Below, piece after piece: positions 1 through 64,000 of a stretch of 64,000 bases of DNA (its first letter is position 1; every line of letters starts with the position of its first letter). Position numbers and translations under genes: made by a program. Origin of the DNA: Octopus vulgaris (lineage: Eukaryota); NCBI GenBank assembly GCA_951406725.2, contig OX597827.1:79360001-79424000 (forward strand), in the 5' to 3' direction. Below the pieces are notes generated by a model, which had not been told where the DNA came from, did no database searches, and saw only the letters and a program-made list of their open reading frames with translations.

Positions 1-883
1 AACAGAAGCAAACTTCACTTTTTCTATTTAATAAAAACACTACATTACATATCTAATGTTAGGAAATAAGAGATTTGTATTAAGATATGAGATTTATAAT
101 ATTTCTTGATATTTAATGAGTTATTATTAACTTCACTATAAGAATACATATTCAGGATTTCTATCAGAAACAAATTGATTTCAGACTAAGTCACCAAAGA
201 TTTCATTTTTTAAGAAGTTTACATGATTAGAGGAACTGTAAAGAAAGTGAATCAAGAGGAATTACAATATTTTCAAATTAAAAAATTAAAACAAGTTTTT
301 TTCTTATAATTTCTACATTATACTTAATAAAATATAGAACTTTCGGAATTTCTAAGTTGGTAGTTTTAATATGTTACTAATATACATGACTACTTTATTG
401 GAATTTGTGTGAATCAACACTTATCTATGTATAATGATATCAATTAGTAAAATTTAAAATAAACTGAATATAAAAAGAAAAAAACAGATGGGAACAAAAG
501 ACAAAATGTCAATAAAGTAAATCAATGGTAGAATCTAGTATGATACTAATTGATGGTAGATTTGGTATCGAACTAAAAGATACTATACCTACAATTTCTA
601 GGATAAATCAGATTATTTTATGTTTAATAAAATGAGTACACTAAAACTGAGAGTAAAATAACTATTTTATAAGAACATAGTATGTTAATATAAAGTAGGG
701 TGTTTTGTAATATTTAATTTACCTCAGATGGAAATTAGGAGGTCATAATAGATGCCACTGTAAGGCCCTTTATGTGTGTGATGGGTGAAAGAAACATAGA
801 GTTGATATTTTTATATGAATATAAAGTATTGTATAAGATTTGGTGTGTGAGAGAATCATTTAACAATAGTCATGGGACATCTA

Positions 884-963
884 CTATGTTGGCTGTAGAT
901 AGGTATCTTGTATTTGTTGTCCCTTTAGTATTGTGGCTGCAACTGGATTGTCATTGGTATATT
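884..963 (-). CDS. Protocadherin copy 1, terminal coding exon (EYTNDNPVAATILKGQQIQDTYLQPT*)
   Basis: Acceptor ttttgcag| at 964/963. Phase 1 matches the preceding exon and the frame is open to TAG at 886-884. Near-identical in five array units. Confidence 0.8.
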
Positions 964-1127
964 CTGCAAAATATCAAATATACAAACACAAATTACATTT
1001 CAATATAACAACGCCAATACATAAACATAGAAACATTGATCTTATATTACACTAAGCATAACATTATGTATTGTCCTACAGCAATAAAGGCAATTACATT
1101 TATATGTTATGTTTTGATAAAAGTTAC

Positions 1128-1272
1128 CTGGTTCTGCAGGTATCTCATCATATGGTTTAGTCTTGCCGTTACTCTTGCTAGCTTCTCTGTCCTTTTGGGA
1201 TGTTAAGGTGTCACTGTTGTAAGACATAATGGAACTGGTGCGACGTTCTTGACTATGGATTGAATCACATCT
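1128..1272 (-). CDS. Protocadherin copy 1, 145-nt cytoplasmic exon (RCDSIHSQ...DEIPAEP)
   Basis: Acceptor tttctaatcaacag| and donor CCAG|GTAACT. Phase 0 in, phase 1 out. Repeated in every unit. Confidence 0.82.
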
Positions 1273-2003
1273 CTGTTGATTAGAAAACAGAGTGAAACAT
1301 AATGTTAAAAAGAGAAAAATATCTACATTTGCATTCTAGTATATTCCCTGTGTTATAGAAAAAAGGAACATTTTATTTTTCAAAATAAAAAATATTATAA
1401 TTAAATATTTTCTTATTTAATTAAAATGCATTAGAGTCAAAAATAAATCATAACAAATGTATAGGTTAGATATTAATGCACAAATTTTAAATATATCTAT
1501 TTGGTTAAGTATAAAATGAAGAAAAAATCATTGAATCTTTCACAAAATAAATGCAGTATATTTTTGTAATAAATCACTTAAATGTACAAAATACACGAAA
1601 TGGAATATAATATGTAACAAATACAAGGTTCGGCTGAACACTTCGTAGGCTCAACAAGATCCTCATATAGAATGTGACCAAACAAGGTTTATTTTGCAAC
1701 AAAATCACAGAAAAAGGGATCTTGCATTAATACAGGGTTAGATCACTCCTAATGAAACAGTCTTTATATTAAGAGTATTGTATTTCTATAATAAGCATTG
1801 TGACCGCTTTGCTATCACTAAATAAAGAATAATTAATTCAGAATGTCAAAATAAACTATGACGTTTGATTATTAAAAATAATACATGTACATTAGAATCT
1901 GAAGTTGATATTTTATAGAAATATTTGAACATACATCACTAATGGAAAGAATACTCTTGTATTTAAAATCAAAAGGATATCAAAAACATAAGATAATATT
2001 TAC

Positions 2004-4399
2004 CTGAGGCACAGGTGGAAGTCTCCTCTGTGTTGTTGAGAATTTCCACTCATCTGGTGTCTGTTCCATCTCCAGAAAAACTGACTTTTAGATTTTATTG
2101 TCTGAAGATTTCGGTTAAATATCTCTTCTGCATTTCTCGTTATTGCAACAGGATTGTTAGTCTGATACAGTAATTGTCTCATCTCAGTCTGAGAGAGAAA
2201 GTTGGGATTCTCTGCTGTTGTGGGTGAGTTATTTGTGTGATTAATACATCTGAAAACACACAGTGTTATGGACACTACAATAGCCACAGATAGTATTACA
2301 GCTGCTGCTACAATGATAATTACCCAAGTCATATTCAGGTCGTGACCAGACTGGAATGGCACAGCAGTCAACATTGGAGATGTATCATTACTAACAAACA
2401 GTGTTAGTATGATAGCAGTTGTTGCTGATTGAACTGGAGTACCACCGTCTTTCACTATAAACTGCAGCTCATATGTTCCTGCATCATTTTGGTAAACTGT
2501 GCGAGAGAAAGATAACACACCAGTGTGTGAGTTCACTGTAAACAGGTTTTTATCATTGGATCTCAGTATTCCATATGTGAGGAAAGCATTGTTTCCAGTG
2601 TCTTTGTCAGATGCTCTCAGAATTGTGATGTCCTTCTTACTGTGTGGATGGTAGTGGACATCGAGATTGTAAGGGTCATTATTAGGAAACGTAAAATACG
2701 GAGCATTATCATTTTTATCTAGAATCTCAATAACAATATTGGCAGTGTCATTGAGAGAAGGTGTTCCATTATCTTTCACTAAAACCTGGAACTTATAGAT
2801 GTCTTTCATTTCTCGATCTATTGATTGTGATGTAGAAATAAATCCATATTTGGTCAGTTGGAAAGGAATGTTATCATTGTTGTTATCATTGATGATAGAA
2901 TATGTAAGTTGGCCTCCATCTCCAAGATCAGGGTCTGTAGCATTGATGAAGCCAATAGGGAAGTCAACTTTCTGGTTTTCATAGGTGAGGAATTGGAATG
3001 TCTCTTTGGTAAAATGTGGTTCTACATCATTGACATCAGTTACTTTGACAGAGAAATATTTTTTACTTTCTAGTTGAGGTGACCCCATGTCATGACACAC
3101 AATAGATACTTTATAGTGGTCCCTTATTTCTCTGTCAAGATGGCCCTTAACAATCATTTTATATTCTTTAGAATCTATTTTGGCAAGTTTAAATTTATCA
3201 TGTTTTAAATCACAGATAACCTCACCATTAGGTCCACTATCGGTGTCAGTGACCATAACATAAGCTATAAAACTACCAATTTTACTTGCTTCTGAAACTG
3301 CTGCTGAACTCTCAGATAAAGGAGATACAAAATCTATATTTATCAATGGAGCAGTATTCTGGTTATTAATAATGTGAATCTGGACTTTGGTTAAAGAACT
3401 TAAGGGTGGATTTCCTCCATCTCGTGCTTCAATAAATAACTTATAAGACTGCATTTTAGTAAACTGAAAATTGTCATGTAAAAACAAATCTCCAGTTTTC
3501 TTATCTAACACAAAATATTTCTGGATATTTCGAGATGTTTTATGGTTGAAATGATAAGAAATCCTTCCATTGTCTCCAGAATCTTGATCTGTGGCTTTTA
3601 AAGTAAGAATTGGTAAATGTCTTTGATGTGAATTACTTACAGAGATGTTGTAGATTTCCTGTGGAAATACAGGTGTATTATCATTAACATCTGTTACAGA
3701 TATGTGTACTTTGAGTGAAGCTGTTTTTGGTGGGTTCCCTCCATCTTTAGCTTCTAGTATCAACATATAATAGTCTTTGAGTTCCCTGTCTAATCTATCT
3801 TCTAGAATTAGCGCAGGTATGAAAATACCCTTCTGTTTTGTAACAGAGAGTGAAAATGGTTCTCTTTTACTTTTCTTGATCATATATGTAATTTGGGAAT
3901 TTTTTATTGAAATATCTTCATCAATGGCATTTAGAAGAGTGATTTTAGTACCTTTAAAATCTCTCTCTAAAAACTTTATTGTGATTTCATTCTGTGGAAA
4001 TTCTGGAGAATGGTCATTAATGTCTTCTATTAATATTTTTATTTTGAGAATTTTCATAAAAGTTTCTTCTTTCCTCACTGCTACCTTAACTATTCTGGAA
4101 CATTCCTTGTTGTATGTACACAGAGACTCAGCATCCAGTGTTTGAGTAGTGTATAGTTTTCCTGAGTTGGTGACATTAAATAAGTGAGAACCACTCTCGA
4201 CTGTCCTTTGTAGTTGTGTAAATGTAATGAGAGTGTGTTGTTGATGTGTGAGAGGGTGTGATAAGTTGGAGTCAACAGCAATGTCTCCAATATAGGTGTG
4301 AGGACTGCCTTCTTCATTGACATGGTATATAATATCTATGGACAGTACAAGGGTGATCAGTAAATGTAGAAGACACAGTAGACCAATATATGCTGTCAT
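2004..4399 (-). CDS. Protocadherin copy 1, large exon: signal peptide, six cadherin repeats, TM, proximal tail; 1-nt deletion at ~2076-2080 shifts frame near the exon end
   Basis: Cadherin motifs (DINDHSP, LDRE, DVNDNTP, AxDxG), EC1 C-x5-C (CTYNKEC) typical of protocadherins, TM segment WVIIIVAAAVILSVAIVVSITLCVF, donor CCTCAG|GTAAAT. Length 2396 nt versus 2397 in copy 2. Confidence 0.93.
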
Positions 4400-4736
4400 G
4401 TCTGGGATTCTTCATCACATTTCAGCAGGAGAATTTGCTATAAAAGACAACAAATATTTAAACATTAAGTAGAATAAAATAAGTTAATTTGAAGTTATAA
4501 TAACCATTATATAAATGATTATTGTTTGTATGTCTTTTTCATGTGCTCTAAATAATTCAAAATGTTTCTTCTAATCTAACAAGCTAACTCACAATATATA
4601 GATGATGCCGCTTCTTTGGAAAAAGGCAGCAACCTTTCTGTGTTTAGAATTGCATTTAGAATGTTTTGGCATGACAAGTTTCATAATTTACTATTGAGAG
4701 AGTACTTAGAAAGGGACAACATCTTGATATTGATGT

Positions 4737-4935
4737 CAAATTATGGCACAAGGCTAGCAGTTTTTGGGGAGGGGTTAAGTTGCTTACATCGATCCCAGTG
4801 CTCACCTGGTACTTATTTTATTAACCCCAAAAGGATGAAAGGCAAAGTCAAACCTGGTGGAATTTGAACTCAGAATGTAAAGGCAGACGAAATACTGCTG
4901 AGCAGTTTGCTTGGTAAGATAATAATTCTAGCAGC
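4737..4935 (-). mobile_element. Degenerate SINE (same family as 56153-56378)
   Basis: Reverse-complement similarity to the 56153-56378 element (ggtacttattttattaaccccaaaaggatgaaaggcaaagtc...ggaatttgaactcagaa). Lies in a block absent from the copy 2 intron. Confidence 0.6.
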
Positions 4936-6288
4936 ATATTGCCTCACAGTAGATTGATACTGAAATATCACATCTTTGTTGACTCCATGAGTATCTGATG
5001 AGGATATTTCATTGAGATATTTTGTAACAAATGTTTAATCTTGTTCAGGCTCCATGTCTTCCTTAGAAACCATTTCAAAACAGACACGGAGCCTGAACAG
5101 CCTTTCAGCTGGTCAGTTCCTACCAAACCATCCAACCCATGCTAGCATGAAAAATGGACATCAAATGATGATGACAATGGTGATTAGATGTAATCAATTT
5201 ATAGTTAAATATTTAGAATTTAATCCACACTGTAGTTATATGTTGGAATATTAACTGATAATGCTGTTAATGATTCTATTTCTGGTTGAAAGAATAAATG
5301 TAATGCAAAACATATCTTTATATTGTAGAAGTGTGTGTAATACTTCTCTGTAGAAATATGAAACCAAGTTCCATTCCTCAATACACACACCAATATAAAC
5401 ACCTTCAGGCACACATATATATTACAGGCAAGCAAAACAGTCTATATTCTTCTGGATAGGTAACAACACTGGGTGGACGAAGTAAACATATTGGAGGTAG
5501 ACAAAAGGATAGATAAAGAAACTGAGGCAGTCAGAGAAGATACCAGAACAATTACAATTAGACTTGTCATAGACAACATGACTGCAGCCATTATCTCTTC
5601 ACTTAAACTGCAAACGAGAGGAACAGATGAACAACAGGATTGTTTCAATAAAACTCTCTTATGGATCATCATGATAACAAAATAAGTTTGTATTTCACAC
5701 AAAATATTTTGAATAAGAAAGCTAGACAAGATTATATTTATCATCCATTGTAATGATAATGAGGATGATGATGGTGATGAGGAACATTCTTTACTTAGTA
5801 TGCACGAAGGAATATATAATGGATATATATATATATATATATAGGGATATTACTAATGTTAGAATTCATAAATTATTAACAGCGTCTTATTGGCTATAAT
5901 CAATGTTTTCTGACAGTTAAATAAATGCACACACACACATACACGCACACACATATATCAGTTTGGACTATATTAAACAATTCTATATAAGATATATAGT
6001 TTAATATCCTTTGTATAATGTTGTCTTATGTGATTCTGACATTAAAAGGTGTAATCCAGATTGAAGTAATTGTAATACAATGACTACTACAGTTGTTGTT
6101 GTTGTTAATGGTGGCAGTGATGGCTAGATCTCTCGATCCTCCACTGTCCCAGTCCCTGTATATATACAACATGGCAGACATTTTAGATATTATCCTTACC
6201 CTGTCTTTCATTAGAAACACAAATAATATAAATGTTATAATGAATATGAAAAGATAATAAAGAGAAAGAAAGAGAGAGGGAGACTTAC

Positions 6289-6600
6289 CTGCATTGTTTA
6301 ATCCTTCACTGTAGTTGTGTGTGATGGATGATGTGTATCCTGCTGTAGTGTTCCACTCCAACTGCTGCTGCTGCTGTAGTGGTATTATAGTGGTACTGCT
6401 GCTGTTGTAGTAGTGTTCCCGTGTTACTGCAGCTGCTGCTGCTGTTCCTGTGTAACTGCTGATATAATAGTGTGACAGTTGCTGTATGTAGTGGGAGGTG
6501 AGATGTTAGCCAGATGCTGGTGTGTGCTAGTTACAACTCTATGTCCTCCACACACACACACACAATTGTGTGTATGATGAACAAAGAAAAAAGCTATCAG
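6289..6600 (-). other. Non-coding leader (5' UTR) exon of copy 1; 5' end approximate
   Basis: Consensus donor GCAG|GTAAGT at 6289. CAG/CTA-repeat-rich and near-identical in four units. Matching acceptor ttttatag| at 4437, 38 nt upstream of the ATG. Confidence 0.7.
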
Positions 6601-6688
6601 CCTCACTTTCAATATTGAAAGAAATATAGAAAATCTCTCTCATCCAATAGGAAATTACTGCAATGTTGTCTGTGTCACACAAACACAT
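6600..6688 (-). promoter_or_regulatory. Putative core promoter of copy 1 (CCAAT 6644-6648; 16-bp palindrome CTTTCAATATTGAAAG 6606-6621)
   Basis: Block almost invariant upstream of all four leader exons; similarity ends abruptly after cacacaaacacat. Confidence 0.55.
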
Positions 6689-7589
6689 CAAATAAAAGAA
6701 GTCATATTAATGACACAAAGCAGCATCACTTTTTCTTTTTAATAAAAACTCTACATTACATATTTAATGTTAGGAAATAAGACTTATATATATTTATAAT
6801 AATATTTCTTGATATTTGATGGATTATTATTAACTTGACTATAAGAATACATATTCAAGATTTCTATTAGAAACAAATTGATTTCATAGTAAGTCATCAA
6901 ACATAATTATTTAAGAAGTTTACATGATTAGTCAAACTAGAAACAAAGTAAATTAGGAGAAGCAAAACTATTTCCATTTTAAAAAGACACATGATTTTCC
7001 AATATGTTTTGTCATATTTCATAAAATATATAACATTTAAATCTTAACACTTAAAAAAACTTTATAAATATGTCGGTAAGTTTAGTATATTAACAATATA
7101 GGTGACAACCCTTTATTGAATGTTGTGGGAATCAACACTCATCCATCTATGCTGGTATTGATCAATAAAATTTAAAATACATTGAACATAAAGTGGTGTG
7201 AACAAAAGATGAAATGCAAATAAAATAAAACAATGGTAAAAGTGAGTATGATCTTATTAAATGGTAGAATTCATATCAAACTAAAATTCTATAACTAAAC
7301 TTCTGAGAATGATTCAGATTAAGTTGTGTATGTTTAGTGAAATGTATATACTAAGACTGAGAGGAACACAACTATTTCATAATAATAAACGTTGGTAATG
7401 CAGAGTAGGTTGTTTGTAGTATTTAACGTATCAATGCTGCAAATTAGGGGTCATAATAGATGCCAATGTAAGGCCCTTTATGTGTGATGTGTGAAAGAAA
7501 CATAGAGTTGATATTTTTATATGAATATAAAGTATTGTATAAGATTTGGTGTGTGAGAGAATCATTTAACAATAGTCATGGAACATCTA

Positions 7590-7669
7590 CTATGTTGGCT
7601 GTAGATAGGTATCTTGTATTTGTTGTCCCTTTAGTATTGTGGCTGCAACTGGATTGTCATTGGTATATT
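7590..7669 (-). CDS. Protocadherin copy 2, terminal coding exon
   Basis: Same acceptor, phase and TAG as copy 1. Confidence 0.82.
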
Positions 7670-7833
7670 CTGCAAAATATCAAATATACAAACACAAATT
7701 ACATTTCAATATAACAACTCCAATATATAAAGATAGAAACATTGATCTTATATTACACTAAGCATAACATTATATATTGTCCTACAGTAATAAAGGCAAT
7801 TACATTTATATGTTATGTTTTGATAAAAGTTAC

Positions 7834-7978
7834 CTGGTTCTGCAGGTATCTCATCATATGGTTTAGTCTTGCCATTACTCTTGCTAGCTTCTCTGTCCTT
7901 TTGGGATGTTAAGGTGTCACTGTTGTAAGACATGATGGAACTGGTGCGACGTCCTTGACTATGGATTGAATCACATCT
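7834..7978 (-). CDS. Protocadherin copy 2, 145-nt cytoplasmic exon
   Basis: Acceptor tttctataatcaccag|, donor CCAG|GTAACT, open frame. Confidence 0.84.
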
Positions 7979-8270
7979 CTGGTGATTATAGAAAAAGGAA
8001 TCTTATATCAATACAAGTTCAGATGACTCCTAATAAAACAGTTCTTATATAAAGTGTATTCTATTTAGATAATGAATATTGTATTTTGCTATCACAAAGA
8101 CATTAAAGAACAATTAATTCAGAATGCCACAGAAAAGCCAGAAATTTTAACCAAAGGAATGAAACATTTCATACACATGACAATCTGAAATAGATATTTG
8201 AAAGAAATATTTGAATGCACATCAATAATTGATTAAATACTTTTGTATTTATAATCGAAAGGATATTTAC

Positions 8271-10667
8271 CTGAGGCACAGGTGGAAGTCTCCTTTGTGT
8301 TGTTGAGAATTTCCACTCATCTGGTGTCTGTTCCATCTCCAGAAAAAACTGACTTTTAGATTTTATTGTCTGAAGATTTCGGTTAAATATCTCTTCTGCA
8401 TTTCTCGTTATTGCAACAGGATTGTTGGTCTGATACAGTAATTGTCTCATCTCAGTCTGAGAGAGAAAGTTGGGATTCTCTGCTGTTGTGGGTGAGTTAT
8501 TTGTGTGATTAATACATCTGAAAACACACAGTGTTATGGACACTACAATAGCCACAGATAGTATTACAGCTGCTGCTACAATGATAATTACCCAAGTCAT
8601 ATTCAGGTCGTGACCAGACTGGAATGGCACAGCAGTCAACATTGGAGATGTATCATTACTAACAAACAGTGTTAGTATGATAGCAGTTGTTGCTGATTGA
8701 ACTGGAGTGCCACCGTCTTTCACTATAAACTGCAGCTCATATGTTCCTGCATCAGTTTGGTAAACTGTGCGAGAGAAAGATAACACACCAGTGTGTGAGT
8801 TCACCGTAAACAGGTTTTTATCATTGGATCTCAGTATTCCATATGTGAGGAAAGCATTGTTTCCAGTGTCTTTGTCAGATGCTTTCAGAATTGTGATGTC
8901 CTTCTTACTGTGCGGATGGTAGTGGACATCTAGATTGTAAGGGTCATTGTTAGGAAACGTAAAATACGGAGCATTATCGTTTTTATCTAGAATCTCAATA
9001 ACAATATTGGCAGTGTCATTGAGAGAAGGTGTTCCATTATCTTTCACTAAAACCTGGAACTTATAGATGTCTTTCATTTCTCGATCTATTGATTGTGATG
9101 TAGAAATAAATCCATATTTTGTCAGTTGGAAAGGAATGTTATCATTGTTGTTATCATTGATGATAGAATATGTAAGTTGGCCTCCATCTCCAAGATCAGG
9201 GTCTGTAGCATTGATGAAGCCAATAGGGAAGTCAACTTTCTGGTTTTCATAGGTGAGGAATTGGAATGTCTCTTTGGTAAAATGTGGTTCTACATCATTG
9301 ACATCAGTTACTTTGACAGAGAAATATTTTTTACTTTCTAGTTGAGGTGACCCCATGTCATGACACACAATAGATACTTTATAGTGGTCCCTTGTTTCTC
9401 TGTCAAGGTGGCCCTTAACAATCATTTTATATTCTTTAGAATCTATTTTGGCAAGTTTAAATTTATCATGTTTTAAATCACAGATAACCTCACCATTAGG
9501 TCCACTATCAGTGTCAGTGACCATAACATAAGCTATAAAACTACCAATTTTACTTGCTTCTGAAACTGCTGCTGAGCTCTCTGATAAAGGAGATACAAAA
9601 TCTATATTTATCAATGGAACATTATTCTGATTATTGACTATGTGAATCTGAACTGCTGCAACAGATTTTTTGGGTGGCTTTCCTCCATCTCTTGCTTCTA
9701 TAAATAATTTATAAAACTGCATTTTACTAAACTGAAAATTATCATGTAAAAATAAATCTCCAGTTTTCTTATCTAAAACAAAATATTTCTGAATATTTCG
9801 AGATGTTTTATGGTTGAAATAATATGAAACCTTTCCATTTTGTCCAGAATCTTGATCTGTGGCTTTTAAAGTAAGGAATGGTAAATGTCTTTGATGTGAA
9901 TTACTTATAGAGATGTTGTAAAGTTTCTGTGAAAATACAGGTATGTTATCATTGACATCTGTCACAGATATGTGTACCTTCAGTGTAGCTGTTTTGGGAG
10001 GGTTCCCTCCATCTTTAGCTTCCAAGGTCAACATATATGAATCCTTTATTTCCCTGTCTAATTTGTCGTCTAGAATTAGTTCAGGTATAAAAATACCATC
10101 ACGTTTTGTGACAGAGAGAGAAAAAGGTTCTCTTTTATTTTTCTCAATTATATATATAATTTGAGAATTCTTTACTGAAATATCTTCATCAATGGCATTC
10201 AGAAGAGAGATTCTAGTACCTTTAGTGTCTCTTTCTAGAAATTCAATTTCAACTTCATTTTGTGGAAATTCTGGTGAATGGTCATTGATGTCTTCTATTA
10301 ATATTTTTATTTTGAGAATTTTCATAAATGCTTCTTCTTTCCTCACTGCTACTTTAACTATTCTGGAACATTCCTTGTTGTATGTACACAGAGACTCAGC
10401 ATCCAGTGTTTGAGTAGTGTATAGTTTTCCTGAGTTGGTGACATTAAATAAGTGAGAACCACTCTCGACTGTCCTTTGTAGTTGTGTAAATGTAATGAGA
10501 GTGTGTTGTTGATGTGTGAGAGGGTGTGATAAGTTGGAGTCAACAGCAATGTCTCCTATATAGGTGTGAGGTCTGCCTTCTTCCTTGACATGGTATGTAA
10601 TATCTATGGACAGTACAAGGGTGATCAGTAAATATAGAAGACACAGTAGACCAATATATGCTGTCAT
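8271..10667 (-). CDS. Protocadherin copy 2, large exon (799 codons; spliced product ~873 aa)
   Basis: Intact ORF with signal peptide, six EC repeats and TM. Donor PPVPQ|GTAAAT at 8271; acceptor at 10705. Confidence 0.95.
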
Positions 10668-10831
10668 GTCTGGGATTCTTCATCACATTTCAGCAGGAGA
10701 AATTGCTATAAAAGACAACAAATATTTAAACATTAAGTACAATAAAATAAGTTCATTTGAAGTTATAATAACCATTATATAAATGATTATTGTTTGTATG
10801 TCTTTTTCATGTGCTCTAAGCTCCATTCCTC

Positions 10832-10832
<1 letters not shown>

Positions 10833-10899
<67 letters not shown>
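10833..10899. repeat. (CA)n microsatellite
   Basis: Pure CA run; only about four units at the equivalent site in copy 1 (~5383-5390). Confidence 0.95.
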
Positions 10900-10901
<2 letters not shown>

Positions 10902-12759
10902 AATATAAACACCTTCAGGCACACATATATATTACAAGCAAGCAAAACAGTAAGAATCAAAATAATGATGTGTACCTTGATTGAACACACCCCTGTGACT
11001 CAGTTGTGAACAAGGTCTTTTGTTGTAAGATTCTATGCCCGAAAATGGCATGTCCCTATAAATGATGCATGTAAATAACATAAATGCTCCAAGTGACAAG
11101 GGAGCATCAAAGACTTTTTAAGGATTCTATAGTGTTTTAATTACTATTTCAAGGTTCCAGAGTCCTTTATTTGAGTTCAGTCTAATAAGAAACAAAGCAA
11201 AACCCCCTTATATGTATTTCTGTATCATCACTTCTATTTATATGATATTCTCCTTCATCACTGTCTCTGTCTCTCTCATATTTCACCATACATCTCTCTC
11301 CGTCTTAGTTTTGCACTTTCTTCTCTCTCTCTCCCTTATATATGTTCTTGTTTCTTTTCTCTACCCTCTATCTGCTACAATATACTGAGAGCTATAATTA
11401 ATTTTTGTTGGATACCTTGTGAGCACATCTAGCAGCATTATAGATTCTGAGTTAAAGTCTACACGGAGGAGACATATGCCCTACAAGCTGCAATAAATGC
11501 AATCTATCTAAGAGAACAGTTACTTCAAAAAATCACATACTCTGAAGAGATGTTGACTCTGAAAGCTGTAGCAAAGTAAAGCCATCCAGGAGAAAAATAA
11601 CTCTGAGAAAACCTCACAGAAGGCAGAGGGGTAGCTTAGTCTTGACAGAAGCCTGTTTAGCAATGGTGGCATGATAAAATGCAGCTTGTACATACTGTGA
11701 AATGGATGATCATAGGAAGAGTATCCAGCCAACAGAACTATGCGAAAATTATGATGGTTGCCAATATTATATGAAACTTTCAATGCATAGATAGAACTAC
11801 CACTTGTAATATTAATGTTATGCACAGTGACGGAGTCATTAGATGGAAACATCTGACCACAGGAGAAAAACTCCATAACTGTCTTCTATTGAATGCACAC
11901 TTCCTTTTAAATACAGAACAGAAATTTCAAACAACAACCCACCCCAAAATAGGAATCTTCTTCCTTTTCTTATCAGGCAAATCCCTCCAGGGCTGCCAAC
12001 AGGAAGATTGAGACAATAAAAGGTAGGTCTGGAGAGATTGAAGAGATGCAGCCAGTAGATGTATATGTAGAAGAGGAGAGAGAGAGGAGAGCCTCAGTTA
12101 AACTTTTCAGAGGTAAAAGACATGTCTATATTCTTCTGGATAGGTAACAACACTGGGTGGACGAAGTAAACATATTGGAGGTAGACAAAAGGATAGATAA
12201 AGAAACTGAGGCAGTCAGAGAAGATACCAGAACAATTACAATTAGACTTGTCATAGACAACATGACTGCAGCCATTATCTCTTCACTTAAACTGCAAACG
12301 AGAGGAACAGATGAACAACAGGATTGTTTCAATAAAACTCTCTTATGCATCATCATGATAACAAAATAAAAATAAGAAAAAAGTGGAAATTTTACCGGTG
12401 AGTGTGTTACATTATAAGGCACAAAAAAAATGACCCTCCCCAAAATGAGTTTATATTTCACACAAAATATTTTGAATAAGAAAGCTAGACAAGATTATAT
12501 TTATCATCCATTGTAATGATAATGAGGATGATGATGGTTATGAGGAACATTCTTTCCTTATTATGCACGAAGGAATACATAATGGATATATATATATATA
12601 TTTATATATAAAGGATATTAGTGATTTGTAAGAAGTCATTAAAACTTTAGTGAATTATTATGGCAAAACATAAACAATATTGACATACATTATCAACACC
12701 CAGTATTATTGGCTATAATCAATGTTTTGACAGTTAAATAATACACACACATACACCAC

Positions 12760-12771
12760 ATATATATATGC

Positions 12772-12829
<58 letters not shown>
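12760..12829. repeat. (TA)n microsatellite
   Basis: Seen directly. Confidence 0.9.
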
Positions 12830-12831
<2 letters not shown>

Positions 12832-13169
12832 ATTTGGACTATATTAAGCCATTATATATAAGAGATATCACAGCAATATACATAGTTTCATATCTCTTCT
12901 ATAATGTGGTCTTATGTGATTTTGATATTAAAAGACGTAATGCAGTTTGAAGTAATTATATTACAATGACTACTGCAGTTGTTGTTGTTAATGGTGGAAG
13001 TGATGGCTAGATCTCCCGATCCTCCACTGTCCCAGTCCCTGTATATATACAACATGGCAGACATTTTAGATATTATCCTTACCCTGTCTTTCATTAGAAA
13101 CACAAATAATATAAATGTTATAATGAATATGAAAAGATAATAAAGAGAGAGAGAGAGAGAGAGACTTAC

Positions 13170-13484
13170 CTGCATTGTTTAATCCTTCACTGTAGTTGTG
13201 TGTGATGGATGATGTGTATCCTGCTGTAGTGTTCCACTCCAACTGCTGCTGCTACTGCTGTAGTGGTATTGTAGTGGTATACTGCTGCTGTTGTAGTAGT
13301 GTTCCTGTGTTACTGCTGCTGCTGCTGCTGTTCCTGTGTAACTGCTGATATAATAGTGTGACAGTTGCTGTATGTAGTGGGAGGTGAGATGTTAGCCAGA
13401 TGCTGGTGTGTGCTAGTTACAACTCTATGTCCTCCACACACACACACAATTGTGTGTATGATGAACAAAGAAAAAAGCTATCAG
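13170..13484 (-). other. Non-coding leader exon of copy 2; 5' end approximate
   Basis: Donor GCAG|GTAAGT at 13170; near-identical to 6289-6600. Confidence 0.7.
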
Positions 13485-13572
13485 CCTCACTTTCAATATT
13501 GAAAGAAATATAGAAAATCTCTCTCATCCAATAGGAAATTACTGCAATGTTGTCTGTGTCACACAAACACAT
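13484..13572 (-). promoter_or_regulatory. Putative core promoter of copy 2 (CCAAT 13528-13532; palindrome 13490-13505)
   Basis: Essentially identical to 6600-6688. Confidence 0.55.
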
Positions 13573-14605
13573 CGAACAAGAGAAATCATGTTAAAATAAA
13601 CAAGACTGATAATTTCCACAGAACATTATATATTTAGTTTTAATAATCAAACCATTTCATCTTTACATTCCTTTTAATTATTTTTGAAATAGAAATATCT
13701 TTTTATACTTTCATGTTATAATTGGTAACTACAAAACTACAATTAGTCATAATATTTCTTTTTTAAACAGTTCTGTATATTTTACTTGTTATCTATAAAG
13801 AAATGAATGTGACAAACCCATAGATTTTGACATACAAAGTATAGAAGAATAAAGAGAAATATGTTAGAACATTGTGATTTTGAGGAAATGTATTTAATAT
13901 TTAACCATTATCACCTCAATATCTCACCTATGTAAAAATCCTTTAGCAATATTTCTTATTCAAAATAGAATCATGGCTTATTAGTCATATTAATGTAAAG
14001 GTGAGGAATAAAATTAATTCTTACTTTTATTAAAATATTAATGTTTCCCTCTCAAAACTAACTTACTAAATGTTACAATGTAGTATAATGTAAAGCTAAC
14101 TCAAATATTTTTGGTGATATTAGAAGAATCTATAGAATCGTATGGGTAAATTATATCATGAAAGGAACATTAAATAATGTGTAATTGTATTTTGCTGGTT
14201 AGCACCAGGAGGTTTTTCTGTTATACAAATGAAAATTATAAATCTAAAAGGGAAAATTAACAATCAGAAGCTTAATTAATATAGGTGGAACTATAATAAT
14301 TATGTTTGTTTATGTAACAACATCTGACAATTCCTGACCAGGCTTATTATTTTTCAAACTTTGTAGAGTAAAATGCAGTAACATTTAATGTTATATGAAG
14401 CTATAACAAATGAGTAGTGTCAACTGTTTTAAATAAACCAATGATGGTTATACAGGACAATATTTGTACTATTTAGTGTTAATTAGGGCTCAATATCAAT
14501 GACAATGAAAGCTTTATGAGTGGTAAATATCATATTAATGCTTTAAATCAATGTAAAATATTGGGTGTGTGAGAGAATCATTTAACAATAGTCATGGAAC
14601 ATCTA

Positions 14606-14685
14606 CTATGTTGGCTGTAGATAGGTATCTTGTATTTGTTGTCCCTTTAGTATTGTGGCTGCAACTGGATTGTCATTGGTATATT
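14606..14685 (-). CDS. Protocadherin copy 3, terminal coding exon
   Basis: Same acceptor, phase and TAG as the other copies. Confidence 0.82.
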
Positions 14686-14849
14686 CTGCAAAATATCAAA
14701 TATACAAACACAAATTACATTTCAATATAACAACTCTAATGTATAAAGATAGAAACATTGATCTTATATTACACTAAGCATAACATTATATATTGTCCTA
14801 CAGTAATAGAGGCAATTACATTTATATGTTATGTTTTGATAAAAGTTAC

Positions 14850-14994
14850 CTGGTTCTGCAGGTATCTCATCATATGGTTTAGTCTTGCCATTACTCTTGC
14901 TAGCTTCTCTGTCCTTTTGGGATGTTAAGGTGTCACTGTTGTAAGACATGATGGAACTGGTACGACGTCCTTGACTATGGATTGAATCACATCT
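14850..14994 (-). CDS. Protocadherin copy 3, 145-nt cytoplasmic exon
   Basis: Acceptor ttttctaatcaccag|, donor CCAG|GTAACT. Confidence 0.84.
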
Positions 14995-15454
14995 CTGGTG
15001 ATTAGAAAAGAGAGTGAAATATAATGTTAAATCAAAGAAACATTTGCATTTATATTCTAGAATGTTTCCAGTAAGACTTGAGAAAGGAATGCTGTTAAAA
15101 TGAGCAGAAATAATATAATTTTTAAGATCTACTGAGTTAATAAAAAGAACTTGGAGAAGTGATAAACAAAACAAACAACTCATTTAATGAAGTATGTGGA
15201 AATTTTTATATCTATTATATTTACATACTAAGCAAATTAAAATATTTTGGAGTAAACAAAACAAAGATACTACTTTAATGAAATATTTGGAAATTTTAAA
15301 TTTAAGACATCTGCAAAATGTAAAACTATCAAAAAGGGCACTGAGAAAATATAAAGAACATAACATGTAAATAAAACTAGATATTTAAAATATGTTTTCA
15401 TGGATGTTATGCAAAAATGCTATCAAACAATAGAATTATTCAAAATATATTTAC

Positions 15455-17848
15455 CTGAGGAACAGGTGGAAGTCTTCTTTGTGTTGTTGAGAATTTCCAC
15501 TCATCTGGTGTCTGTTCCATCTCCAGAAAAAACTGACTTTTAGATTTTATTGTCTGAAGATTTCGGTTAAATATCTCTTCTGCATTTCTCGTTATTGCAA
15601 CAGGATTGTTAGTCTGATACAGTAATTGTCTCATCTCAGTCTGAGAGAGAAAGTTGGGATTCTCTGCTGTTGTGGGTGAGTTATTTGTGTGATTAATACA
15701 TCTGAAAACACACAGTGTTATGGACACTACAATAGCCACAGATAGTATTACAGCTGCTGCTACAATGATAATTACCCAAGTCATATTCAGGTCGTGACCA
15801 GACTGGAATGGCACAGCAGTCAACATTGGAGATGTATCATTACTAACAAACAGTGTTAGTATGATAGCAGTTGTTGCTGATTGAACTGGAGTACCACCGT
15901 CTTTCACTATAAACTGCAGCTCATATGTTCCTGCATCATTTTGGTAAACTGTGCGAGAGAAAGATAACACACCAGTGTGTGAGTTCACTGTAAACAGGTT
16001 TTTATCATTGGATCTCAGTATTCCATATGTGAGGAAAGCATTGTTTCCAGTGTCTTTGTCAGATGCTCTCAGAATTGTGATGTCCTTCTTACTGTGCGGA
16101 TGGTAGTGGACATCGAGATTGTAAGGGTCATTATTAGGAAACGTAAAATACGGAGCATTATCATTTTTATCTAGAATCTCAATAACAATATTGGCAGTGT
16201 CATTGAGAGAAGGTGTTCCATTATCTTTCACTGAAACCTTGAACTTATAGATGTCTTTCATTTCTCGATCTATTGATTGTGATGTAGAAATGAATCCATA
16301 TTTTGTCAGTTGGAAAGGAATGTTATCATTGTTGTTATCATTGATGATAGAATATGTAAGTTGGCCTCCATCTCCAAGATCAGGGTCTGTAGCATTGATG
16401 AAGCCAATAGGGAAGTCAACTTTCTGGTTTTCATAGGTGAGGAATTGGAATGTCTCTTTGGTAAAATGTGGTTCTACATCATTGACATCAGTTACTTTGA
16501 CAGAGAAATATTTTTTACTTTCTAGTTGAGGTGACCCCATGTCATGACACACAATAGATATTTTATAGTGGTCCCTTATTTCTCTATCAAGATGGCCCTT
16601 AATAATTATCTTATATTCTTTAGAATCAATTTTGGCAAGTTTAAATTTATCATGTTTTAAATCACAGATAACCTCACCATTAGGTCCACTATCATTGTCA
16701 GTGACCATAACATAAGCTATAAAACTATCTACTTCACTGTCTTCAGAAACTGCTGCTGAACTCTCTGATAAAGGAGATACAAAATCTATATTTATCAACG
16801 GAACATTGTTTTGGTTATTAATTACATAAATGTGAATTCTGGCTACCGACATTAGAGGTGGATTCCCACCATCTCTTGCTTCTATAAATAAAGACTGCAT
16901 CTTACTAAAGTGAAAATTATCATGTAAAAATAAATTTCCAGTTTTCTTATCTAATACAAAATATTTCAGTATATTTTGAGATGTTTTATGGTTGAAATGA
17001 AAAGAAATCTTTCCATTTTGTCCAGAATCTTGATCTGTGGCTTTTAAAGTAAGAATTGGTAAATGTCTTTGATGTGAATTAGTTATTGATATATTGTAGA
17101 GTTTCTGTGAAAATATAGGTGTGTTATCATTAACATCTGTCACAGATATGCGTACCTTGAGTGTACCTGTTCTGGGAGGGTTCCCTCCATCTTTAGCCTC
17201 TAAGGTCAATATATACAAATCTTTTACTTCCCTGTCTAATTTGTCTTCTAAAGTTAGTTCAGGTATAAAAACACCATCATTATCTTTTGCCATATACAAA
17301 GAAAATGGTTCTCTTTTATATTTTATGTTATATGAAATTTGGGAATTCATGATGGTAATATCTCTGTCTATAGCATATGGAATTTTTTTCTGAGTTCCTT
17401 TCAGACTATCTTCTGCAAACTTGATACCTATTTCATCATCCGTAAATTCTGGAGAATGGTCATTGATATCTTCTATTATTATTTTCACCTTCAAAATCTT
17501 CATGAAAGTTTTTCCTTTCCTCACTGCTACTTTAACTATTCTGGAACATTCCTTGTTGTATGTACACAGAGACTCTGCATCCAGTGTTTGAGTAGTGTAT
17601 AGTTTTCCTGAGTTGGTGACATTAAATAAGTGAGAACCACTCTCGACTGTCCTTTGTAGTTGTGTAAATGTAATGAGAGTGTGTTGTTGATGTGTGAGAG
17701 GGTGTGATAAGTTGGAGTCAACAGCAATGTCTCCTATATAGGTGTGAGGACTGTCTTCTTCCTTGACGTGGTAGGTGATGTCTACAGACATTACAAGAGA
17801 CTGTTTTATATATAGCAAACACACCAAGTAAAAAACGTTTTCATTCAT
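15455..17848 (-). CDS. Protocadherin copy 3, large exon (798 codons; spliced product ~872 aa)
   Basis: Intact ORF with six EC repeats and TM. Donor at 15455; acceptor atttgtag| at 17886. Confidence 0.95.
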
Positions 17849-18132
17849 GACTGCAACTCTTCATTCTTCATTATTATTGAATATTTCTACAAATATAATA
17901 GAAATTATTTAATACCAGCTTAAAGAAAAAATTTGACATGAAAGTTCATCAAATATAAACCTTGGAGTACTATACAATAAAAATATATTAGAAAATTGTG
18001 AAAGAAAGTCATTAAAAGTAAGTTTTTATGTTCCTGTTAAGTGTGAAGAAATAGTCCGGATTTACATTAGAGTTATCTCCCCTAGACGTTGTAAACAATA
18101 CTCATCTGAAGCGTTCTTTCGAAAATTGTATA

Positions 18133-20478
18133 CATCATCCTGCTCATCGTCGTTTAACGTCCACTTTCCATGCTGGCATGGGTTGGACAGTTTGACGGAG
18201 GACTGGCAAGCCAGAAGGCTGTACCAAGCTCCAATCTGATCTGGCAAAAGTTTCTACAGCTGGATGCCCTTCCTAATGCTAATTACTCCAAGAGTGTAGT
18301 GCGTGCTTTTTGTGTGCTACCGGCATGAGGGCCAGTCTGACAACGACCATGCTTGAATGGTGCTTTTTATGTACCACCAACACAGAACCGGTTAGGCAGC
18401 ACTGGCATCGAACACGCTCGAATGGTACTCTTTACGTGCCACCAGCACGGGTGCCACTCAGGTGGTACTGGCATCGGGCACGACAATGACTTCACTTGAC
18501 TCAACAGGTCTTCGCAAGCACCATTTATTGCCCAGTAATTGAAGGGTATTCTTAAATGGGCCGATTATGCTGCACTGGCATAGGCAACGTTATGGTCTCA
18601 CTTGGCTTGCCAGGTTTTCTCAAGCACAGCATATCTCCAAAGGTCTCGGTCACTCATCATTGCCTCCTTGAGTTCCAACGTTCAATGGTTGTACTTCACC
18701 ACCTCATCCCACGTCTTCCTGGGTTTACCACTTCCACAGGTTTTCTCTACAGCTAGGATGTGACACTTTTTCACACAGCTGTCTTCATCCATATGCAGCA
18801 CATGACCATACCAGCACATTCGTCTCTCTTGCACACCACATTTGATGTTTCTTATGTCCAATTTTTCTCTCAGGGCGATACACTCTGCCGTGTATACACA
18901 CTGACGTTACACATCCAGCAGAGCATACTAAGTTCATTTCTTGCAAGCTTATGCACGTCCTCAGCAGTCATAGCCATGTTTGACTGCTGTGTAGCATGGC
19001 TGTTCACACACATGCATCATACAGTCTACCCTTTACTCTGAGCAAGAGACCCTTTGTTACCAGCAGAGGTAGGAGCTCTCTGAACTTTGCCCAGGTTATT
19101 CTTATTGTTGCAGCTACACTCTCAGAGCATCCAGCCCTGCAACTGACTTCGCCACCTAGATAATGGAAGCTATTAACTACTTCTAGTTTTTCCCCATAGC
19201 AAGTGACAGAAGCTGTTTTCTGAACATCATCAGTGTTTGTTGCCCCTGAGCATTTGCTACACAAAAACTATCTTCTCAGTTAGCCTTCTTTTGATATTGC
19301 TGCACCTCTTATGTGTCCATAGCTTACACCAGGTACATCTTATGGAGTTTCTACCTATGCCTTTTCTATAGATCAAGCAGGGCCATCTACCTGGAGGGAT
19401 TTGTGATTTGTCTGCCTTCCTACTTATTAAGACTTTGGTTTTTGCTAGATTGACTCTAAGGCCCTTCGATTCTAGACCTTGCTTCCACACCTGAAACTTC
19501 TCTAGTTCTGATAGTGACTCAGCTATTAGAGCAAGGTCATCAACACAGAGAAGCTCCCAGAGGCAGCCTGTATTGAATTCCTCTGTTATTGCCTGGAGGG
19601 CTATGATAAATAAGAGAGGGCTGAGGACTGATCCTTGGTGGACCCCTACTCCTACATGGAATTCTTCAATATACTTGTTGCCAACCCTCACCTTATTGAC
19701 AGCACCCCTGTACATGGCTTGCGCGGCTCTCACTAACCATTCATCTATCCCTAGTTTCCTCATTGACCACCAGATAAGGGATCAGGGGACAGTGTCAAAG
19801 GCCTTCTCCATGTCAACGAAAGCCAAGTACAGAGGTTTATCTTTGGCTAGGTATTTCTTCTGCAGTTATCTTACCGGAAATATAGCATAAGTGGTGCTTT
19901 TCCCTGGCACAAACCCAAACTGCATTTTATCTAAACTAACTCTCACCCTATGTCCCTCTCTGTAACTTTCATTACCTGAACCAACAACTTGATACCTCTA
20001 ATTATTTGTATCCAATGCATCGCATTTACCTTTGTAGCAGTTGACTATGGTGCTGCTACACCAGCCATTGTGTATGACTCCTTCGTGTATCACCTGACTG
20101 ACTATACGACTGACTAGACTATAGCCGACACTGCCAGATATTTTAAGCATCTCTGTGGTGATTCCTGATGGGCTGGGGGCATTCCCTATCTTCATACCCT
20201 TAATTGCTTTATCTACCAAGGTACTCTCAATTTGGATAGCTGGTCCCTCTGTTTGGTTGACAATTGGTAGACTCTTTTTCCCATTCATTCTCTTCATTTA
20301 GCAACCTTTCATAGTGGCATCTCCAAGTCTCTCCTATGACATCATGATTCTCTCTCAAAACAGTCTTGCAACACTAAACACTTCAAGTCTTTGGTCTTCA
20401 TGATGCAGAATTTTTTATCTGTTTTCCCTCTGGCTAAGTAAACCTATCTCCTAGCTTTCCTTCTGGCAATCTGATACA
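18133..20478 (-). mobile_element. 5'-truncated, frameshifted RTE-clade LINE (reverse transcriptase plus 3' UTR with (GAT)n tail)
   Basis: Broken ORFs with GVHQGSVLSPLLF, a degenerate YADD (CVDDLAL), KGLRVNLAKTKV, a Cys-rich insert (CTWCKLWTHKRC) and FHYLG. Tail ccatgccagcatggaaagtggacgttaaacgacgatg. Confidence 0.9.
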
Positions 20479-20769
20479 ATACATTAATGAGATGCAAAAT
20501 TGTTTAACTAATTCATAAACAGAGTTCCATGGATGTAGAAAAGGCAAACAGCGAAGGTGATGAAATGAATATCATTCTTGTACACTTGATTGTAATTAAC
20601 ATAAAAAAATCAACAGAAGGGATATACATATAGCCAAAAATGGCTGATATACTGATGAAGTGGGAATTAAAAAGAAATAATGAGTCTTTTCTTATTAGAA
20701 CTAACTAATAATGACAACTGTTTGTATCATAGGCACTAGGCAAAATATTTATGGAGAGAAAGTATATAA

Positions 20770-21425
20770 CGGCAGTGCATCAGCATGGCCGCAGCTCTGA
20801 GCTGAAACTAGAGAGAAAAAAAAAATAGGTGGATTATATCAAGTCCTAGTGGATGACGGGTGCTGTTTTACTGGCCCAACCCCCACCCCACAGGGATGAA
20901 AAACAAATCTGGCCTGAGCAGGAGTTGAATTCAGAATATTTGCCATACACCAACAAGAATATTCCCTTCTACTAAAGGCATGAAAGCAAAAATTTCGTGG
21001 GAGGGGGTGGGGTAGTCGACTACATCGATCTCAGTGCTTGACTACCTATTTTATCAACACTGGAAGAGTGAAAGACAAAATCAATCGTCAGCCTCAGTGG
21101 AATCTGCAATCTGAATGCAAATCCAGAAATGCCATGAAGTACTTTGTCCAGTGTGCTAACAAATCTGACACTTGCCTGCCTTCATTATCATCATCGTCAT
21201 AATAATAGTTTCAAATTTTGGCACAAGGCCAGCAATTTTAAGGCTAGTGTTTAGACAAGAATATTGACCCCCAGTAAATGACAGATACTTTTATTTTATT
21301 GACTCTGAAAGAAGAAAAAACAGATTTAACCTCAATGGGTTTTTAAGTAAGAACATAAAGACCCGGAAGAAATGCGAATAAGCATTTTGTGAGACACACA
21401 AATGATTATGTCAGCTCACCACCCG
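20770..21425 (-). mobile_element. Cluster of degenerate SINE fragments
   Basis: Repeated decayed matches to the ggcacaaggcc...gactacatcgat...gaaaggcaaagtcgacctc SINE body. Confidence 0.5.
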
Positions 21426-24400
21426 ATTAATTACAGTAATAATTGATTTTCTTTATTACCTACAAATAGTTGACAGACAAGATTAAGGAAGGGACAGGAC
21501 AACACATTGTCAGGTGACATAGATACTGTATAAGGGAAACAACATAAGCAAAAAATATACAATTCAAAGACCTGCTTTTGGAAACACTTCAAACAGCATG
21601 GGTCACTCTGAAAACAAAAGCAAAGCACCTTTACCCAACTGTCCTCCAGTCCACAGGTGCATACTCAAAGCAGACCTGTTCCCTCAGACCATACTCATCA
21701 CTCACATCCATCTTTCAACAAATTTCCTGGGGGGCAACACTTCTCTCTCAACACTCATTTTCTTTTTCAAGTGAAACTTGAAAATGTTGATGAGGATTTG
21801 GCAAAAAGGGGAAGGTGTTGGTCTTCAGCCATTTCAGTCAGACCACCTGATCATGGAACGAATATGTGATGGCACTTCCATGTCTGTGGAAGTTATCTCA
21901 AAGCAGCAATGTGCTCACCTACAGGTGGCATTGTCAGGCCAGGCATTTCTGAGAGTTATTCATGGAACTTGTCCTGAAAGTCCTCCAGAAGAGATCTGCC
22001 AATTGATTTTCACTGATGCTCAGAATTTTCTCAAGTACATTGTCCCTTTTGGCCTCTGCTAATCCTTTATAGAATGCCAATATAGAACTTCCATCTACAG
22101 GCTTGGTTCAGTGGTCAAAGAGATGAGCTGGGCTAAAATGTATCTGACAAAAAGTATTACACCTTTTTGCTTTTAATTAAGGAATTGCAGGAGATATTAC
22201 AACCTCAGTGCATGCTTGGACAATGGATAAAGGAAAAATTACAAAGGAGTAACAGAATAAAGGGGCCCCATAAGGAATATCACAAAATCTATTGCAGAAA
22301 AAAAATGGCATTGAAAACAACAGTACACAAAAGGGATGAAATGAGACACATCAATAAGGGGTGCACAGCTACCTAGTGCCAATTACCTAACATTATAGAC
22401 CGAGAGTTACCTTAAATAGAAAGAGTTAGTACTTACTCCATGCTGGTCTCTCTAGCATAAAAGCACATGCTGAAAAGAGACCCTCTCTAACCTCTCAGCA
22501 TTTTAAGAAGAAACACTAAATGTTTCTTAAACCATAAATTACAAAAGTATTAATAAGAGTGAGAAATCTCTTCTGACAAAAACATTGTCTAAATCATAGT
22601 GGGAAAATAGTCAAAATAGAAAGATATCAGCCTGAAAATAAAAAACAGTACCAATGATAATTAAAATACTAGGTTTGTTTAAAATGGACAAAAATATACA
22701 AGTCACACCATGGCTTACAACATTACACACAGTTCACAAGGTAACTTTGTGTAGCACTTTCTACATCCTACACAAATACTTTGAATCCTATAGCACAACT
22801 TATACAGTACACCAGCACATATACAATACAATAAGTACAAAATATAATAACACAGATTCATAGTCTATAGAATCAACACCAAATAACACAATGTAACACT
22901 AAACACCATCATTACTCAATGAAATTAAACATACTCCTATATAACTGAAAATCAACAATGCAATGTTGGAAAACTGTGGGCTCTTATTGACATAGAATTA
23001 CTGATAGAGCAACTTGTACAACTAATACAATAAAGGTCTATGGCACTCAAAAATAGATAGTTGAAGATAAAGATTCTGAAATAACCAAAAGTAAATATTT
23101 TGCCAAACAAAACAATGAGGGAAAGTTCATAAAATAATGAAAAACTATTTCATTCTTCCCTTAAATTTAGTTTCTACCAGAATGAATATGTACATGTCAA
23201 CAGAGCTCTACTTGGCTGACATGTTGTACAAATATTTGATGTTTACTCTCAGGTTTGTGGAAAAATCATTGAAGCTGAAGCACTCTGCAGGACTGAAGAC
23301 ACGTGTTCCCATTCTTACAGCAACAGATTGGAACTATCTTCATGCTTCCAGGAACACTTTATGTACATACTATATATGCTATATCAAAACAGGAGATTAA
23401 GAAGAAAAAAAATGTTGGTTTCCAATCTTCTGTTTTGATATGTAATTACTCAGTGAAAAATATTTCCCAGTATTTTCAACTCTTATGCATATCTCACACA
23501 AATATAGCATCCAGATATAACTTTGAAATACTGAAATAAGCAAATGTGTTTCAAGAGGACACACTTTGGATTATAACTCTCTCTCCTCATACCATACCTG
23601 GTACATACAATTGTATAACACCAACAACTCACTCTATACAACTGAAACTTATTACTGCCATACAAACAACTAGCACACACACACACATACACACACTACA
23701 CAACAAAAAACACAATCACCACTCAACAAAATAATACAATTTACGCAGCACATATTCTACACAACAGAAAAGCACAATCATTGGTCCACATCCTTAAAGG
23801 ACAATGCTGCACACACCTTGGGAATACTGGAGGTATCCTTGGTGACAAGACAATGTCACTAGCACTGATGTCATGATAAAATGCACCCAGAATATTGGTT
23901 GGCAAACTAGAAAGGACATTCAATCTTATAAAACATGCCAGAAATGGAATGCATGAGTGAGACAAGAGGAATGGTCCCTGATCTGAAACAGGATTTGACT
24001 AAGTCTGTGACAAGCCATCCAAACCATGCTAGCAATGGGAGGCTGGCAAAAATGAAGATGATATAAGTATGTGTGTGTGTGTGTGTTTATATGGGTATGT
24101 GTTTGTCTATGTCTACCAATATGTTTACCCTGGTCTAAAATCTAGTGGTGTTTATGTTGTGACTCTATGTCCAATGAGATAAAGGTTTGATAGAAATGAT
24201 GGCTGAAACTAACATAAGAATACAAAATAGCAACACTCTAATATCAGAGACAATATTCTTTCCTACTCTAAGCACAAGGCCCGAAATCTTGGGGAAGGGG
24301 GCCAGTTAATTAGATCATCCCCAGTACACAACTGGTACTTAATTTATTGACCCCAAAAGGATGAGAGGCAAAGTTGACCTCAGAAGGCAGACAAATATCA

Positions 24401-24869
24401 GAGACAATAAAAAAAAGAGAAAAGGATTGAATAAATAATAAAGGAAAATGAAATCTAATTTCTGAACAGCCAAATAATTGCAATAACATAGACTTTCTAG
24501 CATTCTTACTGAAATATTTGCATCAGTATGTTGGCACTGAACAATTAGTGATTACTACATACATAAAATGAAAAGTTTTAATATAATATAATGGAACATT
24601 AAACATGTAACATTAATGTTGATGCTAATGTGAGTTTCTGGTGAAGTATGATGTTTATTAGAGACTTTAAATTCAAGAGTTTTAAAAAGCAATGCATGTG
24701 CATAAATAGTGAAGTTATGGACATGTAGACATGTATTCAAAACAAATAGGTATTGCAGAGGTGGATTTCTAGTAGAGACTAGAAGATATATAATTAATGA
24801 TATGAGAGACTAGCTAATGAAATGTCAGATACATACAGCAATCTACCAAAAATGCATTACAATTGAACT

Positions 24870-25255
24870 GCAGGAGTGGTTGTGTGGTAAGTAGCTTGCT
24901 TACCAACCATATGGTTCTGGGTTCAGTCCCACTGTGTGGCACCTTGGGCAAGTGTTTTCTACTATAGCCTTGGGACAACCAAAGCCTTATGAGTAGATTT
25001 GATAGACAGAAACTGAAAGAAGCCTGTCATATATAGATGTGTGTGTGTGTGTGTGTGTTTGTGTGACTGTGCTTGTCCCCCCACCATTGCTTGACAACCA
25101 ATGCTGGAGTGTTGATGTCTCCATAACTTAGCAGTTCGGCAAAAGGGATGATAGAATAAGTACCAGGCTTACAAAGAATAAGTCCTGGGTCGATTTGTTT
25201 GACTTAATACAGTGCTCCAGCATGGTCGCAGTCAAATGACTGAAACAAATAAAGA
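24870..25255 (+). mobile_element. tRNA-headed SINE with internal (TG)n
   Basis: A/B-box-like head (gtggttgtgtggtaag...gggttcagtccc); colinear with 46106-46490. Confidence 0.8.
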
Positions 25256-26383
25256 GGAAAAGGAATGCAGTAATAATCAATGAACAATTCACAAATCTTT
25301 CTCACAGATTAATCTATCAATAATTTTACAATTTTCCTCGTATTTCGTTTTGAAATTTTAGTTTGTGTTTCTGTTTGTAAGGAAGGACATGAAGGCCATT
25401 GATGGAATACATTTTCACAAGTGAAATATATTACATTAATGTAAGCATTGTTTCGTTGCTGCAAATGAGGTCTTTGGATTATCTTGGCCTACATTCTGAC
25501 CATAATATGAATCAAATCTTTAATTGCTTTCTTTAAATGAAATTAAGACTTTTAGAGTTAAAATAAATATTAGAATGCTTCCAAATTAAAGGAGACAGTT
25601 TCAAATGAAGGATGTGAACTGAACTACAAGAAATTTTTATTTTACAACAGATTAGTGGAAAACAAATAATAGTTCCAATAAAAAATAAATACTGAAAGAT
25701 TCAACAATTAATAGGAAAAGAGAAGGTTCTTGCAAACCAATATACAGCAGAAAGTCTGCCAAAATTCTTATGAGATAAAAATATAGCACAGAAAATTTGA
25801 CATTAAACATTCATCTTAATTCTATTTCAAATTGTTATTTCCGGGTTAATTTCTATCATCTTCCACCATCTTGGATGTAAATCTCGACACAATGTTTCTT
25901 TAATAATTAAATCTGGTAAAATAAGATGCTTCATATTCTTATTATTATTGTAAATATCTAATCATGTAAATCTTTTTAAGAGAGATTATCTTTATTAAAG
26001 AAGTGTTATAATCCAAACACACTGAAACGAATTCATAAAACTCAACTCTATATTATTGGCAGATCAATAAATGTTTTACAACATGTAATGAAACACACTT
26101 CTCTTATTTAAAGTATATTACACCAATACTATTTACGAAAATGTTTAAAAGAATATTTAGAAGACAGTATGGAATTAATTGAAGGTAAATTCTCTGGTTG
26201 TGGACAGATTCATATGGTTATTTTACAAATAAAGGTGTATATATATGTGTGTGTTTTAAAAATAAGGGGACAAACTACTACTACTACCACCACCACCACT
26301 ACTACTACTACTACCACCAATGTTGCTGATGTTAATGGTGGAAGTGATGGCTTGATCTCTCTATCCTCCACTGTCCCAGTCCC

Positions 26384-26419
<36 letters not shown>

Positions 26420-26546
26420 AATATATACACACACACACAACATGGTGGACATTTTAGATTGTAGCATTACCCTGTCGTACATTAGAAACACATACAATAT
26501 AATTATAAAGGATATGAAAAGATGAGAAAGCGAGAGAGAGACTTAC

Positions 26547-26861
26547 CTGCATTGTTTAATCCTTCACTGTAGTTGTGTGTGATGGATGATGTGTATCCTG
26601 CTGTAGTGTTCCACTCCAACTGCTGCTACTGCTGCTGTAGTGGTATTATAGTGGTACTGCTGCTGTTGTAGTAGTGTTCCTGTGTTACTGCAGCTGCTGC
26701 TGCTGTTCCTGTGTAACTGCTGATATAATAGTGTGACAGTTGCTGTATGTAGTGGGAGGTGAGATGTTAGCCAGATGCTGGTGTGTGCTAGTTACAACTC
26801 TATGTCCTCCACACACACACACACAATTGTGTGTATGATGAACAAAGAAAAAAGCTATCAG
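26547..26861 (-). other. Non-coding leader exon of copy 3 (8.66-kb first intron); 5' end approximate
   Basis: Donor GCAG|GTAAGT at 26547; near-identical to the other leaders. Confidence 0.68.
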
Positions 26862-26949
26862 CCTCACTTTCAATATTGAAAGAAATATAGAAAATCTCTC
26901 TCATCCAATAGGAAATTACTGCAATGTTGTCTGTGTCACACAAACACAT
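26861..26949 (-). promoter_or_regulatory. Putative core promoter of copy 3 (CCAAT 26905-26909; palindrome 26867-26882)
   Basis: Essentially identical conserved block. Confidence 0.55.
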
Positions 26950-27849
26950 CAAATAAGAGAATTGATGTTAAACAGAGGCTGTTTGATGAATTATGTGCAA
27001 TTATCATTCATACATTTTATAGATAGTGTGATTAATCGAGGAGTATCCTATTTAGTTCTGTTATTAATTATTTTTTAATATTAAACAGATTATAGTATAT
27101 CCTAGCAATAAAAAGATCCTTGTAACAACAAAAAATTCAATGTTAGTTAAAGAAATAGACATCGTTGCTACAAACGTGGCAAAAAGAAATCTAAACAACA
27201 GCTATTAGGTGACAACAGTAAATGTAAATTAAGCAAAATGCTGCATAAAAATTGTATTTTATTATTTATATGAAATATTCATATAGCTACATTTTAATGG
27301 ACAAACTAAAAGTGTTTAGTGTAGGAATGTATTTAATTTGGGGAGTATTCTTAAGATTTACTAAATCGAAATTCAACACTAGATCTGATAATATTTCATT
27401 TAAATTTCACTTTACTTCAAATTATGCTAAATTTATTGTTACTCTCCTCTCAGATGGTGTGGATACTACAAGATATGTCAACATTCTGCAGAACCTCCAG
27501 ATTAAGATCGTTAGTTAAATGATATAATAGCAAAACTTTTATTTTGTTTTATGCTACAAATGGATGTTGTAAATATAGAAATTAGAATTACACTAAAACA
27601 GGAGCTTAGCAAATTAAATATAACATACAATGAGCCCAATATACTGTCATCAATGATAATATACAGAAGGGTATTTGTAGTATTTCATGTATCAGAGATG
27701 TAAATCAAGGATCATAATAGATGCCCTGCAAGGCCCTTTATGTGTGATGTGTGAAAGAAACATAGAGTTGATATTTTTATATGAATATAAAGTATTGTAT
27801 AAGATTTGGTGTGTGAGAGAATCATTTAACAATAGTCATGGAACATCTA

Positions 27850-27929
27850 CTATGTTGGCTGTAGATAGGTATCTTGTATTTGTTGTCCCTTTAGTATTGT
27901 GGCTGCAACTGGATTGTCATTGGTATATT
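27850..27929 (-). CDS. Protocadherin copy 4, terminal coding exon
   Basis: Same acceptor, phase and TAG as the other copies. Confidence 0.82.
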
Positions 27930-28093
27930 CTGCAAAATATCAAATATACAAACACAAATTACATTTCAATATAACAACTCCAATATATAAAGATAGAAAC
28001 ATTGATCTTGTATTACACTAAGCATAACATTATATATTGTCCTACAGTAATAAAGGCAATTACATTTATATGTTATGTTTTGATAAAAGTTAC

Positions 28094-28238
28094 CTGGTTC
28101 TGCAGGTATCTCATCATATGGTTTAGTCTTGCCATTACTCTTGCTAGCTTCTCTGTCCTTTTGGGATGTTAAGGTGTCACTGTTGTAAGACATGATGGAA
28201 CTGGTACGACGTCCTTGACTATGGATTGAATCACATCT
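28094..28238 (-). CDS. Protocadherin copy 4, 145-nt cytoplasmic exon
   Basis: Acceptor tttttctaatcaccag|, donor CCAG|GTAACT. Confidence 0.84.
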
Positions 28239-28614
28239 CTGGTGATTAGAAAAAAAAGCAGAGTGAAGCATAATGTTAAAAAGAAGAAACATATATATTT
28301 GTATTCTAGAATGTTTCTGGTAAGACACAAGAGAGGAATGCTTTTAAAATGAGCAGAAACAGTATAATTGAAGACAGTCTTAGTTAATGAAAATAACTTG
28401 GAGTAGACAATAAACAAAACAGAGATACTAGTTTAATGAAATATATGGAAATTTTAGATTTATGAATTCTGTAAATTGTAAAAATATGAAAGAGCCATTA
28501 TGTTTTATGGAGAAGGCATAAAGAACATAACATGTATATAAAATAAGAGATTTCAAATATATTTTGATGAATGTTTCAAAAATATGCCATAGAATTGTTT
28601 AAAATAATATTTAC

Positions 28615-31017
28615 CTGAGGCACAGGTGGAAGTCTCCTTTGTGTTGTTGAGAATTTCCATTCATCTGGTGTCTGTTCCATCTCCAGAAAAAACTGACTTT
28701 TAGATTTTATTGTCTGAAGATTTCGGTTAAATATCTCTTCTGCATTTCTCGTTATTGCAACAGGATTGTTAGTCTGATACAGTAATTGTCTCATCTCAGT
28801 CTGAGAGAGAAAGTTGGGATTCTCTGCTGTTGTGGGTGAGTTATTTGTGTGATTAATACATCTGAAAACACACAGTGTTATGGACACTACAATAGCCACA
28901 GATAGTATTACAGCTGCTGCTACAATGATAATTACCCAAGTCATATTCAGGTCGTGACCAGACTGGAATGGCACAGCAGTCAACATTGGAGATGTATCAT
29001 TACTAACAAACAGTGTTAGTATGATAGCAGTTGTTGCTGATTGAACTGGAGTACCACCGTCTTTCACTATAAACTGCAGCTCATATGTTCCTGCATCATT
29101 TTGGTAAACTGTGCGAGAGAAAGATAACACACCAGTGTGTGAGTTCACTGTAAACAGGTTTTTATCATTGGATCTCAGTATTCCATATGTGAGGAAAGCA
29201 TTGTTTCCAGTGTCTTTGTCAGATGCTCTCAGAATTGTGATGTCCTTCTTACTGTGTGGATGGTAGTGGACATCTAGATTGTAAGGGTCATTATTAGGAA
29301 ACGTAAAATACGGAGCATTATCATTTTTATCTAGAATCTCAATAACAATATTGGCAGTGTCATTGAGAGAAGGTGTTCCATTATCTTTCACTGAAACCTT
29401 GAACTTATAGATGTCTTTCATTTCTCGATCTATTGGATGTGATGTAGAAATGAATCCATATTTTGTCAGTTGGAAAGGAATGTTATCATTGTTGTTATCA
29501 CTGATGATAGAATATGTAAGTTGGCCTCCATCTCCAAAATCAGGGTCTGTAGCATTGATGAAGCCAATAGGGAAGTCAACTTTCTGGTTTTCATAGGTGA
29601 GGAATTGGAATGTCTCTTTGGTAAAATGTGGTTCTACATCATTGACATCAGTTACTTTGACAGAGAAATATTTTTTACTTTCTAGTTGAGGTGACCCCAT
29701 ATCACGACACACAACAGATACTTTATAATGGTCCCTTATTTCTCTGTCAAGGTGGCCCTTAACAATTATTTTATATTCTTTAGAATCCATTTTGGCAAGT
29801 TTAAATTTATCATGTTTTAAATCACAGCTAACCTCACCATTAGGTCCACTATCATTGTCGGTGACCATAACATAAGCTATAAAACTATCTACTTCACTGT
29901 CTTCTGAAACTGCTGTGGAACTCTCTGATAAAGGAGATACAAAATCTATATTTATCATGGGAGCAGAATTTTGGTTACTAATGACGTGAATCTGTACCAT
30001 TGTTACAGAACTTAGGGAGGGACTCCCATCATCTTGTGCTTCAATGTATAATTTGTATGTATGTTTTCCACCAAAACTAAAATTATCTTTTAAATATATC
30101 TCACCATTAGTTCTCTTTAATAAAAAATATTTCTGGAACAGAATGGGAGTTTTATGGTTGAAATGGTAAGAAATCTTTCCATTGTGTCCAGAATCTCTAT
30201 CTGTTGCTTTTAAAGTAAGAATTGGTAAATGTCTTTGATGTGAATTGCTTATAGAGACATTGTAGACTTTCTGTGAAAATACAGGTGTGTTATCATTGAC
30301 GTCTGTCACAGATATGTGTACCTTGAGTGTAGCTGTTTTGGGAGGGTTCCCTCCATCTTTAGCTTCCAGGGTCAACATATATGAGTCTTTGACTTCTCTG
30401 TCTAATGTTTCTTCAAGAATAAGTTGAGGTATGAAGGCACCATCATTTTGTTTTTTCATGTACAAAGAAAATGGATCTCTTTGACTAGCCATTATTTTAT
30501 ATGAAATTTGGGAATTCAAGATGGTTATATCCCTATCTATGGCAAATGGAATTATCCTTCTGGTTCCTTTAAAACTATCTTCAGTATATTTAACAGTGAT
30601 TTTATCAATAGAAAATTCTGGAGAATGGTCATTGATGTCTTCTATTATTATTTTCACCTTCAGGATCTTCAGAAATCTTTTATTTTCCCTTACTGCTACT
30701 TTAACAATTCTGGAACATTCCTTGTTGTATGTACACAGAGACTCAGCATCCAGTGTCTGAGTAGTGTATAGTTTTCCTGAGTTGGTGACATTAAATAAGT
30801 GAGAACCACTTTCAACTGTCCTTTGTAGTTGTGTAAATGTAATGAGAGTGTGTTGTTGATGTGTGAGAGGGTGTGATAAGTTGGAGTCAACAGCAATGTC
30901 TCCTATATAGGTGTGAGGACTGCCTTCTTCCTTGACATGGTATGTAATATCTATGGACAGTACAAGAGACTGTCGTAATTGTAGCAAACACACCAGGTAA
31001 ATGATATTTCCATTCAT
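28615..31017 (-). CDS. Protocadherin copy 4, large exon (801 codons; spliced product ~875 aa)
   Basis: Intact ORF with six EC repeats and TM. Donor at 28615; acceptor aattctag| at 31053. Confidence 0.95.
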
Positions 31018-31929
31018 GTCTGTAGGTCGTCATTACTCTCCTATGAGATATTTCTAGAATTACAATAGGTAAAAATTACAAACAGAGACAAAGTAAGATT
31101 AAATATATGTCAGTGAGCAAAATTTTTTCTAAAAACAGTTTTGCTAAGTGATTCATTCTTGCAATATATAGTTCAGGTTTAACATACATAAATGTGTATT
31201 TGATTTGAATTTCAAAATTATTTTGTCAGCAATAAGCTATAAATTGGTTTCCAGCCTAGCATCCAAAGGAGCCTGTGAACCTGCTAAAGTAAAGCAGGAG
31301 AACCTTGAACGAAGACCTAAATTTGAGGATTCTGCATTGTAAAATGCATATTTAATCACAATAAGGCTGATCAAGACAAACTAAGATTTTCAAAATACTT
31401 TCTAAATCTACAGAAAGAGTTCAAGTTTTTTAGACAATTTTTAAAACATGACTTAAGCTTAAAAGTGTCTGTGTTTGCATCTAAAATTCTTACCCCTGCG
31501 TCAAGAGCAGCATCAGCTTTCTTATTAAATAAGTGATTTTGGTCTTTGGTTAATGTGATGTATTCAGTAACATATTCAGGTACATATATCATTCAGTTGT
31601 GAAATAAAACTGTGAAAATGACTGGCTATTAGTTACTAAAATCAGCTTGTTGAATACATAAATTTTTGAAAAGTATGGGAGTTGCGGAAAAAATTCCCTT
31701 AAATAAAAAGGGTCTTATGTTAGAAGAGCGATAAGGAGTGATGGTGGAAGGGTTAAATCCAGACACATGAAATACTATTCATAGTTATACAGGTGAGATG
31801 GAGAGAGAGTGATAGATGAAAGGGTAATGTAAATAGCGGTAGATGGAAACATAACAAGAATACACTGGGTAAGTGACCCAAATGCAGCCATCACCACCAT
31901 GAGTATCATTCATCATATTTTTTAAAATC

Positions 31930-33160
31930 ATTTCTTTTATGAGTTTCGTCATCACCACTTTGGTCCATGTCTTCCAGGGTCTCCTCTTCAACATATTCCA
32001 ACTACTTCAAGTAGTCAACACTCTCTTGCATACTACATCTAATTTCTATTACATTCAGTTTTTCTTTTACCCCATTTGTTTTCTACTGTTCAAGCACTTA
32101 ACATTACAAATCCAGTGGAGCAAGCTTCATTTCTTTCTAGTTTGTAGAAATCCTCTGTATTCAGGCTCCATGTGTCTCTACCATGCAGCATTGTATTTTG
32201 TACACATGCATTATACAATCTGCCTTTCATTCTCAGAGAGAACCATTTTGTTATGAGCAGAGTTAATAACTCCATGAACTTATTTCAACTAATTTTTGAA
32301 AATAGAAATAAGGCATTTCTAAATCTCTCAGAGAGATTTATGCAGTAGCAACACAATAAAGTGATAGTATGTTGTCAACTTAATGTGACAGTCCCATGAA
32401 AGGGAAGAATGCTATTGTTATTTAGTCCAAAAGGAAACAGTGTTTCCTAGGGCTAAATAACAGTAGCATTCTTCCCTTTCAAGGGACTGTCACATTAAGT
32501 TGACAACATACTATCACTTTATTTCAATTAGCTTTTACTCTGGCTACTATACCTTCAACAGATCCACCACCATAGATAATTAGGCCCCTGATGTAACAAA
32601 AACTATCAACAATATCAAGAAATCCTTCCTAAAATTTGAAAGGATCAACTTCCTGTGCAGTTTTAGTGCCTTTGCATTTGCTGCAATGTTTGTTTTTTCC
32701 ATTAGCCAACTTGTAATACTACTACATTTCTTGTGTGTCTATCATTTACATTCAGTGCATCATATGGAATTCCTACCTACTCTTTCTCTGCAAATTGAAC
32801 ATGGCTGTTTTCCTGTTGGTATGGAAACGTCAATGTTCAATAACCAAAAAAGGAATAGGTAAGAAATCCATATAATGTAACCTACCTACTAATATTATAG
32901 TGAGTATGAAGTTTACTTTCAAGCCTCTTGATTCTAGATTTTGCTTCTACAACTGGAATTTACACTCTAAATTCTACAACACATTCAACTAAAAGAGTGA
33001 GTCCTTCAGTACATAGGAATTCTTATGGACAGCTGGCTTTAAACTTGTTATATACTCGAAGATTACAATAAATAAGGGAACTGAAACCTGGTTGATGTCT
33101 GCTTTCAGACTAAATTCTTCATTCTACTCATTACTGACTTTTCACCTGATTGCACGTCTG
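31930..33160 (-). mobile_element. Old, highly decayed RTE LINE fragment, interrupted by a hairpin element
   Basis: Peptide LRMKGRLYNACVQNTMLHG matches LRVKGRLYDACV of the 18-20 kb LINE; further decayed matches at 32600-33100. Confidence 0.55.
32355..32523. mobile_element. ~170-bp hairpin (MITE-like inverted repeat)
   Basis: aataaagtgatagtatgttgtcaacttaatgtgacagtccc... is mirrored by ...gggactgtcacattaagttgacaacatactatcactttatt; ~73-bp arms with few mismatches. Confidence 0.7.
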
Positions 33161-34463
33161 CACCCTCATAAGCAATTCATATACATGACCCACACATAAA
33201 CACACACAATTTCTATATACCTATTTAATTATAACAAAGCTGTGTCTGAAGTTTTCCTATTAAATGTTGGCCTTCAACTTTGTACCATTATGTAATATTG
33301 TGTAAGTTTCTTTATCCCAGTAATAATTTGCTAGGATATTTTAAGAAGATATATCATTAATTATAGCAAGTGAAAGACATGACAAGTGATTTCTCATGAG
33401 CTTTAAGAAAAGTAAAAGTAGTTGGGCATTCTTAACTTTCTACTGCTGGTTTATTCATGTATTATATTTTCAGAGTGAGACTATTGATAAAACATATGTA
33501 ATTTCTGTACAATGAGAAAGGATTATACCAGAACAGCACTAATAATATAGATATCATCTTACAGATTAAATTAACCATAATTATACAATAATATAATTCA
33601 CATAATGACTATTTTTTAAATTTCAATATGAGAAGGTGAAAAAGAACACTGACACACAATAGAAAGAAAGGAAATGTATAAAGAAAATATTGAACATTAA
33701 GGATACCATTACAATCAAAGAAATAACAGGAAACAAGAAAAATAGTTCTGAATGTTTAGTAACAAACAGAAGGCAATGGTTCTCCTAGAATAATGCACAA
33801 CAAAGTATTTGCTGAAAGAATAAGATTCTTATATTAAAAAAACAAAAAAGAAACAGAATTAAACATGTATTCATGAATAAAACAATAAAGTCAGATATTG
33901 TGTCAGTTGCTACTTTGTATCATCTAGATTGTAAATTATCTAACAATGTTTCTTTCTTAATGAAATAGGATTTAAGATACTTCGTGATATTGCTGTTGCA
34001 TAGAAACTGTCTAAATACTATCTATATCTATGCAGATTATATCTAAGATGCAAATACACTGTTAAATATCCTAACAGCTTATGTACGACTGGATATCAAT
34101 GAATATTTATTGAACCACAGACAATTCATTGAACAAATTACACAAGAATTCTACATGTATATTATTTTATGACCAATCAAATAAAACTACTACAACCAAA
34201 ACAAGCCCTGCAAGCAACAACTGCTCTGTAAATGTGCCTTTACTTCAGAGATATTACAACAGCTGCTGCTACTGTTCGTAATGGTGGAAGTGATGGCTAG
34301 ATGTCTCTATCCTCTACTTTCTCAATCCCTATATACACATATAACATGGCAGACATTTTAGATATTATCCTTACCCTGTCTTTCATTAGAAACACAAATA
34401 ATATAAATGTTATAATGAATATGAAAAGATAATAAAGAGAAAGAGAGGGAGAGAGAGACTTAC

Positions 34464-34776
34464 CTGCATTGTTTAATCCTTCACTGTAGTTGTGTGTGAT
34501 GGATGATGCGTATCCTGCTGTAGTGTTCCACTCCAACTGCTGCTGCTGCTGTAGTGGTATTATAGTGGTACTGCTGCTGTTGTAGTAGTGTTCCTGTGTT
34601 ACTACTGCTGCTGCTGTTGTAGTGGTGGTGTTCCTGTGTAACTGCTGATATAATAGTGTGACAGGGCTTGTATGAGATGTTAGCCAGATGCTGGTGTGTG
34701 CTAGTTACAACTCTATGTCTTCCACACACACACACACACAATTGTGTGTATGATGAACAAAGAAAAAAGCTATCAG
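34464..34776 (-). other. Non-coding leader exon of copy 4; 5' end approximate
   Basis: Donor GCAG|GTAAGT at 34464; near-identical to the others apart from small indels. Confidence 0.68.
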
Positions 34777-34863
34777 CCTCACTTTCAATATTGAAAGAAA
34801 TATAGAAATCTCTCTCATCCAATAGGAAATTACTGCAATGGTGTCTGTGTCACACAAACACAT
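34776..34863 (-). promoter_or_regulatory. Putative core promoter of copy 4 (CCAAT 34819-34823; palindrome 34782-34797)
   Basis: Conserved block with one or two differences. Confidence 0.55.
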
Positions 34864-35750
34864 TGAACAAGAGAACTCACTTTACACTGAAGTAGATTCA
34901 TGATTTTCATAAGATCACATTATCATATTACGTATTTAGGGCTTACTAAAAAACAAATCTGATATTTAGTGTTAAGAGTATAATTCTGATTGTATGAGAG
35001 TTTAAATACTGAAAAATATTCTGTATTTGGTTGAGACTATTATAACATCATGAACTGTTAAGACTTAGGGTAAGAAGAGGAAATACTGTATAATAATGTG
35101 AACAAAATGGGCAACAAAAGTAAATCCAACACTCTAAACATTTCCTGATATAACAAAACTAATAAAATAAATTCAAATCAATGTTTATTAAACGTTTTAA
35201 TCGCATAAACAAACAGTTTTAAAAATTCATTCATTAAATTTTGTGTATCATTATTATAATATATTGTATTTATAGTAATGTAACAAATTCATAGGTTTAC
35301 ACGTTCTAATTCTAGAATAAAGAAATAATAACTTGAGTCTGAATCTGTGAACTGTGTGCATGCGTGTGTGTGATTCATTCTACCAGATTACAACATTTGA
35401 GATTAAGATCATTAGTTAAATGATATAATAGCAAAACTTTTATGTTGTTTTATGCTACAAATGGATGAAGTAAATATAGAAATTAGAATTACACTAAAAC
35501 AGGAGCTTAGCAAATTAAATATAACATACAATGAGCCCAATATACTGTCATCAATGATAATATAGAGAAGGGTATTTGTAGTATTTCATGTATCAGAGAT
35601 GTAAATCAAGGGTCATAATAGATGCCCTGCAAGGCCCTTTATGTGTGATGTGTGAAAGAAACATAGAGTTGATATTTTTATATGAATATAAAGTATTGTA
35701 TAAGATTTGGTGTGTGAGAGAATCATTTAACAATAGTCATGGAACATCTA

Positions 35751-37830
35751 CTATGTTGGCTGTAGATAGGTATCTTGTATTTGTTGTCCCTTTAGTATTG
35801 TGGCTGCCACTGGATTGTCATTGGTATATTCTGCAAAATATCAAATATACAAACACAAATTACATTTCAATATAACAACTCCAATATATAAAGTTAGAAA
35901 CATTGATCTTATATTACACTAAGCATAACATTATATATTGTCCTACAGTAATAAAGGCAATTACATTTATATGTTATGTTTCGATAAAAGTTACCTGGTT
36001 CTGCAGGTATCTCATCATATGGTTTAGTCTTGCCATTACTCTTGCTAGCTTCTCTGTCCTTTTGGGATGTTAAGGTGTCACTGTTGTAGTTAGACAGGTT
36101 GGAACTGATGTGACCTTCTCGACTATGGATAGAAACATATCTCAGTTGATTATAGAAAAGATAAAAAATTATATTGATACAAATCTAGATCTTACCTAAT
36201 AAAACAGTCATTGTATAAAAAGTGTTGTATTTCTATAATAGGCATTGAAACTGTTTAAGTATCACTAAACAAAAATGAATAATTAATTCAGAAAGTCACA
36301 GATAAACAATAAATTTTAAGCAAAGGAATAAAACTGCTCATACACATGAGTTTCTAAAATTGATAATTTATATAAATATTTGAACATGTGTGAATAATCA
36401 CTAAAATACTTTTGCATTTAAAATCAAAAGGATATCAGAGACATAAAATGATATTTACCTGAGGAACAGGTGAGAAGTCTCCTCTGTGTTGTTCAGAATT
36501 TCCTCTCATCTGGTGTCTGTTCCATCTCCAGAAAAAAACTGACTTTTAAACTCTATTGTCTGAAGATTTCAGTTAAATATCTCTTCTGCATTTCTTGCAA
36601 TTGTCTCATCTCAGTCTGAGAGAGAAAGTTGGGATTCTCTGCTGTTGTGGGTGCGTTATTTGTGTGATTAATACATCTGAAAACACACAGTGTTATGGAC
36701 ACTACAATAGCCACAGATAGTATCACAGCTGCTGCTACAATGATAATTATCCAAGTCATATTCAGGTCATGACCAGACTGGAATGGCACAGCAGTCAACA
36801 TTGGAGATGTATCATTACTAACAAACAGTGTTAGTATGATAGCAGTTGTTGCTGATTGAACTGGAGTACCACTATAAACTCCAGCTAATATTAAAGACTT
36901 TAAGAACATGATATTTTGTTATGTAACCACAATATATTACAAAGTAGAGTAAATGTTTTTTTTTAAGTCAATAGCATGTTCTATTGTGTTAGCAGTGCTA
37001 TTACATCACTTGCTAAGGTCAGCTCATATGTTTCTGAAACATTTTGGTAACTTGTCTGAGAAAGATAACACATCAGCGTGTAAGTTCAGCACCCAGCACA
37101 CTCTGTAAAGTGGTTGGTACTAAGTAGGACATCCAGCTGTAGAAATCCAGCCAAAACAGATAGCTCCTGTCAAACTGTGCAACCCATGCTAGCATGGAAA
37201 ACAGATATGAAATGATGATGATGATGGATCTCAGTATTCCATATGTGAGGAAAGCATTGTTTCCAGTGTCTTTGTCAGATGCTTTCAGAATTGTGATGTC
37301 CTTCTTACTGTGTGGATGGTAGTGGACATCGAGATTGTAAGGGTCATTATTAGGAAACGTAAAATACGGAGCATTATCATTTTTATCTAGAATCTCAATA
37401 ACAATATTGGCAGTGTCATTGAGAGAAGGTGTTCCATTATCTTTCACTAAAACCTTGAACTTATAGATGTCTTTCATTTCTCGATCTATTGATTGTGATG
37501 TAGAAAAAAATCCATATTTTGTCAGTTGGAAAGGAATGTTATCATTGTTGTTATCATTGATGATAGAATATGTAAGTTGGCCTCCATCTCCAAGATCAGG
37601 GTCTGTAGCATTGATGAAGCCAATAGGGAAGTCAACTTTCTGGTTTTCATAAGTGAGGAATTGGAATGTCTCTTTGGTAAAATGTGGCTCTACATCATTG
37701 ACATCAGTTACTTTGACAGAGAACTGCTTCTTAGTCTTTAACAGAGATGATTCCATGTCATGATATACAACAGATGTTTCTTTGTCAAAGTGTCTTCTAA
37801 TAATAGAATGTAACATCCACATTATGTCCA
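35751..37830 (-). pseudogene. Truncated protocadherin pseudogene (end of EC4 through terminal exon)
   Basis: No signal peptide or EC1-3. Insertions at ~36886-37018 and ~37088-37226 in EC6, a ~30-nt deletion at ~36597, extra bases near 36473 and 36535, and the acceptor of the middle exon mutated AG>TG (36143-36144). Terminal exon 35751-35830 intact. Confidence 0.88.
37088..37226 (+). mobile_element. RTE LINE/SINE 3'-tail fragment inserted in pseudogene EC6
   Basis: catccagctgtagaaa...aacccatgctagcatggaaa...(gat)n, the same tail as the 18-kb LINE. Confidence 0.75.
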
Positions 37831-38414
37831 ACATCATTATTAATTATTGCACCACAAGCTAAAAAAGTAAACAGAATAATGATTAGTGAATTGTGACAGA
37901 CACTATAATCTGAAGAACTGTAACATTAATAAAGAAGTTACAAAAAATTCTCTAGCAAATCTAAATTATTTATTTTAAAATTTCTATCTATAAGCTAGAA
38001 ATAAACTGAAGGATAAATTATAGTTAAAATATGAAGTCTTTGTCCATTTTGTTATATCTAAATTCATTAGAAATAAGATCATAATCTAAACCCTGTATAT
38101 TTTTTATTACGAGATGTTAATAGTTTAGAAAACTATATTTGATTTTTATTAACATTTGACACATGTACACATTAATATTTAAAATACCCTTCTTTGGAAC
38201 AGAATCTTTTACTATCTTTTGCTAAAAATTTTCTGCATAAAGTTCCAATGTAATTGCCAGTGCAGTACAGTCTGTTTTTGGTGTAAAGTTTCTGAAGAAA
38301 GAAAACAAAGCTCAGAAGAATGCATGAATTTCTACATCAACTTTTGTGAATTACAAATATTTAGCATTCCTTACTAAAGATTGAAACATCTCAGAAGCAT
38401 AATAATTAAGAGGT

Positions 38415-38900
38415 AGAGACATGGCTAAGTGGTTAAGTAACTTACTGTCCGACTATAGTGGTATTGGGTTTCATTCAAAACCTAAGAATGAAACCCAAGA
38501 GTTAAAGACTCTTGCCTTGGGTTTCATTCTTAGGTTTTGAATGAAACCCAAGGCAAGAGTCTTTAACTCTTGTATTGTAGCCCCAGGACACCTAAAGCCT
38601 AGTGAATGGATTTAGTAGATGGAAACTGAAAGAAGCCCATATATATATATATATATATCACATATATGCGTGTGTGTGTGTGAGTGTATGCATGTGTGAG
38701 TACCCTTGTCTAGACATCACCTGATGGTTGTAAATAAAATGTTCATTTCCAGTCTTTCACAAAAAATATCTAGCTATAGGAAAATATTACTTTGCTTGGA
38801 AATAGGTAAAGGTTGCAAACAGGAAGGGCATCTGCCTTTAGATAACTTGCCTCAACAAGCATAGGGAAGTGGATATTATATTATGATGCTGAAGACGATG
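38415..38900 (+). mobile_element. Degenerate tRNA-headed SINE with a rearranged, palindromic head
   Basis: catggctaagtggttaag head; ggatttagtagatggaaactgaaagaagccc body shared with the other SINEs. Confidence 0.55.
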
Positions 38901-39217
38901 AATATAATGTAACTCACATGATAAACTATCATCCTAACATAGACATCGTCTATGAAGAGAATTATTTAATTGAGAGTTATACGTTCTATTAATACAGAGC
39001 AATGAGTTCTGGGAGTGATTTTTTAAAAGTATTTATCTACAGATTAGGTAAATATTCATTAATAGTAATGTGAAAGTGAGTTTAATATGAAAGGATAGAC
39101 ATGCAAGTTGTTCAGAGGAATATTAAAGTACCATTAGGAATGATTAATTCAGTTAAAAGTGAAAATTTAAACATTTAATTTTAAATCATGTCATATATAA
39201 TACACACACATTTTTTT

Positions 39218-39603
39218 TTCTTTTACTTGTTTCAGTCATTAGATTGCAGCCATGCTGGGGTACCACCTCGTGGAATTTTAATTGAACTAACTAACCCCAG
39301 TACTTATTGTCTTCTTTTTTAAGCCTAGTACTTAATCTATTAGTCTCTTTTGCTGAACTGCTATGATACAGAAATGTAAATACACCAACACCAGTTGTCA
39401 AGAGGTGGTGGGAAACAAACATAGATACAAACACACGGCTGGCTTCTTTCAGTTTCCAGCTACCTAATCCACTAACAAGGCTTTGGTCAGCCCAAGGCTA
39501 TAGCAGAAGACACTTACCCAAGGTGCCACATATCGGGAGTGAACCTGGAACCACATGTAAAGGTTGGGGAAGTAAACTTCCAACCACACAGCTATGCCTG
39601 CAC
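39218..39603 (-). mobile_element. tRNA-headed SINE
   Basis: Reverse complement of the 46106-46490 family. Confidence 0.75.
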
Positions 39604-40033
39604 CATAAACATACACATAATACTCATACACACCCACGCACATATATTTTAGTGGATTCCTCAGTCTAATGGTTAATATTATAGCCATTAGACTACCCAG
39701 AGATGATTTTTTTACAGTAATGAAAGCTTGTTTAAGATGAGCACACTTTTTAGAAATGCTGATTGTAGAAAGTTTGAGTAAATGCTTGCCACAAAGTCGA
39801 TTAACAAAATACCTCAAGCTTTTCTATCAGAGAGTTAGTCTGACCAATCCTGGTAAGCTAAATGTGCATGTGGGTACCAAACCAGAAATGTCTACATCCT
39901 CACACACACATTGAATTCTAAGAGCAGTGCTTTTGGAGTTACAGAAACTTTTATCACTAACGAGTGGATGAAAAAAATATTTATAGCAATAACAAAGTGT
40001 ATTTAATATGGAAGAATGGTCAAAGGCTGTGAA

Positions 40034-40908
40034 AATTTAATATTTCTATTAAAGCAGACAATATTAAAACGATATGGCAATTTAATATTTTCATTAAAGC
40101 AGACGATACTAAAACAATGTAGCAATTTAATATTTCCATGAAAGCAGACGATATTAAAACGATATGGAAATTTAATATTTTCATTAAAGCAGATGATATT
40201 AAAACAATATGGCAATTTAATATTTTCATTAAAACAGACGATAGTGAACTAATGTAGCAATTTAATATTTTTATTAAAGCAGACGATACTAAAACAATGT
40301 AGCGATTTAATATTTCCATTAAAGCAGATGATATTAAAACAATATGGCAATTTAATATTTTCATTAAAGCAGACGATAGTAAAACAATATGGAAATTTAA
40401 TATTTCCATTAAAGCAAACGATACTAAAACAATGTAGCAATATAATATTTTCATTAAAGCAGATGATATTAAAACAATATGGAAATTTAATATTTTCATT
40501 AAAGCAGACGATAGTAAAACAATATGGAAATTTAATATTTCCATTAAAGCAACGAATACTAAAACAATGTAGCAATTTAATATTTTCATTCAAGCAGACG
40601 ATACTAAAACAATATGGAAATTTAATATTTTCATTAAAGGAAACGATATTAAAACAATATAAAAATTTAATATTTCCATTAGAGCAGACGATACTAAAAC
40701 ATAATGGCCATTTAATATTTCCATTAAAGCAGACGATATTGAAACAATATGGAAATTTGATATTTCTATTAAAGCAGACGATAGTAAAACAATTTGGTAA
40801 TCTAATATTTCCATTAAAGGAAACGATACTAAAACAATATAAAAATTTAATATTTCCATTAGAGCAGATGATATCAAAAGAATTTAATATTTCCATTAAA
40901 GCAGACGA
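40034..40908 (+). repeat. 45-bp minisatellite, ~19 units (left arm of palindrome)
   Basis: Unit ~aatttaatattttcattaaagcagacgatactaaaacaatgtagc; 15-aa periodicity in the overlapping ORFs. Confidence 0.92.
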
Positions 40909-41762
40909 CAATAAAACTGCTCCAAAGTTGGCAATGGAAGTACTTCGAATTTTTTAAGCAACATTATTTAAATACCGTTAATGAAATGTTAGTAAAAAAA
41001 GAAGAAAGGAAACAAAAAACTTATGGAGGTTCTCTGAATTTCTTTTTAGCACTTTATAAAGACTTTTTTTTTTGTTTCGATTTATGAATAAAACGTTTTT
41101 CGATTATCAAACTATGAAATATTAACAAAACGTTGGTAAAAAGAAGGAAAAAAACTCATGAAAGTCGTTCGAAAGTTTTCTTTTTAGCAATTAATAAAGA
41201 ATCCTCCCTTTTTTTTTTTTTTATAAAAAAGGATTATCAAGCATTGTTAGAAATTCACAAAATATCAGTCAAAACTCATAAGGTATATCAGAAATTAATA
41301 TCATTAATCAATATTTGCCTTTACATGTAAATATCCATATTGAAAACATTTTCCTAAATTAATTTTGGCAACAATATAAAATTAGAAATCAAAGGAGACG
41401 AATTTTACGATCTTTCATCGACGGCGAAGAATGTCTGCTGACGGAACGCAGACGACGAATGTTGCAGGGGAGATGACTCTTGGTTTCTTAAATTTCCACA
41501 TCGTTTTCAAAATATTAATGTCACTGGTCAACAGCCAATTTTCAGCGGGGATATTATATGGTGTTTTATATGTAGTTTTGTCCGCAGATTTCAAAAATGT
41601 AATCGGTTTCCTTCTATCAGGCACAGTTTTTCTGATGAGATAAGAGAGGTATATAACTCCCATCAGCAATATCACTACACGTAAACGTCTTATACAGGTC
41701 TGACTATATCAAGGCATTGCAAGAACAGTCCTGATATATTTTGTCATGTCTGTGGTTCATTT

Positions 41763-42362
41763 TCTGGTGGTATTGGAATAGGAAAATCGTCATCGTTGTG
41801 TGGTACTGGTCTTCTTGCTGATTCCAAGTTGGGATACACAATCTTATGCTTGGTCTTTACAGTAAACCCACATACATTAACGTTGCAGAAATAACAGCCC
41901 AAAGAAATGATCCTTTGGCTCTCTCCATATCATAGGTATTGCAAACGGCATTGCTCTCTTCCTCTTATATAGCCAATCCATTCATCAATTTGAACAAACT
42001 GAACAGATGATGTGCGGGGCCCAACTCTTATCTTGTTCCCTGAGAGAGCAGCCAAAGTATAACTGGCAGATCTTCTTGATTTCACTTGTGATGGCACGTT
42101 GCTGAGCTTTGCTGGTAAATGAACCACAGACATGACAAAATATATCAGGACTGTTCTTGCAATGCCTTGATATAGTCAGAATTTACCTGTATAAGACGTT
42201 TACGTGTAGCGATACTGCTGATGGGAGTTATATACCTCTCTTATCTCATCAGAAAAACTGTGCCTGATAGAAGGAAACCGATTACATTTTTAAAATCTGC
42301 GGACAAAACTACATATAAAACACCATATAATATCCCCGCTGAAAATTGGCTGTTGACCAGTG
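41763..42362 (-). mobile_element. 5' end of a Chapaev-type (CMC superfamily) DNA transposon with frameshifted N-terminal zinc-finger region
   Basis: Terminus CACTG at 42362. Translation across frameshifts: CKNSPDIFCHVCGSF...YFGC...QDKSWAPHIICSVC...MPFAIPMIWREPKDH...CYFC...IVYPNLESARRPVPH, a pattern I recognise from Chapaev3-like transposases. Confidence 0.72.
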
Positions 42363-42965
42363 ATATTAATATTTTGAAAACGATGTGGAAATTTAAGAAA
42401 CCAAGAGTCATCTCCCCTGCAACATTTGTCGTCTGCGTTCCGTCAGCAGACATTCTTCGCCGTCGATGAAAGATCGTAAAATTCGTCTCCTTTGATTTCT
42501 AATTTTATATTGTTGCAAAATTAATTTAGGAAAATGTTTTCAATATGGATATTTACATGTAAAGGCAAAGAGTGAGTAATGATATTAATTTCTGATATAC
42601 CTTATGAGTTTTGACTGATATTTTGTGAATTTCTAACAATGCTTGATAATATTTTTTATAAAAAAAAAAGGGAGGATTCTTTATTAATTGCTAAAAAGAA
42701 ATTTTCGAACGACTTCCATGAGTTTTTTCTTTCTTTTTACCAACGTTTTGTTAATATTTCATAGTTTGATAATCAAAAAAAGTTTTATTCATAAATCGAA
42801 AAACAAAAAAAGTCTTTATAAAGTGCTAAAAAGAAATTCAGAGAAGCTCCATAAGTTTTTTGTTTCCTTTTTTCCTTTTTTTACTAACATTTCATTAACG
42901 GTATTTAAATAATGTTGCTTAAAAAATTCGAAGTACTTCCATTGCCAACTTTGGAGCAGTTTTAT

Positions 42966-43787
42966 TGTCGTCTGCTTTAATGGAAATATTAAATTCTTTT
43001 GATATCATCTGCTCTAATGGAAATATTAAATTTTTATATTGTTTTAGTATCGTTTCCTTTAATGGAAATATTAGATTACCAAATTGTTTTACTATCGTGC
43101 TTTAATGGAAATATCAAATTTCCATATTGTTTCAATATCATCTGCTTTAATGGAAATATTAAATGGCCATTATGTTTTAGTATCGTCTGCTTTAATGGAA
43201 ATATTAAATTGTTTTAATACCCTTTCCTTTAATGGAAATATTAAATTTTTATATTGTTTTAATATCGTTCCTTTAATGGAAATATTAAATTGTTTTAATA
43301 TCGTCTGCTTTCATGGAAATATTAACTTTCCATATTGTTTTAATATCGTCTGCTTTAAGGAAAATATTAAATTTTGCTACATTGTTTTAATATCGTCTGC
43401 TTTCATGGAAATATTAACTTTCCATATTGTTTTAATATCGTCTGCTTTAATGAAAATAATAAATTGCTACATTGTTTTAGTATCGTCTACATTAATGGAA
43501 ATATTAAATTGTTTTAATATCGTTTCCTTTAATGGAAATATTAAATTGTTTTAATATCGTTTCCTTTAATGGAGATATTAAATTTCCATATTCTGTTACT
43601 ATTGTCTGCTTTAATGAAAATATTAAATTGCTTCATTGTTTTGTATCGTCTGTTCCCAAGGAAATATTAAATTTCCATATTGTTTCAATACCATCTGCTT
43701 TAATAGAAATATTAAATTTCCATATTGTTTTAATATCGTCTGCTTTAATGGAGGTATTAAATTGCCTTATCATTTTAGTATCATCTG
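42966..43787 (-). repeat. 45-bp minisatellite, inverted copy with some shortened units (right arm)
   Basis: Reverse complement of the 40034-40908 unit. Confidence 0.9.
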
Positions 43788-44789
43788 TAGGAATATATCA
43801 ATCCCGTGTATGTATCTGATGTTAGTTTATATGTATACATACACATACAATTAAGGTTGAAAACTGAACTTAGATGTTGCTCTTCATCCTCCATAGCAGG
43901 CACTCTCTATAGTATGCAAGACTACACATACAAATAACAATACAAACTGGAGCTAAAAGATCTTTACAAAAATATGATCCCTGACATGGATAAGCAGAGA
44001 TGGAGTACAAAGTGATTCCTGATATAAGTAGAGAGACGAATCAAACTAACACAACACTGCCAATGAGATTGGATTCTTGGCTACAACAAAGCCTCAATTC
44101 TAAGAGGGTGATGTGTATAATAAATCACATTAAAAAAGTAAAATTATGTGTGAAAAATATGAACATGCACTAACATATGTGATACACCAACATTTACACA
44201 AATGGCACTTTTAATATTTTACTAATCTAAGACGACAGGATGAGATTTATTGCTATATCAAGCAAATATCACAGCCCTTCAGAAGTTTTCTCCTCACCAT
44301 GTTTAAGGAAATGTTTGTGTTGTTTAGTATTAGATCAATTATAGCCAAAAAACTATGATGAAAAGTGTTAGTCATAACAATCCTATCACCTGAAAAGTAG
44401 GAAATTTATTTTTGTTCATACATTGTGCAATGTGTTGGGGCTTTGGTCTTTTCAGTAGATTCAACAACTAAATTATTGTGTGTTTACCAAACCTTGATGT
44501 ATCTGGTGGTAAAAGTGTTTGGTATTAAGAAAAATGTTTGCCTGACAGGCAATACATCTGTTGTATAATAGAAATGCATTTAAAAAGGAAACAAAAAACT
44601 ATTGTTTTGAATTACTCTTTAACTTGAAATAGCTATTTTCTTTACCTTTTAAAGACACTTCTATAAAGTATGGAGCTATTTGCAGATAGACGAATGGCAG
44701 CATTGAAACAGTGTTAAATTTAATGAATTCTAAACATGGTTCAATCTTAGGTTTCAGTAAGTTGACAATAATCTGTTTGTTAATGCAAT

Positions 44790-45080
44790 TATTACAACAG
44801 TTCTATATTTAAGAGATGAGAAATTATGTACATTATTTAAATTTGACAGATAGTTGTCCTCATCTTGTTTGTTGTCAACATGTTTTGGTTGATATACCCT
44901 CCAGCCTTCATCAGGTGTCTTGGGAAAATTTCGAACATGGCTTCTCATTCCTAAGGTATTTTTCGATGTTGTTATTATTATTATTATTATTATTATTTTT
45001 ACTCAGGTCACTGCCTGGAATCGAACTTGGAATCTTGGGGTTAGTAGCCCATGCTCTTAACCACTATGCCATATGCCTGT
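44790..45080 (-). mobile_element. tRNA-headed SINE with (TTA)n tract and a CTGATGA-containing 3' region
   Basis: Minus strand reads ggcatatggcatagtggttaagagc (A box) ... gttcgattcc (B box). Confidence 0.65.
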
Positions 45081-45997
45081 GGGCATATGGCGTTGTGGTT
45101 AAGAGCGTGAGCTAGAAAAAAATTGTGATGTGTGTCAGTATGTGAGTGTGTGTGCATGTTCACCATTTATTTTTCCATATTAAATTCCAATATAATTGTT
45201 ATCATAACACTCTGAAAGGTATTTGTAGAAAAATTTCAGAAAAAAGTACCCAGCCAACTCAGGTGAATTTTCTGAAACCCTCTCCCCACCCACAGAATTT
45301 TTTTCCTTTTCACATCAAATTTCAATATAATCAGGGTTTAAGCTATCTGATGCGTATTAGTAGAAATTTTATTTAAAAATAGCCATTTTTCTGAAAGTTA
45401 TGACGAAATTGAATTACTTGTGCAGGTATGCCAAACCTTAAATTACAGAGGGTACAAAATGAGTAACTTCAGATTTCTCATTATTTTTTTTCCCCTACCT
45501 GTTTGAAATCATTACATTGTAAGTAATGCCATCTATATTTTTTACTGTTGCATCATCTTAAGGAATAGAAATTGGTCAATATAGTAGCTTCTGAAGTGAA
45601 GTTAGGTTGAACATAGATGATGTATTTTTTTCTTTTCAAGAAAATTTTCCTCAGTTTGACCTGATTGTAATTGAGGTTACTAATGAAATATTTGGATAAT
45701 TTTTGGTGTTAAACAATTAATATCCTTTTTTCAATGGGATTCCAAGTCAATTTTTTTTCCACACTAATGTCTAATTTGATAATTTTCAAGTTTCAAAAGT
45801 GATGTCTAGAAATGGGGTAAAATGAGTAATGCCTAATTTCAGTGACTTCATTTCTGTGTAAATATATCATGAAGAAGCTATAGAAGATATTTTATTTTGA
45901 GCTTTTTTTTTTTTTTTTAGTTCAGTTTCATTAATTTCATGTGCTATTTTTCCACGATCCTCTTTCATTTGACCTAGATATTTTAAATTTTGAGGAG

Positions 45998-46675
45998 GAG
46001 GTAAAAAATGTGTACACCACCCGTTTTTGGTGATGGGTAGGTAAAAGGGATATTGAATGTTTCTTAAAGGAAAATTAAAAGTTAAAAAAAATCTTTCCAG
46101 ATTTAGGCACAGGTGTGGCTGTGTGGTAAGTAGCTTGCTTACCAACGACATGGTTCCGGGTTCAGTCCCACTGCGTGGCACCTTGGGCAAGTGTCTTCTA
46201 CTATAACCTCGGGCCGACCAAGGTCTTGTGAATGGATTTGGTAGACGGAAACTGAAAAAAGCCCGTTGTAGATGTGTATATGTATGTATATATGTGTGTG
46301 TGTTTGTCCCCCAACATCGCTTGACAACCGATGTTGGTGTGTTTAGGTCCCCGTAACTTAGCGGTTCGGCAAAAGAAACCGATAGAATAAGTACTAGGCT
46401 TACAAAGAATAAGTCTAGGGGTCGATTTGCTCGACTAAAGGCGGTGCTCCAGCATGGCCGCAGTCAAATGACTGAAACAAGTAAAAGAAAAAAAAAAAGA
46501 TTCGTAATTTTTCTACGTGAATTTTAAAAAAAAGATGAATTGGCAGGAGGATGGAGGAAATTAAAATTTTGAAAACGTGATTTTTAGGCAAAATCGTATT
46601 CTCCTATATCGAAAACATAGAAATCCGGAGAAAAAAACCCCACCGAAAACGGGTGGTGTACACATTCTTTACCTC
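45998..46675. mobile_element. Non-autonomous DNA element (MITE) with 35-bp TIRs, containing a nested SINE
   Basis: gaggtaaaaaatgtgtacaccacccgtttttggtg at 45998 and its inverse at 46641-46675, two mismatches. Confidence 0.6.
46106..46490 (+). mobile_element. Young tRNA-headed SINE, CpGs retained, A-rich tail
   Basis: ggcacaggtgtggctgtgtggtaag...ccgggttcagtccc...gcagtcaaatgactgaaacaagtaaaagaaaa; several relatives in the window. Confidence 0.85.
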
Positions 46676-48539
46676 AGCCAAGTTTTGTTGCATTTCTAAT
46701 TTTTGTCATAAAGGATGGATATTGATGTGTAAAGTCACTTTTCAAATGTAATTCTGGAAAATTGATGAGGAAAATGTACCTAATCTTGGCTTAATCATTT
46801 TGCCCCAGCTAAATTGGTCTTTCATATGAAAGGACGGCGATAATTTTCTGAAATAGGGATCAAATTATTTTATAATGCTTTTAATGCATTTAGGGAAGGC
46901 TATTTATTTTGCTGATATAATTTTTAAGGCAATCAATCGGTATTGGTCTCGAGAAAGTACAACTATACGTTCAGCAACTTTCGTAAATTTTTTTTTCTTT
47001 ACTGTTTCTGTTTTGCAACTGAAGAGTGAAAAAGACGGTCGCACACGCTCATTGTCTTTCATTTTCACGCACACTCATACATACATACATAAATATACGT
47101 TTTGTTTTCACGAATGGCTTATGTTTATGTGCATGTATGTATATTTGTGTATGCATGTGTGCCAGCGTGTATGTATATTTGTATATATTTATAGGTCTGT
47201 GTATGTATGTAAAAGAAAATCAAGAAATAAAAATGTTTTACAGAAGTTGCCGAACGTATGGTTTCACTTTTGTAAAAGATAATATTGTCTCAGTCAAAAA
47301 TGCAGTAAAGCACCTCATTTTGAACCCCCACCCCACCCATTGATTTTTTTTTTTTTTTCAAACAAGCACAAACCCTTGAATTTTCTGCGACTGTAGCCGA
47401 TAAAAATCGATCCCTGTTCATGGCTGCAACACATATCAAAATATATGCAGCATGCTTTAAAGATAGAGTTTAAAACTTCTCACCTTTTGTAACAATAAAA
47501 AGCCTCAGTCCGCGAAAACTGGTGTTGGTCTGAATCGGCAAAATTTAAATAATGAAATTCGTTAATTTGGAGAAGATCGTATGTCATGGGAAAACGAAAA
47601 TGCTGACATTTCACCTTATAAGACGAAAATACTTTAATACCTCTCTCGGAAAGGGGTAGCCTCTAACGGCAGTTGTAACTTATACCTCGTGGATTATAAA
47701 ACAACACAAACTTTACTATTTTGAATAAAGCAGTTCAGGTGCGCCACAAGTTATGTCCCTTGCAACATTTTTGCCGCCAGTATTACAAAACGTTCACACA
47801 TTGTCACAGACACAATCACACAAAAAACATCGGTTACACTTGCATGCTAACACACAGAATCATCCATGCGTGCATACTAACACAAACAGTCACACGTACA
47901 TATACACTTACGCGCAATATAAGCAGTCAATAAATATAATGTTATGTTGTCAATGCAAGTTCGTCTACTTTATGTTGTTATGTTTCAAATTTTACATTAT
48001 CCTTAGAATAATTTTAGAAAATGTTCATAAAATGGATATTTTAATACTTATGTCATGTTTATACATATTTTATCTGAAAATTTACGTGTGTTTACTACAA
48101 TTTCTTTTTTAACGCTGCAATGACTATAAATGTGAAATTCCCGTGAAGAGGATTTTCGGAATAGATGTCTCGTCTCAATCGGAATTTTTTGCTTTCTCCA
48201 GATTTCCAATTTTAACAATATAAGGGAAAGGCCTAACAAATGAAAAAAAAAAAAAAAAACTTTTTTTTTCCAAAAGCCCTACTCCTCTCAACATGCCTTT
48301 CGGGCATCAGCGACCGCTAAAATTATATAATTTTCCTTTTACATTATTGTTCGTCCTGTTGTAGTTTATCACATTTTGAAACACTTGTAATCCGTACTTT
48401 TAGAGATAAAAGTTTTCTTTTTTGTTATTTTTCGTATGCCTCCCCCCCACCACCACTATTCTTTTCCCAAGCAATACAAAAAGTGAATTTACTAAGGTTG
48501 GTTTGCATACTAGGAGTTATACATTGTATATGGATTTAA

Positions 48540-48577
48540 CTTTTATATATATGTGTATGAACATTATGTATGTATGT

Positions 48578-48616
<39 letters not shown>

Positions 48617-48838
48617 TGCTTGTACATGTACGTGCATATGAATGTGTGTACGTGTATGCATATTGTGGCTGTGTATGTATGTATGTGTATGTGTACATGT
48701 ATATATATATGTGCATGTGTGCATATATATATATGCATGTGTGCATATATATATATATATGCATGTGTTCATATATATATATGTGTGTGCATATGTATAT
48801 GTGTGTGTGTGTGTGTGTGTACACACTTATGTAGGTAT
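48540..48838. repeat. Compound (TA)/(TG) low-complexity repeat
   Basis: Seen directly. Confidence 0.9.
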
Positions 48839-49350
48839 GTACAGGGCACAGTGAATAAACTCATCTAAATTACACAAAAATGAAAATAACACTGACATCT
48901 CATTTTAACAGATATATTTACCAAAATTACATTAAGATATCTTGAAATACTAAAGAATAAATTTATTCAATAAAATCGCCATTAGCTTCAACCATGGCCT
49001 CAAGATGACTTCGGAATCTCCTGCAACTCTTCTGGACAGTCTCCATGTTTAAGTTGGTGAATGCTGCCATAATCCTAGCCTTCAGTTCATCTTTCTTGTT
49101 ACAAGGAGTTTTGTTGGTCTTTTGCTCAACTGTGCCCCACACATAATAATCAAGGGGGTTGCAGTCGGTGGGGGGGGGGGGGAGTTAGGTGACCAGATGT
49201 TATGGGTGATGAGGTCACAGAAATTGTCTGACAACTATGAATGGGTTCTCCTACTTGTGTGGCATGGTTCAGAGTCCTGTTGCCAGACACAGTCTTCCAT
49301 CAGCCACCCTCTTGACCCAGGGCAGCACTACCTCTCTAGGCACTTGATTT
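48839..49350 (-). mobile_element. 3' fragment of a Tc1/mariner-superfamily transposon
   Basis: TA-CAGGG terminus at 48840. Minus strand encodes DCNPLDYYV (SPDLNPLD-type motif) with frameshifts. Confidence 0.65.
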
Positions 49351-49711
49351 AGACTTTCGTGTTGAGTTTGTAGCATACGCTTAGTGAAATTCTCTCTCTG
49401 TTATATATAACAAAAATATGGACGTAGTAGATAACAGCTAGCCTTCAGCCCTTTGGACACTGTTGTGTCCACTACTCTGATTGGTTGGTATTGACGCAAT
49501 TTGTCTCTTGCTCTATTACGCACCAATATGCAACCCAACCAATCGCAACCTTCTGATAAGGTCTCGTGACACATTTTTACTCAAGCTCTGTTTGAGCCAA
49601 TAATCTGCTATAAAACTTCAGTAATTCACTATATTTCATCTTTGGTTCTAGACCTTCTAAGGTCTAACCACTGACCACAGAGCACACAGCCATTTCCAGC
49701 GACAGACAACA

Positions 49712-50535
49712 CCAGCAGCAGGTAGGAGCTCTCTGAACTTTGCCCAGGCTATTCTTATTCTAGCAGCTACACTTTCAGAGCATCCACCCTTGCTACTGGC
49801 TTGGACCCCTAAGTAACATAAGCTATCAACTACTTCTAGTTTTTCTCCCTGGAATGTGACAGAAGCTATTCTCTGCACATTTTCTGTGTTTACAGCACCT
49901 GAACATTTGCCACATACAAAAACTATCTTCCCAGTTAGCTTCCTTTTGATATTGCTGCACCTCTTATGTGTCCATAGCTTACACTGGGTACATCTTATGG
50001 AGTTTCTACCTACGCCTTTTCTACAGATTGAGCAGGACCATCTACCTGAAGGGATTTATGGTTTGACTGTCTTCCTACTTATTAAGACTTTGGTTTTAGC
50101 TAGGTTGACTCTAAAGCCCTTTGATTCTAATCCTTGTTTCCACACCTGAAAATTCTCCTCTAATTCTGATAGTGACTCAGCAATTAGAGCATGACCGTTA
50201 TCTGCATCGCCCTACTGGCACTTGTGCCGGTGGCACGTGAACAAAACATTCGAGCGAGGTCGTTGCCAGTGCCACTGGACTGACTCCTGTGCAGGTGGCA
50301 TGTAAAAAACACCACTTGAGCATAGCCATTGCCAGTACCGCTGACCGGCCCTTGTGCTGGTGGCATGTAAAAGCACTCACTATACTCTCGGAGTGGTTGG
50401 CGTTAGGAAGGGCATCCAGCTGTAGAAACTCTGCCAGATCAAGACTGGAGCCTGGTGCAACCATCTGGTTCGTCAATCCTCAGTCAAATCGTCCAACCCA
50501 TGCTAGCATGGAAAGCAGACGTTAAATGATGATGG
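49712..50535. mobile_element. RTE LINE remnant: RT segment on minus (49712-50191) joined to 3' UTR/tail on plus (50192-50535)
   Basis: First part colinear with 19060-19533; second part is the reverse complement of ~18135-18480. Confidence 0.82.
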
Positions 50536-51039
50536 TGAGTTCACAGATGAGATCCAGATATTCTCTGCATAGAAGACAGTAATATTCAAAAGATTCAAAC
50601 TTAGACTCCAATGTCTTTACAGGAGATTGTTACACAAGGTAATGAAAGGCTATAAGAGGGATCAGGTTGAACAGGTATAGAAGCAATTAATTTATCCACT
50701 TAATTGCTTATATATATACATATATATATATATATTGTGAGTGTACATGTATTTATGCATATATGTTTGTCTTAGCTAGCAAAGGTTTACAGTGATGTTC
50801 ATGTCTACTGCAGGCTTGCTGATGCACAAGACGAATGGAAATGGTTGTATAGGAAGGTAGGCTGATCAGAGTTGGTTGTCGTATCCTTGTCTTTTCATTC
50901 CTTTTTCTTTTGTTTGCAAGGATGGTCCTGCATACGTTTTCAAAGGAGGTCAGTTAGATGCCATGCTCCATAGTCTTCATCAAGAACAGACACATGGTAT
51001 TGAGGGATTTCTTTAGAGTTCTTGTACCACTTCTATGGT

Positions 51040-51320
51040 ATTCCCTATCAGGTCAGGTATAGCAAAAACCTCTCCTAGCCCTTCCCTTGTGGCAACAGTA
51101 TGAAGGAAGACTGTGTGCTCATGCCAACCTTTTTCCCCATCTTCAGCAAGATGCTTCAGAAGACCATAATGATGTAGATGGCATCTACACCCAATATCTC
51201 TTCAACCGGAGGCACATGTAAGCTCACACCAAAACACTGAAACAACCTGTTCATGAGTTACTTTTTGCAGATAATACTGCTTGTTACCCACACAGAGATA
51301 GCCCTGCAATGCAGCACCTT
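51040..51320 (+). mobile_element. Decayed RT fragment of a second RTE (BovB-like) LINE family
   Basis: Translates to MKEDCVLMPTFF and VHELLFADNTA, resembling GVKQGCVLAPTLF and ELLFADD. Confidence 0.5.
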
Positions 51321-51446
51321 GTGTTTGTATATATGTATGTTTATATATGTGTATGTGTGCATGTATATATACATAAATATCTACATACACACTCAAATTT
51401 ATAAAAACATACACACATAAGGATATTATTACTCACCTTTATTTTA

Positions 51447-52012
51447 TTGGGTTGTCCGGAAAGTTTGTGCCGATTTATAGTACCTTACCTTTCGACTTAT
51501 TTTAGAACATGGTTGAGTCCATAAAATAGGATTTGACTACCCTTCCATTTAGAGCACAGTATAAGCTATCTTCTCATGGAAGAAGAATTATGTTCCTATA
51601 ACCTGTGTTAATTCAGTAACCCTTTAAAATGGAAGATAAGAAAGTTCATTTTTGGCACTTGATGCTTTGGGAACTAGATAAAAATTGCTGCAGCTCGGCT
51701 GGGATGTGTTACTCCACCCTCCATATTTACCAGATATTGCTCCCTCAGATTTCCACATATTCAGGTCTCTGCAGAATAGTCTTAATGGTAAAAATTTCAA
51801 TTCCTTGGATGATGTAAAAAGATACCTTGATGAATTCTTTGCCATGAAACCACCTCAATTCTGGGAAGAGGGTATTTTCAAGTTAAAGGAAAGATGGAGA
51901 CGCATTGTGCAACAAAATGGTTCATATTTGGTTGATTAAAAATGTAATGGCAAGTATTTATTGACCTTTTTCTTTCCTTTAAAAATCGTCACAAACTCTC
52001 CGGACAACCCAA
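51447..52012 (+). mobile_element. Internally deleted mariner transposon
   Basis: TIRs ttgggttgtccggaaagtttgtgccgatt / aatcgtcacaaactctccggacaacccaa with TA on both sides. C-terminal transposase LLHPPYLPDIAPSDFHIFRSL...RWRRIVQQNGSY. Confidence 0.9.
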
Positions 52013-52829
52013 TATATGGTGGCAACCTAAAGAAATTACTTTTTACTGTGGTGTATACTTTGAGGTACAGTTTTTTCATCAGTATAGATTGTAGCTGCAC
52101 TTTTCCTAAACAAATATAGTTACTGTTTAAATTGTATGTAATACATGTTTTGAAAAATTTTTATTCATTAATTCTAAAATATATTTATTTCAGCACTATC
52201 CAACCTGATCTAATAAATCCTGCTAACTGCTCACCCTTATACCAAAAGCTTGAACTACTGCACCCTTTTTCATACATTTTAATTCTAAGTTGTTTTTTTA
52301 ATATTTGGAACATCAACTGTACTTTTCATCTTAGTTTCTTTAATCTTATAGAATTTTATGGGATGCAAAAATGAAAATTTACATTTTGTTGCTTTTTTAT
52401 TAGAGAAAAAAGAGCATCACCTATAACTGTTATAAGGCTTCCATCACTTCCATGTGATAGGAAAAACTTATCCAACCAAAGAGTTGGCCTGAATACTTGC
52501 AACTGAGTGGAATCTGCTAAAAACACTCAAAATCCAAGCGGTGGTGGTGTTAAACTGGAATATGGATGAAGTCCACCATTTGGAAATACAAACAATGTCT
52601 TTGAGAGACTGAGTGTTTCTGTTTTCTAAATTTCATTCACTGGTTTTCGTAGACCAGAGGTCATGGTAAAAAGCACTTGCCCAATGTGCAGTGCAGTAGA
52701 ATCAAATCCTAAACCACATAGTTGTGAAATGAACTTGTTGACCACTTAATTGATATTTGAGATTTGTAGCTTAGAAGTGAAGCATGTCTCTCTTAATGAT
52801 GAAAAGCTATAGTTAAGAAGACGTGCGAT

Positions 52830-53565
52830 GAAGTGGTGAGAAATGACCTTCAGATGATGAGCCTCACAGAGATGACAAGGGATTGAACCTTCTGATGATT
52901 TGCTGTGTTTGAGAAGACGGCAGGCCATACTCCTCTCTTACACACACACAATCTGTCCTCAGTTAAAACTCCCCAACAACCAATCTTTCTAACATCTCCC
53001 AATCCCACCATCTACGATCACTACTCATTACAGGCCCTCTTCTCTCTCCCTCACAAGCATATCCACACTCTCCATGCCTTCACATACCTAACATACTCTT
53101 TTTTGTCTGATTGACTATCTTTCTATCTCTTCTTCCTCTCCTTTCCTACTGGTGTAGCCAAGAATCTTGCAGTAAGACACCTATTTCTAACACTCTTACC
53201 TGGTACAAAGCCACTTCCTATGGTTCTACTCCCTCTCCCAGCAGAGAAGTCTTCATCTTGCAAGTTACTTGGCAACCCTGCTGGTGCCAGTGCCATATAG
53301 AAAACACCAGTACTGGTACCACATAAAAAGCAGTCACTACACTGTGAAGTGGTTGGCATTAGGAAGGTCATCCAGCTATGGAAACAATCCAAAGAAGACA
53401 ATGGAGCCTGGTACAGCCCTCCACCTTGCCAGCTCCTGTCAAACCATCCAAAACATGCCAGCATAGAAGATGGATGTTAAATGATAAGGATTTTATTGTT
53501 GAATGTTAAACTTCATTAAACATCAGAGCATGGAAAATGGACGTTAAACGATGATGATGATGATA
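52830..53565 (+). mobile_element. RTE LINE 3' region fragments with two (GAT)n tails
   Basis: gtggttggcattaggaagg...catccagct...catgccagcat and gcatggaaaatggacgttaaacgatgatgatg. Confidence 0.65.
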
Positions 53566-55514
53566 TTAAATATTTCTTAGCACAAATGCCAGCAGAGTGA
53601 GAATAATTCGTAGGTAAAATTTTAGGTTGCATTTTATGAAATAATGTATTCTAATCAAATTTTTAAAAAAAATATTTCTCTAGGTGTAGTATGTACTAAA
53701 GCTTATAAATTCTCACAGGTCTTTTGCTATGAATGTAGCATCGGTAGAAATAAAATATTGAACTTGTTTTAGTACATAATTAACTTTGTTATTCACTTCC
53801 ACTTGTTTCAGAAAATAATGATTAAATTCCTAGCTTCAACATTATAATTGTAATTTACTTATATTTAGCAAATGCTACAATGTGATATTGAAATGAAACT
53901 ACACAATTTAAAAAATAGAATTAAGAAAATGAGAGGAGTTTAATAAAAAAAGGAAACTGTTGACAATAACATTCTTATATGTCTAGTTTATAAGACTGAG
54001 CAAGTTATTCTGAAATAATGTATGAGAATTTATTTCTAAATATTGCTAGGGTTAAGATGATATCTCAGATTTTATTCCTCTGTTTGGTAAATCAGTTGAT
54101 TTGTAAGCAAAAGTTTGCATAACTTTTCAACTTAGTTCATAGTTTCTGAGTTCTGAAAAAAATAAAAATAAATAAATTAGAAAGGTACACATTTTTGGTA
54201 ATAAAATACTCTTTAATATTTCCAAATATCTGAAGAAATTTCAATTTTTGTTTTATCTCCCAATTCTGTATTGGTTATTTCTTTCTCTATTATGTAGACA
54301 TAGTTGTGTGGTAAGGATTTATTTCACAATCATGTGGTTTTGAGTTTAATCCCACTGCATAGCACCATGGAGAAATATCTTCTGTAATCATACATTGTGT
54401 GAAGTTTGATTGATAAAAACTGTGCTAAAGCCTACTGTATATGTGTGTGTGTGTAGCCAAGTTGCGTTCCTTTACATCAAAACATAACTTGCTAACTCAA
54501 TAAAAAGATACTGACTAAATAAATACCAGATTGAAATAAGTAGAGGAGAACAATATGATCAACTGAAGCTCTAGGCAGCAGTAAAAATTAAAAACCAAGT
54601 TGAGTTAACAAGGAAGCTTTGTAACAACTCTCATACAACCAAGCTAAATTGTGGTCATCCAGACCAGTCATAAAAAATTAGTATCCTTTAACAAGGCACT
54701 GGTTATATAAGCAGAAGTCTTGATAAATACAGCTGGAGCAAGCTGTTCCTGCTTTCTTTTTCCATGTAATTTAGCTACAACAGTCCCAAACCAAACATTG
54801 TCATGGTTGAATAAAACACCAAATTGTCACAGCAAGTGTGACACAAGAACTTTAATTGAAGAACATATTTTAAATACAATTTTTATAATTTGATTCAAAC
54901 CTTATTTTTCATTATGTTGTAAATGAAAAATTTTTCCCTTTTTTCTGTATAAGTTACTCTACCATCCAAACCTCTAATTACAAACTTTCGGAAGTGAACA
55001 TTGATTTTAAAATATTGTTTCATAGTGCTCCTTAGTCCAGAAAAGGTCTATGTTTCCAGTGATATGTAAAAATTAATTTTCCGAAGTCCTTTCCCCACCC
55101 TTTGGAAAAGATTTTCCCCACAAATTTCTTTATAATCGTAATGTATGCCGTTTGAAAAGTATTTCTATAAAATTTCATTGAAAAAATCTCATTTTCCTAA
55201 AAGTTATGAGGAAAAAAACTCGGATCTTGTGAATTTTCCGAAGTCCTCTTTCCACCCTCCCATTGCTTTGCGCGCATTTCTTTTTCATATTCGTTTCCTA
55301 CACATTGTTTTACACCCATTCCAGTATTTTTTTTTTAATTTCATTTCCGGGTCAAGATGTAAACATTAACCAAATTTCCTACCAATATCTTTCAGTAAGT
55401 TACAATCATATTGGAATCTACTCTGAAGCGTATTTGTAGAAAATTTCATAAAAAATATCTATTTTCCTGGAAGTCACGGGGAAACAAAGTGGAGGTGAGG
55501 GACACACATGTGTA

Positions 55515-55830
55515 GGTTTCTTTTTGCTTCAGTCATTAGACTTCGGCCATGCTGGGGCACCGCCTTTGAAGAATTTTTAGTTGAATGAATCGACCCCAGT
55601 ACTCTTTTTTTTAAGCCTGGTACTTATTCTATCGGCACTTTTGCCAAAACGCCAAGATACGGGGATTTAAATACAACACCGGTTGTCAAGCGGTGCTGGG
55701 TGACTGCTACAAAGACACACATATTTATACATACACGACGGACTTCTTTCAGTTTCCGTCTACCAAATCTATTTATTTAGTCGACCCGAGGTTCGAAGCA
55801 AGCTTCTTACCACACAGTCACGCCTGCGCC
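55515..55830 (-). mobile_element. tRNA-headed SINE, internally deleted
   Basis: Reverse complement of the 46106-46490 family. Confidence 0.7.
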
Positions 55831-56073
55831 TACTGTATGCCGAAAATAAAATAGCATACTAATAAAAGTATAGTATTGTAAATACTAGTTGGAACTTCGG
55901 TCTAACAGCTCAGCTGAATTTATCAATTAATGTCATTGGTAGAATCATTAACAGAAACAAGACTTTACGGTTTTTTTTTTATATATCGTTTACAGTTCGT
56001 TGACAACTTGACTCGTATACAATATTTTGCATACTAACCGAAAACATGTTACATGGCTATCTTTCGATAATTC

Positions 56074-57222
56074 GGATCTTTTCGGTTTGGAGGGCAGTTT
56101 TTTCTAGCGGTGTCATATGAAATTGTCACCCATAATTATGACCCTAGTATCGATGGCGAGCTGGCAGTACCGTTAGCACGCCGGGCGAAATGCGTAGCCG
56201 TATTTCGTCTGTCGTTACGTTCTGAGTTCAAATTCCGCCGAGGTCGACTTTGCCTTTCATCCTTTCGGGGTCGATAAATAAAGTACCAGTTTCCAACAGG
56301 GGTCGATGTAATCGACTTAAATCCCTTTGTCCTTGTTTGTCCCCTCTATGTTTAGCCCCTTGTGGGCAGTAAAGAAATACATTTCAATCTGTTTTAGGGT
56401 TAGGGGTGGGGGAAGGGTATCTTTTCGGTTTGAACGGCAGTTTTAGACATAATTTCTAGGTAACTAAAAAATTTTAAACTTCATATACTGGTAGAATGTG
56501 TTTATAAAACATCTTTTTCTCTTGGCTTTCCTGAGAAAATTCTGTAGTTTGTAACATATTTCGTCTTTAATTTCTTGCGTTTCAGCAATTTCAACCAATC
56601 AATGACCGTCTATTGAGGCGAAGGCATTCTGTGCCGTATGAATATGTCCCTCGTTTAAGAAACAGATTGGGTTTATTTACATTTGTGAAGAAAAAAAAAG
56701 ATACCCTTCCCCCACCCCTAACCAACCCTAAATCTAAAATAGATTGAAATGCAATAGATCGATTCTAGGGTCATAATTAAGGGTGATAATTTCATGACAC
56801 CGCTAGAGAAAATGGCATTTTTTTCTAGCGGTGTCATATGAAATTGTCACCCATAATTATGATCCTAGTATCGATCTATTGCATTTCAATCTATTTTAGA
56901 TTTAGGGTTGGTTAGGGTTTGGGGTGGCGGAAGGGTATCTTTTTTTCTTCACAAATGTAAATAAACCCTATCTGTTTCTTAAACGTGGGACATATTCATA
57001 CGGCACAGAATGTTTTTTTTTACCTCAATAGACGTCATTGATTGGTTGAAATTGCAAAAATTGAAGAAAAAAACCCAAATATCATACAAACTATAGAATT
57101 TTCTCAATAAAGCTAAGAGAAAAAGATGTTTTATAAACACATTCTACCAGTATACGAATTTTAAAAGTGTTTAGTTACGTGGAAATTATTTCAAAAAACT
57201 GCCGTTCAAACCGAAAAGATCC
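56074..57222. mobile_element. Non-autonomous DNA transposon with TIR ggatcttttcggtttgaacggcagttttt, internally rearranged, 6-bp flanking direct repeat taattc
   Basis: TIRs at 56074 and 57222; taattc at 56068-56073 and 57223-57228; 56419-56810 is the inverse of 56818-57222. Confidence 0.75.
56153..56378 (+). mobile_element. Young SINE nested in the DNA element
   Basis: ggcgagctggcag...gagttcaaattccgccgaggtcgactttgcctttcatcctttcggggtcgataaa. Host sequence resumes after it, as seen by comparison with 56870-56900. Confidence 0.8.
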
Positions 57223-57865
57223 TAATTCAAATTTGATATAAGTCGTGGGTTCAATTTAAGCGCATTTAAAGGACTTTTACGAGGACGCTCCACTTTGTAG
57301 ATTTGATGTGGAGAAGAAAGGCACAAGGAGGAATCGTAGAAAGCGAGGGAGAACGAAGAAACAAGAGAAAGGAAATATCGTAGCAGCTGGTGTTACAAAT
57401 CCTGCAGAAAAAGTTGCGGTCGATTTTGAAGGATTATTGTAAATCTAGTTTCTCTATGAAAATTAAAAAGGTAGCAATGAGTTAAAATGCTTCATTTGAG
57501 AGTTAAAATTGGGTTGGGCACCAAAGCTTCTGGGAGTTAATGAACGCCATCGATCTTTTTTTATTTTTGGTAACAACAGAACATTATGAAACTAGCGTTG
57601 TTCTACAATAGTCATTGATTTATTATTTTTTTCTTTAAATGCGTGGCACGAGGTCTCAAATGAATAGGGAGTATATTCGAGTGAATTGCTTACAATAATC
57701 ATACCTGTTCTTTCATCTGGGCTAATGCAGAATCGCACCTCTCCAAGAAAAATGCATTAAAAAAAATGGTAAATTTTCGGATTCCTACGTTTTATATGTC
57801 GGAGATTACGAATATGCATTTTTTTTAATCGCCCCCACTCCCCAATTTAAAATTATCGACTCCGA

Positions 57866-58368
57866 AAACATGTTGGCTATCTTTCGATACCACTCGCAAA
57901 GTTGTCAACGAACTGTCATCCCGGATCTGTTGTTTTGTTCGTTAGTTTCCGTAATTTTTATTTATTTATTTACTTTTGTTTTAAAGTGAAAGATGTATGA
58001 ACGTGTATATGAAATGAACGTGTGAGTAAGAGAGAGAGAGTGCCACTTACACATACATGAGAACATACACGTTCACTCACTCTCTCTCTCTCTCACACAC
58101 ACACGCATATATACATACAAAAAAGATGTGTGCATATGTATTGATGTATGTACATATACATGACGACACACCTCTTTTCTTTCTTTCTCTTTTCCCTCTC
58201 TGTCTCTCCCTCACACACACATCCATTTCATATCCGCGTACATACATATTTCACTTTCTCCTCTCTTTCACTTTAAAACAGAAGTAAATAAATAAAAAAA
58301 TTTTACCGAAATTAACGAACCCAGATGACAGCTTTTCAAGTCAAAACAAAATATAGCCAACATGTTTT
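57866..58368. repeat. Imperfect inverted repeat around microsatellite-rich core (MITE-like)
   Basis: aaaacatgttggctat...tttatttatttacttttgttttaaagtgaaaga is mirrored by tctttcactttaaaacagaagtaaataaataaa...atagccaacatgtttt. Confidence 0.5.
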
Positions 58369-59237
58369 AATGAGAAACGCTAATCACTTGAAATTCAATT
58401 TGTTTCTGTTTTCTAATATTCGTTTTCCAATTTTGTTTTTGCCTCAGACATAATTAGGAGAAATAAGTTTGCTCCTAATAACGGAAAAATAGCGAATTAT
58501 TTAGTATATATAAAGATTCGGGGAAAATTACATAAACTGATCGATATCGAAACAAGCACGCGCACACACAATCACACATCGAATAGGAATGTCATCACTT
58601 GTCTCTCTCTTCTGGAATTCGATTTGACTAATAATCAAGTTCCTATATTTGATGAGTGATGCCACACAGAGATCATTACATCGTGCCCATAGCTTGCTTC
58701 TTTCAGCATGGTAAATAAACTTGTCATACTATTTGTGGCACTTCAATGACAACAGTTTTCCAATTAAGAGTCAAAGCAGCCGATTGACTGTCTGTTACTC
58801 AAAAAAGTCGACAGCATATATTTACAAAAATATTGAGTGTGGATAAGTCTGGTTCTTTAATTATACTGGACAATTTCACAGACTCACGCCAGAGTACTCA
58901 ATCCTTCAAAAAGTTTGAGAATGAACACACTAGTGCTTTTTAACTTGTATGTCTCTGAAAAAATGAGAAAGCAAAATACATAAGAACTAAACAAATAAAG
59001 ATCGTATAGCCGTTAAATAGAACTATGGTAAAATTATGAGATAAAGTTTTCTAATCGCCGAAAATTTTGTGATACGCGGGCTAGACGAACGAGACACTCC
59101 ACTGTCCATTGTCCCACCACGTCAGATATATCGTGTAACTTTGACGCGACCCGAAGATGATTCAAAAGCTCCCTCTCTGGATTTGGGTAATATTGTACAG
59201 AAATTTATTTACCTGAATTTTCATTTTTTATTTGTAA

Positions 59238-60134
59238 CTAGCAGTATCGCCCGGCGTTGCTCGGGTTTATAAGGGAAATAACTATAAAGCATTTTTAGAG
59301 AGTTATAGCCCCAAAATAGCAAAAAATGCATTAAAAATGGAAAAAAAATTATAGTAAATTTTTTTAAATCGTTGACTCATCGTAGACATTTTTAGAGAGT
59401 TACTTACCTTATATAATAGCAAAAAAATGCATTAAAATGGAAAAAAATTATGGTAAATTAATTTTTAAAATCGTAGACTCATCGTAGATGCGCGCTAATA
59501 CCCAGAAGGGCTCGATATGAATCACGACTATAAGATACCCGGTTTTGGTTAAACTGCACCGCAAAATGTGGGAGTAGTTAGGAATCTAAATCGTAGGAGA
59601 CAGACACACAACTTCACTTTTATATATAAAGATTTGTGCAACAACTAAAACATTCGGTTGTGCAAATTGTTTGCACAGGAAACCTGCCCTGTGTGGCGGT
59701 TGTGGATCTGTTTCAGCTTTTTTAGCGATTTCTGTTTTGGCGACTTCAAGCCATGAAGTCATTGTTCTAAAAGAACGCTGGTCTCCTTGACAACGCTTTA
59801 CGACGTTGATTTCCTTACACTCCCTTCCCCACAGCTTCACGAGGGAGGGAAGAAGGGGGAGAAGCAACACAGGTGCAGGTGTGAGCATGGACGCCAACTC
59901 CGCCGCCATCGACACACGAAAAAATATGCGTTAAAATGGAAAAAAATTATGGTAAATTATTTTTTAAATCGTAGACTCATCGTAGATGCGCGCTAATACC
60001 CAGACGGGCTCGATATGAATCACGACTATAAGATACCCGAATTTGGTTAAACTGCACCGCAAAATGTGGGAGTAGTTAGGAATCTAAATCGTAGGAGACA
60101 GACACTCACACAACTACAGTTTTATATATATAGA
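59238..60134 (-). mobile_element. Non-autonomous Helitron-like element
   Basis: Minus strand begins A|TCtatatata at 60134 and ends CTAG|T at 59238, with GC hairpin cccgagcaacgccggg just before it; no TSD. Confidence 0.72.
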
Positions 60135-61930
60135 TTACATTTAGAAAGTTTGTGACTTAAAACAAAAAAAAACAAAAAAACTTATGAATAGAAAGCGGTG
60201 GAAAGTGAAAGTAAATTGTGAGCATTTTCAAAAGAATCGTGTTTATATTTAATAAAATTTGCTTTATTTTCTTTATAATTTAAAATATTCGATTGCGAAA
60301 ACATCACTCGCATTTAAACATACCCAATTGGCTCTTCAGGTTTCAATTTTCTTTGAAGTTTTATTTATCATCGTAAAACACTGACTAATACTAATGCCTT
60401 GAGGATGCTATACTAACACCTTGCTAGTTATTTAATATATTCTATGAATTTTTTGAGTAGTTTCAAAAAAAGTATTTCTTTCCAAACCTCCTTGCATCAA
60501 AGTTGTGTAACAAATCTAGGGTTTCTTATCTGAACAGTTTTCTAAGTATTATGTTATATTTCTAAAAATACTTTCAGTATTCCAGTTTAAGCAAATTGAT
60601 TTCTAAAACCAAACCATTATCATCGGCTTACTGGTTTGTTATGAAAGATAATTCTGAATAGTACTTTTGAAAAAACTTACCTTGTTTGATTAATTTATGG
60701 GTGTTGCTAATGTTCTTTGTAACAGGAGCCTCTTAACAGGTAGTCCACTGTAACTATTGACACAATAGCAGGCGTAACTACCTAACAGACTGCTCCAGCT
60801 TCTGTGTATTCCATGAACCAACTACGAGGGTGTCGTCTGGGTTATTTCCTTTGGAACTGATGTGATTTAAAACGCTATATTGTTTTTATTCCTATATGAA
60901 TTCTCCTCATCGTTACTCAATTATTGTAGAAAGAAGCTGACTGTAAATAATGCCTTTTCTACTCCATATAACTTGCTTTTTCGATTTGTGGTATAGAATT
61001 TCCTATAACTATGTATTGAAAGTTTTTAACTTGAACTCTATGTAAAACTAAAATCTCAAATTAGTTCTTATTATATCAAAATACATTCGTCAATCACGAG
61101 AATATTTATATTTAAATTTATTAAAAAGCAATGATAATCGGTGTCATATAACGAAAGAAATGTTCTGAAAATATTTGAACTATCTTGATGTACTTTTTAC
61201 CTTGTCTATAGAGGGTGGAATGTATTGAAGATGTTTCACTTTTGATAAAACAAAATGCTTATTTCATTAAGTAATGTGATATATCGTACTTGGACATTCA
61301 AATTTCTATTTTCCATCCTATTCTTGGACATTCAGAGAGTGTATATTTCAGTCAGTGAATTAAATTTATTTGTGAATTATACACTGCTGTAACTAGAAAC
61401 CAAATGGAAAAGAGAAAGGTGATACTGGACACTGGAAACTTAGCTGAGATTAGAGAAAAGTTTTGACTAGGGCAGGAAAATAGGAATGTTAATTGCAACG
61501 TTTTGATCTCCCAGAAGAGGAAATAATTGAATTTGTTTTGGAGCTATATTCTTAATTTCTAAAGCATTCAATTTTGTAATATATGAAAATATAAATGGAA
61601 AGGCTTTAAGGATTTCCCATTTATAGAATATAAAACATTTAGAGCAGAAGATGCTATAAATGTCCCATTTGATAACTTGTATTCTTTTAATTTTACCTTG
61701 GTGCTTCAATTATACAGTGTATAAAGAACTAAAACTTTTGTAGTGCTTGGTTACATCTTAAGATGAGGATTGTTTTTTTAACAGAATTTTGATAATATAT
61801 ATATAAATCTAATAGAGTATTCCTATGTATCAAATGTCGTATCATTTAAAAATATCAGCTATACTATCCTCTGTATGGAATTTCATAATTTATTGATATA
61901 TCTTCATGACATCAAAGAATTCAAATAAAG

Positions 61931-62022
61931 TTATTTTGTTAGATATGTTGGCTCTAAATATGTATCTTGGTTTTGTAGACGATTTGGTTTTGGAGGAACT
62001 TCTGGTTTAGAATCATCAAACT
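61931..62022 (-). CDS. Probable terminal exon of a diverged protocadherin lying beyond the window (EFDDSKPEVPPKPNRLQNQDTYLEPTYLTK*)
   Basis: Strong acceptor ttttatattttacag|, phase 1, gap-free alignment to the array's terminal exon (QDTYLQPT vs QDTYLEPT). Confidence 0.62.
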
Positions 62023-62899
62023 CTGTAAAATATAAAATAAAATAAAAAAACTTGTGCTCAAATCGTTGGATTTTAGTAAGATAAAGCATAAAAACTAACA
62101 CAATTTGACAGAAATAGCATTTTTGTGTTGGCATGGAGCCTCAAAGGAGAGGTATCAGATGTTGGTTTCAGATTGTTGAATTGTTATAATGCAACTTCAA
62201 AGTAATGAAGTTAGATTCTAGAACACATGTTGAAAAGTAAAAAGCATATTTTATATAAAAGAAACTCAGCCAATTCAACACACCATGGAAAAATTTATGT
62301 TAAACCAGCATCAACAAATATATTGAAGAGTTCAAGCAACATTAGAAATAGAATCTAACCTATAGATTTTTAATATAAAATCATACACTGGATAGGTTTA
62401 TTTTTTGCGTTTATCTTTATCTTATGGCGTCATAAATATAGTAACATCTTTTAGATACCATATGTTCCTAAACTGCCTTTCAATGAAATAGATGGATAAA
62501 AAAATTAAAAATTATAATATATTCTACATAAATTTACATCTTGAATCTCTTTTCTGCCTCAGTATCAACTGTGTAGATTTACTAAATTCAAATCTGAGAT
62601 TTATGAATCCAGTTAATTACCCTGAGTAAAATTAATTTAGCAAAGTCAAATTATTGCACTTGATGGGTAATGTAATCAGTGCTAGTAATTCTTTGAGTTC
62701 TTTCTCTCTCTCCTTCTTTCCCTCTCTCTTTCTCCCTCTTCCTCTCTCTCCCCCTCACTCCTCTCTCTTCCTCTCTCTGACCTTCATTTAATTAACTTGG
62801 GTGCAATATTTCATCTTTACGTTAGCTACTTTTCAAATACATCTAACTACTTGCACACATGCATATTGCTGAATAAAAGTACCCTCAACTCACATTTTA

Positions 62900-64000
62900 C
62901 ATACATGGTGTGCAAGGTATTTGATGTAATGGTTTTAAAAGTAGTGAGTAAACAAAGGTCATGACATGCCATCACAGAACTTTCAACAAGGTCTTAGACG
63001 TGATGCTGCTGGAAATGTTAAGGTGCTAGAGACAGTTGTTATGCTCTCGATTGTTGAAACGCACAATGGAATGTCATATGTATTTCAACAAGACCGAACA
63101 CCTTCTCACAAAGCCTATATATCTCAAGAATGGATATCAGATCTCTCATGGCAGATAAAATGTTTAGCATAAAAAAATGTTGCCATATGTGCAGGAGAAC
63201 ATAGGGATTTAGAAGTTGCCAACTTTTCAGATGTTGCAAAGTTTGGATGAAATTGTAAGCTGCTAGTGTGAATGTTTTGATTGTTTCAAAGAAACAAAAA
63301 TATTCTAATGTCCACACACTACGAAACTCAATGGGTTCAGAACACTGAGTGATCCTGGAAGATCAATGAGGACCATTGGCAAGGAACTTAAGGTGTTAGA
63401 GTGGACTATCAGAACTGTGGATCATGAGGACATTTGTTACAAGTCATATACTATGGGAAGACTAATTCATGTTGGCAAAGACACAGGAAAACTGTTTGAT
63501 CCCTTCCAAGTGGTTACTTAGCAAGGTTAAAGGCCTCCATAAACATTGTATGCTTTAGTTATTCTCTAATGAGAAAAACTTTGACCAAGACCAAAAGTCA
63601 AACAGGAGAAATGACTGATGGCTATGTATAGATTCTTTTGATCCCCCCCCACCAGGGTTTCCAGTACCTGTAATGGTTTTAATAGTAGTGAGTAATGAAG
63701 GTTATATCATGTTATCACACATCTTTCCAAGGATCTTAGAATTGAAACTTAGATATGTTGAGGTGTTGGAGACAGTTGTTAAGCTCTGGATTGGTGAAAT
63801 GCACAGTGGAAGGTCATACATACTCCAACAAGACTAAACCCTTCTCACAAAACTTGTATAACCCAAGAATGGATGTCAGACAACATTTTCCTGTAACACA
63901 AACTTGAGACCTTCAAACATGCCAGATTTCAATCCTATGAATTACTACATTTGGGGCATGTTGAAAGGCAAACTAATTGACATCCTAACAATGCCATAGC
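62900..64000 (+). mobile_element. Two decayed Tc1/mariner-superfamily transposase fragments
   Basis: YVFQQD motif at ~63080, repeated at ~63820; PDFNPMNYYIWG at ~63923-63958; 62925-63140 duplicated at 63670-63880. Confidence 0.65.

Follow-up and report, generated by a model that had tools for sequence, protein, structure and literature searches.

Four tandem octopus protocadherin genes of the cephalopod clustered type are each preceded by a near-identical block of about 400 bp, and this block is likely to consist of a promoter plus an untranslated exon 1 that is spliced to the remainder of the gene. Our preferred reading, held with moderate confidence, is that promoter and exon 1 are kept near-identical by recurrent gene conversion between neighboring genes and that the genes are broadly co-regulated. 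The block is a useful handle for the question of stochastic choice in cephalopods rather than a demonstrated mechanism. All coordinates refer to the window, the whole 64-kb stretch of DNA that was analyzed.

A tandem array of protocadherin genes

The window contains four long open reading frames (g1 to g4) and a fragment of a fifth (g5), all on the minus strand, which encode six cadherin repeats (EC1 to EC6), a transmembrane (TM) segment and a tail. Both proteins tested against Pfam gave five Cadherin matches plus Cadherin_2, the protocadherin-type EC1, and the closest solved structures to the window proteins were those of protocadherins. The top database matches, named protocadherin beta-15-like, were from Octopus sinensis (up to 93%), O. 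vulgaris and Argonauta hians, and g3 and g4 were 100% identical to two annotated O. vulgaris proteins over the compared columns.

The genes are head-to-tail full-gene duplicates, and all five units have their own exons 3 and 4. Exon 2 of g1 (2004..4437, minus strand) is composed of 38 nt of UTR, the ATG at 4399 and the codons for a signal peptide, EC1-6, the TM segment and part of the tail, and its acceptor reads TTTTATAG up to the splice point. The corresponding exons, also on the minus strand, are 8271..10705 in g2 (ATG at 10667), 15455..17886 in g3 (ATG at 17848) and 28615..31053 in g4 (ATG at 31017). EC2-3 of g3 is 100% identical to O. vulgaris P0018, and EC2-3 of g4 groups with Argonauta paralogues. 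Exon 2 is followed in each gene by an exon 3 of 145 nt, an intron 3 of 164 nt and exon 4. Upon splicing exons 2-4 in silico, g2, g3 and g4 each gave an intact open reading frame of 872-875 residues, the start and tail of which agree with annotated O. sinensis and O. vulgaris proteins.

In g1 the frame is shifted, one base being missing from a T run near 2085. This tail-coding run (about 2080-2090; 36530-36545 in g5) has five T residues in g1, six in g2-g4 and seven in g5, and g1 is either a frameshifted gene or the site of a homopolymer error; the O. vulgaris model P0025 begins with the g1-type shifted frame.

The fifth unit (35751..37775, minus strand) is a 5'-truncated and interrupted protocadherin remnant. 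It has nothing upstream of EC4-EC5, is interrupted twice and carries no block, and its 3' exons are homogenized, being nearly identical to those of g4 together with 351 nt of 3' UTR. It is possible that g5 still serves as a conversion partner despite its missing promoter block. At 61934-62023 (minus strand) lies the last coding exon of a sixth protocadherin, which is a member of a different subfamily (97% to O. sinensis P0037) and is not followed by a copy of the block.

A candidate promoter and first exon

The four copies of the block, all on the minus strand, lie upstream of g1 (6289..6688, with 6289 the last exon base), g2 (13170..13572), g3 (26547..26949) and g4 (34464..34863), as the first-pass annotation had placed them. 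In BLASTN comparisons with copy 1 as the reference, copies 2, 3 and 4 were 97.5%, 99.0% and 91.8% identical, and the alignment shows that the leader of copy 4 has a 12-nt deletion and an 11-nt insertion. A profile search found no fifth or diverged copy in the 64-kb window (the next match had E=0.1). The proposal that a copy stands in front of every gene therefore holds for four of the five units having exon 2 in the window and fails for the 5'-truncated fifth, which has none. Positions 1-80 of the window match the stretch just upstream of copy 1, and a further copy probably begins about 30 nt outside position 1.

Identity had been said to collapse right after cacacaaacacat, and it does: in five of the six pairs the shared tract continues only 0-23 nt further (the best local alignment of the sixth pair landed elsewhere), and the 400 nt beyond this edge align at 55%. 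Because the genes run on the minus strand, this edge is the upstream end of the block. The downstream end is not at 6289, since the shared tract enters intron 1 by 108-185 nt in five pairs and by 849/1046 nt for copies 1/2. The 5' part of intron 1 (5440..6288, minus strand) is thus co-homogenized with the block over about 110-185 nt in most pairs and over 849 nt between copies 1 and 2.

Read along the gene strand, every copy terminates in ACAATGCAG followed by GTAAGT, giving the donor CAG|GTAAGT. The sequence CAGGTAAGT occurs four times on both strands of the 64 kb, in every case at a block end, and given this window-unique donor the block is most likely a promoter plus non-coding exon 1. Pyrimidine-rich candidate acceptors lie 38, 38, 38 and 36 nt before the ATGs of g1, g2, g3 and g4, for which the predicted intron 1 lengths are about 1.9, 2.5, 8.7 and 3.4 kb, respectively. 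No reading frame is conserved across the four copies, between which there are frame-shifting indels, and none of 1427 tblastn matches from 120 homologues falls inside a block. A coding exon or alternative tail was ruled out on these two grounds. The 5' 139 nt of the block is AT-rich (34% GC) and carries both of the palindromes described below, and the remaining 261 nt is leader-like with 46% GC. The block begins 887-1033 nt (about 0.9-1.0 kb) from the stop codon of the previous gene, and in none of the four units is there a strong donor between that stop and the block. The donor, the acceptors and the lack of coding use uphold the earlier assignment of the block to protocadherin genes with a promoter plus spliced leader anatomy.

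Exon 1 ends in ATGCAG, and the predicted splicing of 6289-6294 to 4400-4437 (or the equivalents in g2-g4) would open an upstream open reading frame of 15 codons. Its TGA overlaps the main ATG (as ATGA) in g1-g3, and splicing to 31041 or to 31020 would give the same overlap in g4. This arrangement may act as a translational damper or in stop-start coupling, or may be due to chance.

The block is apparently undescribed so far. Three block or gene motifs and the term UTR gave no matches in the supplement of Styfhals 2019, and neither a promoter nor a non-coding first exon is described for cephalopod protocadherins in the open-access literature that was searched; supplements, subscription papers and annotations may hold one.

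The motifs reported in the first-pass annotation, CCAAT, CTTTCAATATTGAAAG and ACACACAATTGTGTGT, are present in all four copies, and the CAG-rich part is also as described. Both longer motifs are perfect 16-bp palindromes. The first, CTTTCAATATTGAAAG (6606..6621; also at 13490, 26867 and 34782), is a candidate site for a dimeric factor, and the second, ACACACAATTGTGTGT (6558..6573; also at 13442, 26819 and 34734), adjoins a (TG)n microsatellite of variable length. Among 5000 shuffles, one 16-bp palindrome was seen in 0.96% and two were never seen, figures that apply to palindromes chosen post hoc, one of which (ACACACAATTGTGTGT) leans on the (TG)n microsatellite that shuffling breaks up. Eight of the nine perfect palindromes of at least 16 nt in the window, (AT)n excluded, are in blocks; as the four copies are not independent, these are two events rather than eight. 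Both palindromes, like the sharp upstream edge, go beyond chance and make good cis-element leads.

The CCAAT (6644..6648, plus strand and thus reverse to the gene; also at 13528, 26905 and 34819) is at chance level, with a background of 0.93 per 400 nt and presence in 43% of 2000 shuffles, and was dropped as evidence for a promoter. Neither a canonical TATA nor a TCAKTY initiator was found on the gene strand, TATA-like sequences being below background. Consensus scans likewise agreed with the reported absence of a CTCF-like motif: none of the 38 window matches to the CTCF consensus with up to three mismatches was inside a block, the CGCT box was absent from all four copies, and copy 1 has one CpG. 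The closest candidate for a CTCF site or conserved sequence element, CCAGCATCTGGCTA, has four mismatches and was rejected, the count at four mismatches (6) being reached in 16% of 300 shuffles.

Patchy homogenization along the gene units

As a control for the block we used the second homogenized island of the units, composed of exon 3, intron 3 and the coding part of exon 4 (7590..7978 in g2, minus strand; equivalents at 884-1272, 14606-14994, 27850-28238 and 35751-36142). Among the four copies 13 of 385 columns of the block are variable versus 14 of 429 in this island (Fisher p=1.0). Intron 3 alone has 9 of 164 (p=0.24 versus the block), and the last 500 nt of exon 2 has 7 of 499. No control region differs from the whole block (p 0.07-1.0), and the near-invariance of the block is not special among the parts of the gene unit. 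The 5' part of the block (1 of 136 variable) was nominally lower than intron 3 (9 of 164), with p=0.025 in one of six tests.

Synonymous divergence varies widely along the coding sequence: dS is 0.68 in EC2 and 0.50 in EC3, compared with 0.07 for the EC1 core and 0.11 for EC4; in EC5, EC6, the TM segment and the tail it is 0.026, 0.036, 0 and 0.029, respectively. The dN/dS of EC2-EC3 is about 0.3. Even intron 3 of g5 is 96-99% identical to those of the other units, whereas the spacers, like introns 1 and 2, can hardly be aligned (45-56%). The ectodomains had been called non-equivalent, and indeed EC2-EC3 has only about 70% amino-acid identity.

For comparison across species 48 proteins were aligned (four from the window plus 44 of the top 45 matches), of which the 27 with the same tail type were kept and 21 dropped. 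For EC6, the TM segment and the exon-2 tail, identity is 98-100% inside either genus, Octopus or Argonauta, and 80-89% between the two, whereas EC2-EC3 is 67-83% identical within genera and 65-71% between. Near-fixed differences between Octopus and Argonauta number 60 in EC1 plus EC4-tail and zero in EC2-EC3. A tree of EC5-tail (27 rows) separates Octopus from Argonauta with 100/100 support. The EC2-3 tree (26 rows, one having been dropped for coverage) rejects this split (p-AU 0.00025), and in it g4 groups with three Argonauta rows at 99/96 support. The g4 lineage thus split from g1-g2 before Octopus and Argonauta did, yet its block differs from the other blocks by only about 2% substitutions, and so the block was presumably homogenized later. 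The EC2-EC3 variants (9615-10270 in g2, and the equivalents) are common to the Octopus and Argonauta lineages, and the rest of the protein is homogenized by lineage.

The partners of the shared tracts shift along the unit, being g1-g2 in intron 1, g3-g4 in intron 2 and g4-g5 in the 3' UTR, and the tract ends are staggered. Within exon 2, 66 of 88 informative sites favor (g1,g2)(g3,g4), and an ordinary duplication history is still dominant there; the informative sites are clustered (27 runs versus 36.5, p=0.0014). The tract shared by g1-g4 stops 42-177 nt after the stop codon, and the distal 3' UTRs differ. Neutral sites homogenized in patches and incongruent trees show patchy gene conversion of the coding part. 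Conversion of the non-coding block itself is likely, given its position and its equal divergence. As an intron, the synonymous sites and the truncated g5 are equally homogenized, conversion accounts for the identity, and selection for equal promoters need not be invoked. The low variation of the 5' 140 nt, its sharp common edge and its two rare palindromes are hints of selection beyond passive conversion.

In vertebrate clustered protocadherins conversion is described as strongest in EC5-EC6 and weakest in EC2-EC3 (PMC4978886). The window genes are alike (dS 0.03 in EC5-EC6 versus 0.5-0.7 in EC2-EC3), and the conversion map, with EC2-EC3 spared and EC5-tail homogenized, reproduces what is seen in vertebrates, although this family expanded independently. 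For cephalopods, Albertin 2022 (PMC9068888) describes full-gene duplication of protocadherins and proposes homogenization by gene conversion; the word promoter does not occur in the accessible text of that paper. Styfhals 2019 (PMC6339937) attributes the strong similarity of clustered genes to recent duplication or conversion, and Jiang 2022 (PMC9795677) dates a recent expansion to 8-14 Ma from pairwise distances, dates that conversion would, we infer, bias young. The coleoid arrays in these papers and in Styfhals 2022 resemble the present one in their head-to-tail full-gene duplicates, in having six EC repeats plus the TM segment in one large exon, and in their pseudogene fragments; unlike here, their accessible portions describe no promoter, non-coding first exon or domain-by-domain conversion map. 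In the review file of Styfhals 2022 (PMC9712504) the large exon is termed the first exon.

Possible co-regulation or promoter choice

In the reading that we prefer, the transcription start would fall within the block, probably immediately after the AT-rich 5' 140 nt with its palindromes, and exon 1 would be spliced over an intron of 1.9-8.7 kb to the large ectodomain exon. The EC1 core, EC4-tail and exon 3-intron 3-exon 4, and probably the block as well, are alternating islands homogenized within each lineage, between which EC2-EC3 and the spacers retain their old divergence. Function may anchor an island: selection would preserve homology, homology would allow conversion, and base-for-base identity would be a by-product. 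By analogy, the same core promoter and leader on each gene would bring the genes under one common set of transcription factors and hence under co-regulation. With the previous stop codon less than 1.1 kb away from the block, control specific to a gene, if any, would sit in the divergent intron 1 or in distal enhancers.

The first-pass annotation took the near-invariance as a pointer to stochastic promoter choice and the block as an analogue of the vertebrate conserved sequence element (CSE). Near-invariance does not carry that argument, given that an intron, the synonymous sites and the 3' exons of the truncated g5 are equally homogenized. Still, promoter equivalence could itself be selected, such that identical promoters compete for a distal enhancer and each neuron expresses a random EC2-EC3 subset, independently of CTCF and with the palindromes as anchors. 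Several points would suit such a scheme: identical promoters precede old and divergent EC2-EC3, which are the specificity domains in vertebrates (PMC4978886), each gene has hardly any upstream DNA of its own (the previous stop is 887-1033 nt away), the 5' 140 nt has 1 of 136 columns variable plus two palindromes beyond chance, and stochastic protocadherin expression has been put forward as a testable expectation for cephalopods (PMC10658181). However, selection for equivalence is superfluous in view of the homogenized intron and truncated gene. No CTCF match at up to three mismatches and no CGCT is seen, with only one CpG in copy 1; at about 0.3, the dN/dS of EC2-EC3 does not point to diversifying selection at the level of the domains; and each gene has a private intron 1 of 1.9-8.7 kb. 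Published expression of protocadherins is moreover broad or cell-type-specific, as in octopus, where Styfhals 2022 (PMC9712504) reports both classes along with read-through transcripts and about 19-21 protocadherins per cell, with 19 given as the average (for the whole family, not these four genes), and in a bobtail squid, where ubiquitous and specific classes are reported (PMC12240821). We therefore consider selected stochastic choice unlikely. We rank co-regulation above it, since the identity is already accounted for and the CTCF/methylation apparatus is absent; what keeps stochastic choice alive is the sharp upstream edge together with the palindromes. Equally doubtful is the fuller proposal that this octopod sub-array rebuilt the vertebrate barcode logic by a different route, with promoters, first exons and cytoplasmic tails made interchangeable by conversion (in place of shared constant exons) and with EC2-EC3 spared, its variants predating the separation of Octopus from Argonauta; neurons would then choose at random among the identical promoters through a palindrome-binding factor that works without CTCF.

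Comparison with the vertebrate system gives both likenesses and differences. In both, promoters (candidate ones in octopus) stand in tandem ahead of variable ectodomains. In vertebrates the CSE is short, combining a CTCF site with a CGCT box some 200 bp upstream of the ATG (PMC7811963, PMC4978886), whereas the octopus block shows identity over 400 bp, includes a separate predicted non-coding exon and has its donor 1.9-8.7 kb from the ATG. The CSE is controlled by methylation, whereas the block is almost without CpG and has no CTCF site or CGCT box. Vertebrate variable exons are spliced to shared constant exons, whereas each octopus unit keeps its own tail exons, homogenized by conversion. The tandem 5' cassettes of the chelicerate sDscam genes (Yue 2016, PMC4835542) are also an invertebrate recognition array having one promoter per variable unit, but they encode another protein family and are spliced to common exons, and their promoter activity was demonstrated by 5'RACE and reporters, whereas the octopus promoter is a prediction.

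Near-identical promoters have accompanied different modes of expression in other arrays. The primate red/green opsin array and the duplicated alpha- and gamma-globin, histone and hsp70 genes are full-gene duplicates with near-identical promoters maintained by conversion, and the outcome is enhancer-mediated choice for the opsins and co-expression for globin, histone and hsp70. Hence, promoter identity alone cannot decide the octopus mechanism. The block may mark where to look for random gene choice in neurons and does not itself show such choice; what it yields is a concrete candidate promoter and two candidate dyad sites for the stochastic-choice question in cephalopods. Short-read ATAC or CAGE signal will multi-map over these promoters. 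With equal promoters but different distal 3' UTRs, g1-g4 could be told apart in existing single-cell data from 3' ends.

It is improbable that the block is instead an internal 5'-UTR exon, or part of a read-through from the upstream gene, with the true promoter elsewhere. The distance to the upstream stop is constant (887-1033 nt) and that to the gene's own ATG variable, copies 1-3 contain a branch-point-like CTAAC, a pyrimidine run and CAG, and read-through protocadherin transcripts have been reported in octopus (PMC9712504). However, the putative internal acceptor is broken in copy 4, the invariant part reaches about 200 nt upstream of it, no unit has a strong donor upstream of the block, and no homologue has a block-derived peptide.

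A very recent duplication of whole units, or assembly polishing, as the cause of the apparent identity is highly improbable, and for the coding part is already contradicted. Although g1 and g2 are alignable over most of their length and the single-base T-run indels of g1 and g5 could be sequencing errors, alignment of the spacers and of introns 1 and 2 is barely possible, the dS of EC2-EC3 is 0.5-0.7, the EC2-3 lineage of g4 predates the Octopus-Argonauta split, the proteins of Argonauta, which come from a different genome, repeat the pattern with fixed residues of their own, and the block copies are distinguished by 13 sites and by the length of the microsatellite. A dispersed repeat with no connection to the genes, such as a MITE, SINE or structured RNA, is as remote. 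The short inverted repeats of the 5' part might speak for it, but within the window the block is found only at the same position of four units and is absent from the last 29 kb, and it has no tRNA-like head or pol III B box, no Rfam family near cut-off and no exceptional fold (z=-1.65; 7 of 100 shuffles as good). A structured RNA and a tRNA-derived SINE were rejected on the Rfam, fold and tRNA checks.

Other repeats do occur in the neighborhood. A 45-bp tandem satellite at 39899-43851, the long inverted arms of which (up to 350 nt, 97%) flank a short center, forms a foldback-like element just upstream of the g5 breakpoint. A reverse-transcriptase (LINE-like) fragment lies in intron 1 of g3 at 19059-19763, and a related copy is found at 49711-50191.
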